In this document: one piece after another, positions 1 through 64,000 of the stretch | Position numbering within the stretch: the first letter of the stretch is position 1 | How the letters are laid out: each line of letters begins with the position of its first letter | Source of the DNA: an uncultured Gammaproteobacteria bacterium | Lineage (GTDB): Bacteria > Patescibacteriota > Microgenomatia > Levybacterales > GWA1-39-11 | Length of the DNA: 64,000 nt | Assembly (NCBI GenBank): GCA_964537315.1 | Contig: CAZIAP010000003.1 | Span: 463 to 64,462, forward strand | Direction: 5' to 3' | Translations under genes and position numbers: made by a program | Notes under the pieces: model-generated | Seen by the model: only the letters and a program-made list of their open reading frames with translations | What the model was told of the DNA's origin: nothing | Databases searched by the model: none

Positions 1-908
<908 letters not shown>

Positions 909-1096
909 GAATTGAGAAAATCAATCCACGATCTTTTCATTTGATACATTGCTTTGTCAGAATCTATAGTGCTCAACAATGTACTTATATAGTACATTTT
1001 ATTGCGCGCTTCAATTCTTCCTTGCACTGCATTCAACTGCAAAAGCACGTGAAAGTTCAACCGAAGTTGTTGATTAGTTTGCAGATTACTAACTTT

Positions 1097-1233
1097 TACC
1101 CTTAAGCCTTTCGGTCTTCTGAGCGATATGGAACCACCTCTTCCCTTTCCGAACAGAGTAGTGAAACATGTCAGCGCTTACGATACTAGGCAGTAGCCCG
1201 GGAAAATAAGTCAAGGCCGGGGGACTTAAGGGT
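1097..1233 (+). rRNA. rrf: 5S rRNA
   Basis: It lies downstream of the 23S end. 'ccgaacagagtagtgaaacatgtcagcgcttacgatactagg' matches the 5S core 'CCGAAC.CAGAAGTGAAAC...GCGCCGATGGTAG'. The terminal helix pairs 'acccttaag' with 'cttaagggt'. Confidence 0.7.
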
Positions 1234-1369
1234 AAAAAACAGGGAATTTACTAATGTCTAATAACTAATATCTAATTAGGTCAATTAGGATTTAGAATAA
1301 TTAGAAATTTTCATCTTACTTCTCAATTGTTAGTGAACAAATAATAAAATTCTTCTCCAAAATAAAGTT

Positions 1370-1939
1370 TTATCCCTGGTGGTGTGTGCTTAGATACTTC
1401 TCTAGACCATTTTTTATAATCGATTCAACTGTCTCAACTGCGCTATCAATCATTGTACGAACCGCTTTTTCTTCACTTGCGTCAAAAGGTGCAAGAACAA
1501 AGTCTTCTGTTGGCATACTTTGTGCCTCCACACCGATTCCAAGCCTTATTCTCAGAAATTCATCAGTACCCAAAGAGTCAATAATAGACTGTATTCCTTT
1601 ATGTCCGCCAGCACTACCACCAAATCTTACGCGTAACTTTCCTAGAGGAAGATCTTTATCATCGTATATCACCGCAATGTCATTAGGAGATATTTTATAG
1701 TAATCCGTGTAAGACCTAACTGATTTTCCAGAGTTATTCATAAAAGTGTGTGGCTGCATGAAAGTGATTTGCTGACTATTTATCATTACTTCTTGGGTAA
1801 GTGCATGATGCTTCTCATCATTTTTCCACTTAGAGTCAGAATGTTTTTGAAGTAGAGCACCAGTGACAACAAAACCTAAGTTGTGTCTGGTTTGGGCATA
1901 TTTTCTACCTGGATTTCCCAGTCCGACTATTAACCTCAT
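1370..1939 (-). CDS. pth: peptidyl-tRNA hydrolase
   Basis: The N-terminus 'MRLIVGLGNPGRKYAQTRHNLGF' is the Pth signature. Length is 189 aa. Confidence 0.9.
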   Translation of the reverse strand: MRLIVGLGNPGRKYAQTRHNLGFVVTGALLQKHSDSKWKNDEKHHALTQEVMINSQQITFMQPHTFMNNSGKSVRSYTDYYKISPNDIAVIYDDKDLPLGKLRVRFGGSAGGHKGIQSIIDSLGTDEFLRIRLGIGVEAQSMPTEDFVLAPFDASEEKAVRTMIDSAVETVESIIKNGLEKYLSTHHQG

Positions 1940-1940
1940 A

Positions 1941-2576
1941 TTAGTACATATCGTGGTGATCCTCGTGTTTGCTTTTCCGAATTACTTTTCCGGTTACTTT
2001 GCCCTGAGAATCAATTTCATAAACGTAGGCTTCTCCTGTTGCTAGTTCTAAATGTGGGATGTTCTCATCTGATATGTCCTCTAAATATTTTATAAGAGCG
2101 CGTAGGCTATTACCATGAGCAGCAATTAAGACATTTTTATCTTTTATGAGAAGTGGCTCAATCTGTTCTTTAAAGTAAGGAATAACTCTTTCAAATACCT
2201 GCTTAAGCGATTCTCCTTCTGGTATAGGATAATCCCAGCTACGGCGGATTTGGGTAAATACCTCATCCCCGACTTCTTTCTGAACTTCCCATTTGTTTTT
2301 TCCGGTGTAGATACCATAACTACGTTCATTGAGCTCAATAGCCTTGGTCGTCGGAATATCCTGGCCGAGTACTTTTTTGATGACATCAAGTGTTTGTTGC
2401 GCGCGGATCAATTGCGAGGTGAATGCGTGATCGAACTGGATTTCTTTGAGGCCTTCTCCTGCATGGTATGCCTCATCTCTTCCTTTTTCGGTCAATGGCA
2501 CATCAGTCCATCCGGTCCACAAACCTTTGATGTTCCATTCTGATTCACCATGTCTGACTAATGCAAGTTTTGCCAT
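1941..2576 (-). CDS. gpmA: 2,3-bisphosphoglycerate-dependent phosphoglycerate mutase
   Basis: 'LVRHGESEWN' is the histidine phosphatase RHG motif. It also has 'LTEKGRDEA' and 'AHGNSLRAL'. Length is 211 aa. Confidence 0.85.
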   Translation of the reverse strand: MAKLALVRHGESEWNIKGLWTGWTDVPLTEKGRDEAYHAGEGLKEIQFDHAFTSQLIRAQQTLDVIKKVLGQDIPTTKAIELNERSYGIYTGKNKWEVQKEVGDEVFTQIRRSWDYPIPEGESLKQVFERVIPYFKEQIEPLLIKDKNVLIAAHGNSLRALIKYLEDISDENIPHLELATGEAYVYEIDSQGKVTGKVIRKSKHEDHHDMY

Positions 2577-2578
2577 AT

Positions 2579-3208
2579 CTAAAAAACTAAAGGAATTTTC
2601 AATAGTGACATTGAGTACTGAACGACTGAAAACAATAACCGTCCAATACTGAACCCCCCAATTGGAAAGAATAAAAGAAAGACAAGAATTAATATTCCAA
2701 CGCTACCTATAGATTGGAAGCGAGCAGCTGCTTCATCGCTTAGTAATATTGATATGACTTTTGATCCATCAAGCGGAGGAATAGGGATCAAATTTAAGAA
2801 TGCAAGGTATAAGTTCATAAAAATTACACTAATTATAATAGTGGACGGAAGAATTGTATGAAATAAAGCAGCAAAGACTACAGCGATTATGATATTTGTT
2901 AGTGGACCGGATAAAGCGACTATTGCCATGTCTTTTTTCCCATCTTTTAAGTAGAGAGGGTTTACAGGGACAGGTTTTGCCCAGGCAATAAAAAATCCAG
3001 GGGATGAGCCTGAGATAAGCGCTGGTAGAATAAAAAGAGCAGGAAGAAGAATTGTGCCAAGTGGATCAATATGAGGAATAGGGTTTAAAGTGATTCTTCC
3101 TAATAAGCGAGCTGTGGGATCACCAAGTTTTTCTGCAACCCAACCATGCGCAATTTCGTGAAGGATTACAGAGAAAATCAGGATGCCGAAAAATACAATC
3201 GTTTCCAT
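2579..3208 (-). CDS. site-2 protease family (M50) membrane metalloprotease
   Basis: It has the HExxH motif 'HEIAHG', the 'LNPIPHIDPLG' motif and multiple TM helices. It sits 2 nt upstream of gpmA (operon). Confidence 0.75.
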   Translation of the reverse strand: METIVFFGILIFSVILHEIAHGWVAEKLGDPTARLLGRITLNPIPHIDPLGTILLPALFILPALISGSSPGFFIAWAKPVPVNPLYLKDGKKDMAIVALSGPLTNIIIAVVFAALFHTILPSTIIISVIFMNLYLAFLNLIPIPPLDGSKVISILLSDEAAARFQSIGSVGILILVFLLFFPIGGFSIGRLLFSVVQYSMSLLKIPLVF

Positions 3209-3421
3209 TCACTTATGATACCAGATGGGCTTTTAATATCAAAATAGGAAAACAAATACGGTACTCGAGTTTCGTGATTCTTTAGTTAATGGGGTAGATT
3301 TTTAAACAATATAACAACTTAGTTTTAAATCAATTACGATTTGTACTCAATTCTGTTTGCGCTACATTATCTCATGTGGTACAATGAAGCGTATCTATTT
3401 AGAAGCGGAGGCAATTAATGC

Positions 3422-4534
3422 GTGTCAAATACAAAATCTAATTCACATTCACCCGCAAAGTCGGGATCAGGACAAGCCACATCAATGGCCGAGCTTATGG
3501 CTCGTGCAGACAAATTTCAAACTCTGAAAAAAGGACAAGTTGTTACTGGAAAAATAAAAAAATTAACTCCACAGGAAATTTTACTTGATATTGGTGCAAA
3601 GAGTGATGCTTTGGTTATCGAGTACGATAAACAAAATTTGGAAAATCTTCTTAATCTTCTCAAAGAAGGAGATACAGTTGATGCAACAGTTATTTCAGTG
3701 GAGTCTGAAGAAGGATTTCCTGTAGTCTCTTTGCGCAGGACTTTGGATGATAAGATTTTTTCTCAATTTGAGACAGAGTTTACTGAAAATAAAACAGTTT
3801 CAGTCCAAGTAGCTGATTCGACGCGCGGAGGATATTTTGTTGAAAGTGGACATGGTCTAAAAGGATTTTTACCAAACTCTCAGATTATGCCTGAACTACA
3901 GGAAAAAGATAACTCATTGGTAGGAAGTACCATAGATGTGAAAATTATTGAGTTTGACCGTGCTCGCAAACGTATTATATTTTCTCAAAAAGCGACTGTC
4001 TATACTACCGATAGTGCAGAGATTGCAAAGCTAGCTCCTAAAGATGCAACGGTTGAGGGTGTAATAACCTCTGTTACACCGTACGGCATTTATCTTACAA
4101 TTACCCCTAATAAAAATACAAAGATTGAAGGCTTTGTACACATCTCAGAACTTTCCCATGACAGAGTTGAGGATATAAATGCTCTTTACAAAGAAGGGGA
4201 TAAAGTAAAAGCACAGGTGAAAGATATAGACAGCGATAATAGAAGAGTTAATCTATCAGTTAAGAATCTCTCAGTAGACCAGTTTGATAGTGTCAAAGAG
4301 AAATACCCGTTGGAATCAAAAGTAAACGGAACTGTTAGTGATGTAAAATCTCGGGGAATTACGGTTACACTTGAGGATGGTGTCTCCGCTTTTATTCCTG
4401 CTAACAAAGTCCCTACAGGCACAGAGTACACACAAGGTGATGTAGTTGAAGTTGAAGTGGCAGATTATGATCTAAAACGCCGACTGATTTTGGTATCGCC
4501 GGTTCTTAAAGCTAAGTTCATTGGATACAGATAA
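3422..4534 (+). CDS. rpsA: 30S ribosomal protein S1 (short, ~4 S1 domains)
   Basis: S1-domain repeats are present ('GQVVTGKIKKLTPQEILLDIG', 'VEGVITSVTPYGIYLTI', 'VNGTVSDVKSRGITVTLEDGVSAFIP'). The track gives a GTG start at 3422. 'ggagg' at 3405-3409 precedes a 7-codon ATG ORF at 3418. An alternative ATG lies at 3485 (MAELMARADKF). Confidence 0.8.
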   Translation: MSNTKSNSHSPAKSGSGQATSMAELMARADKFQTLKKGQVVTGKIKKLTPQEILLDIGAKSDALVIEYDKQNLENLLNLLKEGDTVDATVISVESEEGFPVVSLRRTLDDKIFSQFETEFTENKTVSVQVADSTRGGYFVESGHGLKGFLPNSQIMPELQEKDNSLVGSTIDVKIIEFDRARKRIIFSQKATVYTTDSAEIAKLAPKDATVEGVITSVTPYGIYLTITPNKNTKIEGFVHISELSHDRVEDINALYKEGDKVKAQVKDIDSDNRRVNLSVKNLSVDQFDSVKEKYPLESKVNGTVSDVKSRGITVTLEDGVSAFIPANKVPTGTEYTQGDVVEVEVADYDLKRRLILVSPVLKAKFIGYR

Positions 4535-4693
4535 ACTGAATTCAAAAGTTAAAAGTCAAAAAGCAAATTTATAATGCGTAAGACGAAATTATCTAAACTT
4601 CTTTACTTTTAAACTGCACTTTTGACTTCTTCCTTTTGATTTTTGACTTTCTTACGTTTCATTTCAATTAGATATTTATAATAATCACAAGAT

Positions 4694-6031
4694 ATGGCAA
4701 AGAATTCATCTTTATACGTATGTAATAACTGCGGGTATGAATCAGGCAAGTGGTATGGGAAATGTCCTGAGTGCAGTGCATGGAACTCATTTACTCAAGT
4801 TGCAGCACCTGATAAAAAAGCTGCTCGTTCTGCTCGTGGTCCGGTAGCTGAGCCTGTAAGCATAGGAACTATTAAAAGTGTAGCAGAAAACAGGACGAGT
4901 ACGGGTTTTGGAGAGTTTGATAGAGTTTTAGGCGGGCGTGATCAAAATATGGGAATTGTACCAGGATCTGTCATGCTGCTTTCAGGTGATCCGGGTGTAG
5001 GAAAGTCAACTATAATGCTACAGTTAGGTATTAATCTGGCGAGAGCTGGTAAAAAAGTAGTGTATATCACTGGTGAGGAGTCTGAGAGTCAGGTCAAGAT
5101 GCGATCAGAACGTGTCGAGACTGAAAAAGCACTTGAAAAGCTACCTTTATATATTCTTTCATCTACAGATATTGATGCTGCTCTGGAATCAGCAGAACAG
5201 ACTGTTCCTGATCTCCTTATAATTGACTCCATACAGACTATGGTGTCTACGGAGCTTACAGGATTCGCAGGTTCGATACCACAAATTCGTTATGCAACTT
5301 CCCGTTTGGTCTCATTTGCGAAAAAAAATAATATACCAGTATTTCTAATTGGTCACGTTACAAAAGAGGGGATGGTGGCAGGTCCAATGATTTTATCTCA
5401 CATGGTAGATACAGTACTATATCTTGAAGGAGAAGCTCTTACAGGTACAAGGATTTTACGTACATTTAAAAATAGGTTTGGTGACACTAGTGAAGTGGGA
5501 ATTTTTCTGATGGAAGAAAAAGGGTTAGTTGAGTTATCTGACGCATCATCATTTTTTGTAGATAAAAAAGATGGGGGAGTTCCGGGTTCATGTGTTGCTG
5601 TCGTGATGGAGGGAAGTAGACCATTATTAGTGGAGATTCAGGCACTTGTTGTTCCAAGCACGCTTGCATATCCAAGAAGAGTTGCGAACGGAATTGCCGA
5701 AAAACGGCTTGAAATGCTACTTGCGGTTCTTCAAAAGCATGCAAGGATTCCTGTTGAGCGAATGGATGTATTTGTAAACGTGGTAGGAGGTTTAAAAGTC
5801 CAAGAACCAGCAGTTGATCTTGCGGTTTGTATGGCAATTATCTCAAGTTTTAAGAGCAAAGCACTGTCATCCACTGTGGCAATTGCAGAAGTTGGACTAC
5901 TTGGAGAGTTAAAACACGTGGTAAACTTAGACAAGAGAGTTAAAGAAGCACAGAAACTTGGGTTTAAAAAAGTGCTGTCAGCAAGGGATGCACAATTCTT
6001 GAACAATGTTATAATAAAGAATATGTCATGA
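4694..6031 (+). CDS. radA: DNA repair protein RadA/Sms
   Basis: It has an N-terminal C4 zinc finger 'CNNCGYESGKWYGKCPECSAW', the Walker A 'GDPGVGKST', and a Lon-like C-terminal domain. Length is 445 aa. Confidence 0.9.
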   Translation: MAKNSSLYVCNNCGYESGKWYGKCPECSAWNSFTQVAAPDKKAARSARGPVAEPVSIGTIKSVAENRTSTGFGEFDRVLGGRDQNMGIVPGSVMLLSGDPGVGKSTIMLQLGINLARAGKKVVYITGEESESQVKMRSERVETEKALEKLPLYILSSTDIDAALESAEQTVPDLLIIDSIQTMVSTELTGFAGSIPQIRYATSRLVSFAKKNNIPVFLIGHVTKEGMVAGPMILSHMVDTVLYLEGEALTGTRILRTFKNRFGDTSEVGIFLMEEKGLVELSDASSFFVDKKDGGVPGSCVAVVMEGSRPLLVEIQALVVPSTLAYPRRVANGIAEKRLEMLLAVLQKHARIPVERMDVFVNVVGGLKVQEPAVDLAVCMAIISSFKSKALSSTVAIAEVGLLGELKHVVNLDKRVKEAQKLGFKKVLSARDAQFLNNVIIKNMS

Positions 6032-6852
6032 GTAAAAAAAGTGAATCAAAAGTTAAAAAAACACCGGTAAAGAAGGTGAAAACAGTATCGCAGGATGCAG
6101 TGAAAGAGGCAGTGGAAAAAAACAATCCATTTATGGAAGGAATTTTGTTGCCTCCACGTGTAGTTATGCAGATTGCTGATGAAGTAGCAAAGGTGGTAAC
6201 TGCGCGAATGGGAAGTACTAAAACTACCAGGAAGAAAAAAAAGACTAGTGGCAAAACTGTCGAAAATGCGGTGTTTCTTGACACGTCAGCTATCATTGAT
6301 GGAAGAGTCTTCGATCTCATGCAAATTGGGGCATTTTACGGCAATTTTATACTAGTTGAGGGAGTAATAGATGAGTTAAAAAATATAGCTGACAGCCGGG
6401 ACGATGTGAAGAAGGAGCGCGGGCGACTGGCGATGCAGATGCTTGATAAAGCTAAAAAGAATCGTATTGCCAAGTTCACTATCGTTGAAGATGAAAAACC
6501 TCAGGCGCCGGTAGACGATCGTATTATTGCAACAGCAAAAAAATACAAAGGTCGGATTATCACCTGTGATTTTAATCTTTCTCAGAAAGCTAAAATCAGT
6601 AACGTTCCCTCGATCGATCTTTACGAGATGGCAAACATCCTCAAAACCACGGCTGTTCCAGGCGAGACGTTTAATATAAAACTGATTCAAAAAGGAAAAG
6701 GTGAAAGCCAGGGAGTGGGTTACCTTGAAGATGGGACAATGATCGTGGTTGAACAAGGTGAGACTATGATCGGAGAAACTGTAGATGTGGAAGTTGTACG
6801 GGTTATTCAGACAGATGCAGGAAAGATTTTCTTCGGTAAATTAACGGAGTAG
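6028..6852 (+). CDS. PIN/TRAM domain protein (YacL-like)
   Basis: A PIN domain ('VFLDTSAIIDGR', 'ITCDFNL') is followed by a C-terminal TRAM-like beta domain ('GETVDVEVVRV'). It overlaps radA by 4 nt (ATGA). By established knowledge, radA-yacL adjacency is known from Firmicutes. Confidence 0.7.
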   Translation: MSKKSESKVKKTPVKKVKTVSQDAVKEAVEKNNPFMEGILLPPRVVMQIADEVAKVVTARMGSTKTTRKKKKTSGKTVENAVFLDTSAIIDGRVFDLMQIGAFYGNFILVEGVIDELKNIADSRDDVKKERGRLAMQMLDKAKKNRIAKFTIVEDEKPQAPVDDRIIATAKKYKGRIITCDFNLSQKAKISNVPSIDLYEMANILKTTAVPGETFNIKLIQKGKGESQGVGYLEDGTMIVVEQGETMIGETVDVEVVRVIQTDAGKIFFGKLTE

Positions 6853-6865
6853 GGAAAAAAGTTTA

Positions 6866-6936
6866 TTGTCAACTCAAAGGGAGTAAGCTTGCCTGCCCAA
6901 CACTCTTACCCCCTTTCAATTGACAAACTGTTTTTA
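6866..6936 (+). terminator. putative intrinsic terminator after radA-PIN/TRAM operon
   Basis: An imperfect 16-bp inverted repeat 'ttgtcaactcaaaggg' ... 'ccctttcaattgacaa' flanks a GC-rich loop. It is followed by 'actgttttta'. Confidence 0.4.
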
Positions 6937-7186
6937 GCTTCAATTGTAAGAAAATATTACAATCGATAAACATTGCAAACTCAATCTAAACAAACTCGTT
7001 TAGCCTGCAATATATTTCTTGACAGGACACTCATCATAATGATATCTTATCTATCATTGCATTAGTTCGATCCTGCCTACGAACTAATTGTAAACCGAAA
7101 GAGCTTTGCTATTCGTGTCCAGACTAAGGATTTATCGTTCGAATCTGAACAGCGTAAGCGAGGCTCTTTCTTTTTTGATTAAGCCT

Positions 7187-7336
7187 TTAGACCGCTCCCA
7201 ATCTTATCGCCAAACCTTTTTTAGCAAGTTCAACTAACTGGTCACGACCGAATTTTTCGATTGAGTTTTGATAAATATCAGGTGTTAAACCTGATTTCTT
7301 CTGTTGTTTTCCGACAATTTTTTTTAATAGCTTCAT
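7187..7336 (-). CDS. small basic hypothetical protein (49 aa, MKLLKKIVGKQQKKSGLTPDIYQNSIEKFGRDQLVELAKKGLAIRLGAV)
   Basis: This ORF is not in the track because it is under 60 aa. A strong SD 'aaaggag' lies 9 nt upstream of the ATG (revcomp of 7346-7352). It ends next to a structured element followed by a T-run. Confidence 0.35.
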   Translation of the reverse strand: MKLLKKIVGKQQKKSGLTPDIYQNSIEKFGRDQLVELAKKGLAIRLGAV

Positions 7337-7581
7337 GTTTTAAATCTCCTTTATCCTTTACTTTTACATCGCAAAAGAAGTATATCACAGATTTTTATCT
7401 CTATCAACCTATAGCAAAATAAGCATCCAAAAGCCATATACCTATAGTAATTATATTTTAAAATAGATTGATTTATCAATATATTTTGAATCGATATAAA
7501 AAATGTGGATAACTGTGTGGATTTAAATTCCCTCTTGACAATACCAGAAAGTGATTTGTTTGTTGTATATAATTGATGGAT

Positions 7582-8739
7582 TTATCTTGCAAGGTACTCG
7601 ATTAACTCACTATAATTTGAGACAATTTTATTCCAGTCATATTTTTCTTTTACTTTACTTCGTAGTGCTTTACTGAGTTTAGAACGAACTTTTGGACTTT
7701 TAGTAAGCAGGGTGATCGCCTCATTTATTGACTTTTTATCTGGGTTAACTAATATTCCTGTTTTGTTGTGCTCAATAATTTCATTTGTTCCGCCTTTATC
7801 GGTTGCAATTACTGCACAGCCTGAGCTTCCAGCTTCAAGTAGTACATTCGGAAAGCCTTCATGGTGTAGTGAAGGGTGAACTAAAATATCTGTGTTAGCC
7901 ATAAGCTGTGCAACATCTTTTCTTTCCAGAGCTCCTGTAAAGTAGATATTTTCTACTGATTTTTTAGATAATTTTACGCACATCTCTCCATCTCCTGCAA
8001 AAATAACGTGAATATCAGAGTTTTTAGCCACAATATCTTTAACCGCGTCAAATAGTATTTGAGGACCTTTGGAAGGTATCATTCTTCCTACAAACGTAAC
8101 TAGTATGTCTCTGTTGTTGAGTTGTTTTTTAGCTTTTGGTAGTTTTCTAACACCTTGTCTTTTTCTTGGAGTGTAGAACTGTGTATCAACTCCTCCGTAC
8201 ATAATCTTGGCTTTAGGTATTCCTAGTGAGCTGAGGAAGGAAAATGTAGCTTGATTTGTAACAGTGACAGTATCGTAGAGTCGAGTGATAAGTGGAACCA
8301 GGTATACATCAACTGTTCTTGCAATTGCATTAACAAACCGTGAATCATGAATAGGGTGATGAGCACAGTGGTCAGTAAGCACTGACTTGCTTTTTGTGAG
8401 TTTAGCCACAATAGGAACCCACCATGAGCTTTCAAAAAAACGTGTATGGCTATTTATAATGTCGTACTTGTTTTTTTTAAATAACTTTCTTAATGTTTTA
8501 AACAATAAAAAGTAATTTGGTATGGCGAACTGACCAGTTAAAGGCTGCCAACATGGAACTCTGTGAATAGTCAATCCACGGTATTTTTCTGTTTTTTTGG
8601 CATTGTCAGTGTTATAGCACAGCACATCAACTGTAATGGATGGATCAGATTTCATTAAATGATAGTGCAGTTCTTCTGCGTACTGCTGACTTCCTCCTTT
8701 GTGAGGATAAAAATAAGGTGTAACTACGAGTATTCGCAT
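7582..8739 (-). CDS. glycosyltransferase family 4 (GT-B)
   Basis: It has the GT4 C-terminal motif 'EGFPNVLLEAGSSGCAVIATDKGGTNEII'. The N-terminus is 'MRILVVTPYFYPHKGG'. Confidence 0.8.
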   Translation of the reverse strand: MRILVVTPYFYPHKGGSQQYAEELHYHLMKSDPSITVDVLCYNTDNAKKTEKYRGLTIHRVPCWQPLTGQFAIPNYFLLFKTLRKLFKKNKYDIINSHTRFFESSWWVPIVAKLTKSKSVLTDHCAHHPIHDSRFVNAIARTVDVYLVPLITRLYDTVTVTNQATFSFLSSLGIPKAKIMYGGVDTQFYTPRKRQGVRKLPKAKKQLNNRDILVTFVGRMIPSKGPQILFDAVKDIVAKNSDIHVIFAGDGEMCVKLSKKSVENIYFTGALERKDVAQLMANTDILVHPSLHHEGFPNVLLEAGSSGCAVIATDKGGTNEIIEHNKTGILVNPDKKSINEAITLLTKSPKVRSKLSKALRSKVKEKYDWNKIVSNYSELIEYLAR

Positions 8740-8746
8740 AGCAGTA

Positions 8747-9556
8747 TTAGAAAAAATAGGTTGTAAAACTTTGAGCGAGGGATGAAATTCTGTCAGCAGC
8801 GTATTTTACTTGCTGCTTGCGGTCAACTTTATCGACTGTAAACCGTCTTTTAATAATGTAAAGCAGATGTTCTGTGCCTGTTTTCCATATATTTTGTTTG
8901 CTCATCCCAAACTGCCTGATAGTGTGTGGGATATGATACTCGGAAAAGTGTATATTGGGATGACATAGAGCGGCAAGTTTTATCTCCGGAGAAAAATTCC
9001 ATTCACCTCTGTGTACAGCTAACTTACCAATACATGATTTTTTCATTACCCACATACCGCTTAAAATGTCTTGAATTTGAATTCCATATAGTAGAGATAC
9101 TTGTAAGTTAAGTACTTTCACACCTAGTTGGCGTGTTCTTGAGATCGCGCGAGGATTATCTAACGGGAAACGTGAGCAGGATACAAAGTCCGCGTTACTT
9201 TTCTCCATATATGTAACTATATCTTTAATTGCTTCAAGAGGGTATGTATCATCACCGTCTAGCGCAACGATGATATCACCAGTTGCGTTCTTCATTCCTG
9301 TCTGGTGTGCGTAGCCGTAACCAACGCCATCAACATTACGTTTTTCGATAAAGACTTTTGCACCAAATGCTTTTGCAACTGCTGCTGTATTATCGCTAGA
9401 GTCATTATCTACCACTATAACTTCATCAATATAGGCTGGAAGTTTTTGCAACATAGAGTAGAGAGCAGTCTCTTCATTTCTGCATGGTATGATGAGTGAT
9501 AGCTTTTTTTTGTTTAACATAGGCGTAATTATAGCAAAACTATAGGTTAAAGTCAA
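8747..9556 (-). CDS. glycosyltransferase family 2 (dolichol-P-sugar/polyprenol-P-sugar transferase-like)
   Basis: 'LSLIIPCRNEE', 'VVDNDSSDNT' and the 'DGDD' (DxD) motif are present. An alternative start lies at 9520 (MLNKKK). Confidence 0.75.
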   Translation of the reverse strand: MTLTYSFAIITPMLNKKKLSLIIPCRNEETALYSMLQKLPAYIDEVIVVDNDSSDNTAAVAKAFGAKVFIEKRNVDGVGYGYAHQTGMKNATGDIIVALDGDDTYPLEAIKDIVTYMEKSNADFVSCSRFPLDNPRAISRTRQLGVKVLNLQVSLLYGIQIQDILSGMWVMKKSCIGKLAVHRGEWNFSPEIKLAALCHPNIHFSEYHIPHTIRQFGMSKQNIWKTGTEHLLYIIKRRFTVDKVDRKQQVKYAADRISSLAQSFTTYFF

Positions 9557-9561
9557 ACCAA

Positions 9562-11424
9562 CTATGGTTGCTTTACTTCAATTATTGCAACTGTCGGATT
9601 CTGATAAACAAGCTCAAAACGATTGGTGTCTTGCAATAAGTATTGAAGCGCTTTATAGTTATCCAGCGTCAGATCTGATGGATACCAGATATTGAAACTG
9701 AGTGATTCCTTATCTTGTGGGGCACTGTACTGCCATAGAAAGTAGCGTCCACTTATCGCAATCAAACGAGTATCGCTTCTACCTGTTAAGGCGTCATCTA
9801 TCTCATGGAGTAGCTGTGCAATCGATTGATGATCTGAGCTTTTTATTGCTTGATCAAGCTGAGTTCTGGTATCTATGCTCATATATGCTCCTCCAGGTGT
9901 ATTTACCATGCTTAAAGGCTCTATGATGTGCTGAGTTGCGGGATCAGAGATTAAAAGCGTATTAGTATCAGCATAATTTTCTTTTAAAAACTGAGCAGCT
10001 TGAACCTCGTTGGGGGAGATATTTGTATAGAAATCTCGATAACGTAGTATCTCTTTCCATCCGGCGGCATTGGTTGTAAATACAATTAACAGTGAGACAA
10101 CCAAAAGTAAGTATGCAGTATATCTTAAAAGAATAGGCTGAATGTAACGAATGAGTGTATAGATACCAACCGCAAGAATTATATGTATAAAAAATTTAGT
10201 TAGTACGTAAAACTTCATAACGTAAGGAATTTGCAGCAGGATGAGTGCAAAAAGACCAAGTGTAATAGTAAGGATAAAAATCTCTACCTCTCCTTTGGCT
10301 CGAAGAGTGGTTACGAGTCCTATCGGTACAAATAACGCTAGGAAAAATCCATACGTGCGAAGCATAACACGCAATTTTTCCTCAAAAGTGGGATTAAATG
10401 AAGCTGCCTCTCCAGCATTTAGAAAATCAAGCGGAAGATAGGCAGACAGAATAACTGCGGCTACCGCGAGTACAGTAATAGCGCCAATTAAAAACGCACG
10501 GTTAATGTGACGTGCAATAAAGAGTCTGAATTTGCTGTACAAATATATTGTCAGATAAACCACGACAGCGACAGTACCGATGATATAGTGATTTAAAACT
10601 AAGAAGAGTATACTGAAAAATACAAATGGAATTGAAGGCAGGCGACCTTTCTTAATCTCACGAAAGAGTTGAGATACCAGAAAAACAAATACAACGGCAG
10701 TAAATGTCTGGGGTATAAAAAATAGAGAAGTGAAACTGACATATGAATCAAAAATACCTGCAGCAAGTAGTATTGCGATATACGCAACGGCTTTGTTTTC
10801 AGTAACTTCTTTGGTAAGTAGGTATGATGCCATAATTACCATGAAAAAATGAATAAAACCTATCGCGCTCCAGTAGACAAACATATTGGTTGGATAAAAA
10901 ATCTGAGAGGCAGCAATTAGAGTATGATAAAACGATGAGTAGCCGTTAAAACCGAAGGTATCAGTTATGCGGGTAGTCATAAAATTAAACCTATTTTCAA
11001 AGATATTATTTACCAATGTTTGATGTTCAAGCATATCCCAGTTAAACGGGTAGGGACTATCAATTCTCCAGATGAAAAATATTACAGCTGCACATACAAG
11101 CGAGATTAGAGCAGGTATATGAAGATTTTGAACGCTGAGGTCTTTTCTTGGTAGAAAAAAGTTTATTATCAAGGACCCTCCTGCCATTATTCCGGTAGCC
11201 CATGAGAAGACGACAGAGAAGGAAAGTGCTGGGAATAAGGTAATCAGAATGTACTGTATTACAAGTGCAATAGCAAATAGTGAAAATCCTCCTGCTAAAA
11301 AGTAAGTTACAAAAGGGTAAGATAGCTCTTTTTTAATTACTTTTTGCACTAAAACTCGTCCGATACTGGTCGGAATAAGGTAGAAAAGTAATGCTTGTAA
11401 AATTGGAATTAAGATTTCGGTCAT
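9562..11424 (-). CDS. polytopic membrane protein, possible GT-C-type glycosyltransferase (ArnT/PMT-like), with C-terminal soluble domain
   Basis: It has about 13 predicted hydrophobic helices and is 620 aa long. It sits in an operon with the GT2 and GT4 genes. The family assignment is inference. Confidence 0.5.
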   Translation of the reverse strand: MTEILIPILQALLFYLIPTSIGRVLVQKVIKKELSYPFVTYFLAGGFSLFAIALVIQYILITLFPALSFSVVFSWATGIMAGGSLIINFFLPRKDLSVQNLHIPALISLVCAAVIFFIWRIDSPYPFNWDMLEHQTLVNNIFENRFNFMTTRITDTFGFNGYSSFYHTLIAASQIFYPTNMFVYWSAIGFIHFFMVIMASYLLTKEVTENKAVAYIAILLAAGIFDSYVSFTSLFFIPQTFTAVVFVFLVSQLFREIKKGRLPSIPFVFFSILFLVLNHYIIGTVAVVVYLTIYLYSKFRLFIARHINRAFLIGAITVLAVAAVILSAYLPLDFLNAGEAASFNPTFEEKLRVMLRTYGFFLALFVPIGLVTTLRAKGEVEIFILTITLGLFALILLQIPYVMKFYVLTKFFIHIILAVGIYTLIRYIQPILLRYTAYLLLVVSLLIVFTTNAAGWKEILRYRDFYTNISPNEVQAAQFLKENYADTNTLLISDPATQHIIEPLSMVNTPGGAYMSIDTRTQLDQAIKSSDHQSIAQLLHEIDDALTGRSDTRLIAISGRYFLWQYSAPQDKESLSFNIWYPSDLTLDNYKALQYLLQDTNRFELVYQNPTVAIIEVKQP

Positions 11425-12221
11425 AGTGCCTCCTCTGGATTATGTAAAATCTCGACTGTTATTGATGTTTCATGAGAGCTTCCCTCAGTAGTGAGTTCTT
11501 CGATCTCAATAAGTTTTGCATCCCTATTTATGCGCAATATCTGATTTGGATTTGCTCGCACAACTATCACAAATGATGCGTTGGGGTTGGTAATATATAC
11601 AGATCTGTCAGGGATAGGTACTACAAGTCTGTCTGTCTTGGGTGAGAGCGTAACGCCATAAGTTTGTGCAAATATATCCAAATCGCTTTGTTCCCAGTAG
11701 CTATATGCGTTAAGAGATTTGTCAAAGACAATATCATCTCCATTATATGAGAGAGTCATGCCCATCCTGCGAATTTTTTGAGGTTGTGCGAAAATAGTGC
11801 GTTGATACACAGTAACTCTATCTTCCTCAATTAAAGCTTTATATCGGGCATTAAGTTTGTCTGTAGTAAAGGTAACCGATGGACTACCTCCTGTGAGATA
11901 TGTTTTTACAGTATGAGCGATGTTTTCAAATTGTGTTTTTTCAAGATTTGTTTCGTACTGTTTGCTCTCAATTTCAGGAACTGAGATAAAACTGCTTCGG
12001 TTGTTTTGGGCATCAACAGTATAATCATTGAACGGTGAGAATCTGTAGTATAGACGTTTATAATCCTGAAATAAGGAGAGTCCGTCAGAGTAAGGTGCAA
12101 TCTGCATTGAACCTACCGCTGAGACCTGAGGATTATTTGGGAGTAATACTCCATAAACTGCTAGTATAAGCAGCACGCAAAAAACTATAAAAGATAATAT
12201 ATTCCTGCCTAATATATTCAT
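11421..12221 (-). CDS. hypothetical membrane-anchored protein
   Basis: It has an N-terminal TM 'ILSFIVFCVLLILAVYGVLL'. There is a 4-nt ATGA overlap with the downstream gene. Confidence 0.5.
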   Translation of the reverse strand: MNILGRNILSFIVFCVLLILAVYGVLLPNNPQVSAVGSMQIAPYSDGLSLFQDYKRLYYRFSPFNDYTVDAQNNRSSFISVPEIESKQYETNLEKTQFENIAHTVKTYLTGGSPSVTFTTDKLNARYKALIEEDRVTVYQRTIFAQPQKIRRMGMTLSYNGDDIVFDKSLNAYSYWEQSDLDIFAQTYGVTLSPKTDRLVVPIPDRSVYITNPNASFVIVVRANPNQILRINRDAKLIEIEELTTEGSSHETSITVEILHNPEEAL

Positions 12222-12223
12222 GG

Positions 12224-12550
12224 TTACTGTTGTGGGAGATCACTCCATACGCCATCCCACGTGCGAACACCTTTTTGCCAAGCACACTCTCTGACTTGCT
12301 GCTCCATAGGCCTGCTTATGGTTTGTCCGGTTGTGGCTGTTGTTGTCTCTTGGCGGTAAGCCATGGCACAGTCTTGTATTGCTTGTAGTTCGAGCGCTCG
12401 TTGATTTTGTGCAAGCATAGTATCAACCCGTTCAAGGGCATTTACTGCACCAAAAATCAGTCCGCCTAAAACGACGGCTATAGCCACAGCAATTAGAATA
12501 TTTTTTATTATTTGCATACTTAAAAAATCGAACATTACAAATCTCACCAC
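12224..12550 (-). CDS. small membrane protein (hypothetical)
   Basis: It has a single TM 'IIKNILIAVAIAVVLGGLIFGAV'. An alternative start lies at 12517 (MQIIKN). It is the first gene of the glycosylation operon. Confidence 0.45.
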   Translation of the reverse strand: MVRFVMFDFLSMQIIKNILIAVAIAVVLGGLIFGAVNALERVDTMLAQNQRALELQAIQDCAMAYRQETTTATTGQTISRPMEQQVRECAWQKGVRTWDGVWSDLPQQ

Positions 12551-12669
12551 CTTTTCTTATCAAAGTACTCAATGTTAATTAGGTGAAGAAAGATTGATGT
12601 AAGAGATTACATCTGATTGAGTATTTAGATAAGACGAGAAACGTAGATTGCAAGCAAAGCTTGTGAGAG

Positions 12670-12710
12670 TTACCCTCTCCGCAAATTGCGGAGAGGGTAA
12701 ATATTGAGGA
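12670..12710 (-). terminator. GC-rich hairpin downstream of paralog P1
   Basis: This is a perfect 12-bp stem 'taccctctccgc' / 'gcggagagggta' with loop 'aaatt'. There is no clear U-tract. Confidence 0.45.
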
Positions 12711-12721
12711 CAATGTCCTCG

Positions 12722-13867
12722 TTACGGATTAAACACTGTACCTTCTAGTTCATCAGCTGACGAAGCGAAGGTAAAGGTGACCTCGTAACCGACCGGACCG
12801 ACGGAACCAATATAAATTGATTCTACGTCATCATCCAGAATTACGAGAGCCTTGCCATCTACACGACAATTGTCACATGTGATAGTTCCATCGTCATGTA
12901 GAGACCATACGCGGATAACCGGGTTCCCGCTGATTTGAACAGCACCGTTGCCATGGATTTCCATGGCAATCGCTGCCTCACCCAGAGGACCTCGTTCATG
13001 CGTAAAGGTAAGGACATTACCATTTACTCGTACGTTACCCTTGGAAGTGGCTGCGCATACAGTGAAGCTCGTGACCTGATACTCAGTGCAGTTTTCTAGG
13101 CTCTTGCCTTGACCATGCTTTGGTGCTTCATTAGAAGGCGGTGGTGGTGGAGTAGTTCCTCCATCATCATCACAACCATCCACATATCGCCACTCAAAGT
13201 AGTGCTGGCCGACATTGCCGAACTGAACCTGGTGCTCAGGCGCGTTGTCTGGAGTATATGTCAAGGCTTGGCGTTCACCAAGCTGTACATATACCTTTTT
13301 CATCACACCATCAACTGGTGCGACTGTTTCCATAACTGGAGAGGAGGCGAGTCCGACCTGTTGTAGTCGTCCAGGCTCACTCATGAACTCAGCGAAGTCT
13401 GATCCCCACGAATATCCCCCATTTCGGAAGACATCCTTGAAGTCTCCATAGGAGAGTGGGTTAACTTGACCCGGGTCACCTGCCACATGAACGTCAGATG
13501 GGGAACATACGACAAAGTCGTTATCCCCAACCTGCATCATGCCGGTAACGAGTTCTGCTACCAGTAGACCGTTCGTTACACGCCAATTAGCGGATTCATC
13601 ATACGAACGATCTTCCATTCTCGTTTTGTCAAAGTACTGGACGGCGCGGACACCGCCTGGTGCTTCAACATAGTCCTCCTGACCAATGAAGCGCGCAGGT
13701 TCATAAACCGGACCCCATCCCAGTTCGTTACTCAACCATTGTTCCCGAAAGTTCGAGTGGTTGAATCTGTCGGGCGTGGGATAGTAGTGATCAGCGAAAG
13801 CAGATGCTGACACGCTGATAACTAGCAAGGCCACGATGGCCAACGCCCCAACAAATTTTGTGCGCAA
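12722..13867 (-). CDS. secreted modular protein, paralog P1 (module A + Pro-rich linker + module B)
   Basis: It has a signal peptide 'RTKFVGALAIVALLVISVSASAFA' and a TTG start with SD 'aaagga'. Module A ('VQYFDKTRMED...VTNGLLVAELVTG...VGLASSP...VQLGERQALTYTPDN...HYFEWRY') is shared with P3. The C-terminal module B ('IYIGSVGPVGY') is shared with P2. Confidence 0.75.
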   Translation of the reverse strand: MRTKFVGALAIVALLVISVSASAFADHYYPTPDRFNHSNFREQWLSNELGWGPVYEPARFIGQEDYVEAPGGVRAVQYFDKTRMEDRSYDESANWRVTNGLLVAELVTGMMQVGDNDFVVCSPSDVHVAGDPGQVNPLSYGDFKDVFRNGGYSWGSDFAEFMSEPGRLQQVGLASSPVMETVAPVDGVMKKVYVQLGERQALTYTPDNAPEHQVQFGNVGQHYFEWRYVDGCDDDGGTTPPPPPSNEAPKHGQGKSLENCTEYQVTSFTVCAATSKGNVRVNGNVLTFTHERGPLGEAAIAMEIHGNGAVQISGNPVIRVWSLHDDGTITCDNCRVDGKALVILDDDVESIYIGSVGPVGYEVTFTFASSADELEGTVFNP

Positions 13868-13902
13868 TTTTTTGTCCTTTCTGCGCTACAAAAAAAATGT
13901 TT

Positions 13903-14102
13903 GGACCAAATGGCCCAAGAGAAAAACAAGTCAATTCACTTATTTTCCTTTCGAGCCTTTCGGTCCTGAATAATTTCTACGTTTCTCGTTTGTTAAGGTA
14001 CCTGAGTAATCAGTAATACATTCATGCAATATGAAGTATTCCTGAAAATCTCATCTTTGATCTCAAACATTTGCTTGAAAGCAAAGATGAAACGAGAAAC
14101 AC
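13903..14102 (-). promoter_or_regulatory. conserved ~200-bp leader/promoter element, copy 1 (upstream of P1)
   Basis: It is near-identical to copies at 14770-14969 and 16515-16656. The terminal inverted repeats are 'acgtttctcgtttg' and 'aaacgagaaacac'. Nested hairpins are 'tcatctttg...caaagatga' and 'ttgcttgaaagcaa'. On the minus strand it reads 'TTAACA-N17-TTATTC'. Confidence 0.55.
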
Positions 14103-14122
14103 AGCTTCACTAGTGTGAGATT

Positions 14123-14153
14123 AGGGTCTCTCCCGAACTGCGGGAGAGACCCT
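14123..14153 (-). terminator. GC-rich hairpin downstream of P2
   Basis: It is a perfect 13-bp stem 'agggtctctcccg' / 'cgggagagaccct' with loop 'aactg'. Confidence 0.45.
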
Positions 14154-14179
14154 ATAAGGTAGCTTACGCTACCAACAGA

Positions 14180-14710
14180 TTAATTCCGTGTCCAGTAATT
14201 CCACGCATATGGAATGGAATCAATGAACTGTGCACCTTCAAAGTCGCTCAGCGACCCAAAGGTGAGAGTGAACTGATGTCCGACCGGACCGACAGACCCA
14301 ATGTAGAATGCACTGGTTCCATGATCCGGCAACTGGATGACGATGTTACCATTTTCGTCTGCTACGTATCGGTCAGCATAGGCATTGTTCAAGTCGGCGT
14401 AAAAGTATACGTCGACTGCTCCGCTGATCCGGATAGCTTCTACGCCACCGGGATATGTCCGTACGATAACAGACATAGACGCTTCACCCATAGGAGCAGG
14501 ATTGTGTGCGAACGTAACGACGTTACCTTCAACACTAACTTCTCCTCTAGAAGGCATAAGACAAACGTTATGACCGCCGATCCACTGAAAGCCTCCACAC
14601 CTGTTCTCCAAAGAAGGAACAGAAGGGGCATTGGCAGATGCAACTGCCGGAATGACGAGCGCCAGGATCACAGCTACGAACGTCACGATGCGAAAATGAA
14701 TCTTGCGCAT
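14180..14710 (-). CDS. secreted protein, paralog P2 (module B only)
   Basis: It has a signal peptide 'IVTFVAVILALVIPAVASA'. 'GNVVTFAHNPAPMGEA' and 'FYIGSVGPVGHQFTLTF' are homologous to the P1 C-terminus. Confidence 0.7.
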   Translation of the reverse strand: MRKIHFRIVTFVAVILALVIPAVASANAPSVPSLENRCGGFQWIGGHNVCLMPSRGEVSVEGNVVTFAHNPAPMGEASMSVIVRTYPGGVEAIRISGAVDVYFYADLNNAYADRYVADENGNIVIQLPDHGTSAFYIGSVGPVGHQFTLTFGSLSDFEGAQFIDSIPYAWNYWTRN

Positions 14711-14769
14711 TGCTTTGTCCTTTCATGCGCTAAGACAATAAATTCATCAGACTAACGTAGTCTGAATAG

Positions 14770-14969
14770 GACCAAGTGGTCCAAGAGAAAAACAAGATTT
14801 TATCCTTATTTCCCTTTCGGACCTCTCGGTCAAAATAAATACTGTGTTTCTCGTTTGTTAATGTACCTGAGTAATCAGGAGTAGTCTTTATTCTATAACA
14901 AAGCACTCCTGAAAATCTCATCTTTGATCTCAAACATTTGCTTGAAAGCAAAGATGAAACGAGAAACGC
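14770..14969 (-). promoter_or_regulatory. conserved leader/promoter element, copy 2 (upstream of P2)
   Basis: It has the same architecture as copy 1. It shares the 'ggaccaagtggtccaagagaaaaacaag' hairpin and the 3' core 'cctgaaaatctcatctttgatctcaaacatttgcttgaaagcaaagatgaaacgagaaacgc'. The minus strand reads 'TTAACA-N17-TTATTT'. Confidence 0.55.
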
Positions 14970-14981
14970 AGGTTATGTATA

Positions 14982-15029
14982 GAGTGGACCCCGCTAAGCG
15001 GGATCCACTCAGTTTGGTAGCTAAGCTAC
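14982..15029 (-). terminator. two tandem hairpins downstream of P3
   Basis: The hairpins are 'gagtggaccccgc taa gcgggatccactc' and 'ggtagc taa gctacc'. Confidence 0.4.
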
Positions 15030-15032
15030 CGA

Positions 15033-16427
15033 TTAGCGAGCATCAATAGTATTGATGTGCTCGCTTCTGTCATACGGTCCCCACCACACAAGAGACTCGT
15101 GAGTGGGAGCAGCAGTGGTGTAATCCACCGCAATTGAGACAACCCCGTCGTTTGGAAGGATGATAGTAATATCACCCATGTCTGATGTTGCCTGACTGAC
15201 AACATTACCGGAGTTAGTCACAACCGTGACCATACTGTTCGGAGCGATCCGAACATTAATGGCTACAGGGCCTGAAGCTCCAGCCAGGAACTGATCGATG
15301 TACTTTGAAGTAGTCAGAACACCCAAGCACCATCTGATGTGGGTATCTGTTCCTCTGTACACGATCTGTCCAGGATTACCATGGTCAGTCCAGTTGCCTC
15401 CCGAATGATTTCCGAGAGCAAGTGTGACAAACCAACTATCTGCGCCTCCCCAGTCAGGAGCCTTGAACAGGTGTTCATTGAACACGCGGTGAGTCCACGT
15501 ATTCTGCTTGAACTCTTCGATTACTTTGCTGTCCATCTTGTCCAACTTTCCTGGTTCAGGAAAGTAGCAAGGCTCTGGAGCAGACTTAACCGGTGGCTCT
15601 GGCTTGGGTTCATGAACCGGCGGTTCAGGTTTTGGCTTGTGAACCGGTGGTGTAGGATCTGGACCGTGTCCAGGATCTTCAAGCTTACCGGCACACCCGT
15701 CTTTCCCATACCTCCATTCAAAGTAGTGGGCACCGACGTTGCCCCACTCAACCTGCCAACCGTGAGGGTTGTCAGGAGTGTATGTAAGAGCACGGCGCTC
15801 ACCCAACTGTACGAGCACCTTCTTTATGGTGCCGTTAACTTTGGCGTCAGTCCACCAGGCGGGAGAAGAGGCAAGGCCAACTTTATATGTGGCGTTGTCT
15901 TTTGACATGAACTTCTGAAACTCAGGAGCCCAGTCATATCCACCTGGTTTGATATCGTTGTAGAACTTCGCGTAGGTCAAGGCATCATGACCTTGATCCA
16001 TATCACCTGCGACAGGCATATCAGACGGTCTGCATTCAATGAACGCATCATCGCCAATTTGCATGCGGCCTGTGACCAGCTCTACAACAAGTAATCCGTT
16101 AGTGACAGCCCAGTCACCCTTAGAGCGGTAACTATTATCCTCCATACGGGACTTGTCGAAGTATTGGACTGTTCGGAAGCCTTTCGGAGCTTCTTTGTAG
16201 GGTTCTGATTTGAAGTCATATGCGACTTTCAGTGCAGGACCCCACGTCCAAGACTTGGCTTCTTTTCCGTCAATGACGGATTGATCATCCTTCTCCCAGG
16301 TATGCTGAAAGTTCTGATGGTGAAAGCTCGGCTTTTGATAATCCGATGAGGCAAGTGCCACCATCGGAATGAGTAGAGCGGCAATCATCGTTACCAGAAC
16401 GATGATTCCCAATCGTTGTCTGCGCAT
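15033..16427 (-). CDS. secreted modular protein, paralog P3 (module A + Pro/Lys-rich linker + module C)
   Basis: It has a signal peptide 'LGIIVLVTMIAALLIPMVALA'. Module A ('VQYFDKSRMED...VTNGLLVVELVTG') is shared with P1. The linker is 'PTPPVHKPKPEPPVHEPKPEPPVKSAPEP'. C-terminal module C ('WTHRVFNEHLFKAPDWGGADSWFVTLALGNHSGG...HESLVWWGPYDRSEHINTIDAR') is shared with P4. Confidence 0.75.
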   Translation of the reverse strand: MRRQRLGIIVLVTMIAALLIPMVALASSDYQKPSFHHQNFQHTWEKDDQSVIDGKEAKSWTWGPALKVAYDFKSEPYKEAPKGFRTVQYFDKSRMEDNSYRSKGDWAVTNGLLVVELVTGRMQIGDDAFIECRPSDMPVAGDMDQGHDALTYAKFYNDIKPGGYDWAPEFQKFMSKDNATYKVGLASSPAWWTDAKVNGTIKKVLVQLGERRALTYTPDNPHGWQVEWGNVGAHYFEWRYGKDGCAGKLEDPGHGPDPTPPVHKPKPEPPVHEPKPEPPVKSAPEPCYFPEPGKLDKMDSKVIEEFKQNTWTHRVFNEHLFKAPDWGGADSWFVTLALGNHSGGNWTDHGNPGQIVYRGTDTHIRWCLGVLTTSKYIDQFLAGASGPVAINVRIAPNSMVTVVTNSGNVVSQATSDMGDITIILPNDGVVSIAVDYTTAAPTHESLVWWGPYDRSEHINTIDAR

Positions 16428-16514
16428 TAAAATTTCCTTTCATTGCGCACAATACGGTTTGGACACATCGTCCGTCAAATAGACAAGCTAATATCTACTT
16501 AACGGACGACATAT

Positions 16515-16656
16515 CTTATTTCCGTATATTTCTACGTTTCTCGTTTGTTAAAGTGCTGAGTAATCAGTAACACATCCATGCAATATGAAGTATTCCTGAA
16601 AATCTCATCTTTGATCTCAAACATTTGCTTGAAAGCAAAGATGAAACGAGAAACGC
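16515..16656 (-). promoter_or_regulatory. conserved leader/promoter element, copy 3 (upstream of P3; lacks the first ~60 bp of the unit)
   Basis: 'tttctacgtttctcgtttgttaaagtgctgagtaatcagtaacacatccatgcaatatgaagtattcctgaaaatctcatctttgatctcaaacatttgcttgaaagcaaagatgaaacgagaaacgc' is ~95% identical to copy 1. Confidence 0.55.
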
Positions 16657-16741
16657 ATATCTCTATTCACTGACCGTGCTTCGTATCAAATGTTGTCGGT
16701 TCAAATACCGACGATTTAATACATGACAATCATGAGTAGAG

Positions 16742-16776
16742 TATCCAAGGAGCCCCACAGAGCGGGACTCCTTGGA
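16742..16776 (-). terminator. GC-rich hairpin downstream of P4
   Basis: It has a 10-bp stem 'atccaaggag' / 'ctccttggat' with a 15-nt loop. Confidence 0.4.
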
Positions 16777-16786
16777 TTAGATGACT

Positions 16787-17833
16787 CTAGCGAGCATCAA
16801 TAGTATTGATGTTCTCGCTTCTGTCATACGGTCCCCACCACACAAGACTTTCGTGAGTGGGAGCAGCAGTGGTGTAATCCACTGTAATTGAGACAACTCC
16901 ATCATCCGGTAGGATAATGGTGATGTCACCTGCATCCGAGGTTACCTGAGAATGAGCTCCTGAAGGTCCATTCACTGTAACCACTGAGTTCGGAGCGATC
17001 CGAACATTAATGGCTACAGGACCTGAAGCTCCAGCCAGGAACTGATCCACATACTGTGAGCTGGTAAGAACCCCCAAGCACCACTGAATGTGAGTGCTTG
17101 TGCCTCTGTATACAATCTGACCAGGATTGCCATGATCAGTCCATGCACCGCCTGAGTGATTGCCCAGGGCAAGTGTCACGAACCAACTATCTGCGCCTCC
17201 CCAATCAGGAGCCTTGAACAGATGAGGATTGAACACTCTGTGGAACCACTGTCCGTAAGATGCCAACTCAATCTCTGTTTTCGGCATGTCGTCAAGATTC
17301 CCCGAAGCAGGGAACTGGCAGCTTTGTCCTGTCTGCTGTACCGGTTCAGGCATCGCTGGTTCTTGATCAGGTTCATCGTCGACGATTGCAACATAAGTGC
17401 AAGCGTCTTCAACGTCTCTGTCAAGCTCGTAACCATCTCTGACTTCGCAGTCATCGTGGTTGAACTCATCAGGTTCGTCGTCGACGATTGCAACATAAGT
17501 GCAAGCGTCTTCAACGTCTCTGTCAAGCTCGTAACCATCTCTGACTTCACAGTCATCGTGGTTGAACTCATCAGGTTCAGGCGTGCGTGTAGGATCATCT
17601 CGTACAGGAGAAGGACTAGGCTCTTCGTCATCATTGACGTCAATGCCTATACATTCTTCTTCCTCTACTGAGCGATCAATGTCAATTACTCCGACACAGT
17701 CGGAGAGATCGAATTCAACATCGTCCTCACCGTCTGCATTGACGCTACAGGCTGAAAGCATGAGCATCATAGCGATGAAAACGGCAAGGAAGGGGAACGT
17801 CTTTTGGTTCATCGTAGATCCCTTCTTGCTCAT
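16787..17833 (-). CDS. lipoprotein, paralog P4 (acidic tandem-repeat linker + module C)
   Basis: It has a lipobox 'MLMLSAC'. Acidic Cys-containing 34-aa units 'DEPDEFNHDDCEVRDGYELDRDVEDACTYVAIVD' occur twice. The C-terminal ~155 aa are ~80% identical to the P3 C-terminus. Confidence 0.75.
   Translation of the reverse strand: MSKKGSTMNQKTFPFLAVFIAMMLMLSACSVNADGEDDVEFDLSDCVGVIDIDRSVEEEECIGIDVNDDEEPSPSPVRDDPTRTPEPDEFNHDDCEVRDGYELDRDVEDACTYVAIVDDEPDEFNHDDCEVRDGYELDRDVEDACTYVAIVDDEPDQEPAMPEPVQQTGQSCQFPASGNLDDMPKTEIELASYGQWFHRVFNPHLFKAPDWGGADSWFVTLALGNHSGGAWTDHGNPGQIVYRGTSTHIQWCLGVLTSSQYVDQFLAGASGPVAINVRIAPNSVVTVNGPSGAHSQVTSDAGDITIILPDDGVVSITVDYTTAAPTHESLVWWGPYDRSENINTIDAR
17371..17574. repeat. 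2 x 102-bp near-perfect tandem direct repeat inside P4
   Basis: 'gttcatcgtcgacgattgcaacataagtgcaagcgtcttcaacgtctctgtcaagctcgtaaccatctctgacttc(g/a)cagtcatcgtggttgaactcatcag' occurs twice. The copies differ by 2 nt. Confidence 0.85.
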
Positions 17834-17850
17834 ATGAGCTAGGCTATGAC

Positions 17851-19182
17851 TTATCGGCGTCGACGTTGTCTGTTGATAGTTCGGACCTGAGACTTTTCTT
17901 CCTCAACCTCTTCGTTCTCTGATACCTCAGTATCTCGACTACGCATGAGGATAAGGATTCCCAGAGTCAAAAGTCCGAATACAACGGCTGCTGCTACAGG
18001 AGGGAACCAAAGGTAAGCTTCGCGACCGAAGTCCATCTCGACGTCCGCTATAAACAAATAGAGTCCGATGAGAAAGAAGACTACGGCTGCGATGACTGCT
18101 GCCGCACCTGCAATACTTAGCAAGTTGCTAGCAATCACACTTTTGGTTGCTTGACGCACCTCCCGAATAGCTGTTGAAGCCATTCGTTTGGCTTCTTTCA
18201 ATCCCTCATCTAGCTGTCCTATATGGACTGTATGCTGATTAAGGGTACGTTGTTGGTCTTCTTGAACTCGATCAGTTTCTTGAAATTTCTCTGCCGTTGT
18301 TTGAAGAAGACTGCGTATGTCGCCGATTTCCCGTTCATGCCGAGTAATCGACGTGTCGTGCTTATCCACTTGTTCGAAGCGAGTTTTGAATTCGTTTCTC
18401 ATAGAGCGGATTTCATCTAACACCGGATCTGTTTCTATAGGTGCTGGAGTGATATACACTTGAACGCCGATTCTAGCCACATCCCCTTGACTGTCTTTTA
18501 CTTCCACGACAAATGCATGCCGTCCAGTTTCTAACCCCTTTGTGGAGCCAGAGATATGACCGTTCTGGTAGAGGTGAAGACCAGGCGGAATTTGTTCCGC
18601 ACTCCAATGGTACGGAGGAGTTCCACCTTCCACCTCAAGAGTTCTATTGAGGAACTCTCCTTGACGAATCTCAACGACATTATCCCCAAATACTCTCAAT
18701 GGTTCGGGTTCTTCAGCAATAACGACAGGAGTAGTTTCTTCTGTCATTTCTTCCCCCTCATCTTCTTCAGGACCACCAACAGTATAGGTAGTGGCCTTAA
18801 TTTCCGGTTCTTCCGCCATTTCTTCCTCCTCTTTAACTTCCTCAGGTTCAGGAAGTGGTATGGGTTCAATGGTTTTCCGTACAGGAATCGGTTGATAATC
18901 CGCTACAGCTTCCTTATCTGGCTTGAGGTTGATGAATATGTTTATTCTATTCCTCAAGATGGACTTTGTACCTTTCGTACTAAGTCCCAGCTTTGCTGCA
19001 GCGGTGCGTATCGGTCGATAAGTGAGATCAGGATCATTGATATAATCCTGAAGTTCAGCCCATGTCATAGGTGGTTGAACGCGTATAGTCGTAGGCTTTC
19101 TTGTTGCCTTTCTACTACGAACTATTGCACTAACGATGCCGATTCCAAGTAGGAGTGAAATGATCTTTTTAGCTTTCTCCAA
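17851..19182 (-). CDS. membrane-anchored surface protein (SAP-like motif, acidic linker, Ig-like module, coiled coil, C-terminal TM hairpin)
   Basis: It has an N-terminal TM 'IISLLLGIGIVSAIV' and a SAP-like motif 'AAKLGLSTKGTKSILRNRI'. An acidic linker 'EPEEVKEEEEMAEEPE' is present. There is a He_PIG/cadherin-like Ig motif 'GGTPPYHWSAEQIPPGLHLYQNGHISGST'. Two C-terminal TM helices are present. Domain names are inference. Confidence 0.6.
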   Translation of the reverse strand: MEKAKKIISLLLGIGIVSAIVRSRKATRKPTTIRVQPPMTWAELQDYINDPDLTYRPIRTAAAKLGLSTKGTKSILRNRINIFINLKPDKEAVADYQPIPVRKTIEPIPLPEPEEVKEEEEMAEEPEIKATTYTVGGPEEDEGEEMTEETTPVVIAEEPEPLRVFGDNVVEIRQGEFLNRTLEVEGGTPPYHWSAEQIPPGLHLYQNGHISGSTKGLETGRHAFVVEVKDSQGDVARIGVQVYITPAPIETDPVLDEIRSMRNEFKTRFEQVDKHDTSITRHEREIGDIRSLLQTTAEKFQETDRVQEDQQRTLNQHTVHIGQLDEGLKEAKRMASTAIREVRQATKSVIASNLLSIAGAAAVIAAVVFFLIGLYLFIADVEMDFGREAYLWFPPVAAAVVFGLLTLGILILMRSRDTEVSENEEVEEEKSQVRTINRQRRRR

Positions 19183-19299
19183 CTGATTTTTCCCTTCGTT
19201 TGGTTAAGGTTAATTCCGACTCTTGGCAGAGTGCATCAGAAGATGCGCTTTTCCAAGTACCGGAGTTGGCAGCCTGAGAGAGTTTTCCGACTGCCAAAT

Positions 19300-19345
19300 C
19301 CGGCACCTGATGCCAAGAATATTTTTGCGTTTCTCGTTTGTTAAG
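19300..19345 (-). promoter_or_regulatory. partial copy of the paralog promoter motif upstream of the 17851-19182 gene
   Basis: The plus-strand 'gcgtttctcgtttgttaagg' on the minus strand reads 'TTAACAAACGAGAAACGC-...-TATTCT'. This is the same -35-like box and spacer as copies 1-3. Confidence 0.4.
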
Positions 19346-19558
19346 GAGCAATTGCGTAGCAAGTTGCGACGCATCCGCCTCTGGCGGAAAAGCTCAATTT
19401 ATGTAATGACTCCCCGTTCTCTGCGCAATGCAGGTACGAGCATCAAACATAAAATTCCAAGACTTTATGAGTCTAGGGAGAGTAGCTTTTGTATTTGCGG
19501 TTGGACGTGCGAGTAGGTATTTTAAGCAACTCTCTCTATACTCATGAGTACGTTTAGG

Positions 19559-20251
19559 TTAGCGGGTAGCCTTACGGTTCAGGAAGAGACCAAGCGCTCC
19601 TGCCGGAATGAGTGCTGCAAGTGAAAGAATACCAGCTCCTGTCTGAGGAGTTTGTTTTAGTGGTGGAGTTTGCTGAACAACTGGTCCTCCATCTTTTTGT
19701 GGCTGATTTTTTTCAATACATAGCTGTGTAGAGTCTGTAGCAGAGTGACCGTTCTGAGTAGCACGCACGTTATTAACAACACAAGTTACTGATCTGTCAG
19801 TAGGCAGATTATTACTTTCTGCAGCTTTAACAGTGATTGTTCCTGTATGTGACTGTCCTGGATTAAGTCTTTCAAGAGAGTAGGTAACTTCTTTTCCATT
19901 ATTTCTTCCTCCACTTACCCATGTAAGGTGGTCTGGAAGAGTATCGACTACATTGATATTTTCAATAGTGGTATCTCCGGTATTTTTGATGATAATACGA
20001 AAAGCAATTGTGGCACCCGGAGCAAATTTTTCGTCATTTGCACCAAGGTTATTTACAAATTCTCCGCCTTTAGTAGGTTTTTGAACCTGTTTATCAATAT
20101 TGAAAGAGATTCTCTCATCGCAGATTTCTCCACCGTAGTATCCTCCACCGTAAATAACTTCACATTTAGATCCTCCTGCATTTACCACAGAAGCGGCTCC
20201 TGCGAAGAGTGCAGTTGTTACAAAAAAGAGTGATGTACGTTTAAAATTCAT
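19559..20251 (-). CDS. cell-surface protein with C-terminal LPXTG-like sorting signal
   Basis: It has a signal peptide 'MNFKRTSLFFVTTALFAGAASVVNA' and a DUF11-like beta domain. The C-terminus 'TPQTG' is followed by the hydrophobic 'AGILSLAALIPAGALGLFL' and a basic tail 'NRKATR'. The track ORF starts at 20308. Confidence 0.6.
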   Translation of the reverse strand: MNFKRTSLFFVTTALFAGAASVVNAGGSKCEVIYGGGYYGGEICDERISFNIDKQVQKPTKGGEFVNNLGANDEKFAPGATIAFRIIIKNTGDTTIENINVVDTLPDHLTWVSGGRNNGKEVTYSLERLNPGQSHTGTITVKAAESNNLPTDRSVTCVVNNVRATQNGHSATDSTQLCIEKNQPQKDGGPVVQQTPPLKQTPQTGAGILSLAALIPAGALGLFLNRKATR

Positions 20252-20561
20252 ATTATTTGATTGTTTATCGACTTGTACACTGCCCAGTGCAAGATATAAA
20301 TATAACAATGTAATAGGACAGTAAGATTACTTAATTGACTGCTTGGCAGTATAACATAGGCATTTGCTCGGTGTCAAGTACTATAAGCCATTTTAATGTA
20401 GCGATATTATATTTACTATAAGACGCCGAGTTGACGATTAATACTCAATACTATGAGGTTTTAAGTCTAATATGGTAAATTTGCTTTACTGAGTAAGCTA
20501 ATAAACACGAAATATTAACTAGCATTTCTTACCAAATGCTCATTTAATAATAGAAGAGGTC

Positions 20562-20591
20562 TTGACAAATGTATTATGAGGTAGTTACAAT
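20562..20591 (+). promoter_or_regulatory. sigma70-like promoter upstream of rho (TTGACA-N18-TACAAT)
   Basis: 'cTTGACAaatgtattatgaggtagtTACAATtagg' is present. It would give a ~115-nt leader. Confidence 0.4.
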
Positions 20592-20711
20592 TAGGAAAGC
20601 TCGGATGAGCAAACCTCATCTATAGCACAAACTACTTCCCAAATGGAAAATCACACTTGTTCCCTGAAAGAGTAAGTTCTGTTTCAAAATAATCAATACT
20701 ACTGCAATTTT

Positions 20712-21941
20712 ATGCCTAGAATAGTAAAAGAAAAAGAAGAAAAACCAGAAGATAAAGTATCTGAGGTTTCTGATGTGGCTGTCGAAGAGACTCCAACCGG
20801 TAATGGTAAAGGGTACGAATCTCGCATGGAAGACAAAGCATCCGAAGTGGTATCAGGTATTTTAGATATTCAGCGCGAAGGTCATGGTTTCTTGCGCCCC
20901 AAATTCCGTCCTTCTGATAAAGATATCTATATTTCCTCATCTCAAATTCGTCGTTTCTGGCTTCGCCCAGGAGATAATGTAAAAGGAGTGGGACGGCCAC
21001 CAAAGGATAATGAGAGGTACTATGGTCTACTCAAGATCGAAGAAGTAAATGGAAAACAGCCTGAAGTTTCGACTAAAAGACCTTATTTTGAAGACTTAAC
21101 TCCTATTTATCCGATAGAGCAGATTAAGCTCTCAACAAAGAAATTCCCAATCTCAACAAGAGTGATAGATATCGCGGCTCCAATTGGCTTTGGTCAGCGT
21201 GGTATGATTGTTTCCCCTCCAAAAGCTGGAAAAACGACTATCCTAAAAGATCTTGCTCATGGTGTATCTGAAAATTTTCCTAAGGCACATCTTATGGCTG
21301 TTTTGATTGGAGAGCGACCTGAAGAGGTTACAGATATCTCTCGCAGTGTTAAAGGAGAGGTAGTTGCTTCAAATTTTGATGAATCTCCAGAAACACAGAC
21401 CCGTATTGCAGAAATTGCTCTAGATAGAGCAAAGAGATTGGTTGAGATGGGAGAAGATGTTGTAATCTTGCTCGATTCAATTACCAGGCTAGCTCGTGCA
21501 TATAACTTATCTATTGATCCGTCAGGACGTACGCTCACAGGAGGTTTTGACCCTGCAGCACTTTATCCTGCTAAGCGCATTTTTGGTGCAGCAAGAAAAT
21601 GTGAAGAGGGTGGATCTTTGACCATTATTGGAACAGCATTGGTAGATACCGGATCACGCATGGATGATCTTATTTACGAAGAATTCAAAGGTACCGGAAA
21701 CATGGAGTTGCACCTAGACAGAAGACTTGCTGAGAGACGAATCTTCCCAGCAATCAATGTAGAACGATCAGGCACGCGCCAAGAGCACTTGCTCATTCCA
21801 GAAAAAGATCTGCAGAAAGTAATGACTATGCGTCGTATGATGGACATCTTGGGTCCGGATGAGCGTACTGATGTCCTAATTGAACGTCTATCCAAAACTG
21901 AGTCTAACCGTGAGTTCCTCGATAATCTTGGTAAGGATTAG
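20712..21941 (+). CDS. rho: transcription termination factor Rho (with low-complexity K/E-rich N-terminus)
   Basis: It has the RNA-binding CSD 'GFLRPKFRPSDKDIYISSSQIRRFWLRPGDNVKG' and the Walker A 'PPKAGKTTILKDLAHG'. 'DSITRLARAYN' is also present. Confidence 0.9.
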   Translation: MPRIVKEKEEKPEDKVSEVSDVAVEETPTGNGKGYESRMEDKASEVVSGILDIQREGHGFLRPKFRPSDKDIYISSSQIRRFWLRPGDNVKGVGRPPKDNERYYGLLKIEEVNGKQPEVSTKRPYFEDLTPIYPIEQIKLSTKKFPISTRVIDIAAPIGFGQRGMIVSPPKAGKTTILKDLAHGVSENFPKAHLMAVLIGERPEEVTDISRSVKGEVVASNFDESPETQTRIAEIALDRAKRLVEMGEDVVILLDSITRLARAYNLSIDPSGRTLTGGFDPAALYPAKRIFGAARKCEEGGSLTIIGTALVDTGSRMDDLIYEEFKGTGNMELHLDRRLAERRIFPAINVERSGTRQEHLLIPEKDLQKVMTMRRMMDILGPDERTDVLIERLSKTESNREFLDNLGKD

Positions 21942-22348
21942 AATTGACACTATTGCTTCGTAAATTGACCTAAATTTCATTTTTTATTTATTGGTGCTTA
22001 TTTAGATTAGGATAATTAGTAATTAGAAATTTCAACTTTGCAAGCAGAGTTGTGCTAGCTTCGATTGACTTTAAAGTAAGACTTTGGTAAGCTTGAAACT
22101 GATCGACCCGAATGATCAAGAAAGTCCCTGTTTCAAAGCTTGCCCGTAATTTGTCCAGGCTCTCTACTGAGTCTATCTTTGCGCAGACTATTATCCAAGT
22201 TTCCCGATTTACACACGATTTCTCAGATTTCACCCGGTTTTTTTATGGGTATAATACTTCAAAAGTAGTCGCATTTTCACGGCTATTCGAAGGTAATAAA
22301 AACAGAGTAGTTAAAAATGTACTTATTAAACGAGGAAAGCGTAATCGT

Positions 22349-23284
22349 ATGTTTCTCCATGTTTCAGCCATGGGAGTACTATCCGTAGGGATTACAATAT
22401 CTCCATTCATCTCAGATTCTGACTTACTTTCTAAAGGTGCTGCCGATCTTACTTACGCGCAAGAGGAAGCAGAATCAGTTCTAGCCTCAGAAGACGTTTT
22501 TCATACCCAAGCTTCAGAAAAGCCACGTGACGAGATATTGGATTATACAGTGCAAAAAGGAGACACTGTGTCGACAATCGCCAAACGTTTCGGGTTGGAC
22601 TCAGATACTTTGCGATGGGCAAATGATATCAAAAACGACAATATTACAGTAGGAGATACAATAAAAATTCTACCTGTGCCAGGAATTGCACATAAAGTAG
22701 AGCGGGGAGACACAGTATACTCAATCGCGGAGACTTATTCTTCTAACCCTCAAGCTATTGTTGACTTTCCATTTAATGACTTTGCAAATCCACAAACATT
22801 TTCGCTGGTAGAGGGTCAAATGGTGATCGTACCTGACGGAATAAAGCCTGAAGAGAAAAACAATTACACACCACGTCAACCTAGGTACGTAGCACGATCA
22901 GGTAACGAGGCTGTAGTTGGAGGCTTCGCTTGGCCTGTACGCGGTACGATGAATCAATATTATTCATGGTATCATCGTGGACTTGATCTTGGTGCTTCGG
23001 TGGGTACACCAGTACTGGCTGCAACTAACGGCACTGTTTCTCAGGTTTACACTAGCGGGTGGAACGGAGGATACGGAGTTCACGTAATTGTCTCTGGATC
23101 AAATGGATACTCATCACTTTACGCACATTTATCTTCTGTTAACGTCTCTCCTGGAGATCCTGTAACTGCAGGTAGCTCAGTGCTGGGTTGGGTGGGAATG
23201 ACCGGAAGAACAACAGGACCTCATCTTCACTTTGAGCTTATGGGTGCAGGAGGAGCAGTAGACCCACTGGCATTCCTGAGATAA
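22349..23284 (+). CDS. LysM-LysM-M23 family peptidoglycan peptidase
   Basis: It has two LysM repeats ('YTVQKGDTVSTIAKRFGL', 'HKVERGDTVYSIAETYS'). M23 motifs 'HRGLDLGASVGTPVLA' and 'GPHLHFEL' are present. The start is chosen at the ATG at 22349 with SD 'aggaaag'. The track ORF starts at 22112. Confidence 0.75.
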   Translation: MFLHVSAMGVLSVGITISPFISDSDLLSKGAADLTYAQEEAESVLASEDVFHTQASEKPRDEILDYTVQKGDTVSTIAKRFGLDSDTLRWANDIKNDNITVGDTIKILPVPGIAHKVERGDTVYSIAETYSSNPQAIVDFPFNDFANPQTFSLVEGQMVIVPDGIKPEEKNNYTPRQPRYVARSGNEAVVGGFAWPVRGTMNQYYSWYHRGLDLGASVGTPVLAATNGTVSQVYTSGWNGGYGVHVIVSGSNGYSSLYAHLSSVNVSPGDPVTAGSSVLGWVGMTGRTTGPHLHFELMGAGGAVDPLAFLR

Positions 23285-23320
23285 GAAAAGCGCTGAACAA
23301 CGCAGAACAAAACGCTGAAA

Positions 23321-23716
23321 TTACGCAGAATCTTTCTGACGGGCAGTGTCATAAACCTTTCTGATAATTTTTACTCCATCTGTCTCTCCGAAGTTAATGA
23401 GAAAACCTAACTTATAAGAAGAATTCTTTAGATAATACCAAAACTGAGAGATGTCTTCTTTGTGAATAAATGGTTTTGCTTTAAGTTCGAGTATGATAGA
23501 GTTGTTTACCACTATGTCGGGAGTATACACTCCTACTTTAACTCCTAAATGGTATATTGCAAGTTGCTTCTCTCTTTCAATAGATAATTTTTGACGTTTT
23601 AGCTCTTCAGCCAATGCTCTCTGATATATGGACTCTTTTTGAGTATTGTGAAATTTCTTGTAAATGATAAAGCATGAACCTCTAATACTATATGACTCAT
23701 GAGGATATAGGAGCAT
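23321..23716 (-). CDS. GxxExxY family protein
   Basis: 'IRGSCFIIYKKFHNTQKESIYQRALAEEL' and 'NFGETDGVKIIRKV' are typical of the GxxExxY (PD-(D/E)xK-like) family. Length is 131 aa. Confidence 0.6.
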   Translation of the reverse strand: MLLYPHESYSIRGSCFIIYKKFHNTQKESIYQRALAEELKRQKLSIEREKQLAIYHLGVKVGVYTPDIVVNNSIILELKAKPFIHKEDISQFWYYLKNSSYKLGFLINFGETDGVKIIRKVYDTARQKDSA

Positions 23717-23797
23717 ATAATGTCATAGTATCAGAAATAATGAGTGTATTCAGCACTAATTCTGCGTTTCATTCCGCGTTGTTCTGCGAAACTTATT

Positions 23798-25999
23798 TTA
23801 CCTCGCGCTTCCTGTAGCTTCATTTGGACGTTCAGCTGCCGGTCCCTGTGGAGGAGGAGAGACCTCTATTGGGTTATCTGATGGTGGGAACTGCTGGCTT
23901 GGTTGGTTTACTTCCAGTGGATCCTGATTGTCTGATGGTTCTACGTCTGTCGGAGCCTCAGGTTGAGTTTGCGCACGAGCTTGAAGAGCTTCAATTTCCT
24001 CGTCAATCTGTTTTACGCTTTCAGGATCGTTTGCTATCAGTTGTCGTACAATTTGGTAATTTGTGAGAGCATTCTGATAATCTTGTTTAGCTTCATATGC
24101 GTGTCCAAGGTTGTAGTAAGCATTTGCATAATCATTTTTTAGTGAGACTGCGATCTGGAACTGATTGATAGCCTGATCGTATGCTTGTAGCTGATAGAAG
24201 ATGCCTCCAAGAGCAATATATAGACGAGGGTTATATGGATAAAGTCTTATAGCTTGCTGTAATGAAGCAACTGCGAATTGCTCTGCGTTCTGTCCTACAC
24301 CGATAAGGGATCTATATACCTGAGATAAATTCTCCCAGTTTGCCGGTGTCATAGGTGAGAGGGTTGCAGCAGCTCGTGCACTGTTAATTGATTGCTGCAG
24401 TAGAGCTAAAATAGTTTGCTGCTGTTGTGCGCTAGGAGATGCACCTTGTAAATTAGTTACCAGTGAGTTTGCCAATGCTAAGTTTACTTGTGAGAACACT
24501 CTATAATAGTCTGCTTTGTATGGGAATCCGTTCAAACTGTTTGGATCCATAGCGGCTCTTTGCAGGTCATATGTTTGTTGGCCTGAGGTAAGCGCATCTT
24601 GCTGCAGTGACTTTGCAAAAGTAATGTCTGACAAAAGCAATCTTGTTCCAAAGAAGCCAACAAATCCAGTGATAGCAAGGGCAAGTACCACTGCAATCAC
24701 TGGGAAAGCAAGACCTTCTGTACGTGCACGATGTCGAGAAGCTTCTGCTTCAGATTCAAAAGCAAAGAGTCCTTGTTTGAAAGCAACTAGGGAGATAACA
24801 ACATCGTCAACTCTTTTATCACCCTCTAAGAATAGGTAGACACAATAGAATGCTAAGAGTACAAATAGTAGAGTTACTAATGTGAATGAGTAAGGGATTA
24901 ATGCTGATAGTACGAAAGCGGTTACTACTGCGATAAATAGTGGGCTGATTGGGTTTGTTCTGGTCTTGATGGTTCGCAAAAAGATGAATAAGAATGAGAT
25001 GATACCGAGTACGCCGACTGTTGAAACTAGCTCAAGCAGGTATGATGATGAGAATGAGAAGGAAAGATTCCAAAGATTTTGCTCCAGGTTGAAGGCAAGT
25101 GGTTGAAAACGGGTAAAGTCAACAAGGTAAGTACCGTATCCTGATCCGAAAAGGAAGGATAGTAGCATACGTCCCGTATCCTGTGCAATAGAAGCAAGAG
25201 CGATCTGGAAACCATAATTAAATGGTAGTACAATCGGCTTTTCAGGAAGAGCAGCAACTTTATATATAGTAAGTGCAATACCAAGGATAATAAGTACAGA
25301 AGAAACTACGTGGATCAAAAGATTATAGTCACGACCAAACTCTTTTAAGCTGCCTGCTTTGTAGCGTTTCCACACATAAATACCTGACAGAAGTACTATA
25401 GGTAGTAAGTATGCAATGTGTTGTACGGGTGAACCAAATGTTGTGAAATACTGAGATTGAATTGCAGGAAACGGAAATACGAATAGGTTGAAAAAGTAGA
25501 GCAATGAAATTATGGACGATGCAACAGCTCCTAACATTAACGCAGAAAGTGCAACATTAAAGGCATTACGGTTATCTATAGTATTAATAGTTGCAAAGTA
25601 GAATAGAAGAGCGAGCAGAAGCGGTACCGCCTGAATAAGCGAGTCATAAGTGTTTGGAGAGATTAGAGATGAAACGAGTACAACTGCGCCAAACAAGAAA
25701 ATCGGTAGATTAAAAGGTGAAGTTCTAATAATAATTTTTCTTTCAAAATATGATCGTACTGCCCATAATATAAGTAGTGCAAGAGTGGCAAACATCATCA
25801 ATACCTGCTTGGGATAGATGAAAAAATCAGTAGTATTAACCATGAAGAACAAAGGAAGTAAAAAGAGAGAAGCTGCAATAATTAAAAGAGAAATCGACTT
25901 AGTGTACTGGATCGCTTCGGTATTTTTCATGATGTATATCAACAGTAGCACACTTTTGAAATGCTTGTCAAGAACAAGATTAAGGCTAAAAACGAGCAA
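23798..25999 (-). CDS. polytopic membrane protein with C-terminal TPR repeats (O-antigen ligase/polymerase-like)
   Basis: It has about 12 TM helices in the N-terminal ~430 aa. A TPR region carries 'YYNLGHAYEAKQDYQNALTNYQ'. The C-terminus is a Pro/Gln-rich tail. An alternative start lies at 25930 (MKNTEAIQ). Confidence 0.55.
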   Translation of the reverse strand: MLVFSLNLVLDKHFKSVLLLIYIMKNTEAIQYTKSISLLIIAASLFLLPLFFMVNTTDFFIYPKQVLMMFATLALLILWAVRSYFERKIIIRTSPFNLPIFLFGAVVLVSSLISPNTYDSLIQAVPLLLALLFYFATINTIDNRNAFNVALSALMLGAVASSIISLLYFFNLFVFPFPAIQSQYFTTFGSPVQHIAYLLPIVLLSGIYVWKRYKAGSLKEFGRDYNLLIHVVSSVLIILGIALTIYKVAALPEKPIVLPFNYGFQIALASIAQDTGRMLLSFLFGSGYGTYLVDFTRFQPLAFNLEQNLWNLSFSFSSSYLLELVSTVGVLGIISFLFIFLRTIKTRTNPISPLFIAVVTAFVLSALIPYSFTLVTLLFVLLAFYCVYLFLEGDKRVDDVVISLVAFKQGLFAFESEAEASRHRARTEGLAFPVIAVVLALAITGFVGFFGTRLLLSDITFAKSLQQDALTSGQQTYDLQRAAMDPNSLNGFPYKADYYRVFSQVNLALANSLVTNLQGASPSAQQQQTILALLQQSINSARAAATLSPMTPANWENLSQVYRSLIGVGQNAEQFAVASLQQAIRLYPYNPRLYIALGGIFYQLQAYDQAINQFQIAVSLKNDYANAYYNLGHAYEAKQDYQNALTNYQIVRQLIANDPESVKQIDEEIEALQARAQTQPEAPTDVEPSDNQDPLEVNQPSQQFPPSDNPIEVSPPPQGPAAERPNEATGSAR

Positions 26000-26001
26000 A
26001 T

Positions 26002-26037
26002 AGGGGTTGACCCCCTTTTAGGGGTTTCAACCCCTAA
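26002..26037. repeat. two tandem REP-like GC hairpins adjacent to the Y1 transposase gene
   Basis: The hairpins are 'aggggttgaccccct' and 'ttaggggtttcaacccctaa'. They share an 'agggg...cccct' stem. Confidence 0.6.
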
Positions 26038-26686
26038 ATATGTCTTTCTCAATAATTTGAGGCTTAACTTTAAGAAAAGATTCTTTGTGTGATTGGGTAT
26101 CAGCAACAAAATCCTTATACTGACTTGGAGAAGAGAAAAAGGAAAGTATTAATCTTTTGTTACAAAAGCTATCCTGTGAGCGATCCAGGTACTCACGAAA
26201 GCTTGACCATTGATAGTTTTCTGCCACAATGCCCTGTGTAAACTCAGGGTGGTAATGAATAAAGCGTGAAAGCTCAAGAATCTGATTGTCGTTATCAAGT
26301 GCAGCGGCTCGATATCTACCATGCATGAGTCGTCCGAAACGCTTATACTTTTTATTGTAATACTCTGTGTAGGCATTATTTACTTGTTTCATAAAGCGTG
26401 GGATTGAGTCTTTGTCACTTTGGCGTAGTAAGAGATGAAAATGATCTGGAAGCAAACAATAACCGAATGCATCAATTTCCTCAGACATATTTTTAATTTG
26501 GAGCCTGAATGGTAAGGTCGGATAGGCATTTAAAACTTGCTTGAGCGGTTTAAGGTATATATAAATATAAAATAGAAAAGTCCTATAATCGTCTTCATCC
26601 TGAAACATGTGAGTATCAACACTTTTATTATATATATGGTAAGTTACTCCTTCAGAAAAATTTCTAACGATGTATTTAGAGGGCAT
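26027..26686 (-). mobile_element. IS200/IS605-family Y1 (HuH) transposase, REP-associated (RAYT)-like
   Basis: It has the HuH motif 'DHFHLLL' and a downstream 'YHP...Y' region. Its ~220-aa length is typical of Y1 transposases. It is next to REP-like hairpins. Confidence 0.55.
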
Positions 26687-26761
26687 GAGGTTAGTATAGA
26701 TAATCTATGATTCAGGATTCAAGCTTATTAAGCTGTTCTTGCAAATCCTCTTATGAAGGTA

Positions 26762-28342
26762 TTAATATACGTCTACACCTTCCATATCAATCCCTTCAAA
26801 GTGTACTTCTTGTAAAAGTGGGGGTGTGGAAGTTGGTGTCTCAGTTGTGTATGTGATCGATATTTTTGCAGCAAGACTTGCATTTAAAGAGTAATCTTGC
26901 CAAGAAACTGTCAGTGAAGGGCCTACTGTACTATCATTCCATACTGCAAATCTCATAGAGTTGCCAGATACCCACCCTGGACGGTCGACGATTTCTTGAA
27001 CAATTGGTGAGATATCAGGGCTTGTTACCCAAGCAGGAGCTCCCCAATTAGGCCAGGTTGCAGGATCCCAATCAACTCCTGCAGTTGTTTGGGTAATCTC
27101 ATGAGGCCTATTTCCTCCTGAACTTGACCATGCAGCAGGGTTATCAGCATCGTCACCCCAAATTTTTAAATGAACATTACTAACAGAGCCAGGATCATCA
27201 ATTCCCTCACCGTATACTTGTATAGTTGATGAAGTTACTGTAGCTCCAGAAGGTATCGTCACATTGGTAAAACGTAAGCCCACATGTTCGCCTAGATTAT
27301 CCCAGGTACCTGCATATAAATATCCGTCGTATCCATTATTAGAGTAGTGGTCAAAGGATTGACCGTAGTAAACATCGTTATTGGTATCATTTACCTGAAG
27401 GTCAATTGTAGGGTCAATCATCACAGGATATTGAGCTTGTTTGAGCCATGTATATGGCGTGGCTACCGAAGCAGTAGTTTTCCCATTCTCATGCTCAAGA
27501 GTGAATTTAAGCTTTGAGTCTGTAGATCCTGATGATGAAATCAACAACTTTTCTCTGCCGCGGTTAGAGTCGCGTGCGACTGCCGGAGGAAAAGCATAAA
27601 GAGGGTCATTATTTTTATCAGCGAATAGTACTCCATTTTTAATGTCTGTTTTACCCTTTGAAAGGATCAACTCAGTGACTCCTTCTTCTGTTGGTAGCAT
27701 AACCATTGTTCCTTCAGCCATGTCAATTGCCAGTTTGAGTTCAAGATATGCATTAGAAATTTTAGGCTCAGGTAACGAATCGTGCGTATTAATTATAAGT
27801 TCTTTAATTACTTGGGTGCTTGTTGTGGTAAAACGCATATCAATTCCGTCTCCATAGATGTTTTTGTAAGTAATTGTATTGTCTTTTGCTACAGCTGAAG
27901 CGGTTTTGTCAGGATGTGCAATGAGCTGTTTTTGTCCTTGATCATTGACAAAGTAGAGTGCTTGTGGAGTCATCTGAAGCGGTTTTTGATCTTTTTCTAC
28001 TCGTACAATTGATTTGTCTCCTACCGTATCTCTAAAATATGCCTGATGATCTGATGCAGACAGTTGGTACTGATATGTTCCGTTCGCTTTGACTATATTT
28101 GTATCATATGATTTCCAGATATTATCTCCATCTTTAAACCATCTTGGTGCAAGAGTCGTTTCAATTGTGTAGGTATCTTTCCCATCTATCTTTCCTTTAT
28201 ACTTTTTTACAGAGTAGGCAGTCTGTTCTACAATTTTTTCAGTTTGAGAAGAGGGTGGCTTATTACCTCTAAAAATGACATAGGCTATTGCGCTAAGTAT
28301 GAGTATGCCAATAATACATACTATGATATGTTTGCGTTGCAT
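26762..28342 (-). CDS. N-terminally anchored exported protein (hypothetical), downstream of giant protein 1
   Basis: It has an N-terminal TM 'IIVCIIGILILSAIAYVIF'. It is 526 aa long and lies 88 nt after the giant gene, on the same strand. Confidence 0.55.
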   Translation of the reverse strand: MQRKHIIVCIIGILILSAIAYVIFRGNKPPSSQTEKIVEQTAYSVKKYKGKIDGKDTYTIETTLAPRWFKDGDNIWKSYDTNIVKANGTYQYQLSASDHQAYFRDTVGDKSIVRVEKDQKPLQMTPQALYFVNDQGQKQLIAHPDKTASAVAKDNTITYKNIYGDGIDMRFTTTSTQVIKELIINTHDSLPEPKISNAYLELKLAIDMAEGTMVMLPTEEGVTELILSKGKTDIKNGVLFADKNNDPLYAFPPAVARDSNRGREKLLISSSGSTDSKLKFTLEHENGKTTASVATPYTWLKQAQYPVMIDPTIDLQVNDTNNDVYYGQSFDHYSNNGYDGYLYAGTWDNLGEHVGLRFTNVTIPSGATVTSSTIQVYGEGIDDPGSVSNVHLKIWGDDADNPAAWSSSGGNRPHEITQTTAGVDWDPATWPNWGAPAWVTSPDISPIVQEIVDRPGWVSGNSMRFAVWNDSTVGPSLTVSWQDYSLNASLAAKISITYTTETPTSTPPLLQEVHFEGIDMEGVDVY

Positions 28343-28430
28343 ACATTTAAGTATAGAGGATTGAAGATTTATGATTCAATACATTTAGCGTGACTTGGCT
28401 AGGCACTTGGGGTGAATTGTAAATAATTTC

Positions 28431-31400
28431 TTAGTTGATAATTAAGAAATTAAATCTTATATCTTCTTCGACTGTCTTCTTTATCTTCACAGTGAATGAC
28501 GCGCTTTGTGATGATGCCTCACTTCGCTGCTCGAATATGAAAGGAGATTCTCCAAAAGTGTCACTAACAGGTGTTACATAAATTAATGAATTTTCAGTAA
28601 CATGAGGGTTCTCAATGGTTCTAATTGTTTCTCCTGCAGTAATAGTTGCTACGCCTGCTGATGCAGATGCTTGAGATAAGGTTGGAGATATATCAATGAT
28701 GTCATCAGTTGTGACATTAAGCGTTTTGGTTGTTAGTACTCCCGCCACCGCCACATTCTTTTCGAACTCCACGTTTTCAGTGAATCTAACAGTACCGTCA
28801 GTGTTGAAAGTAACAGCCCCAGCCATGATTGAGACAGGTTGTTGCTTAAGCGGTTGGATCTCAAGAGTGTCTGAGAGAGTATTGATAGAGTTTGAGTTAA
28901 TGACAAGTTCACCTGCACCGATAGCAAGGGTTTCTGTAATGGCCGCTTCTCGAAGGGTAGTGGTACCCAGAACTGTTAAGTCTGCATTAATGGTTGCAAA
29001 ATCAAAGTCTGCAAAATCAGCCTCAATACCTGCACCTAGGTCAAAGAAAGCACTACTTGAGGCAGTCAGACCAGAGATATTCTCAACGATAAGGTTTTTA
29101 ACTGTCAAGGTTTCTATACTTCCTTCATCAGCAATAATCTCAGGAGTGGTTACCGAACCTGCAAACTTTGCATTACCTGACAAGTCTACCGAGAAGAGAG
29201 CTCCTTGAGTTGATGTTTTATCCATGATTGAGAGCTTAGAATCACCAGTAATTACCTTAAAGTCAGACATGGCAATTTCATCAGTCGTAATTTTACCTGC
29301 AGCAAGCGTATTGTTGATAGTTAGACTATCGCTAGACAAGAATGAAGCATTAATATTTTCAAATAGTCCTGATGTGGCTACCAGGTTTGTAGCAAAGATA
29401 TCTTCACTCTCTATCTTGCCTGATTTGAGGTTGGCGATTGTGGCAGTGGAATAAACTCCAGTTTTATCAATAATATCTCCTGAATCATCTAAAGCCAGCC
29501 AATTTCCGTTATCCTCAACTATTTGTATATTTCCATCTGAGGCTATTTGTACAGCAGGGTCGTACCAAATTCCTTTGACAAAAATCATGACTGTACCAAC
29601 TTGATTAGGATCTGTATTGCTGTAGCTCTCAAGTGCTTGACCTACAATGAATCCTGCACGAGTTGCTTTCATACCTATACCTTCTTTTGAGGAGGAAGTA
29701 ATGTAGTCTCCAGGTTGGATTGCCCCATTTTCAGAAGTAACTTTAACCGGAACACGTCCTGCAAGAGCAATAGGTTGAGGATTATCAACAGAATTAATAT
29801 TATGTCCTATGCTGTTGAAATCTCCAGCTTTTGATTTATCGGACACGACACCTATGATTGATGATTGATATGGTTTTGTCGTCTTGACTAGCTGTTTGAT
29901 ATTGTCGCCATCTTTGGTTGTAACTGTATTAGAACCGATTGTAACCAAATCACCTAACCCTGTACCTGCTGCAACTGGATACATTTCCATGTAATCTGCG
30001 ACTGGGTCTGCATCACAGTCGTATATCAGCGATGCACCGCTATTGTCCCAGCAAAGAGCTGATCCTCCTCCGGAGCTTGCTGGAGTCAAATAGACATTAC
30101 CAGCTCCGCTTGGGCCTAAGACTAGTTCTGCTTCCGTTGGGGTACTGTCACCAATTCCGATATTTCCATTTACACTAACTACAGATAATGGGGTACCCGA
30201 AGAATTACGCCACTCCTGTAGATTTCCTGTTTGGCTAGTAATAGCCTGTACTGATAGAGTCGTGGCAGTTGTTCCACCGCTGAACATGTGGGCGGCTCCT
30301 CCTGATTCGGAATAGTGTATAGTGGTTTCACCAGAGCCGCCTTCTCTATATACTCCCCCCGTAGGTCTAATGGTTCCATTGATACGAAGATGAGTACTAA
30401 TATATGCAATATCCGTAAATGGTGCAAATCCCAGGGTGAAAAATCCACTTGATCCTACTTCTTCAAACGTAATCTTAGGAGAATTTGTGGTGTCTGATGC
30501 AAGGTGTAAAATTGATGCAGGTTGAAAAATGTTACCTCCGATACCATTGATACCCACATATCCAACATTATCTATTATAAATTTTGTTTGACCTGATGCA
30601 CTGGCAGTCAATATATCCTGATCTCCTGTTTCATTAAGTATCGTCAAGGCTTTTCCTACTGTAGAACCTTGAACATTAAATCCACCGAGAGCAGTTGCAA
30701 CTTGGTTTACTCCAATTGCTGTATTTCCGGTATCTACAACGAGAAGTCTATTGACATCTGCCCCGTTGCGGACTGCAAAACCAGTTGTACCATTTGATGC
30801 TCCTAGTTCTGCGACTAGATTCGAGCCAGAATTTAAATAAAGTCCTCCGATTGCAGTACCAATAGTTGCAAAGTTTGATGACCCGTCGTTAAAGTCAAGA
30901 CTACCTGCAAGATATAGGCTATCCCACCTAGAACCAGTTGATCCAAGATTATAGGCATCATTAGTTGTGGGTCCAATATCTCCAGCGACCTGAAGCTTGA
31001 AAGAAGGAGTAGTAGTTCCTATGCCCAAATTACCTGTACCTAAGTTAAACCATGCGTGTTGATTAGTGGTGCCTGGTAATCTAATTAATGCGCTTGAAGT
31101 AGAAGTCGCGCCTAGGGTTACATCCATAAAAGGGTGTACTAAGTGCACAGCTCCATTTGTCATGTCCCAATGATTCGTAGTAGTTCCATCACCGCCACAG
31201 TCTCCCCATTTATATGTGCCATCACCATTTGACTGTAGACATTTATTCAGAGTCCCCACACTAGCAAGCTGAGTAAGTACTCCGGAGCCATCAGTGTAGA
31301 GTAGACCCCCATCGGTAGTAAAGTCAGGAAGAGTAATAGATGAGCCATGGATTGTGACGGCATCTGCACCATCACCTAAATTGAGCACACCATTTGCAGT

Positions 31401-34400
31401 CAACGTACCATTAAAGGTTGAAGTACCACTAGTAGTAAGATTTCCCCCATCTGCAATTACAAATACATCATCTACATCAAACCCACCATTTGCATTTATA
31501 TTTGCAGCAAATGTTGAGATCCCTGCCACAGATAAGGTTGAATCGAGTGATGTCGCGCCAGTTGCATTAACTGTACCGACTACCGATAAGTTATGTGAAG
31601 GGTTGGCAATACCGATTCCTACATTTCCATCGTTTTGTATTACAAACCGTGTAGTCCCTGAAGCGCTGGCTGTAAATATCGCCTGATCTCCAGTTTCATT
31701 AAATATTGCAAGAGCCTTGCCTGTATCTTTTCCGTGTATCATGAGTTTTCCTGTATCTGGGGCAGTGAACCCTAAACGAAGATTACCGGACTCATCGAAG
31801 TGAGTAAGTACTTCATTTGTGCTACTTAAGAAGTCCAATAACCTTCCTGATTGGCCGAATGATCCCTTGATAGCGGTTAAGTTAGTAGCAGTATTATAGC
31901 CTTGAACCAGAAGTGAGTAGTCAGACGCGCCAGTACCGTTTACAAAACTAGGCGGTATTGTTTCACCTCGTGCTCCTAATATCTCGATACCATGGTACGA
32001 GTAGAGCTGCAGCTTACCGCCATTTGATGTCTGCAAAGCGTTTGCCTGATCACCCAACTGAACTCTTGCTGCCTCACCACTTGAGTATTCATTGCCTCCC
32101 ACACTAATAGTTCGAGGGCTTGTAGTGTTAGATCCGTCGATATTTAGATAGAGATTGCCACTATTTTGAACGACAAGTCGCGTAGTGCCCGAAGCACTAG
32201 CAACTAATAGGTTTTGTCCACTTGTTTCATCAAAGATAGCAAGTGCTCTACCGGTGGAGCCTTGTACAACGAGTCCTCCTAAATTTGTTGTCCCTGTAAC
32301 ATTTGCGTTACCCGCAACTGAAAGTTTGTGAAACGGATTTGTTAATCCTATTCCTACATTACCTGTACCTGAAAAAGCGAAGTTGTTGCTGTTAAGTGCA
32401 ATATTTGTTGCCCCTGTAAGTGTCCCTCCAAGGGTGATGGTGTTACTAGTTCTTGTAAGTCCGTTACTGAATGTGAGTGGAGCTTCATACAGAGAAGATA
32501 TATCAGACCAAACAGGGGAGCTTCCATTTGAAGTTAGGACAAAGCCATTACTTCCAATACCCAGAGTGTTCATAACACCAGTTCCACTTCCGTAGAGTAG
32601 AGAGCCTGAGATAAGAGATGTTACTCCTGTACCCCCGTTACCAACTGGTAAAGTACCTGTTACCTCGCTAGTCAAGTCTACAGATGTACCAAGAGTCGTT
32701 GATAACGTATTTCCAGATACTTGTAACCCTGAGCCTGCGAAATCGGAAATTGTGTCTCCACTGATTATCAATGAAGTTAGCGCAAGCGTATTAAATGTTG
32801 GAGATGAGGAAATAGTAAGGGCTTGACCAGTATCAAATTCTAGCTCATTGTCTCCGATTGAGTTTGCAGTGACTGACAAGGTGTGTGCAATACCTTCACC
32901 TGTGGTCGCGCCTGTTGAAGTAATGGTAGAGCTGCCTGTAATCGTTGCTACATAATTTCCTGTGGTGTGTGTTGTAAGCGCGATTAGGTTGTTAAGTGAA
33001 CTTGCGCCTGTTCCACCATTTGCAACAGGGAGTATCCCTGAAATATCTGTAGTTAGATCGATTTGATTTAATGTAATTACTTGGTCTGCAAGAGTGAGAT
33101 AATTATACGACCCTGCAAGAGAGACAGGATCATGAGCTGCACCTGAAATAGAGGAGTCAAGGTCAGCAAGAACGCCTTGGACAGTTGTAGCAGAAGAGTT
33201 TGTAAATTCGTCAAACACGCCTACGAGTGAAGCACCTGAAGTTAAATTATTAGACCCTGTGTCTGCTAAGCCAATTGAACCCACAGTGACTGATCCGAAC
33301 GTAGCGTTTCCTACAGTAGAAAGAGTAGAGCCTAATGTAACTGCCCCTGTTATGTTAGTGGTTCCAGTTACGGATAGTTTATGTAGCGGGTTTGTAGTTC
33401 CTATGCCTACATTTCCGTTATCAAATATGCTGGAATCATTTACTGCGAACTGTCCTGAAAACTTGGCAATAAAGTTAGTGGTTCCGGAACCTCCTAGGCC
33501 AGCACCAGTCCCTGAACAGTTACCTGATGTAAGACAGAATGTTCCACTACTATCTGGTAGAGTATATGTTTGATCACTTGTTAAGGTTGCAACTGTAAGT
33601 TCTCCTTCAAAACCTGAATTGTGCCAGAATAATGATGATCCAGAGCCTCCTGTTGTAAACGCGTTTCCAGATGGCACATCTCCTACAGCGCTGATGTCAC
33701 CAGCACCCGCTATGCCTGAGACTTCTTGCCACGATAACGTGCCTGCACTGTTTGAGGTTAGTACATAACCAGAACTTGCTGCATCCGTACCCGGCCATGT
33801 GTAGGTGACTCCGTTTAACTGTGTAGTACCTATATTTACTAAGTTACCAGATGAGTTTATGCGTACAGTACCGGCACCTGCGCCGGTATTGAGACCAGTA
33901 GTTGCGTTTAGCGTTGTTCCAGTTATGGTGTTAGTGGTTGAGATAATTCCAAAGCCTGATGCTATCGATCCAGAGGACAATGCTCCAGTAGAAGTAAGAG
34001 ATGAATTCGTAACTCCTGAACCAAGAGTTGATGCGCTAAGCACAGCAGTTCCGTTAATTAGATACGAGTTACTAGTAGAAATATTGATACTACCGGCAAC
34101 GTCTAGTTTTGCAGTACTTGGAGTCATCGTGCCAATTCCGAAGTTTCCGCCTGAAGCAAACCAACCGTGTTCATTAGACACACCAGGTAATCTAATAAGT
34201 GCACTACTTGTCGCATTACTTCCTATTAAGAGATCGTCTGATATATTTAGTGGAGCAATGCTACCCGTGTTTCTTTGCCAGTAGTTCAGTCCTGCTCCTG
34301 CTGCGGATTGCCATGTAGGTACTCCAGATGATATAGAAAGAACTGTCCCCTCAGCACCCGCTGAGAGTGCAGAAAGCACGTCGGCAGCTGACGCGTAAAG

Positions 34401-36782
34401 TATTGATCCTTGAGCAATTGTTGTAAGCCCTGTTCCACCTCTGGTAGGTGAGAGAGTTCCGGTAGTACCTGATCCTATCGGTAGACTAGTTGCATCAGTC
34501 AAATTAAAAGCAGGAGTCGTATCAGATTGTCCTAGCTGCAAGGTAATACCACCGTAATTTACGGTACTGCTTACTAAGGCAGATAGAGAAATTGACCCTG
34601 CAGGGAGTGTAATTGTTCCTCCACTTACCGTTAATCCATTTGAAATATATGCATTTCCCGTAACATCCAATGTTGCGTTTGATGCTGTAGTGTTACCAAT
34701 ACCAAGATTTCCGGTGTTAATAAATGAGTTTTGTCCTGCAGTTCCTGTAAACTTTATGAGTGCGCTACTTGTCGCATTACTTCCTATTAAGAGATCGTCT
34801 GATATATTTAAGGGGGCAACCGTACCTGCGTTGCGCTGCCAAAATGTTAAGCCTGCTCCAGATACGCTTGCCCAGGTTGGAACTCCCCCTGAAACAACCA
34901 ATACTTCATTTACAGAACCTATCGGAAGTTTAGTAAGTGTATTTGATCCAGATGCAAAAAGAATATCTCCGGTGGAGTATGTGGACTGACCTGTTCCACC
35001 TCTTGTTTCATCAACAACACTTTCAACAGCCCATGTTCCGCTTGTAATATATGGCACTCCGTTTGATCCTGATGTATTTAGTCCAGTTCCTCCGTAGGCT
35101 GTTCCAATAGCAGTTGCATTCCATGTGCCTGAGGTAATATTTCCTGACGTGTTAATCTGGAAAGCGTTTGCAGTGCCTGAGGTAAATGTTCCCGAGGTAT
35201 CAAGATTACCAGTAATCCCCACGGTTGAACCGTCATCCGTAATCGATGAATCTCCAATCGATGAACTACCTGTAAATTTTGCAAGCGTATTGGTAGTACC
35301 TGAACCTGAAAGAGCTCCTACTCCAGAAACTGATTGCCATGATAGTACTCCAAGTCCATTAGTAGTCAATACGTAGTTATTGCTTCCGTCATCTAGGGGG
35401 AGAGTATAAGTTGTGCTCTGAGCAAGTGCAGCAGGAGACTGAAATGACACATAATGTGAAGAATCACCATCTGCAAATAATAAGCTGCTTTGGTTCTTTA
35501 GTTGTATGGGAGATGTAAACTCCCAAGTTCCAGAAATAACTTCGTTTTGGTTACTTCGGGTAATTAGCGAGTTGGTATAGTCGATTACAATATTTACCTC
35601 GCCGCTTGGTAGTTCACTGAGGTCAAAATCAGTTCCGCTAAAATCAAGTGTATCAGCAGCATTCGTTAAAAGTAGACCTCCTTCTTTAACGTTTACAACA
35701 CCAGCACTCATACCTCCTACATCAGGCGCACATTCCCATACTTGAGATATATTATCCCATTTCAAAACATCGCCATCGTCACATCCTTGCAAGAGAGATA
35801 GTTGATTAGAACCAGTTCCGGCAAACTCTAAACCTGAATTTGAAGACATACTTCCGATGCCGTCAGAAGAACTTAAAAGATCTATTACGAGCGAGTTTGA
35901 TGCAATATTTAACCCATTTCCGGTTAGGCTAGTAAAAGAATTTCCATCTCCACCTATTTGCAAAGAACCTGAAGCAAGGATATTACCTGATACGACTAAT
36001 TTTTCAGTCGGTGTGCTCGTGCCAATCCCTACATTACCTGTGCTGTTTGTGAGATAAACAGAGTTTGCAGACTCTGTCCAGGGTGAAGAAGTTGCAGTTC
36101 CAGTTATGGTGATTGTTTTTGTACTTGTATTAGTCGAGAGGATAATTCCGTTTCCTGCCGCAAAGGTTATAGTATCTCCTGTACTACCTGCAGAAAAAGA
36201 AGATCCTCCTGCTGTAATAGTAGAAAATATGTTTTGATCGTCTGTGTCAGTTATGGTTGAGGAGATGGTTAAGCCGTCAATTTCGATACCGTCTCCTGCA
36301 CTTAGCGTAATTGCTCCAGTCTGTCCTGCGAGTGACAGAACACCTGTATTCGAAAGAGTAGGAGACTGTCCACCCGTTGAAGCTAGTCCAGCTCCAACTG
36401 ATACAGCATTAATAATATTAGGACCTGTTATCCCAGCTTCAAACACTGCGTCACCTCGTACTACCAGAGCGTCACGATAAAGCGTAGGGAGATTAATTGC
36501 TAATGTTCCTTTAACCTCACTACCATCTGGATTTAGTTCAGGTAAATCAGCAAGGTTTTCTGTAGGCACCTCAGGTTGCTGTCGAGAATTAAGACTTAAA
36601 TACGAAAAGCTAATGAAAACTATGATTAGTATAGCGGTCAAGGGAGCGGCGTATGCCAACATATATTTTCGTATATTGCCTGAGGATTTATTATCGTAAA
36701 CCTTTAGAGGGTTAACTTTTGGCGCAGGAATAGGTATTTCATGTGAAAGCTGATCCTTAATTTGTCCTAAGTTCTTATCCAT
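28431..36782 (-). CDS. giant repetitive cell-surface protein 1 (2783 aa)
   Basis: It has an N-terminal TM anchor 'LAYAAPLTAILIIVFISFSYL'. It is rich in G/T/S/N beta-type repeats ('GNVGIGTTNP..KLSV.G..NITG'; 'LPVANGGTGASSLNNLI'). The C-terminal ~215 aa are identical to giant protein 2. Confidence 0.85.
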   Translation of the reverse strand: MDKNLGQIKDQLSHEIPIPAPKVNPLKVYDNKSSGNIRKYMLAYAAPLTAILIIVFISFSYLSLNSRQQPEVPTENLADLPELNPDGSEVKGTLAINLPTLYRDALVVRGDAVFEAGITGPNIINAVSVGAGLASTGGQSPTLSNTGVLSLAGQTGAITLSAGDGIEIDGLTISSTITDTDDQNIFSTITAGGSSFSAGSTGDTITFAAGNGIILSTNTSTKTITITGTATSSPWTESANSVYLTNSTGNVGIGTSTPTEKLVVSGNILASGSLQIGGDGNSFTSLTGNGLNIASNSLVIDLLSSSDGIGSMSSNSGLEFAGTGSNQLSLLQGCDDGDVLKWDNISQVWECAPDVGGMSAGVVNVKEGGLLLTNAADTLDFSGTDFDLSELPSGEVNIVIDYTNSLITRSNQNEVISGTWEFTSPIQLKNQSSLLFADGDSSHYVSFQSPAALAQSTTYTLPLDDGSNNYVLTTNGLGVLSWQSVSGVGALSGSGTTNTLAKFTGSSSIGDSSITDDGSTVGITGNLDTSGTFTSGTANAFQINTSGNITSGTWNATAIGTAYGGTGLNTSGSNGVPYITSGTWAVESVVDETRGGTGQSTYSTGDILFASGSNTLTKLPIGSVNEVLVVSGGVPTWASVSGAGLTFWQRNAGTVAPLNISDDLLIGSNATSSALIKFTGTAGQNSFINTGNLGIGNTTASNATLDVTGNAYISNGLTVSGGTITLPAGSISLSALVSSTVNYGGITLQLGQSDTTPAFNLTDATSLPIGSGTTGTLSPTRGGTGLTTIAQGSILYASAADVLSALSAGAEGTVLSISSGVPTWQSAAGAGLNYWQRNTGSIAPLNISDDLLIGSNATSSALIRLPGVSNEHGWFASGGNFGIGTMTPSTAKLDVAGSINISTSNSYLINGTAVLSASTLGSGVTNSSLTSTGALSSGSIASGFGIISTTNTITGTTLNATTGLNTGAGAGTVRINSSGNLVNIGTTQLNGVTYTWPGTDAASSGYVLTSNSAGTLSWQEVSGIAGAGDISAVGDVPSGNAFTTGGSGSSLFWHNSGFEGELTVATLTSDQTYTLPDSSGTFCLTSGNCSGTGAGLGGSGTTNFIAKFSGQFAVNDSSIFDNGNVGIGTTNPLHKLSVTGTTNITGAVTLGSTLSTVGNATFGSVTVGSIGLADTGSNNLTSGASLVGVFDEFTNSSATTVQGVLADLDSSISGAAHDPVSLAGSYNYLTLADQVITLNQIDLTTDISGILPVANGGTGASSLNNLIALTTHTTGNYVATITGSSTITSTGATTGEGIAHTLSVTANSIGDNELEFDTGQALTISSSPTFNTLALTSLIISGDTISDFAGSGLQVSGNTLSTTLGTSVDLTSEVTGTLPVGNGGTGVTSLISGSLLYGSGTGVMNTLGIGSNGFVLTSNGSSPVWSDISSLYEAPLTFSNGLTRTSNTITLGGTLTGATNIALNSNNFAFSGTGNVGIGLTNPFHKLSVAGNANVTGTTNLGGLVVQGSTGRALAIFDETSGQNLLVASASGTTRLVVQNSGNLYLNIDGSNTTSPRTISVGGNEYSSGEAARVQLGDQANALQTSNGGKLQLYSYHGIEILGARGETIPPSFVNGTGASDYSLLVQGYNTATNLTAIKGSFGQSGRLLDFLSSTNEVLTHFDESGNLRLGFTAPDTGKLMIHGKDTGKALAIFNETGDQAIFTASASGTTRFVIQNDGNVGIGIANPSHNLSVVGTVNATGATSLDSTLSVAGISTFAANINANGGFDVDDVFVIADGGNLTTSGTSTFNGTLTANGVLNLGDGADAVTIHGSSITLPDFTTDGGLLYTDGSGVLTQLASVGTLNKCLQSNGDGTYKWGDCGGDGTTTNHWDMTNGAVHLVHPFMDVTLGATSTSSALIRLPGTTNQHAWFNLGTGNLGIGTTTPSFKLQVAGDIGPTTNDAYNLGSTGSRWDSLYLAGSLDFNDGSSNFATIGTAIGGLYLNSGSNLVAELGASNGTTGFAVRNGADVNRLLVVDTGNTAIGVNQVATALGGFNVQGSTVGKALTILNETGDQDILTASASGQTKFIIDNVGYVGINGIGGNIFQPASILHLASDTTNSPKITFEEVGSSGFFTLGFAPFTDIAYISTHLRINGTIRPTGGVYREGGSGETTIHYSESGGAAHMFSGGTTATTLSVQAITSQTGNLQEWRNSSGTPLSVVSVNGNIGIGDSTPTEAELVLGPSGAGNVYLTPASSGGGSALCWDNSGASLIYDCDADPVADYMEMYPVAAGTGLGDLVTIGSNTVTTKDGDNIKQLVKTTKPYQSSIIGVVSDKSKAGDFNSIGHNINSVDNPQPIALAGRVPVKVTSENGAIQPGDYITSSSKEGIGMKATRAGFIVGQALESYSNTDPNQVGTVMIFVKGIWYDPAVQIASDGNIQIVEDNGNWLALDDSGDIIDKTGVYSTATIANLKSGKIESEDIFATNLVATSGLFENINASFLSSDSLTINNTLAAGKITTDEIAMSDFKVITGDSKLSIMDKTSTQGALFSVDLSGNAKFAGSVTTPEIIADEGSIETLTVKNLIVENISGLTASSSAFFDLGAGIEADFADFDFATINADLTVLGTTTLREAAITETLAIGAGELVINSNSINTLSDTLEIQPLKQQPVSIMAGAVTFNTDGTVRFTENVEFEKNVAVAGVLTTKTLNVTTDDIIDISPTLSQASASAGVATITAGETIRTIENPHVTENSLIYVTPVSDTFGESPFIFEQRSEASSQSASFTVKIKKTVEEDIRFNFLIIN
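28775..29428. repeat. ~655-bp near-identical segment shared with 37757-38411
   Basis: About 570 bp are identical ('gtgaatctaacagtaccgtcagtgttgaaagtaacagccccagccat...cttgcctgatttga'). A few mismatches occur near the 5' edge. Confidence 0.85.
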
Positions 36783-37374
36783 ATTAACAGCTAAAAATAC
36801 TATGAGATTAATTATCTATATAAAAAATCAATTGTTTTAGCTACAATTTTAAGTTCATGAAAAGCATAGTATATATAGTGTAGGGAAGGTTTGAAAAATA
36901 TGTCAATAGTTTTGTGAAAAGTTGACCTATTACGAAACAGTTAAGTAATAGTTGTTCTTTTACTATAAGGTTTGTATTTTAATTTCTGATTAATACAGCT
37001 GTTTTATTTGTAACAAATCAGGCACTATATGAGATTAATAACTTATTGTCAAAACATCAATTGTAAGAATAGATAAATAGCACTTAATTTTAGGGTCTAA
37101 TTACCAATTAGATTGTTAAATCAGTCTAAACAGTGATCAAAAAGAGTATACGAAAAGGGGTATATTAAATATTTTTCTTCAAATAGATAATGTGCGTGAA
37201 AAATTATCGTTTTAGCGTGAAACAGCCGTAAGGATTTATGATAATATGTAAAATTTATCAAATAGTATTTTATTATTTACAAATATGAGAGTAAAGGAAA
37301 TATTATTTTCACGAGTGATAAGTGTTTATACTCAGAGTAATTTACATACAATTTAGGTATTATTCTACTCTTAT

Positions 37375-40300
37375 TTAGTTGACTATTAGGAAGTTAAATC
37401 TAATATCTTGGTTTACAACATTTTCTATTTCAACTGTAAAGTGCTGTCCTGCTACTTGATTCTTGAGATATACTTGCTGGCCACCTGTTGATCCTACAGG
37501 TGTAATAAAGATTAATGAGTCTTCGGTTACATTATCGTTATTTACCCGTACCTGTGTTTGATAAGCTTTGAGTGTGACAAGTCCTGCTGATCCTGAGGCA
37601 TTCACAGTCGTATTATTAACTACTTCTGGTGCTGTGGCTTCAACTCCAATTCTTTCAAAGTTAGCTGACCCTGATACGTTCAGTACATCATTTACACCTT
37701 TGATTACACTGGTTACGAGTTCTCCTTCAACAGAGACATTTTTTTCAAAGGCGACATTTTCAGTGAATCTAACAGTACCGTCAGTGTTGAAAGTAACAGC
37801 CCCAGCCATAATTGAGACAGGTTGTTGCTTGAGAGGTTGAATCTCAAGCGTATCTGACAGAGTATTGATAGAGTTTGAGTTAATGACAAGTTCACCTGCA
37901 CCGATAGCAAGGGTTTCTGTAATGGCCGCTTCTCGAAGGGTAGTGGTACCCAGAACTGTTAAGTCTGCATTAATGGTTGCAAAATCAAAGTCTGCAAAAT
38001 CAGCCTCAATACCTGCACCTAGGTCAAAGAAAGCACTACTTGAGGCAGTCAGACCAGAGATATTCTCAACGATAAGGTTTTTAACTGTCAAGGTTTCTAT
38101 ACTTCCTTCATCAGCAATAATCTCAGGAGTGGTTACCGAACCTGCAAACTTTGCATTACCTGACAAGTCTACCGAGAAGAGAGCTCCTTGAGTTGATGTT
38201 TTATCCATGATTGAGAGCTTAGAATCACCAGTAATTACCTTAAAGTCAGACATGGCAATTTCATCAGTCGTAATTTTACCTGCAGCAAGCGTATTGTTGA
38301 TAGTTAGACTATCGCTAGACAAGAATGAAGCATTAATATTTTCAAATAGTCCTGATGTGGCTACCAGGTTTGTAGCAAAGATATCTTCACTCTCTATCTT
38401 GCCTGATTTGATATTTGCAGCAAATAGATCAGCATATGCTTTGCTGTCTTGCGCTATATCTCCGTTGTCGTTTATGACTAGCCAGTCATTTCCATTCTGA
38501 GCAATCTGAAGTTCGCCATTTGCGGCAAACTGAATATTAGGATCATGCCAACCAGGGTTCAAATAAACTTTAATTGTTCCGCAAACAGCATCAGTAGATT
38601 CACTTGCTGGACAGACGTGAGTATTTCCAATGCCGGTTGATGGATTAAAGTCAGATAATGCACGACCTACTATTTCACCTGCATTTATTGCTTTGGCCCC
38701 ATATCCTCGTATTTGTGATGCAGTAATTGGATCCCCAGCTTTAATTGGTCCATTTATATTACTTACTTTTACCGGTAATTGTCCGGTAAGACCAACTAGT
38801 ACGTTGGTTAGTTCATAATTCGAGTCACAATTGAGGTCCTCTGAATCGCAGACAGGTCCATTTCCAACGAACCCAGGAGTATCAGATACAATACCTACAA
38901 TTGCGTTTGAACCATTTGCGCTTCTAACTGTATTGCTTTTGGTTGAGTCAACCATGACAATTTCACCAACTGTTGGTTTTGGTTCAAGTTGGTTAAATAG
39001 GAAGTACTCTGCATAATCTCCACCTGAAGTCGAGTAAACAACCGCGTTAGTTGCTCCTTGAATTTTTCCGGTTATGGTTGTTCCACCTGAGCTTCCTCCG
39101 AATGAGATTAAGTAATTATTAGCTCCCCATCCAGCAGTGCCTCTTCCATTAGAAACGAGTATTCCTCTACTAGTGGTGCCTGTGTTTGTATTATGAAATT
39201 GCGCAACATATTGAGTGGTTGTAGAAAATGATGCCTCAACGTGCAGCTGTCTTCCTGTCGGTAGAATAGAAGCTCCTATTGCGACAGGTTCAAGAAGGAA
39301 AATGCTGCTTGAATTTACTGTCATTCTCGTCGCTCCTGCTGCAGAAAAGACCATGCCGTTTCCGGAAGATCGAGAAATTCCGGTGTTTGATCCAGATGAA
39401 AAGCTGAGACCTGGTAGAGAAGATGTTCCATCTGCAGCGAATATTCGCCTATTTGAATCAATTACTGTGGTTCCTCCAGATTGGAGGCTGCCTGATACAA
39501 TGTTGAATGAATCGCCTGACGCAAGCGCCAGTGTATTTACGCCTGATCTGTAAAGTTCAACATCGGTGCCAAATCCTATACCGCCTGCGGCAGTTGTGTG
39601 ACTAGCAAGCTCAAGTATATGCCCAGGTGCTGTTGTGCCGATTCCAAGGTTGCCAACTCCGGTAAGTCTCATATTCTCTACAGCACCACCGGACTCAAAA
39701 ATAAGATCGTTTGCTGAGTTACTGCCAAATCCTGCACGAGTTCCTTTACTATCAGGTTCAAAAAATCCTATCATAAAATCACGATTTATACGCATATCGC
39801 CTTCGACGTGTAGTTTATACTGCGGAACATTGGTTCCAATTCCGATATTCCCTCCACTATTAATAAAGAGTGAATTCGTTGAGGCTCCTTCTTCAATACT
39901 GAATGGACCAGTAGCGTTGCTGATATCCCAAAAGCCGATAGTTCCGTTTGTATTGGTAAAGAGCGACCATTGATTTGTGCTACTTCCGTCTTCTAACCAT
40001 AGCTCAGTATTTCCTGATCCAGATTTCAGGTGTAGTTTTCCTCCAGGGGAAGTTGTGCCAATACCAACGTTACCTGATGTGGGGTTGAGAATAAGGTTAG
40101 CAGCTGCGTTGATGGTTAAGTCACCTGATGAGTTACCAATTGTTGAGTTTGTTCCACCAACCGAAAGTCTAGCAGTAGGGTTGGTTGTGCCGATACCAAG
40201 ATTACCGCTTGTTGTGAGAGATAGTAATGGGTTAAGAGATCCAGCATGTCCATTGAGGCCGATAAAGAAGTTATCGTTTGCTGTGTTGATTCCCAGTGCA

Positions 40301-43300
40301 TAATCAAGGTTTGTGCTACATCCATCGCCGGAAGTACATTGTACGTGTAATGAGTCAGGACCAAGATATAGATTCCTCCATCGGGCAGATCCCGAAGCAC
40401 CCAAATCGTAGGTATCGTCTGCTCCAGGCAGGAAGTGACCACCAACATTAAAGAATGCTCTTTGAACCCCTGCAGTAGCAAAATTTAAAGTATCTGACCC
40501 GTCTCCATAGATACCGGTATTAGTGTCAGATGAGAATGAAAATGCCGGTGTTGCGGCGCTACCATTTGCGGCAGTAAATAATCTGTCTGATGTTATAGTG
40601 TTGACTCCACCCATTTGAAGAGAACCGGAGACAATATTTAATGAATCACCTGATGCAAGCGCCAGTGTATTAGAGCCTGATCTATACAGTTCAACATCAG
40701 TACCAAATGCTATACCGCCTGCAGCAGTTGTGTGATCAGCCAATTCAAGTCTGTGGGTAGCAGCAGTTGTACCGATTCCAATATTTCCAGTAGATCCGTT
40801 AACAAAGAAATTGCCTGACCCAAAGTTAATATTATTGCTCCCCATTGATACATTCCAGTCAGCATCTAATGTCATGGTATCTGCAAGTTCTGAAAAATCC
40901 AGACAGTCTGTACAGCTGAAATCGCTTGCAGTTAGTGTGCCTCCTGTCAACTCAAGTCCTGCTTGAGTGCCAATTGTAAGTTTTCCATCACTATCAACGG
41001 TAAATGACGCGTATTTACTTGCATCTGTGTGAGTTAGTCGAAGCTGTTCTGATGTTGATAATATTTCAGTCTTTGCATCAGGAGTGGTCGTACCCATACC
41101 GATATTACCTGCTGAGTTAATAAGTAGCCTTACGCTGCCATTACCGAACGGATCAGCGTCATCAGAAGCAGATGTGTAGAAGAAGAGATCAGTTGGTACG
41201 TTATTTGAAGATACGGCACCGTTTACCAAAGCACCAAAGCCTGCATTATGTCTATACACTCCACCTTCGTAGTTCTTAAAGAAGAATATTCCGTTATAGT
41301 CGCCGTTTTGGACACTTGCAGGAGAGGTAAGTGTACCTCTGCTTTTTCTGAAATTGAATTGAGCAGCATGAGCAGCATTGCTGTGCTGGTCTAAACTGAT
41401 ACCTCTATTCCCGGAAGTACCGTCTGTAGTGACATGCAGCTGAGCGACAGGAGCTGTTGTGCCAATACCTACTTGACCGAGTGAGGTATCTACGTATAGT
41501 TGGTTAGTGTTGATAGCAAAATCTCCGGCACCTGATAAGTTAATATTTAGGTTATTGCCTGCGTTTGGAGTAATTGAAAGAGCTCCGGACGAAGTAAGCG
41601 CATTGCCTGAAAGATTAAGTGTTCCTGCAATATCATTTGACGTACCATTAAAGTCAATATTTCCTCCTACAGTTAATGTACTATCAAAACTTACTGATCC
41701 GTTTACACCAAGAGTAGAGCCAAGTGTTGTTGCACCTGTTATATTTGTTGTTCCAGCGACCGAAAGTTTGTGTGATGGGTTAGTAATTCCAATACCAAGA
41801 TTTCCTGTTCCAAGGTTAAAGAAGGCATCTTGATTAGTAACGCCCGGTAGTTTGATAGTTGCACTTGATGTAGCTGTGCTCCCTATAAGTACATCAAGTG
41901 TAGTATTAGTCAAGTGCAGTGCGCCATTTGACTGATCCCACCAATTCGTAAATGTTCCTTCACCGCCGCAGTCTCCCCAGGTGTATGTGCCATCACCATT
42001 TGATCGAAGACACTCATCAACACCGCCTGTTGTAGCAAGCTGAGTAAGTACTCCGGAGCCATCAGTGTAGAGTAGACCCCCATTGGTAGTAAAGTCAGGA
42101 AGAGTAATAGATGAGCCATGGATTGTGATGGCATCTGCACCATCACCTAAATTGAGTGCACCATTTGCAGTCAACGTACCATTAAAGGTTGAAGTACCAC
42201 TAGTAGTAAGATTTCCCCCATCTGCAATTACAAATACATCATCTACATCAAACCCACCATTTGCATTGATGTTGGCTGCAAATGTAGAAATTCCGTCTAC
42301 TTGAAGGGTAGACCCTAGTGTAGCTGCACCTGAGATGTTGGTTGCGCCGTTAACATTGAGTTTATATGATCCTGGAGAAGTTGTGCCGATTCCAAAGTTG
42401 CCAGCAGCGTCAACAACCGACAACGCATTGCCTGAAGCATCTTGCCACTCTTGTAAGTTGTGAGTTTGAGATGTGTGACCTTGTAAGGCAAGAATTAATG
42501 AGCTGTTTTGATCATTTCGTACTCTGAGGGATGCATCTGAAGCTCCACTTCCGGAAACAAATGTAGGGCTATTTGTGTTGCCTCTTGCTCCGATAATTTC
42601 AATTCCATGGTAACCGTAGATTTGTGTACTTCCTCCGTATAGGCTTTGGAATCCATTGTAAGGATCCCCGAACTGTACTCTAACTGCTTCACCGGATGAC
42701 AAGTTGTAAAATCCTATTGCACGTGGCGCACTAGTTGTGCTTCCATCCGTATTAATTCCCATGTCACCTGCCACGGTAAGCGTACTTCCAATTGTTGTTA
42801 ATCCTGTTATATTTGTTGTTCCATCTACTGAAAGTTTGTGAGACGGATTGGTAATTCCGATACCTACGTTGCCAGCAAAATAACCGCTACCATCGTAGCC
42901 TACATTAAAGACCTCAGTTCCGTCACTTTGTACGCCGCTGAATAAGTCTGCACCTGCACCCCCACCTTTTGCGCGAAGTACAGCTTCAAATGCAGCCGAA
43001 GCACCTGCGTCGGTGGTAAATTCATGCGCACCAAATGCACCCCCTCCAAGGCCTCCCCGCACACTATATCCAAGTCTTTTATTCGCTATATCATATTTTA
43101 TTAAACTGCCTGAGTTATCTCCTATATTTAAATCTCCAATTTGGATTCCGGTGGTACCAGGCCCAGTATTAGAAATTACAAGTGACTTTTTATTTGTAAC
43201 GTTACCTTGGTCTATAGTTACACTTCCTGCTACGTGGAGCTTGTTGCTTGGAGCAGTTGTCCCAATTCCTACATTTCCTGTTCCACTTATATTGAAATCA

Positions 43301-46300
43301 AACCCACCATTTGCAATAGTAGTGTTTTCGGTTAAGGTACCACCGAGTCCAATGGTATTAGTTGATCTAGTTAGTCCGTTATTGAAGGTAAGAGGAACTT
43401 CGTAATCTGTTCCAGCTTCAAGAGGTAATTGATAGTCAGTACCGGCAACAGCGTTTGAAAGAACACCGCTTGCATCAGACATCACCAATCCAGAACCAAG
43501 TCCTGAGACAGTAAGTCCAGCAAAGGTTGGAGTAGAAGCTGTAGTTAAGTGTTGTCCAGTGTTGAATGCAAGTTGAGCATCACCAATAGAGTCTGCGTTG
43601 ATAGCAAGGGTAATTCCAGCATTTTCGCTTCCAGAACCAGTTACACTGATTTGGGTGTTACCTGTAATGGTAGCCACATAGTTACCTGTGGTGTGTTGTC
43701 CAAGAGCGATCAGATCGTTTAGAGTAGTAGCTCCGGTACCACCATTAGCTATAGGCAAGATTCCGCTCACATCAGCTGCAAGGTCAATTGCAGTTAATGT
43801 GATCTCCTGATCGGAGAGGGTTAGATAATCATAACTCCCTGCTAAAGTAACTGGATTATGAGAAGCTACTGTGATAGCTGTATCAAGATCTGCTAATACT
43901 CCTTGGACAGTTGTTGCGGAGCTGTTAGTAAATTCGTCAAACACACCCACCAATGATGCACCGCTGGTTATATTTGATACCCCCACATCTTCAAGGCCAA
44001 TTGTACCTAATGTTAGAGATCCGAATGTCACACCAGAAGCTGTAGTTAAGTGTTGTCCGGTATTATATTCAAGTTGAGCATCACCAATAGAGTTTGCGTT
44101 GATTGCAAGCGTGATTCCTGCGTTTTCACTTCCTGAGCCTGATACACTGATTTGAGTATTACCTGTAATGGTAGCCACATAGTTACCTGTGGTGTGTTGT
44201 CCAAGGGTAATTAGATCATTAAGCGTGTTGGCTCCGGTACCGCCATTGGCAACAGGAAGAATTCCTGTGACTTCAGATGTAAGGTCAATATCTGTTCCTA
44301 AGGTTGTAGAAAGAGATGATCCTGAAAGGGTAAGTCCCGTACCTGTGAAGTCAGTTATTGTATCTCCTCCTACATTGATTCCATTGCTAAATGTTGCAAG
44401 ACCAGTAACGCCAAGTGTTGATCCAAGTGATGTTGCACCAGTTGCATTAACTGTTCCAACTACTGATAAATTATGTGCAGGGTTGGTAATACCAATTCCT
44501 ACATTTCCGTCATTTTGTATTACAAAACGAGTAGTGCCTGATGCGCTTGCGGTGAGAATGGCTTGATCTCCTGTTTCATTAAATATCGCCAGTGCTTTAC
44601 CTGGAACATAGCCATTCACGTTAAACGCACCAAGATTTGTCATCGGAGCGGCTTGATTTACTCCAAGAGAAAAATGTCCCATGTCTCCGACTATTAAACG
44701 ATTGGTTGACGAGCTATTTCTGACAAAGAAGCCAGTTGTGCCTGATGCTCCTCCTAAATGGTTTATGATACTAGTATTTGCATTTAATATTAGTCCGGAA
44801 AGCGTCATTTCCATGTGTCCTGAAGATACTCCGTCATGAAAGTCTATTCTATCTGTAAGATATAGGGAATTCCATCGTCCTCCTGTACTGCCTAAATCAT
44901 ATACAGCGTCAGTTGCAGGACCAATATCTCCTTCTACTTGCAATCTAAATGCAGTTGGAGTAGAAATTCCGATACCCACATTGCCAGTACCAGAGAAGGT
45001 AAAGTTGTTACCGTCGAGATCAAGGTCTGTACTGCTTGTGAGTGTACCACCGAGTCCGATTGAGTTAGTTGATCGAGTTAGTCCATTACCGAAAGTAAGA
45101 GGAACTTCGTAATCTGTTCCAGCCTCAAGTGGTAACTGGTAGTCAGTACCGGCAACAGCATTAGAAAGAACTCCATTTGCATCAGACTTAACAAGACCTG
45201 TGGAGAGACCTGATACAGTAAGTCCAGCAAAGGTTGGAGTAGAAGCTGTAGTTAAGTGTTGTCCAGTGTTGAATGCAAGTTGAGCATCACCAATAGAGTC
45301 TGCGTTGATAGCAAGGGTAATTCCAGCATTTTCGCTTCCAGAACCAGTTACACTGATTTGGGTGTTACCTGTAATGGTAGCCACATAATTACCAGTGGTA
45401 TGAGTACCAAGAGTAATCAGATCGTTTAGAGTAGTAGCTCCCGTACCGCCATTGGCAACAGGAAGAATTCCTGATACGTCAGTTGCAAGATCAATTGCGT
45501 TTAAAGTAATTTGTTGACCAGATAGCGTAAGGTAATCATAGCTACCTGCAAGCGTTACGGGGTCATGACTTGCACCTGAAATCGCTGAGTCTAAATCAGC
45601 TAGAGCTTGTTGAACAGTGGTAGCATCTGAATTGGTAAACTCATCATATACACCGATTAGTGACGCACCTGAGGTGATATTTGAAGCACCTGCATCTTCT
45701 AATCCAACACTACCAAGAGTAAGTGATCCGAAAGTTACGTCTGAGGAGGTTGCAATACTCTGAGGAAGAGAAAGAGTAATATTACCGGTTGCGCCAGAAA
45801 CAGAGACCTGGTTTGCAGTGCCTGCAAGAGAGAGTACTCCTGAGTTAGCAATAGTAGTACCTGTGATAGTAATACCTGCACCTTCTGCAAGGGTAATGTT
45901 GCCTGTTGCACCTTGGAAGGAGAGAACACCTGTGTTTGTAATCGTGTTTCCTGTTCGGTTTAATCCGGTTGAGAAAGTAAGCGGCACTTCATAGTCTGTA
46001 CCAGCCTCAAGTGGTAACTGGTAGTCAGTACCAGCAACAGCAACTGCCAGTTCACCTGTAGGAGAGATAGCTTTCACTAGTCCTCCAGCGTTTAGACCAG
46101 AGAGAGTCATACCTGAAAAAGTAGGAGTAGATGTAGTTGCAATACTTTGTGGTAGAGACAGGGTAATATCTCCACCTATAACTCTACCAGTACCACCAGT
46201 AACCGATATCTGATCAGCAGTACCGATTACATCTGAGAGCGATGTGACGCCTGTTCCACCGCTTGCAACAGGTAGAGTTCCTTCAACTTCAGATTCCAGG

Positions 46301-49300
46301 TCAACCGTTGTACCAAGAGTGGTAGAAATAACTCCACCTGTGATTTTTAGACCATTACCCACAAAGTCAGTAATGGTATCACCGTTAATGGAGAGAGTGG
46401 TTAAGGTAAGACCACTAAATGTTGGAGATGATACTGTAGTTAAGTGTTGACCTGTATCAAAAGTAAGTTGATCATTACCTATTGAGTTGGCAGCGATTGA
46501 TAATGTAACCAATGCATTTTCAGTACCGGAGTTTCCAACAGTAATTTGATCATTTCCAGTGATAGTTGCGACATAGTTACCTGTAGTGTGAGTTGCGAGT
46601 TGGATTAGATCATTTAGAGTATTTGCACCAGTTCCACCATTAGCAACAGGCAGAATACCCGTAACATCAGTAGTTAGGTCGATTGCATTCAATGTGATCT
46701 GTTGATCAGATAATGTTAGGTAGTCATAGCTTCCTGCCAAGGTGACTGGACTGTGTTCTGCTCCAGTGATCGCAGCATCAAAGTCAGCAAGCACATCTTG
46801 GACGTTAGTAGAGGATGAATGAGTGAACTCATCATATACACCAATGAGTGAAGCTCCGCTTGTGATATTTGAAGTACCAATATCTTCTAATCCAATACTA
46901 CCAAGAGTAAGTGATCCAAATGTTACATCTGCAGCTGAATCAATATTCTGAGGTAGAGAAAGAGTGATGCTGCCAGTTGCACCAGAGACAGACACTTGGT
47001 TTGCAGTTCCTGCAAGGGATAGTACTCCTGAGTTGGCAATGGTGGTACCGGTAATAGTGATTCCTGCACCTTCTGCAAGCGTAACGTTACCTGTTGCACC
47101 TTGGAAGGAGAGAACACCTGTGTTTGTAATCGTGTTTCCTGTTCGGTTTAATCCGGTTGAGAAGGTAAGCGGGACTTCGTAATCGGTTCCAGCAACAGCG
47201 TTTGAGAGAACACCATTTGCATCAGACTTAACAAGACCTGTAGACAGACCTGAAATAGTTAGTCCTGCAAAAGTAGGGGAAGAGATAGTGGTTAAGTGTT
47301 GACCCGTATCGAAGGCAAGCTGGTCGTTACCAATAGAGTTTGCATTGATTGCAAGAGTGATTCCTGCGTTTTCACTACCTGAACCAGTCACACTGATCTG
47401 AGTATTACCTGTAATGGTAGCCACATAGTTACCTGTAGTGTGAGTTGCGAGTTGGATTAGATCATTTAGAGTATTTGCACCAGTTCCACCATTAGCAACA
47501 GGCAGAATACCCGTAACATCAGTAGTTAGGTCGATTGCATTCAATGTGATCTGTTGATCAGATAATGTTAGGTAGTCATAGCTTCCTGCCAAGGTGACTG
47601 GACTGTGTTCTGCTCCAGTGATCGCAGCATCAAAGTCAGCAAGCACGCTTTGGATTGTGGTTGCATTAGAATGGGTAAATTCGTCAAATATACCTACTAA
47701 TGATGCACCGCTGGTGATGTTTGACACACCTACGTCTTCAAGGCCGATACTTCCAATAGACAACGAGGAAACAGATAGGTTAGCAAAGGTGACATCTGAC
47801 GTTGTAGTCAAATGTTGACCTGTATCAAAGGCAAGCTGGTCGTTACCAATAGAGTTTGCATTGATTGCAAGCGTGATTCCTGCGTTTTCACTTCCTGAGC
47901 CTGTCACACTGATCTGAGTATTACCTGTAATGGTTGCCACATAGTTACCTGTGGTGTGTTGTCCAAGGGTAATCAAGTTATCAAGAGTATTTGCTCCGGT
48001 ACCACCATTTGCAACAGGAAGGATCCCGGTTACTTCAGATGTAAGGTCAACATCTGTTCCCAGGGTTGTTGAAAGAACACCGATATTTAATTGTAATCCA
48101 GTTCCAACAAAGTCAGTAATAGAATCATCGTTTATTGTTATACCTGCGAATGTTGGAGTGGCTGCAGTATGAATATCTTGAGGCAGGGAAAGAGTAACAT
48201 TGCCAGTTGCACCAGATACATTTACCTGATTCACTGTGCCAGTGAGGGATGTTACGCCTGTATTACTGATAGTTGTGCCGGTAATATCGATTCCTGTTCC
48301 AGCAGTTAGCGTCACATCTCCGGTTTGACCTTGGAAAGAGAGAACGCCATCATTATTAATAGATATTGTTGAGCCAAGGGTAACTGTACCTCCGCCAGAT
48401 AGACCTGTTCCAGCAGATATGGTAACTGAGTCGTTAGCAAGCTCAAGATTATCGATTTGACCTGCTGGTAGTGAAATAGTTCCAGTTGTTATGGTAAGTC
48501 CGTCTGTGCCTCGAATTCCACCCGAAACGTCAAGTTTGAATCCATTTGTTGGAGTAGTTGTTCCGATTCCGACATTACCGTTATCAAAGATACTGGAGCT
48601 GCCAATTGCGCCAGTATCGGTAAACTTAGCAACAAAATTTGTTGTGCCAGCACCTGTAATTCCTCCACCTACACCTGCACAGTTGCCGCTGGTATCACAA
48701 ATTGTGCGGTCACCCCAGTAGAGGAATCCGCTTGGTGCGCCTGAAGCCTGAGAGGTATTCAAAATATTATTTGCATTACTGTCTGTGCCAAGTCTTATCC
48801 CACCCGCGACATCTAAAGCACTTACAGGATTTGAAGTGCCGATTCCTACGTTCCCTGCATTATTAAAGAGAATATCACCTGTTTCGTTCGTTCCGAAATT
48901 TAGGTTTTGCATAGCGGTTGTGGCAAGTGTGCCATCAGCAGTGAGATATGATGCCCCCGCAAGTCCAGCTGAGACACTAGCTGTTGGCGTACCACTGTTT
49001 GAGTTAATAAATGCAAAATTTGCTGACTCAGTTGATGACCCTCCAATGAAGAAATCAAGTGTGGTATTGATAGGATAAATTGCTCCATTTTTGAGACTCC
49101 AGAACTGAGTTGTAGCGGTTCCGATGTCAATCCATGAAAGACCACCTGATCCGTTTGACGATAAGACATATCCGCTTACACCGGCATCAGCGCCTGGCCA
49201 GGTATATGATACTCCACCAAATGTAGTAGTGCCATCAACAGTAAGATCTCCATTTGCCTGGATGTCTCCTGATGTATTGATGGTTACGCCTGTTGACCCA

Positions 49301-52300
49301 TATCCTCCGGCAAGGTTAATTGTAGCTGTTCCACCTAGATTTAGAGTGGTAACATCACTGTTCAAGAGATTAAATGTGGATGCAGTTGAAGTGAGATTTC
49401 CTCCATTAATAGCTGCGTTTCCTGAAAGAGTTAGACCGGTAAATTCAGGTGATGAAGTTGTTGCTATATCTTGGATGGTATTGATAACTCCAGATGCAGC
49501 AGAGAAATTGGTGCTATTGAATGCTGCTATACCTTTTGTTGTACCGTCTGCAGTAGCATCTGCAATAGTGATTGTTCCTCCTGCCTCACTTGCATTGGCC
49601 AAAGTAAGTACGCCTGTTGCACCATTAAGTGATAGTAGACCTGTGTTTGTTATAGTTGTTCCAGTAATATCTATACCATCACCTGGAGTTAGAGTGACAT
49701 CTCCTGTTAATGATTGGAACGATGTAACACCCGTATTGTTAAGTGTTATTGTTCCGCCAAGTGCTACTGTTCCTCCACCTGATAGACCTGTTCCAGCTGT
49801 CACAGTGATGGAATCATTTTCAAGTTCAGAATTTCCGATTGTTTGTCCGAGTAGAGATACTTCACCAGAGCGGTCAGGGAAGGTAATGGTACGGGTAGCA
49901 GTAGGATCAGTAATGGCAAAGACAGTTTGGAATCCATTCGCAGTAGTACCTTCAAATACAAGTGGAGAGGCACTTGCAAGGACTGTGCCAGTCAAATCCA
50001 TAGTGCCTGTAAAGACATAGTTACCATTTCCTGTATCTCCCGTATTAAGTAAATATATATCGTCAATCGATACTGCCCCTGCAGCTACAGAGAAGTACGC
50101 GTCATTAAATGAAGCAATACCTTTATTCGTAGTACTTGCGTCTTCACCAGCAATAGTGATAGAACCATCACCATTTGTGATGCTAATTCCTTCGCCTGGA
50201 GTGAGATTTGCAAGATCAAAATTTCCATTTGTACCATTACCAATGAGTAATTGACCTGCAGTAACAGTTGAGGCATTGAGTCCTGTACCGCCATGGGTAG
50301 CAGGAAGAATTCCTGTAACCTCAGATGCCAAATCTATATCTGTGCCTAAAGTGGTTGAGATAACACCACCTGAGATCTGTAATCCAGTACCTACAAAGTC
50401 TGTTATAGTATCTCCATTAACTGCTATACCGCTGCTAAATGTTGCAAGTCCAGAAACCGCAAGAGTGGAGCCAAGTGTGGCGTCACCCGTTATATTCGTT
50501 GTTCCTGCAACTTCCAGGAGGTAATTTGGAGTTGTTGTTCCAATACCAATATTACCGTTATCAAAGATAGATGAGTCACCCACTGATCCAGAGCTGCTGA
50601 ATTTAGCAATATAATTTTGAGTTCCTGATCCGGTTAAACCGCCGCCTGTGCCTGCGCAGTTACCAGTTGTATCACAGATTTGGCGGTTTCCCCAATAGAG
50701 GTACCCGCTTGGAGCAGTAGCTGTAGCAGTTGTATTTAATATATTGTCAGGGTCGTTATCGTCGCCTAAGCGGATTCCGCCCTGAACATCCAGTTTGCTG
50801 CCAGGTGCTGTTGTTCCTATTCCTAGATTGCCTCCGGTATTAAAGAATGAATCAGTATTTGCAGTTCCACCAAACCGAATAAGTGCTGAGTTTGTTGCAC
50901 TTCCGCCAATGAGCAGATCATCACTCACATTTATGGAAGATAGAGCGCCTTGTGCATATTGCCAGTAGTTAGTTCCAACAGCAGATGAATTTATCCAAGA
51001 TGGGGCGCCTGCGCCGCCTGAGATTAGTACTTGTCCTGCAATACCTGCAGCTGATGCACCGATCGGACTGGTTCCGGTACCATACAGTATTCCACCTGCA
51101 GTAAATGAGGTAGCGCCAGTTCCACCGCTTGCAACAGGTAGAGTTCCTTCAACTTCAGATTCCAGATCAACCGTTGTGCCAAGAGTGGTAGAGATAACTC
51201 CACCTGAGATTTGAAGACCTGTACCCACAAAGTCAGAGATAGTATCACCGTTAATGGAGAGGGTAGTTAGGGTAAGTCCACTAAAGGTTGGAGAAGACAC
51301 TGAAGTCAATGCCTGACCTGTATCAAACTCTAATTGATCATTACCAATAGAGTTTGCATTGATTGCAAGAGTGATAGCTGCGTTTTCACTACCTGAACCA
51401 GTCACACTGATCTGAGTATTACCTGTAATGGTAGCCACATAGTTACCTGTAGTGTGAGTTGCGAGTTGGATTAGATCATTTAGAGTATTTGCACCAGTTC
51501 CACCGCTTGCTATAGGTAGGATTCCTGTCACCTCGGTTGTAAGATCAATTGTTTGTCCGAGAAGAGATACTTCACCAGAGCGGTCAGGGAAGGTAATGGT
51601 ACGGGTAGCAGTAGGATCAGTAATGGTAAAAGCAGTTTGGAACCCATCTGCCGTAGTACCTTCAAATATGAGTGGAGATGCGCCAGTAAGAATTGTTCCT
51701 GTCAAATCCATAGTGCCTGTAAAGACATAGTTACCATTTCCTGTATCTCCCGTGTTAAGCAGGAAGACGTCATCAACACTCAATGTATCGTCAGTTAAAG
51801 TTAGGTTTGTACCTGCAGTAAGGTTTGTATCGTCAGAAATATCGACTTGGCCAAGTGTAATTACTTGGTTGTTCAGCGTGAGGTAATTATAGCTACCAGC
51901 AAGGGTAACAGGGTCATGAGTAACACTTGTAAGGGTAGCATCCAAGTCTGCAAGGACTTGTTGTACAGTTACTCCAGATGAATTAGAGAACTCATCATAC
52001 ACACCAACAAGAGACGCACCTGAGGTGATATTTGAAGTACCTACATCTTCAAGGCCAATCGTGCCTAATGTTAAAGATCCGAATGTTACGTTAGATGTTG
52101 TTGCAATATCTTGTGGTAGGGAAATAGTAATGTTTCCGGTTGCACCAGAGACACTCACCTGATTTGCAGTGCCTGCAAGAGAGAGTACTCCTGAGTTAGC
52201 AATAGTAGTACCTGTGATAGTAATACCTGCACCTTCTGCAAGGGTAATGTTGCCTGTTGCACCTTGGAAGGAGAGAACACCTGTGTTTGTAATCGTGTTT

Positions 52301-55300
52301 CCTGTTCGGTTTAATCCGGTTGAGAAAGTAAGCGGCACTTCATAGTCTGTACCAGCCTCAAGTGGTAACTGGTAGTCAGTACCAGCAACAGCAACTGCCA
52401 GTTCACCGGTAGGAGCTATAGCTTTAACTAGCCCCCCAGCGTTTAGACCAGAGAGAGTTATACCTGAAAAAGTAGGAGTAGATGTAATCGCAATATTTTG
52501 TGGTAGAGACAGGGTAATATCTCCGCCTATAACTCTACCAGTACCACCAGTAACCGATATCTGATCAGCAGTACCGATTACGTCTGAGAGCGATGTGACA
52601 CCCGTACCACCACTTGCAACAGGTAGAGTACCTTCAACTTCAGATTCCAGGTCAACCGTTGTACCAAGAGTGGTAGAGATAACTCCACCTGAGATTTGAA
52701 GACCTGTACCCACAAAGTCAGAGATTGTGTCGCCATTCACCGTAAGTGTTGTGAGTGTTAAGGCACTAAATGTTGGACTAGAGGTAGTGGTTAGGTGTTG
52801 TCCAGTATCAAACTCTAACTGATCGTTACCAATTGAGTTAGCATTTATTGCAAGAGTAATACCTGCATTTTCACTCCCTGATCCTGTCACACCAATCTGA
52901 GTGTTGCCTGTAATGGTTGCCACATAGTTACCGGTGGTGTGAGTAGCGAGTTGGATCAGATCATTTAGAGTATTTGCACCAGTTCCACCGCTTGCTATAG
53001 GTAGGATTCCGGTTACGTCTGTAGTCAGATCAATAGCATTCAAAGTTATCTCTTGATCAGATAATGTTAGGTAATCATATGCTCCTGCTAATGTTACTGG
53101 ATCGTGTGAGGCTCCTGTGATGGATGCATCAAGATCTTTCAAAACTCCCTGAACAGTGGTTGCAGAGCTATTGGCAAACTCATCATACACACCAACAAGA
53201 GACGCACCTGAGGTGATATTTGAAGTACCTACATCTTCAAGGCCAATCGTGCCTAATGTTAAAGATCCGAATGTTACATCTGCAGCTGTATCTATATTTT
53301 GAGGTAGAGAAAGAGTAATATTACCAGTTGCGCCAGAAACAGAGACCTGGTTTGCAGTTCCTGCAAGGGAAAGTACTCCTGAGTTAGCAATGGTGGTACC
53401 TGTGATAGTAATTCCTGCACCTTCTGCAAGGGTAATGTTGCCTGTTGCACCTTGGAAGGAGAGAACACCTGTGTTTGTAATCGTGTTTCCTGTTCGGTTT
53501 AATCCGGTTGAGAAAGTAAGCGGCACTTCATAGTCTGTACCAGCCTCAAGTGGTAACTGGTAGTCAGTACCAGCAACAGCAACTGCCAGTTCACCTGTAG
53601 GAGAGATAGCTTTCACTAGTCCTCCAGCGTTTAGACCAGAGAGAGTCATACCTGAAAAAGTAGGAGTAGATGTAGTTGCAATACTTTGTGGTAGAGACAG
53701 GGTAATATCTCCGCCAATAACACGTCCAGTACCACCACTTACTGAGATTTGATTTGCTGTACCAACTACATCAGACAGGGAAGTAACTCCAGTACCACCG
53801 CTACCAACAGGAAGTATTCCTTCAACTTCAGATTCCAGATCAACCGTTGTGCCAAGAGTGGTAGAGATAACTCCACCTGTAATTTGAAGACCTGTACCCA
53901 CAAAATCTGTAATAGTATCACCATTGATACTAAGAGTAGAAAGAGTTAGAGCTGAGAAAGTAGGAGTAGAGGTGGTGGTCAAGTGCTGACCCGTATCAAA
54001 CTCTAATTGATCGTTGCCAATTGAGTTGGCATTAATAGATAAGGTAACTAACGCATTCTCTGTACCTGAGTTTCCAACAGTGATTTGGTCACTGCCTGTA
54101 ATGGTTGCCACATAATTACCTGTGGTGTGAGTTGCAAGCTGGATCAGATCATTTAGAGTATTTGCGCCAGTTCCACCATTAGCTACTGGTAAGATTCCGG
54201 TCACGTCAGTGGCAAGATCAATTGCGTTAAGGGTAATTTGTTGATCTGATAAACTAAGATAGTTGTATGCTCCTGCTAATGTTACTGGATCGTGTGAAGC
54301 ACCTGTTATAGAAGCATCAAGATCTTTCAAAACTCCCTGAACAGTGGTTGCAGAGCTATTGGCAAACTCATCATATACACCAATGAGTGAAGCTCCTGAA
54401 TTAAGGTTTGAAGTACCTGCATCTGCAAGACCGATACTTCCAATAGATAATGAGGAAACAGATAGATTAGCAAAGGTCACATCTGACGTTGTAGTCAAAT
54501 GTTGTCCTGTATCAAAAGCAAGTTGGTCGTTACCAATAGAGTTTGCGTTGATGGCAAGAGTAACAAGTGCATTTTCAGAACCTGAGTTTCCAACTGTAAT
54601 CTGATCGTTTCCGGTGATTGTGGCAACATAATTACCGGTTGTGTGTTGCCCAAGAGCTATTAAGTTATCAAGAGTTATTGAACCGGTACCACCACTTGAA
54701 ACAGGGAGAACTCCCGTGACTTCAGAGGTTAAGTCTATGGATTGTCCTAGTAGAGATACCTCTCCACTTACATCAGGAAAGGTGTATGTTCTGTCAGATG
54801 AAAGATCGTCAACATCAAATATACCAAAATATGTATCTCCAACAGACTCAAGAATTCGTAGAGTTGAAGCTGAGTTATTTAATACGATGTCAAAGGCTCC
54901 TGTTTGGTTCCAGTCTTCGGTGAGTGAGCCTAAAGCAATAGTACCATCTTCTGTGATTGGTCCGCCTGTAAGTCCGCTTCCAGTATTGATTTGAGTAACT
55001 GTACCGCCTGAATTAGTGTCAACGGAGGAAATGGTTATTGTGTTGTTAGCGCCAAAGGAGACTGAGGTTCCACCACTTCCTGCAAACCGTATCGAGTCAC
55101 TATTGGAAGTTGCTGAAAACTGAGTAGTACCTGATGCGTTTGCAATATCTTTGAAAATGTTCTGACTTGAACCTTTATCAGTATTTACAACTGAGTCATC
55201 AATTCTACTCAGTCCATCACTGAAAGTAAGAGGAACTTCATAGTCAGTGCCTGCAGTAGCAATAGACAGCTGTCCCGTTGAGTCTATTGCCTTAACTAGA

Positions 55301-58239
55301 CCTCCTGCTGAGAGACCTGCAAATGTAATTGTGCCTCCGACAGAGAGGTTTCCTGATGTTCCACCATCAGTTAAAGAAAGTAGAGTGTTGCTACCGTCTG
55401 TTATAGTAAGTGACCCTGTGTTAGCAATTGATATAGCTGTTGCAGGGTTATTGAAAGCAAGTGGAGTAGCAGAAGTAAATGTCCAGTTTCCACTTACTGT
55501 CTCATTTAGATTTTTTCGTGCAATTGAGGAATTTATATAATCAATAGCAATATTTATTTCACCTGCTGGAGATTCAGTAAGAGTAAAGTCAGTGCCATTA
55601 AAATCTAAAGTGTCAGCGCTATCGCTGACTGTAACATCTCCTTCTTGTACGGTTACTACCGCGCTGCTCAGTCCACCAACATCTGGAGAACACTCCCAGA
55701 GCTGAGAAACCGCATTCCATTTAAGAATATACTCGTTATCACATCCTCGTAGTAGAGAGAGTCCGGCAGCAGTAAGTTCGAGTCCGGAGTTAGATGACTG
55801 TGTAGAGGTACTTCCTGATGTAGTAAGTTCTATGCCAAGTGTCAGATTAGAACCTTCTGAACCACCATCCGCACCTGTTAAACCTAGTCCACTGGTAATT
55901 GATGCAACGTAGTTTCCATTCGTATGCGTTCCAAGTGTAATTAAGTCATTCAGTGTGTTTGCACCCGTACCGCCGCTTGCAACAGGTAATATTCCCGTTA
56001 TCTCAGTTGGTCCTCCCGCAAGATTTAGCGCGCTTGAGGTAAGAACACCATTGCTATCTGTATGAACGATGCCTGATGTAAATCCGTTGAGTTTAATATT
56101 TCCTGTTGTTACGGATCCTAACGTAAGGTCTATAGAATTTGTCGTAGCCAATATACCATCTGCAGTAATATACATAGACCCTGATCCATCAGAAATAGTT
56201 GCTCGCGGAGTTCCGCTTGATACGTTTGTTATAGCAAATGCTGCACTGGCAGTAGAGGAACCTCCTATTGCAAAGTCAACAGAAGTATCTTTAGGACTGA
56301 TAAGACCTGTACTCTGATCCCAGAAATTACTTCCTCCTACCGCTCCTGCAACATCTGTCCATGAAAGCTGTCCAGCGCCATTTGTTGTTAACACATATCC
56401 AGTTGATCCATCAGCGGATGGCCATGTGTAAGGCACATCATTTACTCCGAAAGATGTTGTTCCGGTAATTCGGACATTTCCACCGACTGTTAGTGTCTGT
56501 GAAGGGTTGGATGTACCGATGCCTACACGATTGTTTGCTGTGTCAACAAAAAAGGTAGAACCATCGATACTGACTGAATAGTTTGAGGAAGACGGTGATA
56601 TAGAAAGGTTCGCGTCGAGAGTAAGAGTATCTCTTAAATCAGAAAAATCTAAACAATCTATACAGGAAAACGATGCTGCTGTTAGAGAAAGACCAGGAAA
56701 GTTAATCTGAGATCCTGTTGCTGTAACATTTAAATCTCCGGTTGATGTAGTCTGAAAAGTAACATATGCGCTTCCATCATAAGCAAGTCTCAACTGGGGG
56801 ACAGCTGTAGACTGTGACTCAATCTTTGCTCCGGGGGTGGTTGTCCCAATTCCAACAAGATCACTACCCGTTTCAAGTCGTACCACAGATCCATCATCTA
56901 CCCAACCTGGAACTGCTCCGGTACTTGTAATAGTAACTGTTTTTGTACTTGTGTTGGTTGAAAGTCCTATTCCAGAACCAGCTACAAATCTTAGGATATC
57001 TGTGTTTGATGAGGCATTTAACTCAGTTCCATTAACAGTGATTGTTTTGAAAATATTCTGAGCCGATCCAGTGTCTGAGTTTGATATAGTAAGGCCATCG
57101 ATTGATATACCTGAACCTGCTGAGAGTGTAACTGCTCCAGTTTGTCCTTGGAGAGTTAATACACTGTCGGGAACTGTAACAGAGATGACTGGATTCTGTC
57201 CTCCAGTTACAGATACGTTGTCTCCGGCGGTGATAGAATATATCAAGTTTGAAGCTGTAACCGTACCTGCTCCGACATCAATATTTCCTCCCTCAACCAA
57301 TAAGTCTGCATCCTGTAGAGTGACAGTGTTTGTAAATAAGGATGCACCTTCTACATTTATGTCTCCTCTGAAAGTGGTTGCTCCTTTGAATATTGCATCG
57401 ATGTTGAATGCAAGAGATGCTTTTAGGTTTGTTGTTTGTTCAGCAAGTACTTCCTGGGGAGAGTTGACAGTCTCAGAAGTATAAAGGTTACTAGAGGAGT
57501 TGCTATTTTTCGAGTACGTTATATACGTAGCAGCTGAAGCTGTGATTACAAATAGCAATAATGCAGATATAACAGCCGGTTTCTGAGCTCTCTTAAAGTT
57601 TGGTAAAGAAAATAAGTTAATAGAAAAAGATGGGGACTTTAGGTGTGAAAAGTTAGATTTTTGTTCTGGTATTTGAGCCTCCCTATATGCATATTGCTCG
57701 ATTTGACTCTGCTGGGAAGTATCTGGGGTAAGTGGAGTAATATGGAGTTTTCTAACTTTATCAGGATTGTTGACAAAGTCCATTGGGGTCAAAATTTGGC
57801 TGTGATTCTCGCTAGTTGGTGTATTAGGTTGTAGAATTGATGAGGACGAGCTTTTCTGATTGCTTACTGTAGGACTCTGTGTACGTAGTTTTTTTTTAGC
57901 TTCCAATGTTTTAATATACTTTTGAACTACTTGAGGATCGTACATTCTCTCACCACGTGAGTTCCGTGTAGAAGGAAGAATATTTTTCTGCTCTAATCTT
58001 CTTAGAGTCGAGGGTGAAATGCCTAGCTTGGATGCAGTTTGTGAAATGGTTAAAGGAAACGAAGCTTTTAAAGCTTTTAACTGCTCAACGTCAAAATGTC
58101 TGTTTTTCCCATCAATTCTGATGGCTTGGATTTTTCCAGCTTTATCCCATCTACGAATTGTGTCAATTGATACACCAAGAAACTTTGCAGCTTCTCCAAT
58201 ACTCATGTATTTTTTATGTTCGGGCAGGTGTCTTGGCAT
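37375..58239 (-). CDS. giant repetitive cell-surface protein 2 (6954 aa) with N-terminal 2x MerR/excisionase-type HTH and single TM anchor
   Basis: It is a continuous ORF. The HTH motifs are 'MSIGEAAKFLGVSIDTIRRWDKAGKIQAIRIDGKNRHF' and 'LTISQTASKLGISPSTLRRLEQKNIL'. The TM is 'AVISALLLFVITASAATYI' at ~aa 225-245. About 6700 aa of repeats follow ('ILPVANGGTGANTLNDLIQLATHTTGNYVATITG' occurs more than 12 times). Confidence 0.85.
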   Translation of the reverse strand: MPRHLPEHKKYMSIGEAAKFLGVSIDTIRRWDKAGKIQAIRIDGKNRHFDVEQLKALKASFPLTISQTASKLGISPSTLRRLEQKNILPSTRNSRGERMYDPQVVQKYIKTLEAKKKLRTQSPTVSNQKSSSSSILQPNTPTSENHSQILTPMDFVNNPDKVRKLHITPLTPDTSQQSQIEQYAYREAQIPEQKSNFSHLKSPSFSINLFSLPNFKRAQKPAVISALLLFVITASAATYITYSKNSNSSSNLYTSETVNSPQEVLAEQTTNLKASLAFNIDAIFKGATTFRGDINVEGASLFTNTVTLQDADLLVEGGNIDVGAGTVTASNLIYSITAGDNVSVTGGQNPVISVTVPDSVLTLQGQTGAVTLSAGSGISIDGLTISNSDTGSAQNIFKTITVNGTELNASSNTDILRFVAGSGIGLSTNTSTKTVTITSTGAVPGWVDDGSVVRLETGSDLVGIGTTTPGAKIESQSTAVPQLRLAYDGSAYVTFQTTSTGDLNVTATGSQINFPGLSLTAASFSCIDCLDFSDLRDTLTLDANLSISPSSSNYSVSIDGSTFFVDTANNRVGIGTSNPSQTLTVGGNVRITGTTSFGVNDVPYTWPSADGSTGYVLTTNGAGQLSWTDVAGAVGGSNFWDQSTGLISPKDTSVDFAIGGSSTASAAFAITNVSSGTPRATISDGSGSMYITADGILATTNSIDLTLGSVTTGNIKLNGFTSGIVHTDSNGVLTSSALNLAGGPTEITGILPVASGGTGANTLNDLITLGTHTNGNYVASITSGLGLTGADGGSEGSNLTLGIELTTSGSTSTQSSNSGLELTAAGLSLLRGCDNEYILKWNAVSQLWECSPDVGGLSSAVVTVQEGDVTVSDSADTLDFNGTDFTLTESPAGEINIAIDYINSSIARKNLNETVSGNWTFTSATPLAFNNPATAISIANTGSLTITDGSNTLLSLTDGGTSGNLSVGGTITFAGLSAGGLVKAIDSTGQLSIATAGTDYEVPLTFSDGLSRIDDSVVNTDKGSSQNIFKDIANASGTTQFSATSNSDSIRFAGSGGTSVSFGANNTITISSVDTNSGGTVTQINTGSGLTGGPITEDGTIALGSLTEDWNQTGAFDIVLNNSASTLRILESVGDTYFGIFDVDDLSSDRTYTFPDVSGEVSLLGQSIDLTSEVTGVLPVSSGGTGSITLDNLIALGQHTTGNYVATITGNDQITVGNSGSENALVTLAINANSIGNDQLAFDTGQHLTTTSDVTFANLSVSSLSIGSIGLADAGTSNLNSGASLIGVYDEFANSSATTVQGVLKDLDASITGASHDPVTLAGAYNYLSLSDQQITLNAIDLATDVTGILPVANGGTGANTLNDLIQLATHTTGNYVATITGSDQITVGNSGTENALVTLSINANSIGNDQLEFDTGQHLTTTSTPTFSALTLSTLSINGDTITDFVGTGLQITGGVISTTLGTTVDLESEVEGILPVGSGGTGVTSLSDVVGTANQISVSGGTGRVIGGDITLSLPQSIATTSTPTFSGMTLSGLNAGGLVKAISPTGELAVAVAGTDYQLPLEAGTDYEVPLTFSTGLNRTGNTITNTGVLSFQGATGNITLAEGAGITITGTTIANSGVLSLAGTANQVSVSGATGNITLSLPQNIDTAADVTFGSLTLGTIGLEDVGTSNITSGASLVGVYDEFANSSATTVQGVLKDLDASITGASHDPVTLAGAYDYLTLSDQEITLNAIDLTTDVTGILPIASGGTGANTLNDLIQLATHTTGNYVATITGNTQIGVTGSGSENAGITLAINANSIGNDQLEFDTGQHLTTTSSPTFSALTLTTLTVNGDTISDFVGTGLQISGGVISTTLGTTVDLESEVEGTLPVASGGTGVTSLSDVIGTADQISVTGGTGRVIGGDITLSLPQNIAITSTPTFSGITLSGLNAGGLVKAIAPTGELAVAVAGTDYQLPLEAGTDYEVPLTFSTGLNRTGNTITNTGVLSFQGATGNITLAEGAGITITGTTIANSGVLSLAGTANQVSVSGATGNITISLPQDIATTSNVTFGSLTLGTIGLEDVGTSNITSGASLVGVYDEFSNSSGVTVQQVLADLDATLTSVTHDPVTLAGSYNYLTLNNQVITLGQVDISDDTNLTAGTNLTLTDDTLSVDDVFLLNTGDTGNGNYVFTGTMDLTGTILTGASPLIFEGTTADGFQTAFTITDPTATRTITFPDRSGEVSLLGQTIDLTTEVTGILPIASGGTGANTLNDLIQLATHTTGNYVATITGNTQISVTGSGSENAAITLAINANSIGNDQLEFDTGQALTSVSSPTFSGLTLTTLSINGDTISDFVGTGLQISGGVISTTLGTTVDLESEVEGTLPVASGGTGATSFTAGGILYGTGTSPIGASAAGIAGQVLISGGAGAPSWINSSAVGTNYWQYAQGALSSINVSDDLLIGGSATNSALIRFGGTANTDSFFNTGGNLGIGTTAPGSKLDVQGGIRLGDDNDPDNILNTTATATAPSGYLYWGNRQICDTTGNCAGTGGGLTGSGTQNYIAKFSSSGSVGDSSIFDNGNIGIGTTTPNYLLEVAGTTNITGDATLGSTLAVSGLATFSSGIAVNGDTITDFVGTGLQISGGVISTTLGTDIDLASEVTGILPATHGGTGLNASTVTAGQLLIGNGTNGNFDLANLTPGEGISITNGDGSITIAGEDASTTNKGIASFNDAYFSVAAGAVSIDDIYLLNTGDTGNGNYVFTGTMDLTGTVLASASPLVFEGTTANGFQTVFAITDPTATRTITFPDRSGEVSLLGQTIGNSELENDSITVTAGTGLSGGGTVALGGTITLNNTGVTSFQSLTGDVTLTPGDGIDITGTTITNTGLLSLNGATGVLTLANASEAGGTITIADATADGTTKGIAAFNSTNFSAASGVINTIQDIATTSSPEFTGLTLSGNAAINGGNLTSTASTFNLLNSDVTTLNLGGTATINLAGGYGSTGVTINTSGDIQANGDLTVDGTTTFGGVSYTWPGADAGVSGYVLSSNGSGGLSWIDIGTATTQFWSLKNGAIYPINTTLDFFIGGSSTESANFAFINSNSGTPTASVSAGLAGASYLTADGTLATTAMQNLNFGTNETGDILFNNAGNVGIGTSNPVSALDVAGGIRLGTDSNANNILNTSQASGAPSGFLYWGDRTICDTSGNCAGVGGGITGAGTTNFVAKFTDTGAIGSSSIFDNGNVGIGTTTPTNGFKLDVSGGIRGTDGLTITTGTISLPAGQIDNLELANDSVTISAGTGLSGGGTVTLGSTISINNDGVLSFQGQTGDVTLTAGTGIDITGTTISNTGVTSLTGTVNQVNVSGATGNVTLSLPQDIHTAATPTFAGITINDDSITDFVGTGLQLNIGVLSTTLGTDVDLTSEVTGILPVANGGTGANTLDNLITLGQHTTGNYVATITGNTQISVTGSGSENAGITLAINANSIGNDQLAFDTGQHLTTTSDVTFANLSVSSLSIGSIGLEDVGVSNITSGASLVGIFDEFTHSNATTIQSVLADFDAAITGAEHSPVTLAGSYDYLTLSDQQITLNAIDLTTDVTGILPVANGGTGANTLNDLIQLATHTTGNYVATITGNTQISVTGSGSENAGITLAINANSIGNDQLAFDTGQHLTTISSPTFAGLTISGLSTGLVKSDANGVLSNAVAGTDYEVPLTFSTGLNRTGNTITNTGVLSFQGATGNVTLAEGAGITITGTTIANSGVLSLAGTANQVSVSGATGSITLSLPQNIDSAADVTFGSLTLGSIGLEDIGTSNITSGASLIGVYDEFTHSSSTNVQDVLADFDAAITGAEHSPVTLAGSYDYLTLSDQQITLNAIDLTTDVTGILPVANGGTGANTLNDLIQLATHTTGNYVATITGNDQITVGNSGTENALVTLSIAANSIGNDQLTFDTGQHLTTVSSPTFSGLTLTTLSINGDTITDFVGNGLKITGGVISTTLGTTVDLESEVEGTLPVASGGTGVTSLSDVIGTADQISVTGGTGRVIGGDITLSLPQSIATTSTPTFSGMTLSGLNAGGLVKAISPTGELAVAVAGTDYQLPLEAGTDYEVPLTFSTGLNRTGNTITNTGVLSFQGATGNITLAEGAGITITGTTIANSGVLSLAGTANQVSVSGATGNITLSLPQSIATSSDVTFGSLTLGSVGLEDAGASNITSGASLIGVYDEFTNSDATTVQQALADLDSAISGASHDPVTLAGSYDYLTLSGQQITLNAIDLATDVSGILPVANGGTGATTLNDLITLGTHTTGNYVATITGNTQISVTGSGSENAGITLAINADSIGDAQLAFNTGQHLTTASTPTFAGLTVSGLSTGLVKSDANGVLSNAVAGTDYQLPLEAGTDYEVPLTFGNGLTRSTNSIGLGGTLTSSTDLDLDGNNFTFSGTGNVGIGISTPTAFRLQVEGDIGPATDAVYDLGSTGGRWNSLYLTDRIDFHDGVSSGHMEMTLSGLILNANTSIINHLGGASGTTGFFVRNSSSTNRLIVGDMGHFSLGVNQAAPMTNLGAFNVNGYVPGKALAIFNETGDQAILTASASGTTRFVIQNDGNVGIGITNPAHNLSVVGTVNATGATSLGSTLGVTGLATFSNGINVGGDTITDFTGTGLTLSGSSLSTTLGTDIDLTSEVTGILPVANGGTGANTLNDLITLGQHTTGNYVATITGNTQISVSGSGSENAGITLAINANSIGDAQLEYNTGQHLTTASGVTFGSLTLGTIGLEDVGVSNITSGASLVGVFDEFTNSSATTVQGVLADLDTAITVASHNPVTLAGSYDYLTLSDQEITLTAIDLAADVSGILPIANGGTGATTLNDLIALGQHTTGNYVATITGNTQISVTGSGSENAGITLAINADSIGDAQLAFNTGQHLTTASTPTFAGLTVSGLGSGLVMSDASGVLSNAVAGTDYQLPLEAGTDYEVPLTFNNGLTRSTNTIGLGGTLTENTTIANGGFDFNISGTGNVGIGTTAPSNKLHVAGSVTIDQGNVTNKKSLVISNTGPGTTGIQIGDLNIGDNSGSLIKYDIANKRLGYSVRGGLGGGAFGAHEFTTDAGASAAFEAVLRAKGGGAGADLFSGVQSDGTEVFNVGYDGSGYFAGNVGIGITNPSHKLSVDGTTNITGLTTIGSTLTVAGDMGINTDGSTTSAPRAIGFYNLSSGEAVRVQFGDPYNGFQSLYGGSTQIYGYHGIEIIGARGNTNSPTFVSGSGASDASLRVRNDQNSSLILALQGHTSQTHNLQEWQDASGNALSVVDAAGNFGIGTTSPGSYKLNVNGATNISGAATLGSTLQVDGISTFAANINANGGFDVDDVFVIADGGNLTTSGTSTFNGTLTANGALNLGDGADAITIHGSSITLPDFTTNGGLLYTDGSGVLTQLATTGGVDECLRSNGDGTYTWGDCGGEGTFTNWWDQSNGALHLTNTTLDVLIGSTATSSATIKLPGVTNQDAFFNLGTGNLGIGITNPSHKLSVAGTTNITGATTLGSTLGVNGSVSFDSTLTVGGNIDFNGTSNDIAGTLNLSGNALTSSGALSITPNAGNNLNINLSGAGDFAINTNQLYVDTSLGQVGIGTTAPVAQLHVTTDGTSGNRGISLDQHSNAAHAAQFNFRKSRGTLTSPASVQNGDYNGIFFFKNYEGGVYRHNAGFGALVNGAVSSNNVPTDLFFYTSASDDADPFGNGSVRLLINSAGNIGMGTTTPDAKTEILSTSEQLRLTHTDASKYASFTVDSDGKLTIGTQAGLELTGGTLTASDFSCTDCLDFSELADTMTLDADWNVSMGSNNINFGSGNFFVNGSTGNIGIGTTAATHRLELADHTTAAGGIAFGTDVELYRSGSNTLALASGDSLNIVSGSLQMGGVNTITSDRLFTAANGSAATPAFSFSSDTNTGIYGDGSDTLNFATAGVQRAFFNVGGHFLPGADDTYDLGASGSARWRNLYLGPDSLHVQCTSGDGCSTNLDYALGINTANDNFFIGLNGHAGSLNPLLSLTTSGNLGIGTTNPTARLSVGGTNSTIGNSSGDLTINAAANLILNPTSGNVGIGTTSPGGKLHLKSGSGNTELWLEDGSSTNQWSLFTNTNGTIGFWDISNATGPFSIEEGASTNSLFINSGGNIGIGTNVPQYKLHVEGDMRINRDFMIGFFEPDSKGTRAGFGSNSANDLIFESGGAVENMRLTGVGNLGIGTTAPGHILELASHTTAAGGIGFGTDVELYRSGVNTLALASGDSFNIVSGSLQSGGTTVIDSNRRIFAADGTSSLPGLSFSSGSNTGISRSSGNGMVFSAAGATRMTVNSSSIFLLEPVAIGASILPTGRQLHVEASFSTTTQYVAQFHNTNTGTTSRGILVSNGRGTAGWGANNYLISFGGSSGGTTITGKIQGATNAVVYSTSGGDYAEYFLFNQLEPKPTVGEIVMVDSTKSNTVRSANGSNAIVGIVSDTPGFVGNGPVCDSEDLNCDSNYELTNVLVGLTGQLPVKVSNINGPIKAGDPITASQIRGYGAKAINAGEIVGRALSDFNPSTGIGNTHVCPASESTDAVCGTIKVYLNPGWHDPNIQFAANGELQIAQNGNDWLVINDNGDIAQDSKAYADLFAANIKSGKIESEDIFATNLVATSGLFENINASFLSSDSLTINNTLAAGKITTDEIAMSDFKVITGDSKLSIMDKTSTQGALFSVDLSGNAKFAGSVTTPEIIADEGSIETLTVKNLIVENISGLTASSSAFFDLGAGIEADFADFDFATINADLTVLGTTTLREAAITETLAIGAGELVINSNSINTLSDTLEIQPLKQQPVSIMAGAVTFNTDGTVRFTENVAFEKNVSVEGELVTSVIKGVNDVLNVSGSANFERIGVEATAPEVVNNTTVNASGSAGLVTLKAYQTQVRVNNDNVTEDSLIFITPVGSTGGQQVYLKNQVAGQHFTVEIENVVNQDIRFNFLIVN
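37757..38411. repeat. ~655-bp near-identical segment shared with 28775-29428
   Basis: See the paired repeat at 28775-29428. It encodes an identical ~215-aa C-terminal module in both giant proteins. Confidence 0.85.
43300..54700. repeat. in-frame near-identical super-repeats (~1.2 kb units) inside giant gene 2
   Basis: 'gcggcacttcatagtctgtaccagcctcaagtggtaactggtagtcagtaccagcaacagcaactgccagttcacc' recurs at ~45981, ~52332 and ~53520. The spacing is 1188 bp. Related copies lie at ~43390, ~45090 and ~47130. Boundaries are approximate. Confidence 0.7.
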
Positions 58240-58512
58240 GATAAAAGGTATTGATGATCTTTTAGTGCATTTCTGCTTTAAATATCTATGCTTTGATCAA
58301 CCAATACCTATATATTTATTGAACCATTGTTTTCACAAAAGTGTCAAGTATACAAATAGATGAATGAGCATGTTTTGTACACACTTCGAGGCTGAGGAGG
58401 AATGTAAGAAAACTGATCTGGTGACAATTGTTGCATAGATCAACAAAAAAATAAAAATGTGTATTTTAAATCACTAAATTTTAGCGTGAAAATCAACCAA
58501 AATATTGTATGA

Positions 58513-59439
<927 letters not shown>

Positions 59440-59451
59440 AGACTGTTATTT

Positions 59452-60342
59452 ATGGATACATATTTACTTATTAGTCTAATTGCAAACCTCGTATTGATGG
59501 TATTCCTTTTAGTGTTTATGTATTCGGTCTACATGCACGATAAACAGTTCGATAAAGATAGAAAGGCACTTCATCTTGATGCGTCCAGATCTATAGAGGA
59601 TTCACATAAACGGGCTAAAGAGATTGTAGAACAGGCAGTGAGTCGTGCTCAGGATATCCTACTTAAGACCCAGTATATTAGAGACGATATTATCAAAAAT
59701 CTTGAACATAATCTCTCTGACGTATCTGATGCAACTGTCAAAATGGTTCGCGAGGAAGCTTTGTCATTTAACCAAGAGTACAAAACGCTTTTGGAATCTA
59801 TCCAGGTAGAGCACGCAAAAATGCTTGAGGAAGCTCGTTCAGCTTTGCAGGATGTGGAGTACTTAAAAAAAGAGTTTCATACAGATCTAATGTCAGAAGT
59901 GAAGCTTGTGCTTGAAGAGGCACATAAGAGCGTGGCTGCTGAGACTGATAAGTTTGATGCAGAGTACGCTCAGTTACTAAGTCAGACAAAGCAGGAATAT
60001 ATGGCAAAAGCTGAAGAAGCACTAAAGATATTAGAGAGAATTCCTGAGCAAGAGATGAAGGAGTTCAAAGAAGTACTGCAGAAAGAATCGCTTTCCGCAC
60101 AGAAATTATTAGGAAATCGTATAAACGAACTTTTTTCAGCAGCAGAAAAGGAAGTAGATGCATATAAACAGCAGCGGATAAGCGAAGTAAAGACGCAGCT
60201 AGAGTCTGCAACAGAGACGATATTAGAGGAGGTTATAGGAAAAAAATTAAGTCGTCAGGATCATGAGGTTCTGGTTATGAAAGCCTTAGACAAGGTTAAA
60301 TTGGAAGGTTCACTTCCAAAAAAAGAAGATCAATTAACTTAA
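59452..60342 (+). CDS. atpF: F-type ATP synthase subunit b-like (extended, 296 aa)
   Basis: It has an N-terminal TM 'LLISLIANLVLMVFLLVFMY' followed by a long charged coiled coil. It sits immediately upstream of atpH. Confidence 0.6.
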   Translation: MDTYLLISLIANLVLMVFLLVFMYSVYMHDKQFDKDRKALHLDASRSIEDSHKRAKEIVEQAVSRAQDILLKTQYIRDDIIKNLEHNLSDVSDATVKMVREEALSFNQEYKTLLESIQVEHAKMLEEARSALQDVEYLKKEFHTDLMSEVKLVLEEAHKSVAAETDKFDAEYAQLLSQTKQEYMAKAEEALKILERIPEQEMKEFKEVLQKESLSAQKLLGNRINELFSAAEKEVDAYKQQRISEVKTQLESATETILEEVIGKKLSRQDHEVLVMKALDKVKLEGSLPKKEDQLT

Positions 60343-60374
60343 TTGTTTTACTAAATTGAAAGAAAAACATTACT

Positions 60375-60866
60375 ATGAATCTGCCCATATTAACTCACAT
60401 TTATACGCAAGAAGACAAAGTGTATATTTTGGATAAGCTGGATAAGCTAGGTCAGGCGACATATTCTGTGAAAACATCATTTGAGTCTGAGGTTTATAAT
60501 GCTTTTTCATTTTTTTTGGCTGAATCTCTCTTAGAGTCAGCTAAATCACAAAATGTTTCCCTAACTGATCCTCAAGCGGTTCAAGGATTTTTACAGGAAG
60601 TTCAGGCAGCTATTAACGCTTTACCTAAAGCGACAGTTCGGTTGGCATTTACCCCTAGTAATGACTTGTTAAGAGATATTGCGAAACGTTTTGATATATT
60701 AATTGGCGGCAAAATAATAGTTGACTATGTTGTTGATCCAGACCTAATAGGAGGGGTGATAGTTGAAGTAAATGGAAAACATCTTGACTATTCATTGAAG
60801 AAGCTTATTCGTGAAAAGCTAAGTTTCGAGATAGGGAAGGAAAAGGAAGCAGGGGTATCAATATAA
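60375..60866 (+). CDS. atpH: F-type ATP synthase subunit delta (OSCP)
   Basis: The C-terminal motif 'VDPDLIGGVIVEVNGKHLDYSLKKLIREKL' is typical of delta. Length is 163 aa. Confidence 0.8.
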   Translation: MNLPILTHIYTQEDKVYILDKLDKLGQATYSVKTSFESEVYNAFSFFLAESLLESAKSQNVSLTDPQAVQGFLQEVQAAINALPKATVRLAFTPSNDLLRDIAKRFDILIGGKIIVDYVVDPDLIGGVIVEVNGKHLDYSLKKLIREKLSFEIGKEKEAGVSI

Positions 60867-60896
60867 TATCTTGTCCTTACCTATTACAAAATTTAT

Positions 60897-62471
60897 ATGT
60901 ACAATTTTGAACAGTTATTATCAGAAACAGGTGAGTACGGGGTAGCTACAGAGGTTAGGCCTCCACTTGTAGTACTTTCTGGTCTCTCAAATAGTAGTGT
61001 AGGTGAAATTATTGTATTTGAGAGTGGAGAGGTAGGAGAAGTTTTTATTCTGGAACGTGATCAAGTACAGGTTCAGGTCTTTTCATCTACTACTGTAAAA
61101 GTAGGTACTCGTGCGACTCGCACCGACAAGACTGTGAACGTGCCTGTGGGAGAGGAATTATTGGGAAAGATAATTACGCCTTTAGGCCAGCAAAAATCGG
61201 GAGAACAAAGCTATATAGCTCCACAAACTGAGCATGCAATAGACACCCCCGCTCGTGGGATCTCTGAAAGATCAAAAATTGATAAACCTTTTTTTACCGG
61301 TACAGCAGTAATTGATATGATGATACCTCTTGGATGTGGGCAAAAAGAGCTTATTATTGGGGATAGAAAGACAGGAAAAACATCATTCTTACTCTCTACC
61401 ATAAAAAACCAAGTACAGCAGTACGGAACTATCGCCATATACGCTGCTATTTCTAAGCAAAAGAGTGATATTAAAAAGATTCAAGATTTTTTTGTCAAAG
61501 AAAACTTGGTAGATAACACTGTAATTGTTGCGACAGAAGCAGACGACTCTCCCAGCCTTATCTATCTCACTCCTTATAGTGCCATGACCATAGGGGAGTA
61601 CTTTCTGAATCAAGGTCACAATGTACTTGTTGTGCTTGACGACCTTTCTACCCACGCAAAGTTTTATCGGGAGGTCTCATTATTGGCAAATAGATTTCCC
61701 GGTCGTGATTCATATCCAGGAGATATTTTTTATACTCACGCAAGGCTTCTTGAGAGGGCAGGGAATTTTAAGTACAAGGAAGGCAATAGGTCACTTACCG
61801 TACTGCCGGTTGCAGAGATTGTAGAGGGAGATTTTACTGGGTATATTGCAACTAATCTTATGGGTATGACTGACGGACATATCTATTTTGACAGCAACGT
61901 ATATTACAAAGGTATCAGACCAGCAGTTAATATATCATTGTCTGTTACTCGTGTGGGTCGTCAAGCACAGAACGAGCTTACCCGCAGTATTAATCGTGAG
62001 CTTACAGCATTTCTGGCTTTATATGATAAGATGCAAAATCTTTCCCACTTTGGCGCAGAGCTTAGCGATACAGTGAAGCAAGTGCTTTCAACAGGAGAGA
62101 TTGTATATTCCTTCTTTGAGCAACCATATAAGGTTGTAATCTCTTTGGAGGTTCAGATAATTCTTTTCTCAATGCTCTGGCTTAAATTTTTTGAGAAGTC
62201 AGGAAAAGAGGATATTGCTGCATATCGTGAAGCGTTAAGTAAGTCTTATCAAAATCCGTCAAATAAACAGCTTATAGATAATTTCCTTCAGACCTCAAAG
62301 ACATTTAATGAACTTCTTGGAAAAATATCTCAGTATAAGGATCAATTACTCGCTATGTGTAATGTTGTACCGTCACAAAATACCGGAAAAGTGATTGGTA
62401 AGGTTGATGAGATGATTCAAAGCTCAGTGCAGGAGACTGACGGAGAAGAAGAGAAGGTTAAAGCAAGTTAA
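60897..62471 (+). CDS. atpA: F-type ATP synthase subunit alpha
   Basis: It has the P-loop 'GDRKTGKTSFLLSTIKNQ' and 'VVLDDLSTHAKFYREVSLLANRFPGRDSYPGDIFYTHARLLERA'. Length is 524 aa. Confidence 0.9.
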   Translation: MYNFEQLLSETGEYGVATEVRPPLVVLSGLSNSSVGEIIVFESGEVGEVFILERDQVQVQVFSSTTVKVGTRATRTDKTVNVPVGEELLGKIITPLGQQKSGEQSYIAPQTEHAIDTPARGISERSKIDKPFFTGTAVIDMMIPLGCGQKELIIGDRKTGKTSFLLSTIKNQVQQYGTIAIYAAISKQKSDIKKIQDFFVKENLVDNTVIVATEADDSPSLIYLTPYSAMTIGEYFLNQGHNVLVVLDDLSTHAKFYREVSLLANRFPGRDSYPGDIFYTHARLLERAGNFKYKEGNRSLTVLPVAEIVEGDFTGYIATNLMGMTDGHIYFDSNVYYKGIRPAVNISLSVTRVGRQAQNELTRSINRELTAFLALYDKMQNLSHFGAELSDTVKQVLSTGEIVYSFFEQPYKVVISLEVQIILFSMLWLKFFEKSGKEDIAAYREALSKSYQNPSNKQLIDNFLQTSKTFNELLGKISQYKDQLLAMCNVVPSQNTGKVIGKVDEMIQSSVQETDGEEEKVKAS

Positions 62472-62474
62472 ACT

Positions 62475-63359
62475 ATGCAAAACAAACATAAAACAGCTTC
62501 AGATTTAGAGTTGGTGGGGACACTTAAAATGCTTGCCCAAGCCTATGAGGAAGTATCAGTACTAAAAATGCAAAAAGTACGTACTTCAGTACTTACCACT
62601 CGTGAATTTTTAGATGGACTGTCAACTGTGTTTGTAGATGTGAAACGTAACTATGGGAATAAAATTCAAAAGCTAATTGAGAAGAAGAAATATTCACCGC
62701 AGACTACTTTTTCTACTCGTTCACATAACGGCAAGGTTCTATCGGTGTTTCTCTCTGCGAACAGCAAGTTTTATGGTGATATCGTGAAAAGAATTTTTGA
62801 TGTTTTTATTTCTGATATTCAGAAGAAGAACTCAGATATCTTGATTATCGGCAAAATGGGTAAAGAGTTAATGGAAAACTCAAAATATAAAAAGAATTAT
62901 TTCTATCTTGATCTGCCGGATTCTGAGGTTGAGATGGATAATCTTCAACCTATCGTTGATACTTTGTCCCAGTATGAGAAAGTTGATGTTTATTATGGTA
63001 GGTTTTCAAACATGGTTAACCAGGTTCCAACGATGTCAAACGTATCTGGACAGGAGATATTGGATACTCAGGATACATCTAAAGACAAAATCGTGCAGTA
63101 TGCATTTGAACCAAGTATGGAGATGATACTAGACTTTTTTGAAAACCAGGTTTTTATTTCATTATTCAAGCAAACAGTAAACGAAACAGAGCTGGCGCGA
63201 CTTGCTTCGCGTATCAGGGCAATGGAAGAGGCGTTGGGAAATATTGAGAAGCTAGAGCCGCGGATAAAACGAGAAAGTAAGATTTATCAGCGTGCAATAC
63301 AGAACAAAAAACAACTTGAGATTATGACAAGTGTATACTTTTTAAGTCAGAATAGGTAG
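62475..63359 (+). CDS. atpG: F-type ATP synthase subunit gamma
   Basis: It lies between alpha and beta. The N-terminal helix is 'LVGTLKMLAQAYEEVSVLKMQKVRTSVLTTREF'. Length is 294 aa. Confidence 0.8.
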   Translation: MQNKHKTASDLELVGTLKMLAQAYEEVSVLKMQKVRTSVLTTREFLDGLSTVFVDVKRNYGNKIQKLIEKKKYSPQTTFSTRSHNGKVLSVFLSANSKFYGDIVKRIFDVFISDIQKKNSDILIIGKMGKELMENSKYKKNYFYLDLPDSEVEMDNLQPIVDTLSQYEKVDVYYGRFSNMVNQVPTMSNVSGQEILDTQDTSKDKIVQYAFEPSMEMILDFFENQVFISLFKQTVNETELARLASRIRAMEEALGNIEKLEPRIKRESKIYQRAIQNKKQLEIMTSVYFLSQNR

Positions 63360-63395
63360 GTTAGAGGGAGAGAATACTTGAACCTTTATTATTAA

Positions 63396-64000
<605 letters not shown>

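Follow-up and report, generated by a model that had tools for sequence, protein, structure and literature searches.

Exported modular proteins ending in a jelly-roll domain beside a glycosyltransferase operon

Jelly-roll CBM and sensor modules, among them the CE2 N-terminal domain (CE2_N, 2waa/2w9x), Ape1 (8gld), CBM61 (2xom), CBM29 (1gwk) and RetS (2xbz), are extracytoplasmic and stand as a terminal domain appended to other modules, and they are among the closest described counterparts of the proteins considered here. Other described systems bear on how such domains are held or used at the cell envelope. Gram-positive S-layer-associated proteins share one envelope-attachment module, the SLH domain, placed beside the signal peptide, LGFP repeats (PF08310), tandem units of about 54 aa, form the cell-wall-binding C-terminal domain of MytA/PS1 in Corynebacterium glutamicum (6sx4, 6swz), and the PASTA domains of PknB-family receptor Ser/Thr kinases sense cell-wall fragments. 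Extracytoplasmic glycosylation can be performed by three-component systems such as GtrA/B/V, CsbB/GtcA/YfhO and Ppm1/Pmt. Here we analyse a 64,000-nucleotide stretch of DNA (the window) that holds four clustered genes, P1-P4, and we show that their products are Sec-exported envelope proteins, each ending in one previously unannotated jelly-roll superfamily domain. The DNA probably belongs to an ultra-small CPR/Patescibacteria bacterium, an assignment that is plausible from two source labels but at odds with how the related MAG contigs are titled. The cluster is moderately interesting and represents no new kind of system.

Four exported proteins and their linkers

An earlier, sequence-only reading of this DNA described a cluster of four exported paralogs, and four minus-strand open reading frames, all with predicted export signals, were found where it had placed them:

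12722..13867, minus strand: P1, 381 aa; Sec signal peptide, module A, Pro-rich linker, module B (open reading frame, pairwise BLASTP, hydrophobic N-terminus at 1-28)
14180..14710, minus strand: P2, 176 aa; Sec signal peptide and module B only (open reading frame, pairwise BLASTP)
15033..16427, minus strand: P3, 464 aa; Sec signal peptide, module A, Pro-rich linker, module C (open reading frame, AF2 model)
16787..17833, minus strand: P4, 348 aa; predicted lipoprotein signal (lipobox LSAC, C29), acidic Cys-containing repeats, module C (open reading frame, inspection, hydrophobic segment at 11-34)

Are these genuine genes, and is their likeness more than shared repetitive sequence? Purifying selection (dN/dS 0.21 for module C and 0.18 for module B), together with the homologues found elsewhere, indicates that P1-P4 are real genes. 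The exported modular family also held up: matches between the copies of each of modules A, B and C are significant by BLASTP and fall in globular regions with pLDDT above 90 in AF2 models, so the paralogy is not restricted to the low-complexity linkers. The modules match no known enzyme family, and the impression that they belong to no characterised family was borne out, since P1-P4 have no match in Pfam (including the curated CBM families and CE2_N, PF17996), NCBIfam, PHROG or the PDB sequences.

All four proteins carry a signal peptide or a lipobox, as had been proposed, the signals being scored by a hydrophobicity scan and inspection by eye. The cleavable signal peptides of P1-P3 are predicted to end in SASAFA before Asp (P1), AVASA before Asn (P2) and MVALA before Ser (P3). 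By inspection, the N-terminus of P4, MNQKTFPFLAVFIAMMLMLSAC, has a K-containing n-region and a hydrophobic segment followed by the lipobox L26-S27-A28-C29, in agreement with the pattern [LVI][ASTVI][GAS]C, and equivalent lipoboxes occur in many relatives that carry module C. The source gene call for P4 (P0007) begins at M22 and therefore cuts into this signal peptide. Neither lgt nor lspA was seen among the genes scanned in the 64-kb window.

The linkers of P1-P4 are short, Pro-rich or acidic, with few Ser/Thr, and P2 has no stalk. The repeat linkers anticipated from the sequence were found, a PPVHxPKPE stretch in P3 and an acidic tandem repeat in P4:

15576..15692, minus strand: Pro-rich linker of P3 (aa 246-284, PPVHxPKPE repeats; pLDDT below 50 at residues 252-276)
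17366..17579, minus strand: 102-bp tandem repeat, two copies of a 34-aa acidic unit with two Cys, between the P4 lipid anchor and module C (Tandem Repeats Finder: period 102, 2.1 copies, 97% matches)

The AF2 model of P3 (pLDDT 85) contains two well-folded domains and is disordered at residues 252-276.

Modules A, B and C

The modules were delimited as follows:

12725..13102, minus strand: module B of P1 (aa 256-381), divergent jelly-roll, 37% identical to P2 (B profile E 2e-60)
13172..13795, minus strand: module A of P1 (aa 25-232), 52% identical to module A of P3 (A profile E 4e-66)
15036..15575, minus strand: module C of P3 (aa 285-464), jelly-roll beta-sandwich, always C-terminal
15693..16343, minus strand: module A of P3 (aa 29-245), alpha/beta domain, possibly of LGFP-like units
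16790..17329, minus strand: module C of P4 (aa 169-348), 79-80% identical to module C of P3 (C profile E 1e-96)

Module B is common to P1 and P2 (37% identity over 133 aa, E 2e-18, BLASTP), as had been claimed, and module C to P3 and P4 (75% over 197 aa and 79-80% over a 180-aa core, E 1e-102, BLASTP); for C the suggested identity of about 80% was right and the suggested length of about 155 aa too short. The notion that B and C are independent modules had to be abandoned: as judged from profile comparisons and predicted structures, they are distant homologues that form one jelly-roll superfamily. AF2 models of both are all-beta, and their PDB neighbours overlap (2waa/2w9x CE2 N-terminal domain, 8gld Ape1, 2xbz RetS, 2xom CBM61, CBM29, CENP-C and other cupins). 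Aligned by hhalign, B matches C with 76% probability when a narrow C alignment is used and with 90.7% and 92.6% against broad C (E 1.2e-6 and 4.5e-7, 117-127 columns). A bridging protein, P0191, joins module A to a C-like domain of which the same region is matched by the C profile (8e-16) and the B profile (1e-4), and it ends in YAWSN, resembling the B tail PYAWN. Genes that end in B and genes that end in C, moreover, are found at one and the same place in the genome. The canonical form, C, is 180 aa long and belongs to P3 and P4; P1 and P2 have the divergent B, which has no N-terminal part of C. Because B has no W311/H313 region, it may not share the ligand of C.

The C family comprises 64 clusters among 1.84 billion proteins, with C always C-terminal and usually preceded by a lipobox, a TM segment or a Tat-like signal and a long Pro/Thr/Ala linker. 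Once among these clusters, in P0202, the order is Ser/Thr kinase, TM, linker and C, which is the position of sensor domains in receptor kinases. Conserved positions in C include Trp, His, Arg and Asp, with the polar set H313, R358, D419, E444, D453 and R454; across genomes the head domain is 60-83% identical, with no hypervariable patch. Synonymous divergence between the C modules of P3 and P4 is mosaic: two tracts have dS of 0.08-0.18, and the rest exceeds 2. DUF5114 matched 5 of 21 C domains at sub-threshold level (best E 0.029). Choice-of-anchor E (NF033208) was rejected as an assignment for C, having matched P3 only, at 13.6 bits (E 0.061) against a cutoff of 23.8 bits.

Module A is common to P1 and P3 (47% identity, 275 aligned positions, E 2e-73, BLASTP), as the sequence-only reading had it, with a proper size of about 210 aa in place of the proposed 160 or so. 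Nor is it private to the cluster, being a widespread N-terminal domain of secreted proteins of Chloroflexota and CPR. A search returned 657 matches, mostly from Chloroflexota/Thermomicrobiales and with many different C-terminal domains; among the 120 matches listed of these 657, A is present in at least 76 proteins, mostly of Chloroflexota and CPR, where it starts at residues 1-87, right after the signal peptide, with C-terminal domains of very different kinds behind it. Partners among the matches listed include NHL and PD40 propellers, GH5, GH10, beta-lactamase-type hydrolases, FG-GAP, CE2_N and others, and A is also found there alone. One MAG can hold several A proteins with different partners (for example locus tags R3A46_06725 and R3A46_10525), and the A-only proteins of Chloroflexota lie in unrelated gene neighbourhoods; standalone A proteins could equally be enzymes. 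A sub-unit of about 70 aa, which aligns with the C-terminal unit of A, occurs singly ahead of C in other family members. When the two candidate units of A are compared by hhalign, the expected motifs pair (VQYFDKSRME with VQxFERRxLTY) at a non-significant E of 0.44.

The genomic slot and the possible roles of the proteins

Three features of the window frame the cluster:

7582..12550, minus strand: conserved operon of a 108-aa TM protein (12224-12550), a 266-aa TM protein (11421-12221), a 620-aa protein with about 14 TM (9562-11424), a GT2 (8747-9556) and a GT4 (7582-8739)
17851..19182, minus strand: 443-aa protein with an N-terminal TM, a SAP-like stretch, a He_PIG Ig domain (E 7e-6), a coiled coil and two C-terminal TM
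19559..20308, minus strand: 249-aa DUF11 (CLIPPER) protein (PF01345, E 8e-10) with a sortase-like C-terminal signal (PQTGAG, TM 223-245, basic tail), the conserved upstream border of a variable slot

The 620-aa protein belongs to a family of 38 members with no Pfam match. The gene for the 443-aa protein ends 17 nt upstream of P4, and its product may also belong to the shuffled set: the C-family proteins P0051, P0164 and P0193 combine He_PIG with C, but the direct similarity of the 443-aa protein is weak (30% over 83 aa, E 0.006). The DUF11 gene is syntenic in L001, L004-L006 and L008 and was not found on the short L007 contig. Giant surface-protein-like open reading frames also lie near P1-P4.

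In all eight related genomes examined (L001, L004-L009 and L013) a C- or B-ended gene adjoins the operon, or as much of it as the contig contains. The C/B genes of L004-L008 have the core of 14-TM protein, GT2 and GT4 at their side; L001 shows a rearrangement, and in L009 and L013 the contig sets the limit. These genomes have one or two C/B-ended genes by the operon, and the window has four. L004, the closest relative, with flanks 61-87% identical, holds only P4-like and P3-like genes: its P3 orthologue is 72% identical, and its P4 equivalent, at the orthologous position, has a C module 83% identical behind a wholly different N-terminus, in which a TM anchor and a Pro/Thr stalk take the place of lipobox and acidic repeats. 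The L009 A-B gene P0011 is the orthologue of P1, in the same position immediately upstream of the operon. The proposed module shuffling gains from the exchanged N-terminal half of the L004 gene and from the combinations met outside the cluster, namely A-C (P0002-4, P0040, P0191), A-B (P0011, P0053), B alone (P0122), anchor-stalk-C (many) and A with unrelated enzymes. The P1-P4 cluster has apparently grown by expansion at a conserved site that adjoins the glycosyltransferase operon, and this location speaks for the cell's own envelope no less than for host interaction.

What might four such proteins do at this site? The function that we infer, and that we favour at a probability of roughly 0.55, is that P1-P4 are envelope-anchored, ligand-binding and probably glycan-binding surface proteins, multiplied by duplication and N-terminal module swapping. 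The jelly-roll would be the ligand-binding head, predicted most likely to bind glycans, and a flexible Pro-rich or acidic stalk would keep it off the membrane. The tether would be the lipid anchor in P4, or module A as a non-covalent envelope attachment in P1 and P3; P2, being untethered, is presumably soluble or associated with a partner. Duplication, N-terminal module swapping and some gene conversion may have produced the four copies. The proteins could recognise, organise or receive the glycan of the operon, or bind the surfaces of other cells with the same kind of head; adjacency to the glycosyltransferase operon does not prove a functional link.

Several other explanations compete with envelope-anchored glycan binding. 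P1-P4 could be host-attachment adhesins of an episymbiotic CPR cell, whose jelly-roll heads bind the surface of the host bacterium and whose reach or specificity is varied by multiplying the paralogs and exchanging their N-terminal parts. The exposed architecture of anchor, stalk and head agrees with this, as do two source labels that point to Patescibacteria/Levybacteria, the nearby giant open reading frames, and the differences in copy number and N-terminal parts among close relatives; we nevertheless consider it unlikely, because the head is unusually conserved and has no hypervariable patch of the kind that host-specific adhesins should have, the genes keep a fixed position by the envelope glycosyltransferase operon, and related domains occur in non-episymbiont settings, in Chloroflexota-type proteins and behind a Ser/Thr kinase. 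Quite unlikely, in our view, is that P1-P4 are substrates or products of the operon, an O-glycosylated envelope or S-layer-like coat in which the 14-TM protein glycosylates Pro/Thr stalks outside the membrane with a lipid-linked sugar made by the GT2. Constant adjacency to genes for a polytopic membrane protein, GT2 and GT4, an arrangement that resembles three-component extracytoplasmic glycosylation systems, and the Pro/Thr/Ala-rich stalks of most family members speak for such a coat, but the 620-aa protein has no match to GT-C, PMT or YfhO families, and the linkers of P1-P4 themselves are short and poor in Ser/Thr, with P2 lacking a stalk altogether.

We think it improbable that B and C are cupin or double-stranded beta-helix enzymes (a sugar isomerase, epimerase, lyase or dioxygenase) acting on an envelope polysaccharide, with A or the stalk merely positioning them. 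Their top structural neighbours do include KduI, oxalate decarboxylase-like proteins, RmlC-type epimerases and phosphomannose isomerase, and the polar positions of C are strongly conserved; however, these structural matches are weak, non-catalytic CBM, GOLD and RetS-type domains match equally well, B has no conserved His region, and C behind a receptor kinase fits a sensor better. A regular-expression scan for cupin motif 1, G(X)5HXH(X)3-4E(X)6G, and motif 2, G(X)5PXG(X)2H(X)3N, found neither in the 91 C domains or the 5 B domains, and any HxH in only 4 of the 91. That the cluster is a recent foreign island or a phage-derived receptor-binding cassette is largely refuted and barely credible. 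Its G+C content of 0.46-0.48 over 12-20 kb, against 0.37-0.39 in the flanks, and some viral jelly-roll proteins among the weak structural neighbours would suit such an origin, but the spacers within the cluster have the genome's own G+C of 0.37-0.39, so that the rise comes from coding composition; moreover, synteny of the slot extends to relatives, neither an integrase nor a tRNA nor repeat borders came to light, P1-P4 have no PHROG hits, and no C relative was found among the 2.9 million viral contigs of IMG/VR.

Comparison with known systems

Module A resembles the SLH logic, in that one conserved module by the signal peptide serves many secreted proteins, with unrelated catalytic domains and often several per genome; this is an analogy only, with no sequence or structural similarity seen, and A as a non-covalent envelope-attachment domain is our guess from architecture. 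Towards LGFP repeats A shows a weak structural likeness and no sequence link: PF08310 gave no match in 27 A-containing sequences at hmmscan E values up to 10, nor in P1 and P3 alone at E up to 1, and PS1 was not recovered by A or A-subunit profiles. Position differs as well, A being N-terminal and LGFP arrays usually C-terminal. From cupins (RmlC-like double-stranded beta-helix) C and B differ in being secreted and stalk-mounted, with neither metal motif and no Pfam cupin hit. In P0202, C sits where PASTA domains sense cell-wall fragments, although the two domains are unrelated and a single cluster of the 64 has this fusion with a kinase. There is also a likeness to the jelly-roll CBM and sensor modules, whose general fold the C and B models share, and C, likewise extracytoplasmic and appended as a terminal domain to other modules, keeps conserved aromatics.

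Four exported proteins built from three shared modules

Four neighbouring minus-strand ORFs, placed at these positions by a sequence-only reading of the DNA, are present there and encode proteins built from an N-terminal module (A) and two C-terminal modules (B and C):

12722-13867, minus strand, P1, ORF of 381 aa, modules A and B
14180-14710, minus strand, P2, ORF of 176 aa, module B
15033-16427, minus strand, P3, ORF of 464 aa, modules A and C
16787-17833, minus strand, P4, ORF of 348 aa, lipobox, repeat and module C

BLASTP bears out the sharing of the three modules that had been proposed, with A common to P1 and P3 (47% identity over 275 positions, E 2e-73), B to P1 and P2 (37% over 133 aa, E 2e-18) and C to P3 and P4 (75% over 197 aa, E 1e-102). 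The modules are real, and the lengths first assigned to two of them were underestimates, the measured values being about 210 aa for A and about 180 aa for C. Both kinds of linker that had been described were found: a Pro-rich spacer in P3, disordered in the AF2 model, and an acidic repeat in P4, where a 102-bp tandem repeat encodes, twice over, an acidic unit of 34 aa that contains two Cys. The export signals suggested for all four proteins also hold, each having a hydrophobic N-terminal segment that is followed by a predicted AxA-type cleavage site in P1-P3 and by the lipobox LSAC (Cys29) in P4. In the source annotation, the gene call of P4 (P0007, 327 aa) begins at Met22, within the signal peptide (17747-17833); a start at Met1 or Met8 yields the full lipoprotein signal. 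The four genes are under purifying selection (dN/dS about 0.2).

The proteins had been said to belong to no characterised family, and searches of Pfam, NCBIfam, PHROGs and PDB sequences with P1-P4 and with profiles of A, B, C and a sub-unit of A agree, returning nothing significant; the best NCBIfam match, choice-of-anchor E, scored 13.6 bits against a cutoff of 23.8. Literature searches on LGFP and on Patescibacteria surface proteins found no description of A, B or C. The libraries searched describe neither the three domain families nor the operon linked to them (below).

Jelly-roll heads and a module behind the signal peptide

A single jelly-roll superfamily occupies the C-terminus of P1, P2, P3 and P4. 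Module C is a very small, highly conserved family: when 1.84 billion representative proteins were searched exhaustively with its profile, only 64 clusters came out, and aligned examples are 53-83% identical, with 37 invariant columns among 21 sequences. In 64/64 clusters C lies at the C-terminal end. Proteins of the family begin with a lipoprotein signal, a TM anchor at the N-terminus, a Tat-like signal or a cytoplasmic domain with a TM segment, and a long Pro/Thr/Ala-rich linker then leads to C, occasionally with SH3, He_PIG, TIG or PKD domains. One protein, P0202, joins a Ser/Thr protein kinase through one TM segment to an extracellular C module. From these anchors and linkers and the layout of P0202, C is predicted to be an extracytoplasmic head on a stalk, in a sensor position in P0202 only.

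Module B is rare (five sequences in all); no relative was seen in the JGI metagenome contigs scanned, and a word-index search with P2 gave only one. Comparison by hhalign relates B to a narrow C alignment at 76% probability and to broad C alignments at 91-93% over 117-127 columns, and P0191, which carries A and a C-like domain, is matched by B and C profiles alike and ends in the 'YxW' tail also seen in B. Together with the occurrence of both modules in the same chromosomal slot, these matches support the reading of B as a divergent relative of C, a rare offshoot of it. The models of C (pLDDT >90) and B (core 85-92) are both all-beta sandwiches, and fold comparison against the PDB gave them common weak neighbours (Z <= 7.1): the CE2 N-terminal domain, Ape1, the RetS sensor, CBM61, CBM29, GOLD domains and many cupins.

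Module A is far more widespread. A database search with P3 matched 657 proteins, and A is present in 76 of the 120 listed, in every case (76/76) starting within the first 87 residues, right behind the signal peptide. Named carriers among the listed matches come from Thermomicrobiales, other Chloroflexota and Candidatus Levybacteria (P0053, an A-B protein); A measures about 260 aa in named carriers, with an insertion missing from CPR-type copies. Its C-terminal partners include NHL and PD40/DPP-IV propellers, GH5, GH10, hydrolases of the serine beta-lactamase and metallo-beta-lactamase types, FG-GAP, CE2_N and Ig-like domains; it also stands alone in proteins of about 290 aa that have no further domain, and one MAG can hold several A proteins with differing partners. 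No common surroundings were seen for genes of A alone in Chloroflexota. Two proteins, P0058 and P0073, carry the precomputed Pfam accession PF27111, which probably denotes their C-terminal part of about 150 aa and not A, since other A proteins lack it.

In the AF2 model of P3 (pLDDT 85), A is a confident alpha/beta domain. By eye, it contains two LGFP-like motif units, the C-terminal of which is found singly ahead of C in other proteins. Searches with the Pfam LGFP profile and PDB profiles gave no support for such a relationship, and a repeat test for internal duplication was not significant (E 0.44); we do not classify A as a member of the LGFP family, given that profile, PDB and repeat tests lend this no statistical support. 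From its architecture, and by analogy with SLH domains, we infer that A might be a non-covalent envelope anchor.

A chromosomal slot beside a membrane-protein and glycosyltransferase operon

The cluster adjoins, on the P1 side, a conserved operon of five genes, and on the P4 side two further genes:

7582-12550, minus strand, operon for a 108-aa TM protein, a 266-aa TM protein, a 620-aa protein with about 14 TM segments, GT2 and GT4
17851-19182, minus strand, 443-aa protein with an N-terminal TM, a SAP-like stretch, He_PIG, a coiled coil and two C-terminal TM segments
19559-20308, minus strand, DUF11 (CLIPPER in Pfam) protein whose C-terminal end (PQTGAG, TM segment, basic tail) resembles a sortase signal

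Gene order in the window runs from an M23 peptidase, Rho, the DUF11/CLIPPER protein and the 443-aa He_PIG membrane protein through P4, P3, P2, P1 and the operon from the 108-aa protein to GT4, and leads on to PIN-TRAM, RadA, S1 and others. The 108-aa protein carries the motif SRPMEQQVRECAxxKGV and four conserved Cys. For the 620-aa protein there is no match in Pfam or NCBIfam, and a word-index search puts its family at 38 proteins only. The operon may be an undescribed unit for extracytoplasmic glycosylation or polymer assembly.

Related contigs place genes ending in C or B at the same site, or slot. The C-ended gene adjoins the block of 620-aa, GT2 and GT4 genes in L004-L008, with the genes for the ~100-aa and 266-aa proteins retained in between in L004, L007 and L008. 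The same genes are rearranged in L001, where one C gene stands beside the ~100-aa gene, with the genes of the operon on mixed strands no more than 5 kb away. On two short contigs, L009 and L013, a gene with a B- or C-like end immediately precedes the first genes of the operon; L009 continues to GT2 and a cut downstream gene, probably GT4, and L013 stops within the 266-aa gene.

Slot contents in related contigs
L005-L008: one anchor-stalk-C gene
L001: two C genes
L004 (closest relative; flanking genes 61-87% identical): TM-stalk-C and A-C only
L009: A-B
L013: A-C' (P0191)

The window, with four genes, holds the largest set among the loci compared, and its B-bearing genes P1 and P2 are extra relative to L004. 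At the position of P4, L004 encodes a protein whose C module is 83% identical and whose N-terminal half is wholly different, which is direct evidence of module replacement. The slot genes have diversified by expansion and by swapping of N-terminal modules. The synonymous divergence between the C modules of P3 (15036-15575) and P4 (16790-17329) is mosaic, which suggests local gene conversion added to strong purifying selection: dS is 0.08-0.18 in two tracts of near-identical DNA (codons 91-110 and 151-170 of a 179-codon alignment, to which the DNA alignment adds a stretch to the 3' end) and saturated elsewhere, exceeding 2 in codons 41-80, where the proteins are identical.

The P4 side of the slot is variable too, as the place of the 443-aa protein is taken in L004 by a pair of unrelated ORFs (214 and 230 aa; 3891-5605 of that contig), the latter with a zinc-ribbon-like CxxC...CxxC. 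The gene for the 443-aa protein ends 17 nt before P4. He_PIG and TM segments are combined with C in P0051, P0164 and P0193, with a SAP-like start in P0051 and P0164, and the 443-aa gene and P4 may together represent this architecture in split or recombined form; as to the 443-aa protein being the split-off N-terminal half of a C protein, the similarity is weak and at the level of He_PIG only. The DUF11 protein keeps its position in L001, L004-L006 and L008, five related genomes, and weakly matches the isopeptide-forming fimbrial domain TIGR04226 (E 0.001).

Did the cluster arrive from elsewhere? Its G+C is raised (0.45-0.48 over 12000-20000, against 0.37-0.39 in the flanks), but the spacers within it, 171-359 bp long, have the genomic value of 0.37-0.39, so the elevation is an effect of coding composition. 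Genome-like intergenic G+C and the synteny of the slot in relatives lead us to reject a foreign island, and the lack of PHROG matches for P1-P4 and of C relatives among the viral contigs searched leads us to reject a phage origin; no traces of a mobile element or phage were seen at the cluster. Because the spacers are long, each gene probably has its own promoter.

Four observations count as evidence that the organism is a CPR bacterium: the soil-bin tag 'BH09PAT2', read as Patescibacteria, on a homologue of the 620-aa protein; the label Candidatus Levybacteria on P0053; the extra bases in the 23S rRNA 3' end; and, in L001, a LAGLIDADG ORF lying about 1.2 kb away from a stretch that matches this 3' end. 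The features concerned, with two giant ORFs in which A, B and C were not found at E <0.01, are:

1-911, 23S rRNA 3' end, 911 nt over 519 positions (2407-2925) of the Rfam model, hence some 390 extra bases, which may be an intron or insertion
1110-1222, 5S rRNA
28431-36782, minus strand, giant ORF of 2783 aa
37375-58239, minus strand, giant ORF of 6954 aa

The related MAG contigs L004-L008 (CAYVAJ010000006.1, CAZEVT010000001.1 and others) are all titled 'uncultured Gammaproteobacteria bacterium', at odds with the CPR labels; these titles are likely placeholder or erroneous taxonomy.

Proposed anchored binding heads and their place among surface proteins

What might P1-P4 do? We favour, with a probability of roughly 0.55, a model of anchor, stalk and binding head, in which A would hold the protein to the envelope and the jelly-roll would be a ligand-binding head, probably for glycans. 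Such proteins might act on the product of the adjacent operon, be organised with it, or bind foreign cell surfaces. A role as host adhesins seems unlikely, fitting poorly with the extreme conservation of the heads and their fixed operon context. That P1-P4 are instead glycoprotein substrates strikes us as rather improbable. It is slightly less probable still that B and C are cupin-type enzymes; cupins are frequent among the fold neighbours of both, and the cupin metal motifs are present in 0/96 B and C domains.

Beyond the anchor-stalk-head model, we venture a more speculative proposal, one that we would ourselves bet against: that the C- or B-ended protein is the dedicated extracellular part, as lectin, acceptor or organiser, of an undescribed system for assembling envelope glycans or glycoproteins, and that A is a new envelope-anchoring domain, with the role in Chloroflexota and CPR that SLH domains have in Firmicutes. 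The remaining parts would be the ~100-aa TM protein with its Cys motif, the 266-aa TM protein, the family-less 620-aa protein with 14 TM segments, GT2 and GT4, and the system would be lineage-specific, common to CPR bacteria and some Chloroflexota.

Each of A, B and C can be defined as a domain family from the alignments made here, A being a large one that in Chloroflexota keeps, strikingly, to the first place behind the signal peptide. To our knowledge, CPR envelope biology is largely uncharted, and the fixed pairing of a C- or B-ended gene with an unannotated operon for membrane proteins and glycosyltransferases offers a concrete, testable start on it. That A, C and the operon occur in CPR and in Chloroflexota-type sequences alike is minor evidence that these lineages share, or have exchanged, a set of envelope genes. 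Should A prove to be an envelope anchor, it would assist in annotating the many hypothetical secreted proteins of Thermomicrobiales and CPR in which it occurs, and would mark the enzymes that those cells keep on their surface.

The diversification of modular surface proteins by duplication and domain swapping is well known, and the cluster is not a new kind of system.

Follow-up and report, generated by a model that had tools for sequence, protein, structure and literature searches.

Which element recurs between the genes of a family of secreted proteins, and what does it do there? In the 64-kb stretch of DNA analyzed here (the window), an intergenic unit of about 200 bp lies upstream of each paralog, and the original prediction read it as a duplicated promoter and 5'-UTR regulatory RNA, a shared operator, or a MITE-like mobile unit. 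Tandem copies of a secreted-protein gene cassette meet in this unit, and what looked like its terminal inverted repeats are two arms, complementary over 13-16 bp, that stand on either side of each gene. In the following sections we describe this layout in the window and in related metagenome loci, and weigh what the arms may be for.

A tandem array of expression cassettes

The locus occupies 12.6-19.4 kb of the window, with the minus strand as the coding strand of five co-oriented genes and of all repeat features (Table 1), and it is shown to consist of four expression cassettes in tandem, which encode fast-evolving secreted proteins. Read along the minus strand, a cassette comprises a box (G-Y-W-C-N-UUAA(C)), a 5' arm of 13-16 nt, an A-rich linker, a long leader hairpin, a hairpin with the ribosome-binding site (RBS) in its loop, one or two ORFs, a GC hairpin, a 3' arm complementary to the 5' arm and a hairpin with a short U-run. 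Among the encoded proteins, the Pfam family He_PIG matches the 443-aa protein only. The proteins downstream of the three units are 37-75% identical, with similarity limited to their shared domains; the cassette flanks are 90-97% conserved, compared with about 50% identity for the proteins.

Table 1. Features of the cassette array, with positions in the window
Feature	Position	Strand	Evidence or content
5' arm P4, AAACGAGAAACGCA	19326-19339	minus	14 nt, perfect complement of 16644-16657, 2668 nt downstream on the coding strand
Box GCTCCTTAAC, first cassette (443-aa and 348-aa genes)	19340-19349	minus	box conserved in alignment
First bracketed transcription unit: 443-aa membrane/Ig-domain protein and 348-aa secreted paralog	16787-19182	minus	ORFs
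GC-rich hairpin after 348-aa gene, without U-run	16745-16775	minus	sequence
3' arm D3, TGCGTTTCTCGTTT, pairs with P4 and also bounds intergenic unit c3	16644-16657	minus	complementarity
N hairpin of unit c3 (40-nt identical block), then GAUUUUC, terminator-like	16605-16644	minus	fold
M hairpin of unit c3	16564-16599	minus	fold
Box GCACTTTAAC and 5' arm P3 (AAACGAGAAACGTAG), 464-aa gene cassette	16532-16556	minus	sequence
Leader, 464-aa gene: long 5' hairpin, then hairpin with RBS in loop and start codon in stem	16419-16527	minus	fold -52.4 kcal/mol, z -9.7
464-aa secreted paralog	15033-16427	minus	ORF
GC-rich hairpin after 464-aa gene, without U-run	14982-15010	minus	sequence
Intergenic unit c2	14841-14971	minus	D2 14957-14971, N hairpin 14918-14957, M hairpin 14875-14912, box 14857-14866, P2 14841-14856
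Leader, 176-aa gene: long hairpin, second hairpin, RBS hairpin	14700-14831	minus	fold z -6.4
176-aa secreted paralog	14180-14710	minus	ORF
GC-rich hairpin after 176-aa gene, without U-run	14122-14154	minus	inverted-repeat search
Intergenic unit c1	13976-14105	minus	D1 14090-14105, N hairpin 14051-14090, M hairpin 14010-14045, box 13992-14001, P1 13976-13989
Leader, 381-aa gene: long hairpin and U-run, then RBS hairpin	13856-13966	minus	fold z -7.7, terminator-like match
381-aa secreted paralog	12722-13867	minus	ORF
GC-rich hairpin after 381-aa gene, without U-run	12670-12700	minus	inverted-repeat search
3' arm D', TCTACGTTTCTCGT, pairs with P1 over 14 bp	12634-12647	minus	inverted-repeat search

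Each intergenic unit consists of the 3' arm of one cassette, two sense-strand hairpins (N and M), and the box and 5' arm of the next cassette. The near-identity of the three copies noted originally is borne out, with 96-99% identity over a 70-nt core and a 40-nt block (TCATCTTTGATCTCAAACATTTGCTTGAAAGCAAAGATGA) that is identical at 14051-14090, 14918-14957 and 16605-16644, where no chance matches are expected. Also real are the partial fourth copy at 19326-19345, which represents the promoter side, the GC hairpin after each gene (four sites, all without a U-run), and the 9-bp hairpin with its inner hairpin. In the latter the 9-bp outer stem is present, and the better inner stem on the sense strand is UUUCAAGC/GUUUGAGA, which contains two G.U pairs; the orthologue of the N hairpin in the related locus L068 has a different inner stem, also with G.U pairs. 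The M hairpin differs in sequence in c2 and L068 and is formed in every case. The unit was duplicated together with the genes, as originally seen.

Downstream of the 5' arm, the long leader hairpin begins 7-14 nt past the arm (folding z-scores of -6 to -9.7) and is followed by the second hairpin, whose loop contains the RBS and whose stem contains the start codon. Rfam covariance models detected only 23S and 5S rRNA at gathering score in the window, and at E-values up to 5 nothing credible in the locus or the related loci. The core sites of integron attC elements (RYYYAAC/GTTRRRY) do not fit the unit sequence, and an integrase was not found in the ORF scans.

Arm pairing in the window and in related loci

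The arm motif AAACGAGAAAC, with at most one mismatch, has nine matches in 64 kb against 1.3 expected; eight of these lie within the locus, and this 11-mer is identical at seven of the eight sites. As the original prediction stated, inverted repeats bound the unit; they measure 11 nt perfect and 13-16 nt with extensions, and lie 97-100 nt apart. Pairing across the intergenic units, however, leaves two orphan arms, whereas pairing across the genes resolves the eight sites into four complete pairs of 14-16 bp without orphans. One of the eight is D' (12634-12647), a fifth half-site downstream of the last paralog that had been missed. P2 (14841-14856) pairs with D1 (14090-14105) over 16 bp and P3 with D2 (14957-14971) over 15 bp with one G.U; P3 also matches 12634-12647 perfectly over 14 nt. 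The 5' arms are located about 100-200 nt upstream of the RBS, which itself lies outside the arm, and P4 is unpaired in the local fold of its leader. Because all four cassettes share nearly the same arm sequence, each 3' arm finds a matching 5' arm of the next cassette about 100 nt away, and therefore the unit appears to be bounded by inverted repeats.

The same succession of box, arm, gene and arm is shared by syntenic metagenome loci whose arms are unrelated in sequence (AAACGAGAAACGYAG, TAGGCATAACAGGG, CAAGGCAATAGGG, CAATTTGGGTTTAC, GTATGTTGGGA, GTACGTTGTCC), with arm pairs of 10-16 bp overall, mostly 13-16. Helices of 10-16 bp (30 in L112) were found in 18 cassettes, spanning 735-2668 nt, and three further cassettes were found later. 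Relatives with a single cassette carry the arm TAGGCATAACAGGG(A) (L069, L076 and L117), CAAGGCAATAGGG (L115) or CAATTTGGGTTTAC (L118), and in all five the arms pair perfectly and start 0-2 nt past the box. These relatives keep the bracketing arms without any intergenic unit; the gene-bracketing layout is ancestral, and the arms, originally taken for the ends of a 200-bp unit, primarily bracket genes. Mutually non-matching arm pairs even occur within one genome, three in L069 and two in L118, and the order of the sites is conserved at the orthologous loci L065-L071 and L072/L113.

The scan of the copies for structure and covariance that had been suggested yielded both stable folds and co-variation of the arms. 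In an alignment of 16 cassettes, which covers four arm types (two more flank other genes of L069) and whose register was set from the best complementary seed and thereby favours structure, 84% of cells are paired, compared with 35-45% when the partner is slid; 13 of the 16 pair columns have changed on both sides, and none of 500 shuffles reaches the observed values. Furthermore, a partner of 13 nt or more exists within 4 kb for 13 of 34 boxes, versus 23 of 7882 random positions, which corresponds to a seed enrichment of about 130-fold. The L072 orthologue of D' has changed jointly with its 5' arm, the inner end of the helix reading GTAG/CTAC for the 381-aa gene versus ACAG/CTGT in L072, and the unit as a whole is 97% identical to L072, whereas the flanking genes reach only about 72%.

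Around the arms, the relatives show additional variation. Among them, co-variation is also seen in a hairpin located about 200 nt upstream of the box, some carry hairpin insertions of 60-130 nt between the arm and the next conserved block, and the loss of 1 nt between TTAAC and the motif is tolerated. In L069, one 3' arm comes immediately after the stop codon and ahead of a hairpin with a U-run; in L076, L117, L095 and L109, about 40 nt separate the 3' arm from the following co-directional gene. In L112, the first 30 nt, including the box, recur at the far end as an exact reverse complement, which makes a perfect repeat of at least 30 nt.

A proposed RNA helix and the rival explanations

Our leading interpretation, to which we assign about even confidence, is that each mRNA has its 5' UTR joined to its 3' end by a kilobase-range RNA helix, which serves end protection or processing. 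Paired in the RNA, the arms would hold the 5' untranslated region next to the stretch that immediately precedes the 3' end of the message, and the resulting helix could be stacked upon the adjacent leader hairpin and the terminator-like hairpin. It would probably protect both message ends, or mark cut sites at which a longer transcript is divided into single messages, and either role could allow surface proteins encoded within a cell-envelope operon to be expressed strongly and at separately set levels. A broader proposal, plausible but held with somewhat less conviction, is that of a new class of bacterial gene-expression cassette, in which a conserved box is combined with a 13-16-nt "address", free to evolve, which finds its pairing partner at the distant end of its own message. 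Each surface-protein mRNA would then form a loop of its own, serving end protection, the recycling of ribosomes or exact excision from an operon transcript, and duplication of whole cassettes would give rise to paralog arrays.

Several features bear on whether the arms are present in RNA. The hairpins beside the arms contain G.U pairs which work only on the sense strand, and the folds are predicted at -46 to -53 kcal/mol for the sense and -34 to -45 kcal/mol for the antisense strand; as far as sequence can tell, the sense-strand G.U pairs, the 3' arms placed behind a stop codon or shortly before the next gene, the co-varying upstream hairpin and the hairpin insertions of the relatives, and the unpaired 5' arm point to arms in RNA. 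On the other side, the helices are nearly all Watson-Crick, with one internal G.U, which is unusual for an evolving RNA helix, and the perfect repeat of L112, box included, looks like a DNA rearrangement. At 13-16 bp the helix is short for classical RNase III cleavage and must form over 0.7-2.7 kb, and in the window it competes with local pairing between a 3' arm and the next 5' arm, which is predicted to be very stable. An RNase III stem of the rRNA type would need at least 20 bp (about two turns), and the 13-16-bp helices would reach about 30 bp only if stacked on the N hairpin.

The position of the promoter is of particular importance, since a transcription start downstream of the 5' arm would leave this arm out of the RNA. 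The box G-Y-W-C-N-TTAA is invariant in all 16 aligned cassettes, and the TTAACA-N17 pattern described originally is present in the window copies as TTAACA-N17/18-TWTWY. TTAACA followed by a 16-18-nt spacer and a -10-like hexamer was detected in window c4 and c2, L109 and L118, a fit that may count against a 5' arm in RNA; L113 also fits by eye, outside the scan, and L072 and L112 were judged for -10 spacing by eye only. No -10 passed the filter in window c1 and c3, L068 c1 and c2, L117, L076, L069, L095, L079, L084, L097, L107 and both L089 copies. The predicted start of L118 falls exactly at the foot of the leader helix. A canonical promoter of this organism, TTGACA-17-TTATAC, precedes a DUF11 gene, and on neither strand does the unit fully enclose a sigma-70-like promoter. 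Of the proposed duplicated promoter and 5'-UTR RNA, the downstream half of the unit holds as a structured 5' leader, while the -10 geometry behind TTAACA is found in only about a third of the related cassettes.

The main rival, which we consider unlikely, is a DNA inversion switch for phase variation, in which the arms are recombination sites that flip the whole cassette or the 100-nt unit, so that the box, with its -35-like TTAACA, is parted from the -10 and the leader and the surface-protein gene is turned off. Perfect 13-16-bp repeats do flank surface-protein genes of a tandem paralog family, the arm occupies the position of the 17-nt promoter spacer after TTAACA with a usable -10 following in several cassettes, the terminal repeat of L112 is what an inverted neighbouring unit would look like, and switches of similar size occur in the leaders of cell-wall protein genes of Clostridioides difficile (PMC5914908). 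Such a switch is difficult to reconcile with arms whose sequence turns over between lineages beside a constant box that is missing from the 3' arm, as this is hard to combine with a sequence-specific recombinase. Moreover, a -10 at the proper distance is missing from about two thirds of the scanned cassettes, the unit holds no complete promoter to flip, and 3' arms sit exactly between stop codon and terminator hairpin. In the three closest species groups, every recovered locus is oriented alike (L065-L068, L070-L071, L072-L075, L113-L114 and L118-L120), and a Pfam and NCBIfam scan of ORFs that together span most of the window, a 6954-aa ORF, a Rho-like ORF (20712-21941) and ORFs below 120 aa outside the locus excepted, revealed a RAYT-like Y1 protein but no tyrosine or serine recombinase. 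Less probable still is a local intergenic RNA element, in which the 3' arm and the next 5' arm close a three-way junction of about 125 nt with the N and M hairpins, acting as an intercistronic processing site or an excised small RNA, with gene bracketing as a by-product. The predicted junction is stable (-46 to -53 kcal/mol, z -5.9 to -8.5; -73 kcal/mol, z -8.2 in L068), both hairpins keep their structure while their sequence changes, and the unit is highly conserved in L072. This leaves the arms at 19326-19339 and 12634-12647 without partners, though, and does not account for single-cassette relatives that keep the arms and lack the unit; the variable inner arm ends also match across genes and not across units, the ACAG 5' arm pairing fully only with CUGU beyond the 176-aa gene.

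Because the arms co-vary across unrelated sequences, they are neither a fixed operator nor MITE ends. A duplicated sigma-70 promoter with operators, where a regulator would bind AAACGAGAAAC at the promoter and at an auxiliary site on its upstream or downstream side and loop the DNA, could explain why the shared 11-mer overlaps the TTAACA-N17 promoter-like site and why the same 18-mer recurs in several metagenome loci. We nevertheless regard it as very improbable: the arms of L069, L076, L117, L115 and L118 have been swapped for unrelated sequences with pairing kept, orientation never varies, with a forward 5' site and a reverse 3' site in every case, the 1-nt deletion beside the motif is tolerated, and no regulator gene was recognized in the locus. 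The original operator proposal fails on this complete replacement of arm sequence between lineages. As for a MITE, or a REP doublet (REPIN) for whose movement the RAYT-like gene at 26027-26686 would supply the transposase, hairpins do lie between terminal inverted repeats spaced about 100 nt apart, the distance from this REP-associated tyrosine transposase-like gene is about 7 kb to the nearest arm and about 9 kb to the nearest full unit, and a Y1_Tnp gene is found near the locus in L115/L116. Yet there are no target-site duplications and the flanks differ, the search for further copies found none in the 64 kb beyond 12.6-19.4 kb, relatives carry the copies at orthologous positions, the palindrome beside the RAYT-like gene is unrelated to the unit, and the arms co-vary with gene-flanking partners. 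The mobile-element reading, the third of the original options, is thus largely refuted, and we attach almost no probability to it.

Known systems and significance

Pairing between the ends of a bacterial message has precedents. In the hok/sok loci, the fold-back inhibition element (fbi) of hok mRNA pairs the 5' region with the 3' end, is supported by co-variation and stabilizes the message; these mRNAs are about 400 nt long and encode toxins. The cassettes resemble them in the 5'-3' pairing and its co-variation among homologues, and differ in their span of 0.7-2.7 kb, their secreted structural proteins, the conserved box by the 5' arm and the tandem arrangement. In icaR of Staphylococcus aureus, the 3' UTR pairs with the Shine-Dalgarno region, blocks translation and recruits RNase III. 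This is likewise an intramolecular UTR-UTR pairing, known there to affect the fate of the mRNA, whereas the 5' arm described here is separate from the RBS, at a distance of about 100-200 nt on its upstream side. The stems of rRNA precursors (16S, 23S, 5S) are also complementary brackets whose sequence turns over between species with pairing kept, as in the 25-nt stem around the 5S rRNA of the window (1094-1118/1213-1237). They are, however, imperfect stems of at least 20 bp cut by RNase III or Mini-III, in contrast to the nearly perfect 13-16 bp around protein-coding cistrons.

Among DNA-level systems, the mpl genes of Mycoplasma penetrans form a tandem family with a switch for each gene. Invertible promoter or leader switches are also described for cwpV and flgB of C. 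difficile (PMC5914908). The likeness consists in short inverted repeats around a segment of 100-200 bp upstream of surface-protein genes. Those switches are defined by both orientations and a recombinase, neither of which was seen in the recovered assemblies and scanned ORFs, and in the present locus the whole gene lies between the ancestral repeats and the conserved box is missing from one arm. REPIN/RAYT elements and MITEs share the length of about 120 nt, terminal inverted repeats, internal hairpins and, in the window, a RAYT-like gene; unlike them, the unit is undispersed, syntenic and without target duplication, and its arms pair across genes.

If the pairing takes place in RNA, the cassettes would represent a phylogenetically well-supported kilobase-range 5'-3' pairing of mRNA that is systematic for a gene class and accompanied by an adjacent conserved box. 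We know of no comparable bacterial case of such class-wide pairing, although the literature was not surveyed. The arm pairs would also be a ready-made orthogonal set for tests of mRNA circularisation. Should the arms instead be inversion sites, they would form the first phase-variation system described in this group, as far as we know. The hosts are uncultured, probably candidate-phyla-radiation bacteria, in which gene control is almost wholly unknown, and the RNA reading, if true, would explain how they maintain a constant expression frame despite the fast diversification of their surface proteins.

The array, its repeat and its relatives

The five genes of the locus encode one membrane/Ig-domain protein and four secreted proteins with mosaic domain sharing, and they lie on an island of elevated G+C content (45-48% vs 37-39% in both flanks). 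The nearest named homologue belongs to a Candidatus Levybacteria genome, homologues from Thermomicrobiales being more distant, and we infer that the host is a member of the candidate phyla radiation. Searches of the paralogs against Pfam, NCBIfam and PDB sequences returned no family.

On the minus strand each cassette reads box, 5' arm, leader, gene or genes, GC-rich hairpin and 3' arm. The 5' arms are designated P1 to P4 and the 3' arms D1 to D3 and D', while "unit" denotes the ~100-nt repeat between cassettes, with its two sense-strand hairpins N and M. All features of the original prediction are present in the window, including the fourth, promoter-side copy and the GC-rich hairpin after each gene; these hairpins carry no U-runs. 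A 40-nt block is shared without mismatch by three copies, and identity over the 70-nt core reaches 96-99%, that of the encoded proteins 37-75% over shared domains only. The sequence AAACGAGAAAC occurs eight times in the locus, seven of them exact (1.3 expected across the whole window), and a fifth arm, absent from the earlier list, follows the last paralog. The proposed ~200-bp unit with terminal inverted repeats does exist, but it is the seam of two tandem cassettes, whose arms pair across the genes, and its order is 3' arm, N hairpin, M hairpin, box, 5' arm and leader. With one arm sequence common to the window cassettes, the seam can self-fold into a very stable three-way junction, which may compete with the pairing that brackets the genes. 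Duplication of whole cassettes accounts for the paralog expansion, with two transcription units in the related locus L068 and four in the window.

Coordinates and features of the window and of compared loci (L numbers: loci from database scans of genome and metagenome contigs)
Feature	Location	Strand	Remarks
5S rRNA gene	1110-1222		
Inverted repeat flanking 5S	1094-1118/1213-1237		25 nt, 80% complementary
G+C island	12000-20000		paralog locus
Fifth arm	12634-12647		
Five-gene array	12.7-19.2 kb	minus	443-aa membrane/Ig-domain protein; secreted proteins of 348, 464, 176 and 381 aa
Start-codon hairpin	13856-13893, 14700-14736, 16419-16451	minus	also L068, L072, L113 and L069 (5860-5885)
Tandem duplication in 348-aa paralog	17366-17569		in frame, 102 nt, 98% identical; 34-aa acidic, Cys-containing module
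Fourth, promoter-side copy	19326-19344		
DUF11/CLIPPER gene	upstream of array	minus	sortase-type C-terminus; canonical TTGACA-17-TTATAC promoter
Downstream genes	downstream of array		108-aa ORF, 266-aa ORF, 620-aa polytopic membrane protein, two glycosyltransferases
PD-(D/E)XK gene	23321-23716		
IS200-like Y1 transposase	26027-26686	minus	219 aa; nearest to REP-associated tyrosine transposases, score below family cut-off; palindrome ~26000-26035
Y1_Tnp gene	L115/L116		near syntenic locus
Giant ORF	28431-36782	minus	2783 aa; no Pfam match
Giant ORF	37375-58239	minus	6954 aa
Arm TAGGCATAACAGGG(A)	L069, L076, L117		
Arm CAAGGCAATAGGG	L115		
Arm CAATTTGGGTTTAC	L118		
Small gene	L069, 5767-6408		the two small genes of L069 carry arms GTATGTTGGGA and GTACGTTGTCC
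Small gene	L069, 6583-7164		arms as in the row above
Divergent 329-aa gene	L118, 2802-4435	minus	arm TCGAGAAACGCAG
Heptamer arrays (examples)	L009, 5881-6011; L034, 6158-6288		

Pairing of arms across genes

Along the coding strand the sites follow the order P4 - genes - D3 - unit - P3 - gene - D2 - unit - P2 - gene - D1 - unit - P1 - gene - D'. If the arms are matched over the 100-nt units, three pairs form and two sites stay orphaned; matched over the genes, every site has a partner, in four pairs (14, 15, 16 and 14 bp). The variable nucleotides at the inner ends of the arms track genes, not units: the ACAG end of P2 is matched solely by D1 (CUGU), on the far side of the 176-aa gene, and the arms of the 381-aa gene carry GTAGA/TCTAC, those of its orthologue in L072 ACAG/CTGT. 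The partner of P3 is ambiguous, being either D2 over 15 bp (one G.U) or D' over 14 perfect bp.

The site order is kept at orthologous loci in three related populations (L065-L071; L072-L075 with L113/L114; L112), with one to several cassettes each. Between L072 and the window the flanking genes share 72% DNA identity and the unit 97% over 93 nt. The 3' untranslated region of one gene is 88.5% identical, its protein 51%. Single-cassette syntenic loci at greater distance lack AAACGAGAAAC and carry different perfect repeats in the two corresponding positions, the window arm type being retained in L095 and L109. In every case the 5' arm starts 0-2 nt past an invariant box, G-Y-W-C-N-TTAA(C). In a 16-row alignment 84% of cells were paired, compared with 35-45% when the partner was slid, 13 of the 16 pairs were altered on both sides, and none of 500 shuffles attained the observed values, with a register taken from the best complementary seed and thus biased towards structure. 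In an independent control, 13 of 34 boxes had a partner of 13 nt or more no further than 4 kb away, compared with 23 of 7882 random positions. The search for box plus partner also uncovered the divergent gene of L118 and two extra small genes of L069. Their arms are mutually non-matching, and after each 3' arm in L069 comes a hairpin and a run of 4 or 6 U.

A scan of metagenome contigs for an 18-mer gave 35 matches, mostly at chance level, with about 12 true relatives. Several loci (L079, L084, L089, L093, L095, L097, L105, L109) contain long ORF-free stretches (0.8 to >2 kb) around the box, upstream and downstream of the CYTTAACAAACGAGAAAC match. The stretches of these metagenome relatives hold co-varying hairpins as well as conserved blocks, AGCAGAAAAATTTATTCTCCATA among them, none of which matches Rfam; in L089 two module copies lie 850 nt apart, with an apparent small reverse-strand gene between them by eye. 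Scanning genome contigs for the exact repeat pair at unit spacing (GTTTCTCGTTT-N85-115-AAACGAGAAAC) gave 64 matches (L001-L064) and no relative of the window. These matches, from Acidobacteriota, Chitinophagaceae, Verrucomicrobiota, Planctomycetota, Nitrospira, Thermomicrobiales and Peribacteria, are inverted heptamer arrays, (GTTTCTC)n...(GAGAAAC)n, which occupy short gaps between genes, in many cases 5-25 nt from an ORF end, and are unrelated to the window unit. Only 4 of the 64 are found between divergent genes, a distribution suggestive of 3'-end elements.

Action in RNA or in DNA

Arm pairing at the RNA level is the most likely mechanism but, in our judgement, only about as likely as not, and the main alternative is an invertible DNA switch, such as is known for cell-wall protein genes of C. 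difficile (PMC5914908). The positions of the 3' arms, which appear to be defined by transcripts, were counted as an argument for RNA: in L069 one arm begins immediately past the stop codon, just ahead of a hairpin with a U-run, in the window lineage it abuts the N hairpin, which is followed by GAUUUUC, and at other loci it lies ~40 nt ahead of the next co-directional gene. Structures near the arms are also sense-strand-specific: the sense strand is predicted to fold better than the antisense strand by 8-13 kcal/mol, and the inner stem of the N hairpin depends on two G.U pairs (three, in a different sequence, for its counterpart in L068). Each leader holds one long hairpin 2-14 nt past the arm that differs in sequence per copy, and among the metagenome relatives a hairpin ~200 nt upstream of the box co-varies and structured insertions of 60-130 nt lie between the arm and the next conserved block. 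An action in DNA would agree with arm helices that are nearly all Watson-Crick, with a predicted start in L118 that coincides exactly with the foot of the leader helix, and with a perfect 30-nt inverted repeat, box included, at both ends of L112, as expected of a flipped neighbouring unit. Against programmed inversion, no recombinase was seen among the scanned window ORFs, all recovered assemblies show the same orientation, and the 3' arm lacks the conserved box. Also in favour of DNA, TTAACA matches the -35 consensus at five of six positions and the arm has the length of a promoter spacer. In favour of RNA, this sigma-70 reading finds a usable -10 in only about one third of the cassettes; the spacings do not fit readings of the box as an ECF-sigma or sigma-54 promoter. 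A further argument for RNA is that hairpin-plus-U-run terminators are absent between the array genes, except for terminator-like sites within two leaders, so that the DUF11 promoter could give rise to a long primary transcript.

A fixed operator, also proposed originally, is excluded, since arm sequences vary freely provided that the two arms change together. The further suggestion of a MITE is likewise excluded, as is a REPIN, by the absence of target duplication and of dispersal within the window and by the orthologous positions; the palindrome of the RAYT-like Y1 transposase gene is unrelated. An integron attC site (no integrase seen), IS200/IS605 ends (unmatched end architecture), target sites of a diversity-generating retroelement (no reverse transcriptase or template repeat seen) and the three-way junction of a hammerhead or other ribozyme (core motifs missing on inspection, none in Rfam) were rejected as well, the first three on anatomical grounds. 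Rfam searches of the window and related loci, whether at gathering score or with E up to 5, returned only rRNAs, ARAGORN found no tRNA or tmRNA, the latter having been considered for the conserved upstream region, and a full-text literature search with the motif strings returned only primers.

As a separate observation, the bracketed genes share a conserved hairpin, GCGCA(U)...AAAGGA...(A/U)UGCGC, whose stem contains the start codon and whose loop contains the ribosome-binding site. In L072 an extra codon is accompanied by a shift of the stem, and thus the structure is conserved, not the sequence.

Possible roles of the arm helix

In its mode of action the bracketing would most resemble the 5'-3' fold-back of hok mRNA and the UTR pairing of icaR, and likewise the stems that bracket rRNAs; the 5S rRNA gene of the window is itself flanked by an inverted repeat, presumably a precursor processing stem. 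The window system differs from all of these in span, gene class and the adjoining conserved box, and in having several genes per genome with non-matching arms.

Each cassette would yield, or be cut into, an mRNA whose 5' arm is paired to its 3' arm, the inner side of the helix lying next to the long leader hairpin and its outer side against the terminator-like hairpin. With hairpins on both sides, both message ends could be buried in one stacked rod, which would shield them from exonucleases. Alternatively, the helix may expose A/U-rich linkers to cleavage at a defined site, and the mature ends would then be protected by the leader and GC hairpins; without U-runs, the GC hairpins fit 3' stabilisers better than terminators. 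Any single downstream role, be it shielding, a defined cut or downstream expression, is rated as less likely than RNA-level pairing itself. The arm after the last paralog can instead pair with the ribosome-binding region of the following gene, and the helix might thus also set the expression of downstream genes.

Follow-up and report, generated by a model that had tools for sequence, protein, structure and literature searches.

Two giant surface-protein genes in tandem

The window, by which we mean the whole 64-kb stretch of DNA analysed here, carries two giant open reading frames on the same strand, both of which the ORF list confirms as initially annotated: gene A (28431..36782, minus strand) encodes a 2783-aa protein and gene B (37375..58239, minus strand) a 6954-aa protein. 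A and B are tandem paralogues on a chromosome of Candidatus Levybacteria (CPR/Patescibacteria); the best named matches of AtpA are to Levybacteria (78%), and homologues of the giant proteins' C-terminal region were found in Levy-, Dojka-, Woese- and Saccharibacteria. The product of gene A begins with a short cytoplasmic N-terminus and one transmembrane helix at about aa 41–62, read from the N-terminal sequence and its hydrophobic stretch; a long repetitive ectodomain follows and leads to a C-terminal fibre-tip region. The representative library contains an identical protein, P0193. The product of gene B starts with a pair of MerR-type HTH domains, continues with one transmembrane helix at about aa 222–245 and an ectodomain rich in internal repeats, and likewise ends in a fibre-tip region. 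On sequence grounds, both products are classed as giant, phage-tail-fibre-like surface proteins with a predicted N-terminal membrane anchor. The 592-nt spacer between B and A contains a promoter-like site, TTGACA-17-TATAGT (37024..37052, minus strand), recognised by consensus match only (11/12 positions), which suggests that A may have a promoter of its own.

A sharp-bordered block of near-identity

Comparison of A with B by blastn returned a single near-identical block, 28727–29428 in A and 37710–38411 in B, that extends over 702 nt at 96.7% identity without gaps and at a constant offset of 8983. Within this block lies a perfect run of 553 nt at 100% identity on the minus strand, located at 28876..29428 in A by ungapped comparison at offset 8983 and at 37859..38411 in B by blastn and ungapped comparison. 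The near-identity initially annotated for 28775–29428 and 37757–38411 thus holds (654 nt, 98.9%) with a correction of the partner start to 37758. In gene orientation the perfect run is followed at its 3′ side by a fringe (28770..28875, minus strand; B partner 37753–37858) in which the amino acids remain identical and seven nucleotide mismatches, all at third codon positions and all synonymous, fall between 28827 and 28875. These mismatches are of mixed type (G/A, A/G, C/A, A/C and G/C), and the fringe is probably the trace of an earlier conversion or of patchy mismatch repair. Below about 28775 the identity between A and B decays, and at the other end of the block it drops from 30/30 to 10/30 immediately past 29428. 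The flanks on both sides are homologous at about 40–55% nucleotide identity, and the sharp boundaries with diverged flanks described earlier are therefore borne out as those of a tract within a homologous region that elsewhere is only about 50% identical. In protein terms the block corresponds to 219 identical residues, aa 2453–2671 of A and aa 6611–6829 of B. It is not the end of either protein, as had been proposed, since diverged tails of 112 aa in A and 125 aa in B come after it.

Several simple origins of this identity can be rejected. Chance would have to produce the 553-nt perfect run at odds of 0.5^553. Purifying selection alone is ruled out by approximately 135 synonymous sites that are all identical between A and B, against a pS of 0.65 in comparison with a related genome; because synonymous sites are identical too, protein conservation is insufficient to account for the block. 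A recent duplication of the whole gene is ruled out by the approximately 50%-identical flanks. No further copies of the block and no promoterless cassettes were found in the 64-kb window by tblastn, and only A and B carry it. A second, older stretch shared by the two genes (30981..31523, minus strand; partner 41752–42294) is 81% identical overall and 92% identical over 288 nt; its offset of 10771 makes it non-collinear with the main block, and it belongs to repeat family D14.

Domain layout of the C-terminal regions

The C-terminal 560–625 aa of A and B follow one layout. A Peptidase_G2-like intramolecular-chaperone domain comes first; a linker connects it to a small beta domain, after which come a conserved strand-rich core and finally the terminal beta-sandwich tail. 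The shared block is positioned between the chaperone domain and the tailspike-type terminal beta-sandwich. The Peptidase_G2-like domain of A (aa 2263–2409; 29556..29996, minus strand) begins DYMEMY and is assigned by a family profile against 3gqh and an AF2 model with pLDDT >90. Its counterpart in B (aa 6408–6567; 38539..39018, minus strand) begins DYAEYF and is assigned by PF11962 and by a profile match to 3gqh. The PF11962 match in B reaches 33.7 bits on a C-terminal fragment (cut-off 25) and a sub-cut-off 23 bits in a longer fragment; a Pfam search of the A domain gave no match, and its membership of the same family as B is given by alignment and profile only. Besides A and B, the tblastn search of the window returned only a weak G2-like stretch in the ORF at 58570–59439.

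In phi29 gp12, D692 and E695 are the Asp and Glu of the cleavage site. In the family alignment (50 sequences), conservation of D39 and E42 is 90% or higher, and the family profile DiAEyy aligns to residues 1–6 (DFAEYF) of the released phi29 gp12 fragment 3gqh. Because mature phi29 gp12* ends at residue 691 (PMC6542822), we took the first residue of 3gqh to be D692. The A and B fibres may assemble as trimers, and the G2-like domain may be self-cleaving; if it does cleave, the shared block would be shed from the fibre. The fibres may serve in the recognition of host or cell surfaces.

The A-type terminal tail (28431..28769, minus strand) comprises 112 aa plus stop, ends FNFLIIN and is predicted as a beta-sandwich with pLDDT >90, for which Foldseek returned matches to tailspike and tail-fibre C-terminal domains. 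The B-type tail (37375..37752, minus strand; 125 aa plus stop) shares 42% amino acid identity with the A tail and is orthologous to the tail of protein X1 of a related genome (81% aa, 73% nt). A first AF2 model of 559 aa was uninformative for the block (pLDDT ~40); a second model of block and tail built from a deeper alignment reached a pLDDT of 83.8 and matched tail-fibre and tailspike C-termini, although the block's first half (roughly aa 1–45 and 110–140 of the modelled fragment) was poorly predicted. Searches with either C-terminus against the PDB by phmmer and with both against PHROGs returned no matches. In all of 642 representative clusters of long proteins (1–3.8 kaa) the module is C-terminal, and the core occurs behind either a G2-like or an S74 chaperone and ahead of either A-type or B-type tails. 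Peptidase_S74 is absent from both window genes by Pfam, and is present in the relative's X2 (PF13884, 48 bits, cut-off 22; motif SDRRLK) and in P0001 (PF13884, 35.8 bits). The proteins are mosaic: at the position of the S74 domain in X2, its N-terminal orthologue, A carries a G2-like domain.

The position of the block does not agree with the role first proposed for it as a secretion or anchoring signal: it lies between the chaperone domain and the beta-sandwich, and the N-terminal transmembrane helix explains anchoring.

Paralogues of a related genome share a tract at the same place

Module alignment identified a related genome (contig CAYVAJ010000006.1) that encodes two paralogues, X1 and X2, located 18 kb apart. 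The two genomes are syntenic downstream, where a TPR protein and a Y1-like protein are 88% and 73% identical in amino acid sequence. The first 715 aa of A are 64% identical to X2, and B matches X1 at 57.6% identity over its C-terminal 549 aa. The paralogues X1 and X2 have in common one block of 393 nt at 98.2% identity that falls in the alignment columns of the A/B block and corresponds to the 3′ 393 nt of the segment shared by A and B. The 3′ border of the tract lies at the motif ..EFEKNV in both genomes, and the 5′ border differs.

Nucleotide identity in the core is 96% between A and B and 98% between X1 and X2, and all four between-genome pairs stand at 78% (89% aa). In the tail the order is reversed, with B and X1 73% identical compared with 51% for A and B, such that paralogues are closer than orthologues in the core and the opposite holds in the tail, as judged with one related genome as the control. 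Core dS is 0.15 and 0.07 within the genomes and 1.4–1.6 between them, where dN is 0.09 and dN/dS approximately 0.06; the B–X1 tail has a dS of approximately 2.2. The contrast between 96–98% core identity within genomes and 78% between them therefore indicates concerted evolution, with conversion recurring in each lineage. The four between-genome core comparisons all give the same value of 78%, so that neither A nor B stands out as the donor.

Across lineages, no other part of the region is as well conserved as the core, which is approximately 80% identical in amino acid sequence to P0001. The relative's X3 has a core only 39% identical in amino acid sequence and is not homogenised. Self-comparison of more distant Levybacteria loci (L003–L005) revealed no comparable tract, and in a metagenome scan the best match was 46%, with no near-identical repeats within or between those loci. 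The genome with X1 and X2 was the single close relative recovered.

Gene conversion as the probable origin of the shared block

We interpret the block as a gene-conversion tract produced by recurrent conversion between tandem giant fibre genes, a reading to which we assign a probability of about 0.85, and we infer recombination as the mechanism from the sequence comparisons. In this scheme non-reciprocal homologous recombination between copies 8,983 bp apart would have overwritten approximately 0.55–0.65 kb of one gene, very recently because 553 nt remain without a single substitution, and X1 and X2 of the relative would have been homogenised independently over the same segment. The core would thereby evolve in concert within each genome and the flanking chaperone domain and tail would stay distinct. 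Strong purifying selection on the core (dN/dS ~0.06) probably keeps nucleotide identity high enough to start recombination, and divergence of the flanks, or selection for distinct tails, may then limit how far a tract spreads. The recent gene conversion suggested in the initial annotation is supported by the sharp-bordered tract and by a second tract at the same place between the relative's paralogues in an independent assembly. Of the two effects proposed for it, homogenisation of the module is evident from within-genome compared with between-genome identity, and variation was not seen. Cassette exchange, offered as an alternative, does not fit a window in which tblastn finds no other copies or silent cassettes and in which the effect is homogenisation.

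Conversion would also be the mechanism if the segment were a constant region maintained by selection, with the tract persisting because both fibres need the same segment to engage a shared partner (a docking, processing or assembly factor), to bind a common receptor or to form mixed trimers, and with conversions into the tails or chaperone purged. We regard this account as possible but unlikely. The 3′ border coincides at ..EFEKNV in both genomes and the 5′ border does not, the core is the most conserved part across lineages (89% aa between genomes, ~80% to P0001) with a dN/dS of ~0.06, and it is combined with G2-like or S74 chaperones and with A-type or B-type tails, all of which such selection would accommodate. 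However, the borders should coincide even in the absence of selection if recombination simply ends at the points where nucleotide identity collapses, and the 39%-identical X3 core has escaped homogenisation. That the core is a true constant region, kept identical by selection through recurrent conversion across the giant fibres of one cell, seems to us somewhat more doubtful again. Were it so, all fibres could use one partner, be it an assembly or processing factor, a surface docking site or mixed trimers, and the upstream chaperone (G2-like or S74) and downstream tail could go on varying; if, in addition, cleavage by the G2 or S74 domain takes place, the core would be released within a shared C-terminal fragment that has its own function.

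The remaining explanations dispense with conversion between the paralogues. It is very improbable that horizontal transfer placed one and the same foreign cassette, derived for example from a phage or a different strain, in each gene independently: the module is structurally phage-tail-fibre-like and the proteins are mosaic, as the G2-like domain of A and the S74 domain of its N-terminal orthologue X2 illustrate, but core divergence (78% nt, dS ~1.5) is of the same order as that of the orthologous B–X1 tail (73% nt, dS ~2.2), which fits vertical descent with internal homogenisation. Two insertions with identical 5′ and 3′ ends are also less parsimonious than one conversion, and at 0.40 the GC content of the block does not stand out. 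Slightly less probable still is an assembly or polishing artefact, whether because the reads of one paralogue went into the two copies alike or because a repeat was collapsed or duplicated. A 553-nt exact repeat does exceed typical short-read k-mers, and an exact look-up of protein A in the contig index returned no record, yet both copies are in frame with family-homologous flanks on either side, which means that both genes require some segment at this position; the 3′ border is gradual, with seven synonymous-only differences, and not abrupt; mis-mapped reads could not homogenise paralogues that are ~50% diverged; and the relative's independent assembly has a tract of the same kind at 98.2%, which collapse could not produce. 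CPR bacteria are rich in diversity-generating retroelements (DGRs), and the targets here are surface proteins, as programmed variation by a DGR template and variable repeat pair or by pilE/pilS-like donor cassettes would have it. We nevertheless find this scarcely credible, as the outcome is homogenising and not diversifying. A DGR is rejected by mismatches that are not adenine-specific, by a tract of 553–702 nt that is far above the size of a DGR repeat (~100–150 nt), and by a reverse transcriptase found nowhere among the scanned window ORFs of at least 150 aa. A silent donor-cassette system of the pilE/pilS or vlsE type is likewise rejected for the 64-kb window, where the block occurs in two full genes only.

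Relation to known systems and implications

Concerted evolution by gene conversion between bacterial paralogues is familiar from tufA/tufB and from the opa and pil families. The A/B pair resembles these systems in its sharp-bordered near-identity within diverged genes, in paralogues that are closer than orthologues and in homogenised synonymous sites. It differs in that only an internal segment of approximately 0.4–0.65 kb of 8-kb and 21-kb giant CPR genes is affected, and neither a dedicated donor-cassette system nor antigenic switching is apparent from the 64-kb window. That paralogous surface-protein genes undergo gene conversion is textbook knowledge, and the A/B case is a clear but ordinary example of it. 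A literature search on gene conversion in CPR surface proteins found no paper, and an Omnitrophota giant-gene preprint does not treat the topic.

In architecture, the giant proteins recall the MAT (mosaic adhesive trimer) fibres of Bdellovibrio bacteriovorus, a multigene family of phage-tail-fibre-like modules with mosaic C-terminal tips and S74 in some members (PMC10769870). Both are surface fibres built of phage-tail-fibre-like modules with mosaic tips, and S74 with an SDxxxK-type motif occurs in X2 and P0001; the Bd2439 fibre (8ol4) gave weak profile and fold matches (E = 0.009 and 0.07). In contrast to MAT fibres, A and B are 3–7 times longer, carry an N-terminal transmembrane anchor in place of a signal peptide and a conserved, beta-rich N-domain of ~130 aa, which in MAT fibres precedes a trimeric beta-helix or prism shaft, and belong to a family that mostly uses a G2-like chaperone with ~370 more residues after it. 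The likeness to the phi29 gp12 pre-neck appendage (3gqh) lies in the D-x-A/M-E-Y domain start that aligns with DFAEYF and in the above-cut-off PF11962 match in B, but the autochaperone of gp12 is 163 aa long and protein-terminal, whereas here the motif has ~520–550 aa after it, among them the converted block and the tail. The predicted tail also superposes on K1-lyase_C (PF24146) structures, namely the Klebsiella K1 lyase (7w1c), the cyanophage Pam1 tailspike (7eea) and the K64-1 depolymerase (9k4a), with a Foldseek probability of 1.0 over 78–104 columns. Several family members carry PF24146, but the sequence match here is marginal (E = 0.025, below cut-off), and the likeness concerns the tail and not the converted block.

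Together, these data, which include a between-genome control, argue that giant surface-protein genes are actively reshaped by homologous recombination in a reduced-genome CPR bacterium, with one internal module homogenised as its neighbours are kept distinct or swapped (G2-like for S74). Exact repeats of 0.4–0.55 kb inside giant genes are a hazard for MAG assembly and orthology calls. The widespread C-terminal module, which occurs in 642 clusters without a Pfam family, ties cellular giant proteins to phage-tail-fibre architecture and could plausibly serve these episymbionts as a host-contact apparatus.

A near-identical block in two diverged giant genes

The neighboring giant surface-fiber genes A (28431–36782 (−), 2,783 aa) and B (37375–58239 (−), 6,954 aa) share a strand in the ORF list, and blastn comparison of the two reveals a single near-identical block (28727–29428 versus 37710–38411) that is gapless over 702 nt, 96.7% identical and offset by 8,983, with all remaining A–B matches at or below 83% identity. 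An ungapped scan resolved a perfect 553-nt core (28876–29428 = 37859–38411) with a sharp border at 29428, where matches drop from 30/30 to 10/30 just beyond; towards the other end, seven mismatches at positions 28827–28875 are all third-position and synonymous (7/7), and identity fades below ~28775. Both analyses bear out the sharply bounded block proposed in an initial annotation, including its interval 28775–29428, although the partner start of 37757 was off by one and is corrected to 37758. Codon alignment of the C-terminal 870–940 aa shows flanks that are homologous yet diverged (20–55% aa, 40–55% nt). Chance was ruled out as the source of 553 matching bases, as was protein-level constraint, because every synonymous site is identical.

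The identical protein stretch spans 219 aa (A 2453–2671, B 6611–6829) and is followed by diverged tails of 112 aa in A and 125 aa in B, and is thus not the shared end of both proteins that had been proposed.

A relative with a probable conversion tract of its own

We used the module alignment to scan species-representative genomes and found contig CAYVAJ010000006.1, which encodes a TPR protein and a Y1-transposase-like protein 88% and 73% identical to those of the window in the same downstream order; judged by these genes, it groups with the lineage of the window despite its Gammaproteobacteria label. Its genes, 73–88% identical to the Levybacteria-like window, are also akin to CPR proteins, and the title "uncultured Gammaproteobacteria bacterium" is probably a wrong taxonomic label. 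The contig carries three module genes: X1, only 2,514 aa long despite a C-terminus orthologous to that of the 6,954-aa B (tail 81% aa identity); X2, 2,882 aa long with an N-terminal 719 aa 64% identical to that of A (64% over 715 aa); and a third, X3. X1 and X2, separated by 18.2 kb and two large genes, have a single near-identical block in common (393 nt, 98.2%), whose seven mismatches fall mainly at third codon positions and in the 3′ part. Five-way codon alignment places it over the 3′ portion of the A–B block, and both end at the same motif, ..EFEKNV.

Within genomes, the core is 96% identical in nucleotides and 99% in amino acids for A–B (dS 0.15) and 98% and 99% for X1–X2 (dS 0.07); the four between-genome pairs share 78% of nucleotides and 89–90% of amino acids (dS 1.4–1.6, dN ~0.09, dN/dS ~0.06). 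The tails reach 73% nucleotide and 81% amino acid identity for B–X1 (dS 2.2), and 51% and 42% for A–B, with saturated dS. Near-identity of paralogues within each genome, combined with saturated synonymous divergence of orthologues, requires at least one conversion per lineage after the split, a case of concerted evolution. The gene conversion suggested by the initial annotation is therefore supported, and the second tract extends it to a recurrent process. In both genomes the few tract differences sit at the 3′ end, as is expected from overlapping events with variable endpoints.

A 170-aa antisense ORF (28696–29208 (+)) lies inside the converted block, and the relative keeps this frame open in each of its two copies (311 aa and 181 aa, 73–78% identity). 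Comparable long antisense ORFs occur elsewhere in the giant genes (33805–34284, 49124–50020), so a composition or codon-bias artefact is likely.

Origin of the block

We infer that the block most likely arose by intrachromosomal non-reciprocal homologous recombination between direct-oriented paralogues (probability roughly 0.85). As the best-conserved stretch, the core would give strand exchange the greatest nucleotide identity to work with, and tract ends may be set by the collapse of identity or by selection that keeps tails and chaperone domains distinct. Selection for an identical constant region, with both fibers using a shared partner, is a doubtful addition that would refine recombination rather than exclude it.

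Independent horizontal insertion into both genes is very improbable, being less parsimonious and at odds with the finding that the core has diverged about as much as the orthologous tail. An assembly artefact is highly unlikely: the two reading frames and their homologous flanks could be kept only with both copies present, synonymous-only differences make the 3′ border fade, and the tract in an independent assembly is 98.2% rather than 100% identical. Least probable is a DGR or donor-cassette system, whose defining features fail in the 64-kb window.

Architecture of the giant proteins

A and B each have one N-terminal transmembrane helix within homologous N-terminal regions (A 7–286 aligns with B 179–495), followed by a long, repetitive middle region with no Pfam match. 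Two MerR-type HTH domains (57967–58206 (−), B aa 12–91) open B only, giving the order double HTH, linker, transmembrane helix and giant ectodomain. All 24 homologues of the double-HTH N-terminus are short (200–500 aa, 0 giant), often with SH3_3 domains. B may bind DNA while tethered to the membrane, with an ectodomain of 6.7 kaa, or else the double HTH may stem from an upstream gene that fused to the giant gene (lost stop, or true internal start near M153). Internal repeats at 43300–55300 have expanded B and are in many cases spaced at 1,188 nt, with most families 60–91% identical, one 44-nt unit recurring exactly and the largest pair (51989–53247 versus 53177–54435) 85% identical over 1,260 nt.

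The C-terminal order is a Peptidase_G2-like intramolecular chaperone domain, ~50 diverged residues, the converted block and the tail. AF2 modeled the chaperone domain with pLDDT above 90 and the block plus tail with mean pLDDT 83.8, predicting a small β domain, a strand-rich segment and a terminal β-sandwich. Foldseek matches of the block-plus-tail model are C-termini of phage tail fibers and tailspikes, including lambda J, T4 gp34, Pam1 tailspike, K64-1 depolymerase and R-pyocin fibers, along with many K1-lyase_C-containing proteins of Caudovirales. This module, for which Pfam has no family, was found by exhaustive HMMER search in 642 representative clusters; in essentially all of the best-scoring 150 of these it is C-terminal, and the proteins reach 3.8 kaa. 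A proposed secretion or anchoring role for the block is not supported, as anchoring is N-terminal and the C-terminus closes with a predicted soluble β-sandwich (..FNFLIIN) that has no hydrophobic or sorting motif.

PF11962 matches B at 33.7 bits (cut-off 25). A family profile built from 50 members matches the phi29 gp12 autochaperone (PDB 3gqh), a released fragment, from that chain's first residue, aligning its starting motif DFAEYF to DYAEYF in B and DYMEMY in A, with the Asp and Glu at least 90% conserved in the family. Mature gp12* ends at residue 691 (PMC6542822), so the aligned Asp is the first residue past the cleavage site. Should the G2-like domain undergo cleavage like its phi29 counterpart, the block would lie in a released C-terminal fragment of ~520–550 aa. 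The closest cellular analogue is the Bdellovibrio MAT fiber family, whose mosaic tips may or may not carry an S74 chaperone (PMC10769870); resemblance to it is weak in both sequence and fold. Divergent from B, a 289-aa ORF (58570–59439 (+)) contains a stretch resembling the G2-like domain (37% over 94 aa to A, 32% to X1; weak Pfam Peptidase_G2 match, E = 0.086) and could encode a stand-alone chaperone-like protein or be a gene fragment.

Genomic setting and module exchange

The window is bacterial chromosome encoding Pth, ribosomal protein S1, RadA, Rho, an M23/LysM peptidase, glycosyltransferases and an ATP synthase operon, with no tRNA gene in its 64 kb. AtpA is closest to Candidatus Levybacteria proteins (best named match 78% identity) and homologues of the giant-protein C-termini occur in Levy-, Dojka-, Woese- and Saccharibacteria, placing the organism in the CPR/Patescibacteria. 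The 592-nt B–A spacer holds a strong promoter-like site. A 219-aa ORF (26027–26686 (−)) weakly matches IS200-like Y1 transposase (E = 1.7e-6); its counterpart in the relative (merged loci L001+L002, 33138–33794, 73% aa) occupies the same position beside the TPR protein, which suggests a resident and perhaps domesticated gene, not a recently mobile IS. A GC-richer block (12722–19182, 0.45–0.48) contains several ORFs on the minus strand, of which only one has a Pfam match (a He_PIG Ig-like domain), and its own partly homogenized repeats (13973–14103 versus 16528–16657, 95%; 15034–15491 versus 16788–17242, 81%; 17366–17476 versus 17468–17578, 98%). Another family of surface-protein paralogues, likewise exchanging sequence, is the probable explanation.

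An older second A–B stretch (30981–31523 versus 41752–42294, 81%) has a different offset from the main block. X2 carries an S74 domain (48 bits, SDRRLK motif; ~residues 517–570 of the L002 fragment 8000–10723) where A has its G2-like domain (aa 2263–2409). Since A and X2 are orthologous N-terminally, these different chaperones before the same core indicate a larger, older module replacement in one lineage. The metagenomic protein P0001 likewise combines S74 with an A-type tail and a core that matches that of the window at ~80% identity. The same conserved core thus occurs behind either chaperone type and before either tail type. The giant genes swap modules repeatedly, and the identical block is the most recent exchange. 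Gene conversion between paralogues is a well-known kind of phenomenon; the setting is new, namely giant tail-fiber-like surface proteins of a CPR bacterium with an unannotated but widespread C-terminal module.

Follow-up and report, generated by a model that had tools for sequence, protein, structure and literature searches.

The window, by which we mean the whole 64,000-nucleotide stretch analysed here, carries two giant genes on the minus strand and, on the plus strand, a small gene followed by those of an ATPase. Giant 1 (28431-36782, minus strand) encodes 2783 aa and is adjoined by an IS200-like transposase gene; giant 2 (37375-58239, minus strand) encodes 6954 aa. Each giant has an N-terminal membrane helix as its anchor, with the remainder of the chain outside the cell, and giant 2 also has two cytoplasmic MerR HTH domains. 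The small gene (58639-59439, plus strand, 266 aa) precedes, on the same strand, a 296-aa b-like stalk protein with one N-terminal membrane helix and then a long coiled coil (59452-60342), F1 delta (60375-60866, Pfam OSCP), F1 alpha (60897-62471, Pfam ATP-synt_ab) and F1 gamma (62475-63359, Pfam ATP-synt). The window stops before a complete beta gene; in related loci (L001 and L003), beta and epsilon are found downstream.

The two giants and the small protein share a domain. The small protein matches giant 1 with 37% identity over 94 aa (BLASTP, E=6e-16) and giant 2 with 52% over 42 aa (E=1e-8), whilst hhalign profiles built from 10 giant-type modules and 35 small-protein homologues align over 127 columns with a probability of 99.85% (E=7e-31). 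The original prediction of a module common to all three is therefore upheld, under profile methods as well as pairwise, and a chance or compositional similarity is ruled out on the composition-adjusted E-values of BLASTP and hhalign. Its motifs are present in each protein where they had been placed: SSIIGVVSD (29838-29864) and GIWYDP (29556-29573) in giant 1, NAIVGIVSD (38881-38907) and PGWHDP (38539-38556) in giant 2, and PQMVGVVSE (58861-58887) and GSALEDF (59062-59082) in the small protein. The proposed length of ~90 aa was too short: the module spans ~130-160 aa and begins ~60 aa further upstream, at a D-x-x-E-x-Y motif. It covers aa 2262-2409 of giant 1 (29556-29999, minus strand; by BLASTP, hhalign and AF2/Foldseek), aa 6407-6567 of giant 2 (38539-39021, minus strand; by PF11962, PHROG 4775 and alignment of the phi29 motif) and aa ~38-170 of the small protein (58750-59148, plus strand; by homology to the giants, AF2 and Foldseek).

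Nor are the giants otherwise different from one another, as had been supposed. The module lies ~520-550 aa from their C-termini, and these C-termini are homologous, with 56% identity over ~560-600 aa, a 232-aa identical stretch and a 553-nt run of identical DNA (28876-29428 in giant 1, 37859-38411 in giant 2). The ~375 aa behind the module of giant 1 (28431-29555, minus strand) comprise a beta-helix-like segment and a conserved terminal domain ending in RFNFLIIN, homologous to 37375-38538 in giant 2. No Pfam family matched this region of giant 1, and the same C-terminal ending recurs in neighbours of other loci.

What, then, is this module? It is a diverged intramolecular chaperone of the phi29 gp12 tailspike type (Pfam PF11962 Peptidase_G2, MEROPS family G2). 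Giant 2 scores 33.1-37 bits with PF11962, whose gathering score is 25; giant 1 has no match, and the small protein stays below the same threshold (12.7-14.7 bits, E 0.02-0.09). Against the PDB, a profile of the giant-type module finds the chaperone domain of the Dpo31 tailspike (28nb_A, E=1.7e-4) and phi29 gp12 (3gqh_A, E=4e-3), along with 6qz9 and 3suc (phi29 gp12). It was only with this module-only profile of giant-type sequences that gp12 and Dpo31 were reached there: phmmer searches of the PDB with single sequences (the giant 2 C-terminus, the small protein) gave nothing useful, and the full-length small-protein family profile likewise found no useful PDB match. The Pfam and PDB sequence matches are confined mainly to the first half of the domain. 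The giant 2 module also matches PHROG 4775, 'pre-neck appendage protein' (E=1.6e-5), and the phi29 gp12 sequence, running from WS↓DFAEYF (the arrow marks the cut) through IIGVISETAGFVLG to VVGLLGQIAVRID, is collinear with the giants.

The predicted structures agree with this assignment. An AF2 model of the giant 1 module (pLDDT 84) matches 3gqh_A in Foldseek with E=1.7e-3 and a probability of 1.00, at a modest TM of 0.36-0.40, and further matches 3suc and capsid decoration proteins. Against BFVD, it finds the C-termini of phage tail proteins with E-values down to 1e-10, including models of 'preneck appendage protein' (E~3e-8, TM 0.54-0.57). In the small protein, the module is modelled as a beta domain with a pLDDT of 85-97, and its Foldseek matches in the PDB are capsid decoration proteins (E~3e-4). 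Overall, the module is a beta domain, similar in fold to trimeric phage capsid decoration proteins. The HHpred/Foldseek-type search that had been proposed for the module thus leads to 3GQH, 3SUC and phage tail C-termini. Of the two identities offered in the original prediction, an intramolecular-chaperone-type domain of fibre proteins is favoured by PF11962, the PDB profile matches, the cleavage motif and the fold matches, whereas no OB- or SH3-like fold appeared in the searches. Pfam 5_nucleotid_C also matched 6 of the 35 members of the small-protein family, which we judged to be local beta-strand similarity.

The giants also keep the phi29 cleavage motif. The autocleavage site of phi29 is defined by an Asp...Glu dyad (S691↓D692-F-A-E695), and this dyad is present in both giants as x↓D-Y-x-E: the predicted sites are VA↓DYMEMY in giant 1 (29979-29999, minus strand) and GG↓DYAEYF in giant 2 (39001-39021, minus strand), both aligned with WS↓DFAEYF of gp12. 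Amongst 143 large homologues, D-x-A-E-x-[YF] is kept in 132 (92%), ~63 aa on the N-terminal side of the core motif, which itself lies a median of 329 residues from the C-terminus. Since the motif is kept, we predict by analogy with phi29 that the giants trimerise from the module and cleave themselves. The module would nucleate trimerisation of the fibre, as it does in gp12, and the chain would then be cut at x↓D-Y-x-E, separating a C-terminal fragment made up of the chaperone domain, the beta-helix and the terminal domain. Modules of the giant type abound, with 26,555 protein clusters, and large homologues number in the thousands, those with names coming from Patescibacteria genomes. The prediction thus extends to thousands of unannotated giant surface proteins of candidate-phyla-radiation (CPR) bacteria, which would be trimeric fibres self-cleaving at x↓D-x-A-E, and it can be checked.

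Could the module instead be a mere oligomerisation or adhesion domain of the decoration-protein (DUF2190) type, in giants that are never cleaved and where D-x-x-E plays a structural part? The best PDB fold matches of both the small-protein and giant 1 domains are indeed capsid decoration or cement proteins (the phi29 gp8.5 base, TW1 gp56, Pam3, BB1 and Sf11; E~1e-4, TM 0.45-0.55), which rank above 3gqh; 17 of the 35 fusion-family members (small-protein homologues) match the minor capsid family PF23982 XM1_gp53, all below threshold, and the module is not C-terminal in the giants. However, the sequence profiles match gp12-type chaperone domains and not decoration proteins, and in BFVD the C-termini of tail and pre-neck appendage proteins (E 1e-10 to 1e-8) score far better than DUF2190 proteins (E~1e-4). 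Furthermore, D-x-A-E-x-[YF] stands at a fixed distance in 92% of the large homologues and is missing from precisely the fusion family, in which a cut would sever the domain from its anchor in the membrane; we consider such a non-cleaving domain improbable. That the giants should be tail-fibre genes of a phage or prophage, and the module the mark of a mobile viral region instead of surface proteins of the cell, strikes us as very improbable indeed. The family is best known from phage tailspikes and a transposase gene sits beside giant 1, but the giants have N-terminal membrane anchors and, in giant 2, the MerR domains, and the scanned proteins of the window included no structural or replication proteins of phages. 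Searched by tblastn with the giant 2 module, 50,697 phage genomes or records gave no match, and the thousands of large homologues, where named, belong to Patescibacteria.

Turning to the small protein, its first residues (58639-58737, plus strand) form an N-terminal signal peptide or signal anchor, with a hydrophobic core followed by A-I-S↓Q. AF2 models a helix at residues 3-27, and across the family this segment ends in an A-x-A-like pattern (..AQ); judging from these residues, the signal peptide may well be cleaved. The module that follows is extracytoplasmic and has ANYLPI where the giants carry DYAEYF, so that the catalytic dyad is replaced; DxxExY occurs in none of 63 small-protein homologues.

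Behind the module comes a two-helix hairpin like that of subunit c (59209-59436, plus strand, aa 191-266), with AF2 helices at residues 193-228 and 232-265. Its GRNP loop (59323-59334, plus strand) is invariant in 35 of 35 family members. By Foldseek, the hairpin superposes on many F-ATP synthase c subunits (target TM 0.7-0.82, rmsd ~2 A). In sequence, the similarity is faint: the small protein scores 15.6 bits with Pfam ATP-synt_C (PF00137), below the gathering score of 24, and 8 of the 35 fusion-family members match that family at E<1, the best with 9e-4. An hhalign comparison of the family with six canonical c sequences gave E=0.0025 and a probability of 12%, with GRNP aligned to ARQP. Several homologues are labelled COG0636 by JGI. 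Sequence searches of the PDB with the small protein and its family found no c-subunit match, and a hairpin-only profile, run against 5.8 billion proteins, retrieved nothing but fragments of this family, with no canonical c and no other fusion architecture. In the hhalign alignment, the position of the c-subunit carboxylate is V250; an acidic residue in helix 2 is found in 0 of 63 homologues, and helix 1 is without the GxGxGxG packing motif. The original prediction had not recognised this membrane part as a c-like hairpin.

The genes that follow form an unusual ATPase operon, conserved in Microgenomates, which are CPR bacteria. Relatives of the small protein occur in 233 species genomes, and in ~70 of 84 loci the order is fusion gene, b-like, delta, alpha, gamma, beta (and in some cases epsilon), with the fusion gene first; at five loci (L028, L053, L062, L063 and L081), the fusion gene has no ATPase genes within several kb. 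Delta, alpha and gamma are divergent from their NCBIfam equivalogs, the Walker A, GERxRE and Walker B motifs of beta are intact, and the b-like protein matches the NCBIfam F0F1 subunit B weakly (E=0.011) at a conserved operon position. An HMM made from six c sequences found no canonical c subunit in the 84 fetched loci or the window. Across the same set, an R-L-x-G-N motif combined with a count of helices revealed no a subunit, and in none of the 84 loci is there a conserved multi-helix neighbour. This echoes an earlier study, in genomes described as complete or essentially complete, which found that the a, b and c genes adjoining the ATPase operon of WWE3 had no recognisable homology, and that a putative c subunit resembled a transmembrane protein of the OP11 and WWE3 ATPase operons (Kantor et al. 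2013, PMC3812714). We found no description in the literature of the domain make-up of that 'putative c subunit'.

Might the giants and the ATPase-adjacent protein have a partner or an assembly function in common, as originally suggested? The small-protein module has lost the catalytic dyad, and the giants encoded beside it are not its nearest relatives amongst giants, giant 1 ranking 21st of 169 and giant 2 last; co-evolution or recent exchange would predict such closeness. A large module-bearing protein lies near the operon in only ~6 of 84 loci. This is similar to a rough chance estimate for genomes with several such genes, and we therefore do not count the proximity as evidence. At L031 and L044, which are related to one another, and at L003, 2-47 bp separate the end of a giant gene from the fusion gene that follows in the same orientation.

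Taken together, the best explanation, to which we give a probability of roughly 0.7, is that the module is a gp12-type chaperone, that the giants are cleaved, and that the small protein is a rotor-foot partner of a divergent F1-type ATPase. The small protein would be exported behind its signal peptide, with its dyad-less domain outside and its R-N-P loop facing the cytoplasm, and would serve as a membrane-ring or rotor-foot partner of the ATPase. An enzyme so built would presumably be unable to carry protons or sodium in the canonical manner, and the non-cleaving, chaperone-like domains might assemble into an oligomeric crown that sits on the membrane from outside.

The contrary case is that the small protein stands outside the rotor, as an accessory or assembly factor (its operon position is like that of AtpI) or a co-transcribed, unrelated envelope protein, whilst genes for canonical a and c subunits lie in another part of the genome and serve an F-type ATPase that translocates ions in the ordinary way. 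The likeness to c subunits is indeed sub-threshold in sequence, the glycine motif of helix 1 is missing, and the five stand-alone fusion genes have no ATPase neighbours; the searches for a and c covered 84 loci and the window, and an atpB/atpE pair could lie elsewhere. Set against this, an a or canonical c gene appears in 0 of ~84 loci, and F1 genes normally stand beside Fo genes in CPR operons. The GRNP loop is the most conserved part of the fusion family, and the equivalent R-Q/N-P loop of subunit c is the contact with gamma and epsilon. Moreover, no recognisable a, b or c homologue was found in the WWE3 genome analysed by Kantor et al. 2013 (PMC3812714). We give this alternative real weight, though on balance we think it unlikely.

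Carrying the rotor-foot reading further, we could speculate that Microgenomates possess a rotary F1-type ATPase without ion transport, in which a c-like ring displays tailspike-chaperone-like domains and ATP hydrolysis is turned into mechanical work outside the cell. Perhaps that work would consist of assembling, releasing or moving the giant trimeric fibres bearing the same domain, should the two interact. Release of the phi29 chaperone domain needs ATP, and ATP is not available outside the cell. As a whole we hold this scheme to be a long shot. The operon itself bears on an open puzzle: an F-type ATPase is encoded by nearly all CPR bacteria, although they have no respiratory chain (PMC11665869, a 2024 review). 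If, in this one large CPR lineage, the operon without an a subunit, the c-like protein without a carboxylate and the extracellular domain borrowed from fibre-assembly chaperones all hold, then a conventional proton or sodium machine is unlikely, and the role of the ATPase becomes directly testable through three sequence features: the GRNP loop, the missing carboxylate and the domain without its dyad.

Comparison with known systems helps to place these proteins. With phi29 gp12 (3GQH, 3SUC) and domain D4 of Dpo31 (28NB), the module has in common a collinear sequence across the domain and a matching fold; the giants share the cleavage motif x↓D-[FY]-A-E-Y-F, and an IxGVxS..PGF segment and a VGLxGQxxVxV strand recur in the module. 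In the giants, as in the phage proteins, it is placed distally in a long, fibrous chain. However, in gp12 it is the extreme C-terminus, whereas the giants carry ~375-400 more residues behind it, and the host proteins of the phage domain are virion spikes, whilst the giants are cellular and membrane-anchored, at 2783 and 6954 aa. The C-terminal half of the module has a strongly conserved NGxIxxGDxITSSxxPGxGMKA that phi29 does not, and the copy in the small protein, unlike gp12, is without the catalytic dyad and fused to a membrane hairpin. As for the decoration and cement proteins, the module resembles them in fold but stands outside any capsid context, and its sequence profiles point to gp12-type chaperones instead.

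Subunit c of F-type ATPases (PF00137, COG0636) offers the closest parallel for the remainder of the small protein: a two-helix hairpin, an R-N-P loop like the mitochondrial ARNP and bacterial ARQP, the same predicted topology (N-out, loop-in, C-out), and a gene within an F-type operon, directly before that of the b-like protein. The small protein departs from subunit c in having neither the Glu/Asp of helix 2 nor the GxGxGxG of helix 1, in its ~190-aa N-terminal extension of signal peptide and extracytoplasmic domain, and in having no a subunit alongside it. The Mycoplasma F1-like X0 ATPases (types 2 and 3), reportedly described by Beven et al. in 2012, are similar in concept, with F1 alpha-, beta- and gamma-like genes set beside membrane partners that are not Fo, and with a surface function, in place of ion transport, as the presumed task of the complex. 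The likeness is one of concept; because delta, epsilon, a b-like stalk and a c-like hairpin are all retained in the CPR operon, it stands much nearer to a true F-type enzyme.

The motif named in the original prediction was found, where that prediction had placed it, in all three proteins: giant 1 (28431-36782, minus strand, 2783 aa), giant 2 (37375-58239, minus strand, 6954 aa) and the small protein encoded by the first gene of the ATPase cluster, which begins at 58639 on the plus strand. Starting at the ATG at 58639, the small protein has 266 aa; a longer TTG-initiated ORF from 58570 gains nothing but a hydrophobic leader. A profile of ten giant-type modules aligned with a profile of 35 small-protein homologues over 127 columns (hhalign probability 99.85%, E=7e-31), and BLASTP matched the small protein to giant 1 (37% identity over 94 aa, E=6e-16) and to giant 2 (E=1e-8). 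The proposed length of ~90 aa proved too short: the domain spans about 130-160 aa and starts ~60 residues further upstream, at a D-x-x-E-x-Y motif, so that the modules lie at 29556-29999 (giant 1, minus), 38539-39021 (giant 2, minus) and 58750-59148 (small protein, plus).

The module adds a new member to a known family. The giant 2 module falls in PF11962, Peptidase_G2 ('IMC autoproteolytic cleavage domain'), at 33-37 bits against a gathering score of 25, and the same family is the sole Pfam match, below threshold, of the small protein. We fetched the phi29 sequence and translated gp12, whose C-terminus (..WS|DFAEYF..GYLVTL..IIGVISETAGFVLG..VVGLLGQIAVRID..) is collinear with giant 2 (..GG DYAEYF..GEIVMV..IVGIVSDTPGFVGNG..LVGLTGQLPVKVS..). 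In the PDB, the giant-type profile matched the 'chaperon domain D4' of the Dpo31 tailspike (28nb_A, E=1.7e-4) and the phi29 gp12 entries 3gqh, 6qz9 and 3suc; PHROGs labels giant 2 a 'pre-neck appendage protein', and a PHROG that carries no name matches each of the three modules with its C-terminal end. AlphaFold gave confident models of the small protein and the giant 1 module (pLDDT 85 and 84, respectively). Their β-domains both matched trimeric capsid decoration or cement proteins in the PDB (Borrelia phage BB1, Sf11, Pam3, phi29 gp8.5, TW1), and the giant 1 module also matched 3gqh_A and 3suc. Within the viral model library, phage tail, tail-fibre and 'preneck appendage' proteins gave the top matches, each through its C-terminal end (E down to 1e-10), with DUF2190 decoration proteins ranking below them. 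Because both sequence and fold lead to gp12-type domains, the earlier guess of an intramolecular chaperone of fibre proteins holds, and its OB/SH3-like alternative gives way to the tailspike chaperone type. The 5'-nucleotidase C-terminal domain gave sub-threshold to moderate Pfam matches in 6/35 members of the alignment of small-protein homologues (best E=2.1e-5), and PF02872 is precomputed for two homologues, P0071 and P0106; these may reflect local β-sheet similarity.

The phi29 gp12 chain is known to be cut between Ser691 and Asp692 with Glu695 assisting, as Xiang and colleagues reportedly found in 2009, and we confirmed the cleavage-site sequence in the fetched translation. The position aligned with this cut reads GG|DYAEYF in giant 2 and VA|DYMEMY in giant 1. 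Among the best 150 matches of an exhaustive HMMER search, D-x-A-E-x-[YF] is kept ~63 residues upstream of the core motif in 132 of the 143 large proteins that carry that motif, whereas it occurs in 0/63 homologues of the small protein, which read A-N-Y-x-P-I at the dyad position. The dyad thus persists where a cut would release the tip of a fibre, and is lost where it would sever the domain from its membrane anchor.

Both giants have an N-terminal membrane helix. In giant 2, the N-terminal part (57440-58239, minus) opens with two MerR-type HTH domains (PF00376, 76.7 bits over two stretches), followed by ~120 low-complexity residues and a single membrane helix, an order that suggests a giant extracellular fibre with a cytoplasmic DNA-binding head. 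Giant 2 also has numerous long repeats in its interior, with units containing ..DLTTDVTGILPVANGGTGANTLNDLIQLATHTTGNYVATITG.. recurring many times. After the module, both giants continue into a β-helix-like stretch and then a terminal domain, which is conserved and finishes in ..FNFLI(I/V)N, an ending that recurs in neighbours at other loci. Nor are the giants otherwise different, as had been claimed: they share 56% identity over the final ~560 residues, which include an identical 232-aa block encoded by an identical run of 553 nt (28876-29428 and 37859-38411). Such a match suggests that the two giants recently exchanged sequence by gene conversion or recombination; in the module regions immediately upstream, amino acid identity has fallen to ~40%. 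Giant-type modules are abundant (26,555 cluster representatives at E<=1e-3, 21,380 at E<=1e-10); nearly all of the 150 top matches are large proteins of 485-5476 aa, and those that are named are 'hypothetical protein' entries from lineages of Patescibacteria, among them Woesebacteria and Magasanikbacteria. We infer that the giants are trimeric surface fibres, in which the module would nucleate folding and self-cleave at x|DxxE.

Beyond the 3' end of giant 1 comes first a 526-aa ORF with no assigned function (26762-28342) and then, further downstream, an IS200-like Y1 transposase gene (26027-26686, minus; PF01797, 28.6 bits). Further off, 12000-20000 has a G+C content of 0.45-0.48 against ~0.38 in its flanks, and its minus-strand ORFs mostly lack a Pfam family, one having an Ig-like He_PIG domain and one DUF11; this block may be foreign DNA or an island of surface-protein genes. 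The window opens within an rRNA operon (1-1222, plus), with the 3' end of the 23S rRNA (1-911, cut by the window edge) followed by the 5S rRNA (1110-1222).

The small protein has 510 homologues at E<=1e-3 in a word-indexed search, and relatives in 233 GTDB species genomes; the named hosts are Levy-, Roizman-, Davies- and Amesbacteria, WWE3 and Microgenomates, and many other records bear unrelated or generic organism labels. From N- to C-terminus it comprises a predicted signal peptide (ending A-x-A-like, ..AQ, across the family), the dyad-less module, a short helical linker and a two-helix hairpin whose loop, A-L-G-R-N-P, is invariant. The hairpin gave dozens of Foldseek matches to F-ATP synthase c subunits (target TM 0.7-0.82, rmsd ~2 Å). 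In isolation its sole Pfam match was ATP-synt_C, at 15.6 bits and under the cut-off of 24; the same family appeared at E<1 in 8/35 family members, and several homologues carry the JGI label COG0636. Against six canonical c sequences, hhalign gave E=0.0025, aligning loop with loop and placing the carboxylate column on V250. Helix 2 has an acidic residue in none of 63 homologues, and helix 1 lacks the GxGxGxG motif.

The order fusion gene, b-like, delta, alpha, gamma, beta recurs in ~70 of the 84 loci that were fetched, with epsilon seen where annotated. The F1 genes diverge from NCBIfam equivalogs, yet in the beta subunit Walker A (GGAGVGKT), GERxRE and Walker B are all retained. Neither a canonical c subunit (84 loci) nor an a-subunit signature was found in the fetched loci, and the 5 kb around 59 complete operons showed no multi-helix neighbour that was conserved. 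Three metagenome-assembled genomes hold two complete operons each, mutually divergent within each genome (L005/L044 in CAYVAJ01, L043/L046 in JBPOIT01, L029/L067 in CAYQEE01); the copies are either true paralogues within a tiny genome or the product of mixed bins. At five loci (L028, L053, L062, L063, L081) the fusion gene stands alone, with several kb downstream free of ATPase genes; L081 shares an assembly with the operon-bearing L014, and the WWE3 copy, L028, is longer (340 aa).

On the best-supported reading, to which we give a probability of roughly 0.6, the fusion protein partners a divergent F1-type ATPase as its membrane ring or rotor foot: its conserved GRNP loops would bind gamma/epsilon, no ions would be moved by the canonical a/c mechanism, and the non-cleaving chaperone-like domains would form an oligomeric crown outside the membrane. 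Stand-alone fusion genes and double operons leave room for other roles, or for mixed bins. Could the crown contact the giants? Two tests lent this no support: the small module of the window does not have its nearest relatives in the giants of the same genome, and a giant near the operon is seen at just ~6/84 loci, about the estimated chance level. In three of these (L031 5077-9966, L044 5152-9936, L003 2-3658) a module-bearing large protein of 1218 to 1629 aa, with an N-terminal membrane anchor and the D-x-A-E motif, ends 2-47 bp upstream of the fusion gene, on the strand that carries both, and may share a transcript with the ATPase operon.

A carboxylate-less, c-like hairpin fusion in an operon without an a subunit, as in the fetched loci, is a new form of F-type ATPase, and bears on the role of this enzyme in CPR bacteria, an open question (PMC11665869). 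Our literature search found no published description of the fusion's domain content, missing carboxylate or link to giants. The oddity of the operon had been noticed earlier: Kantor et al. 2013 (PMC3812714), working with genomes described as complete or essentially complete, reported no recognisable homology for the a, b and c genes beside the WWE3 ATPase operon, and likened the putative c subunit to a transmembrane protein of OP11 and WWE3 ATPase operons. ProAD (PMC11738941) ascribes ATPase genes missing in Patescibacteria to incomplete genomes, and lists 20 F/N-ATPases whose c subunits have no Glu/Asp. The invariant hairpin loop resembles the ARQP/ARNP loop of c subunits, and the predicted topology, with the domain outside, the loop inside and the C-terminus outside, is that of a c subunit bearing an N-terminal extension.
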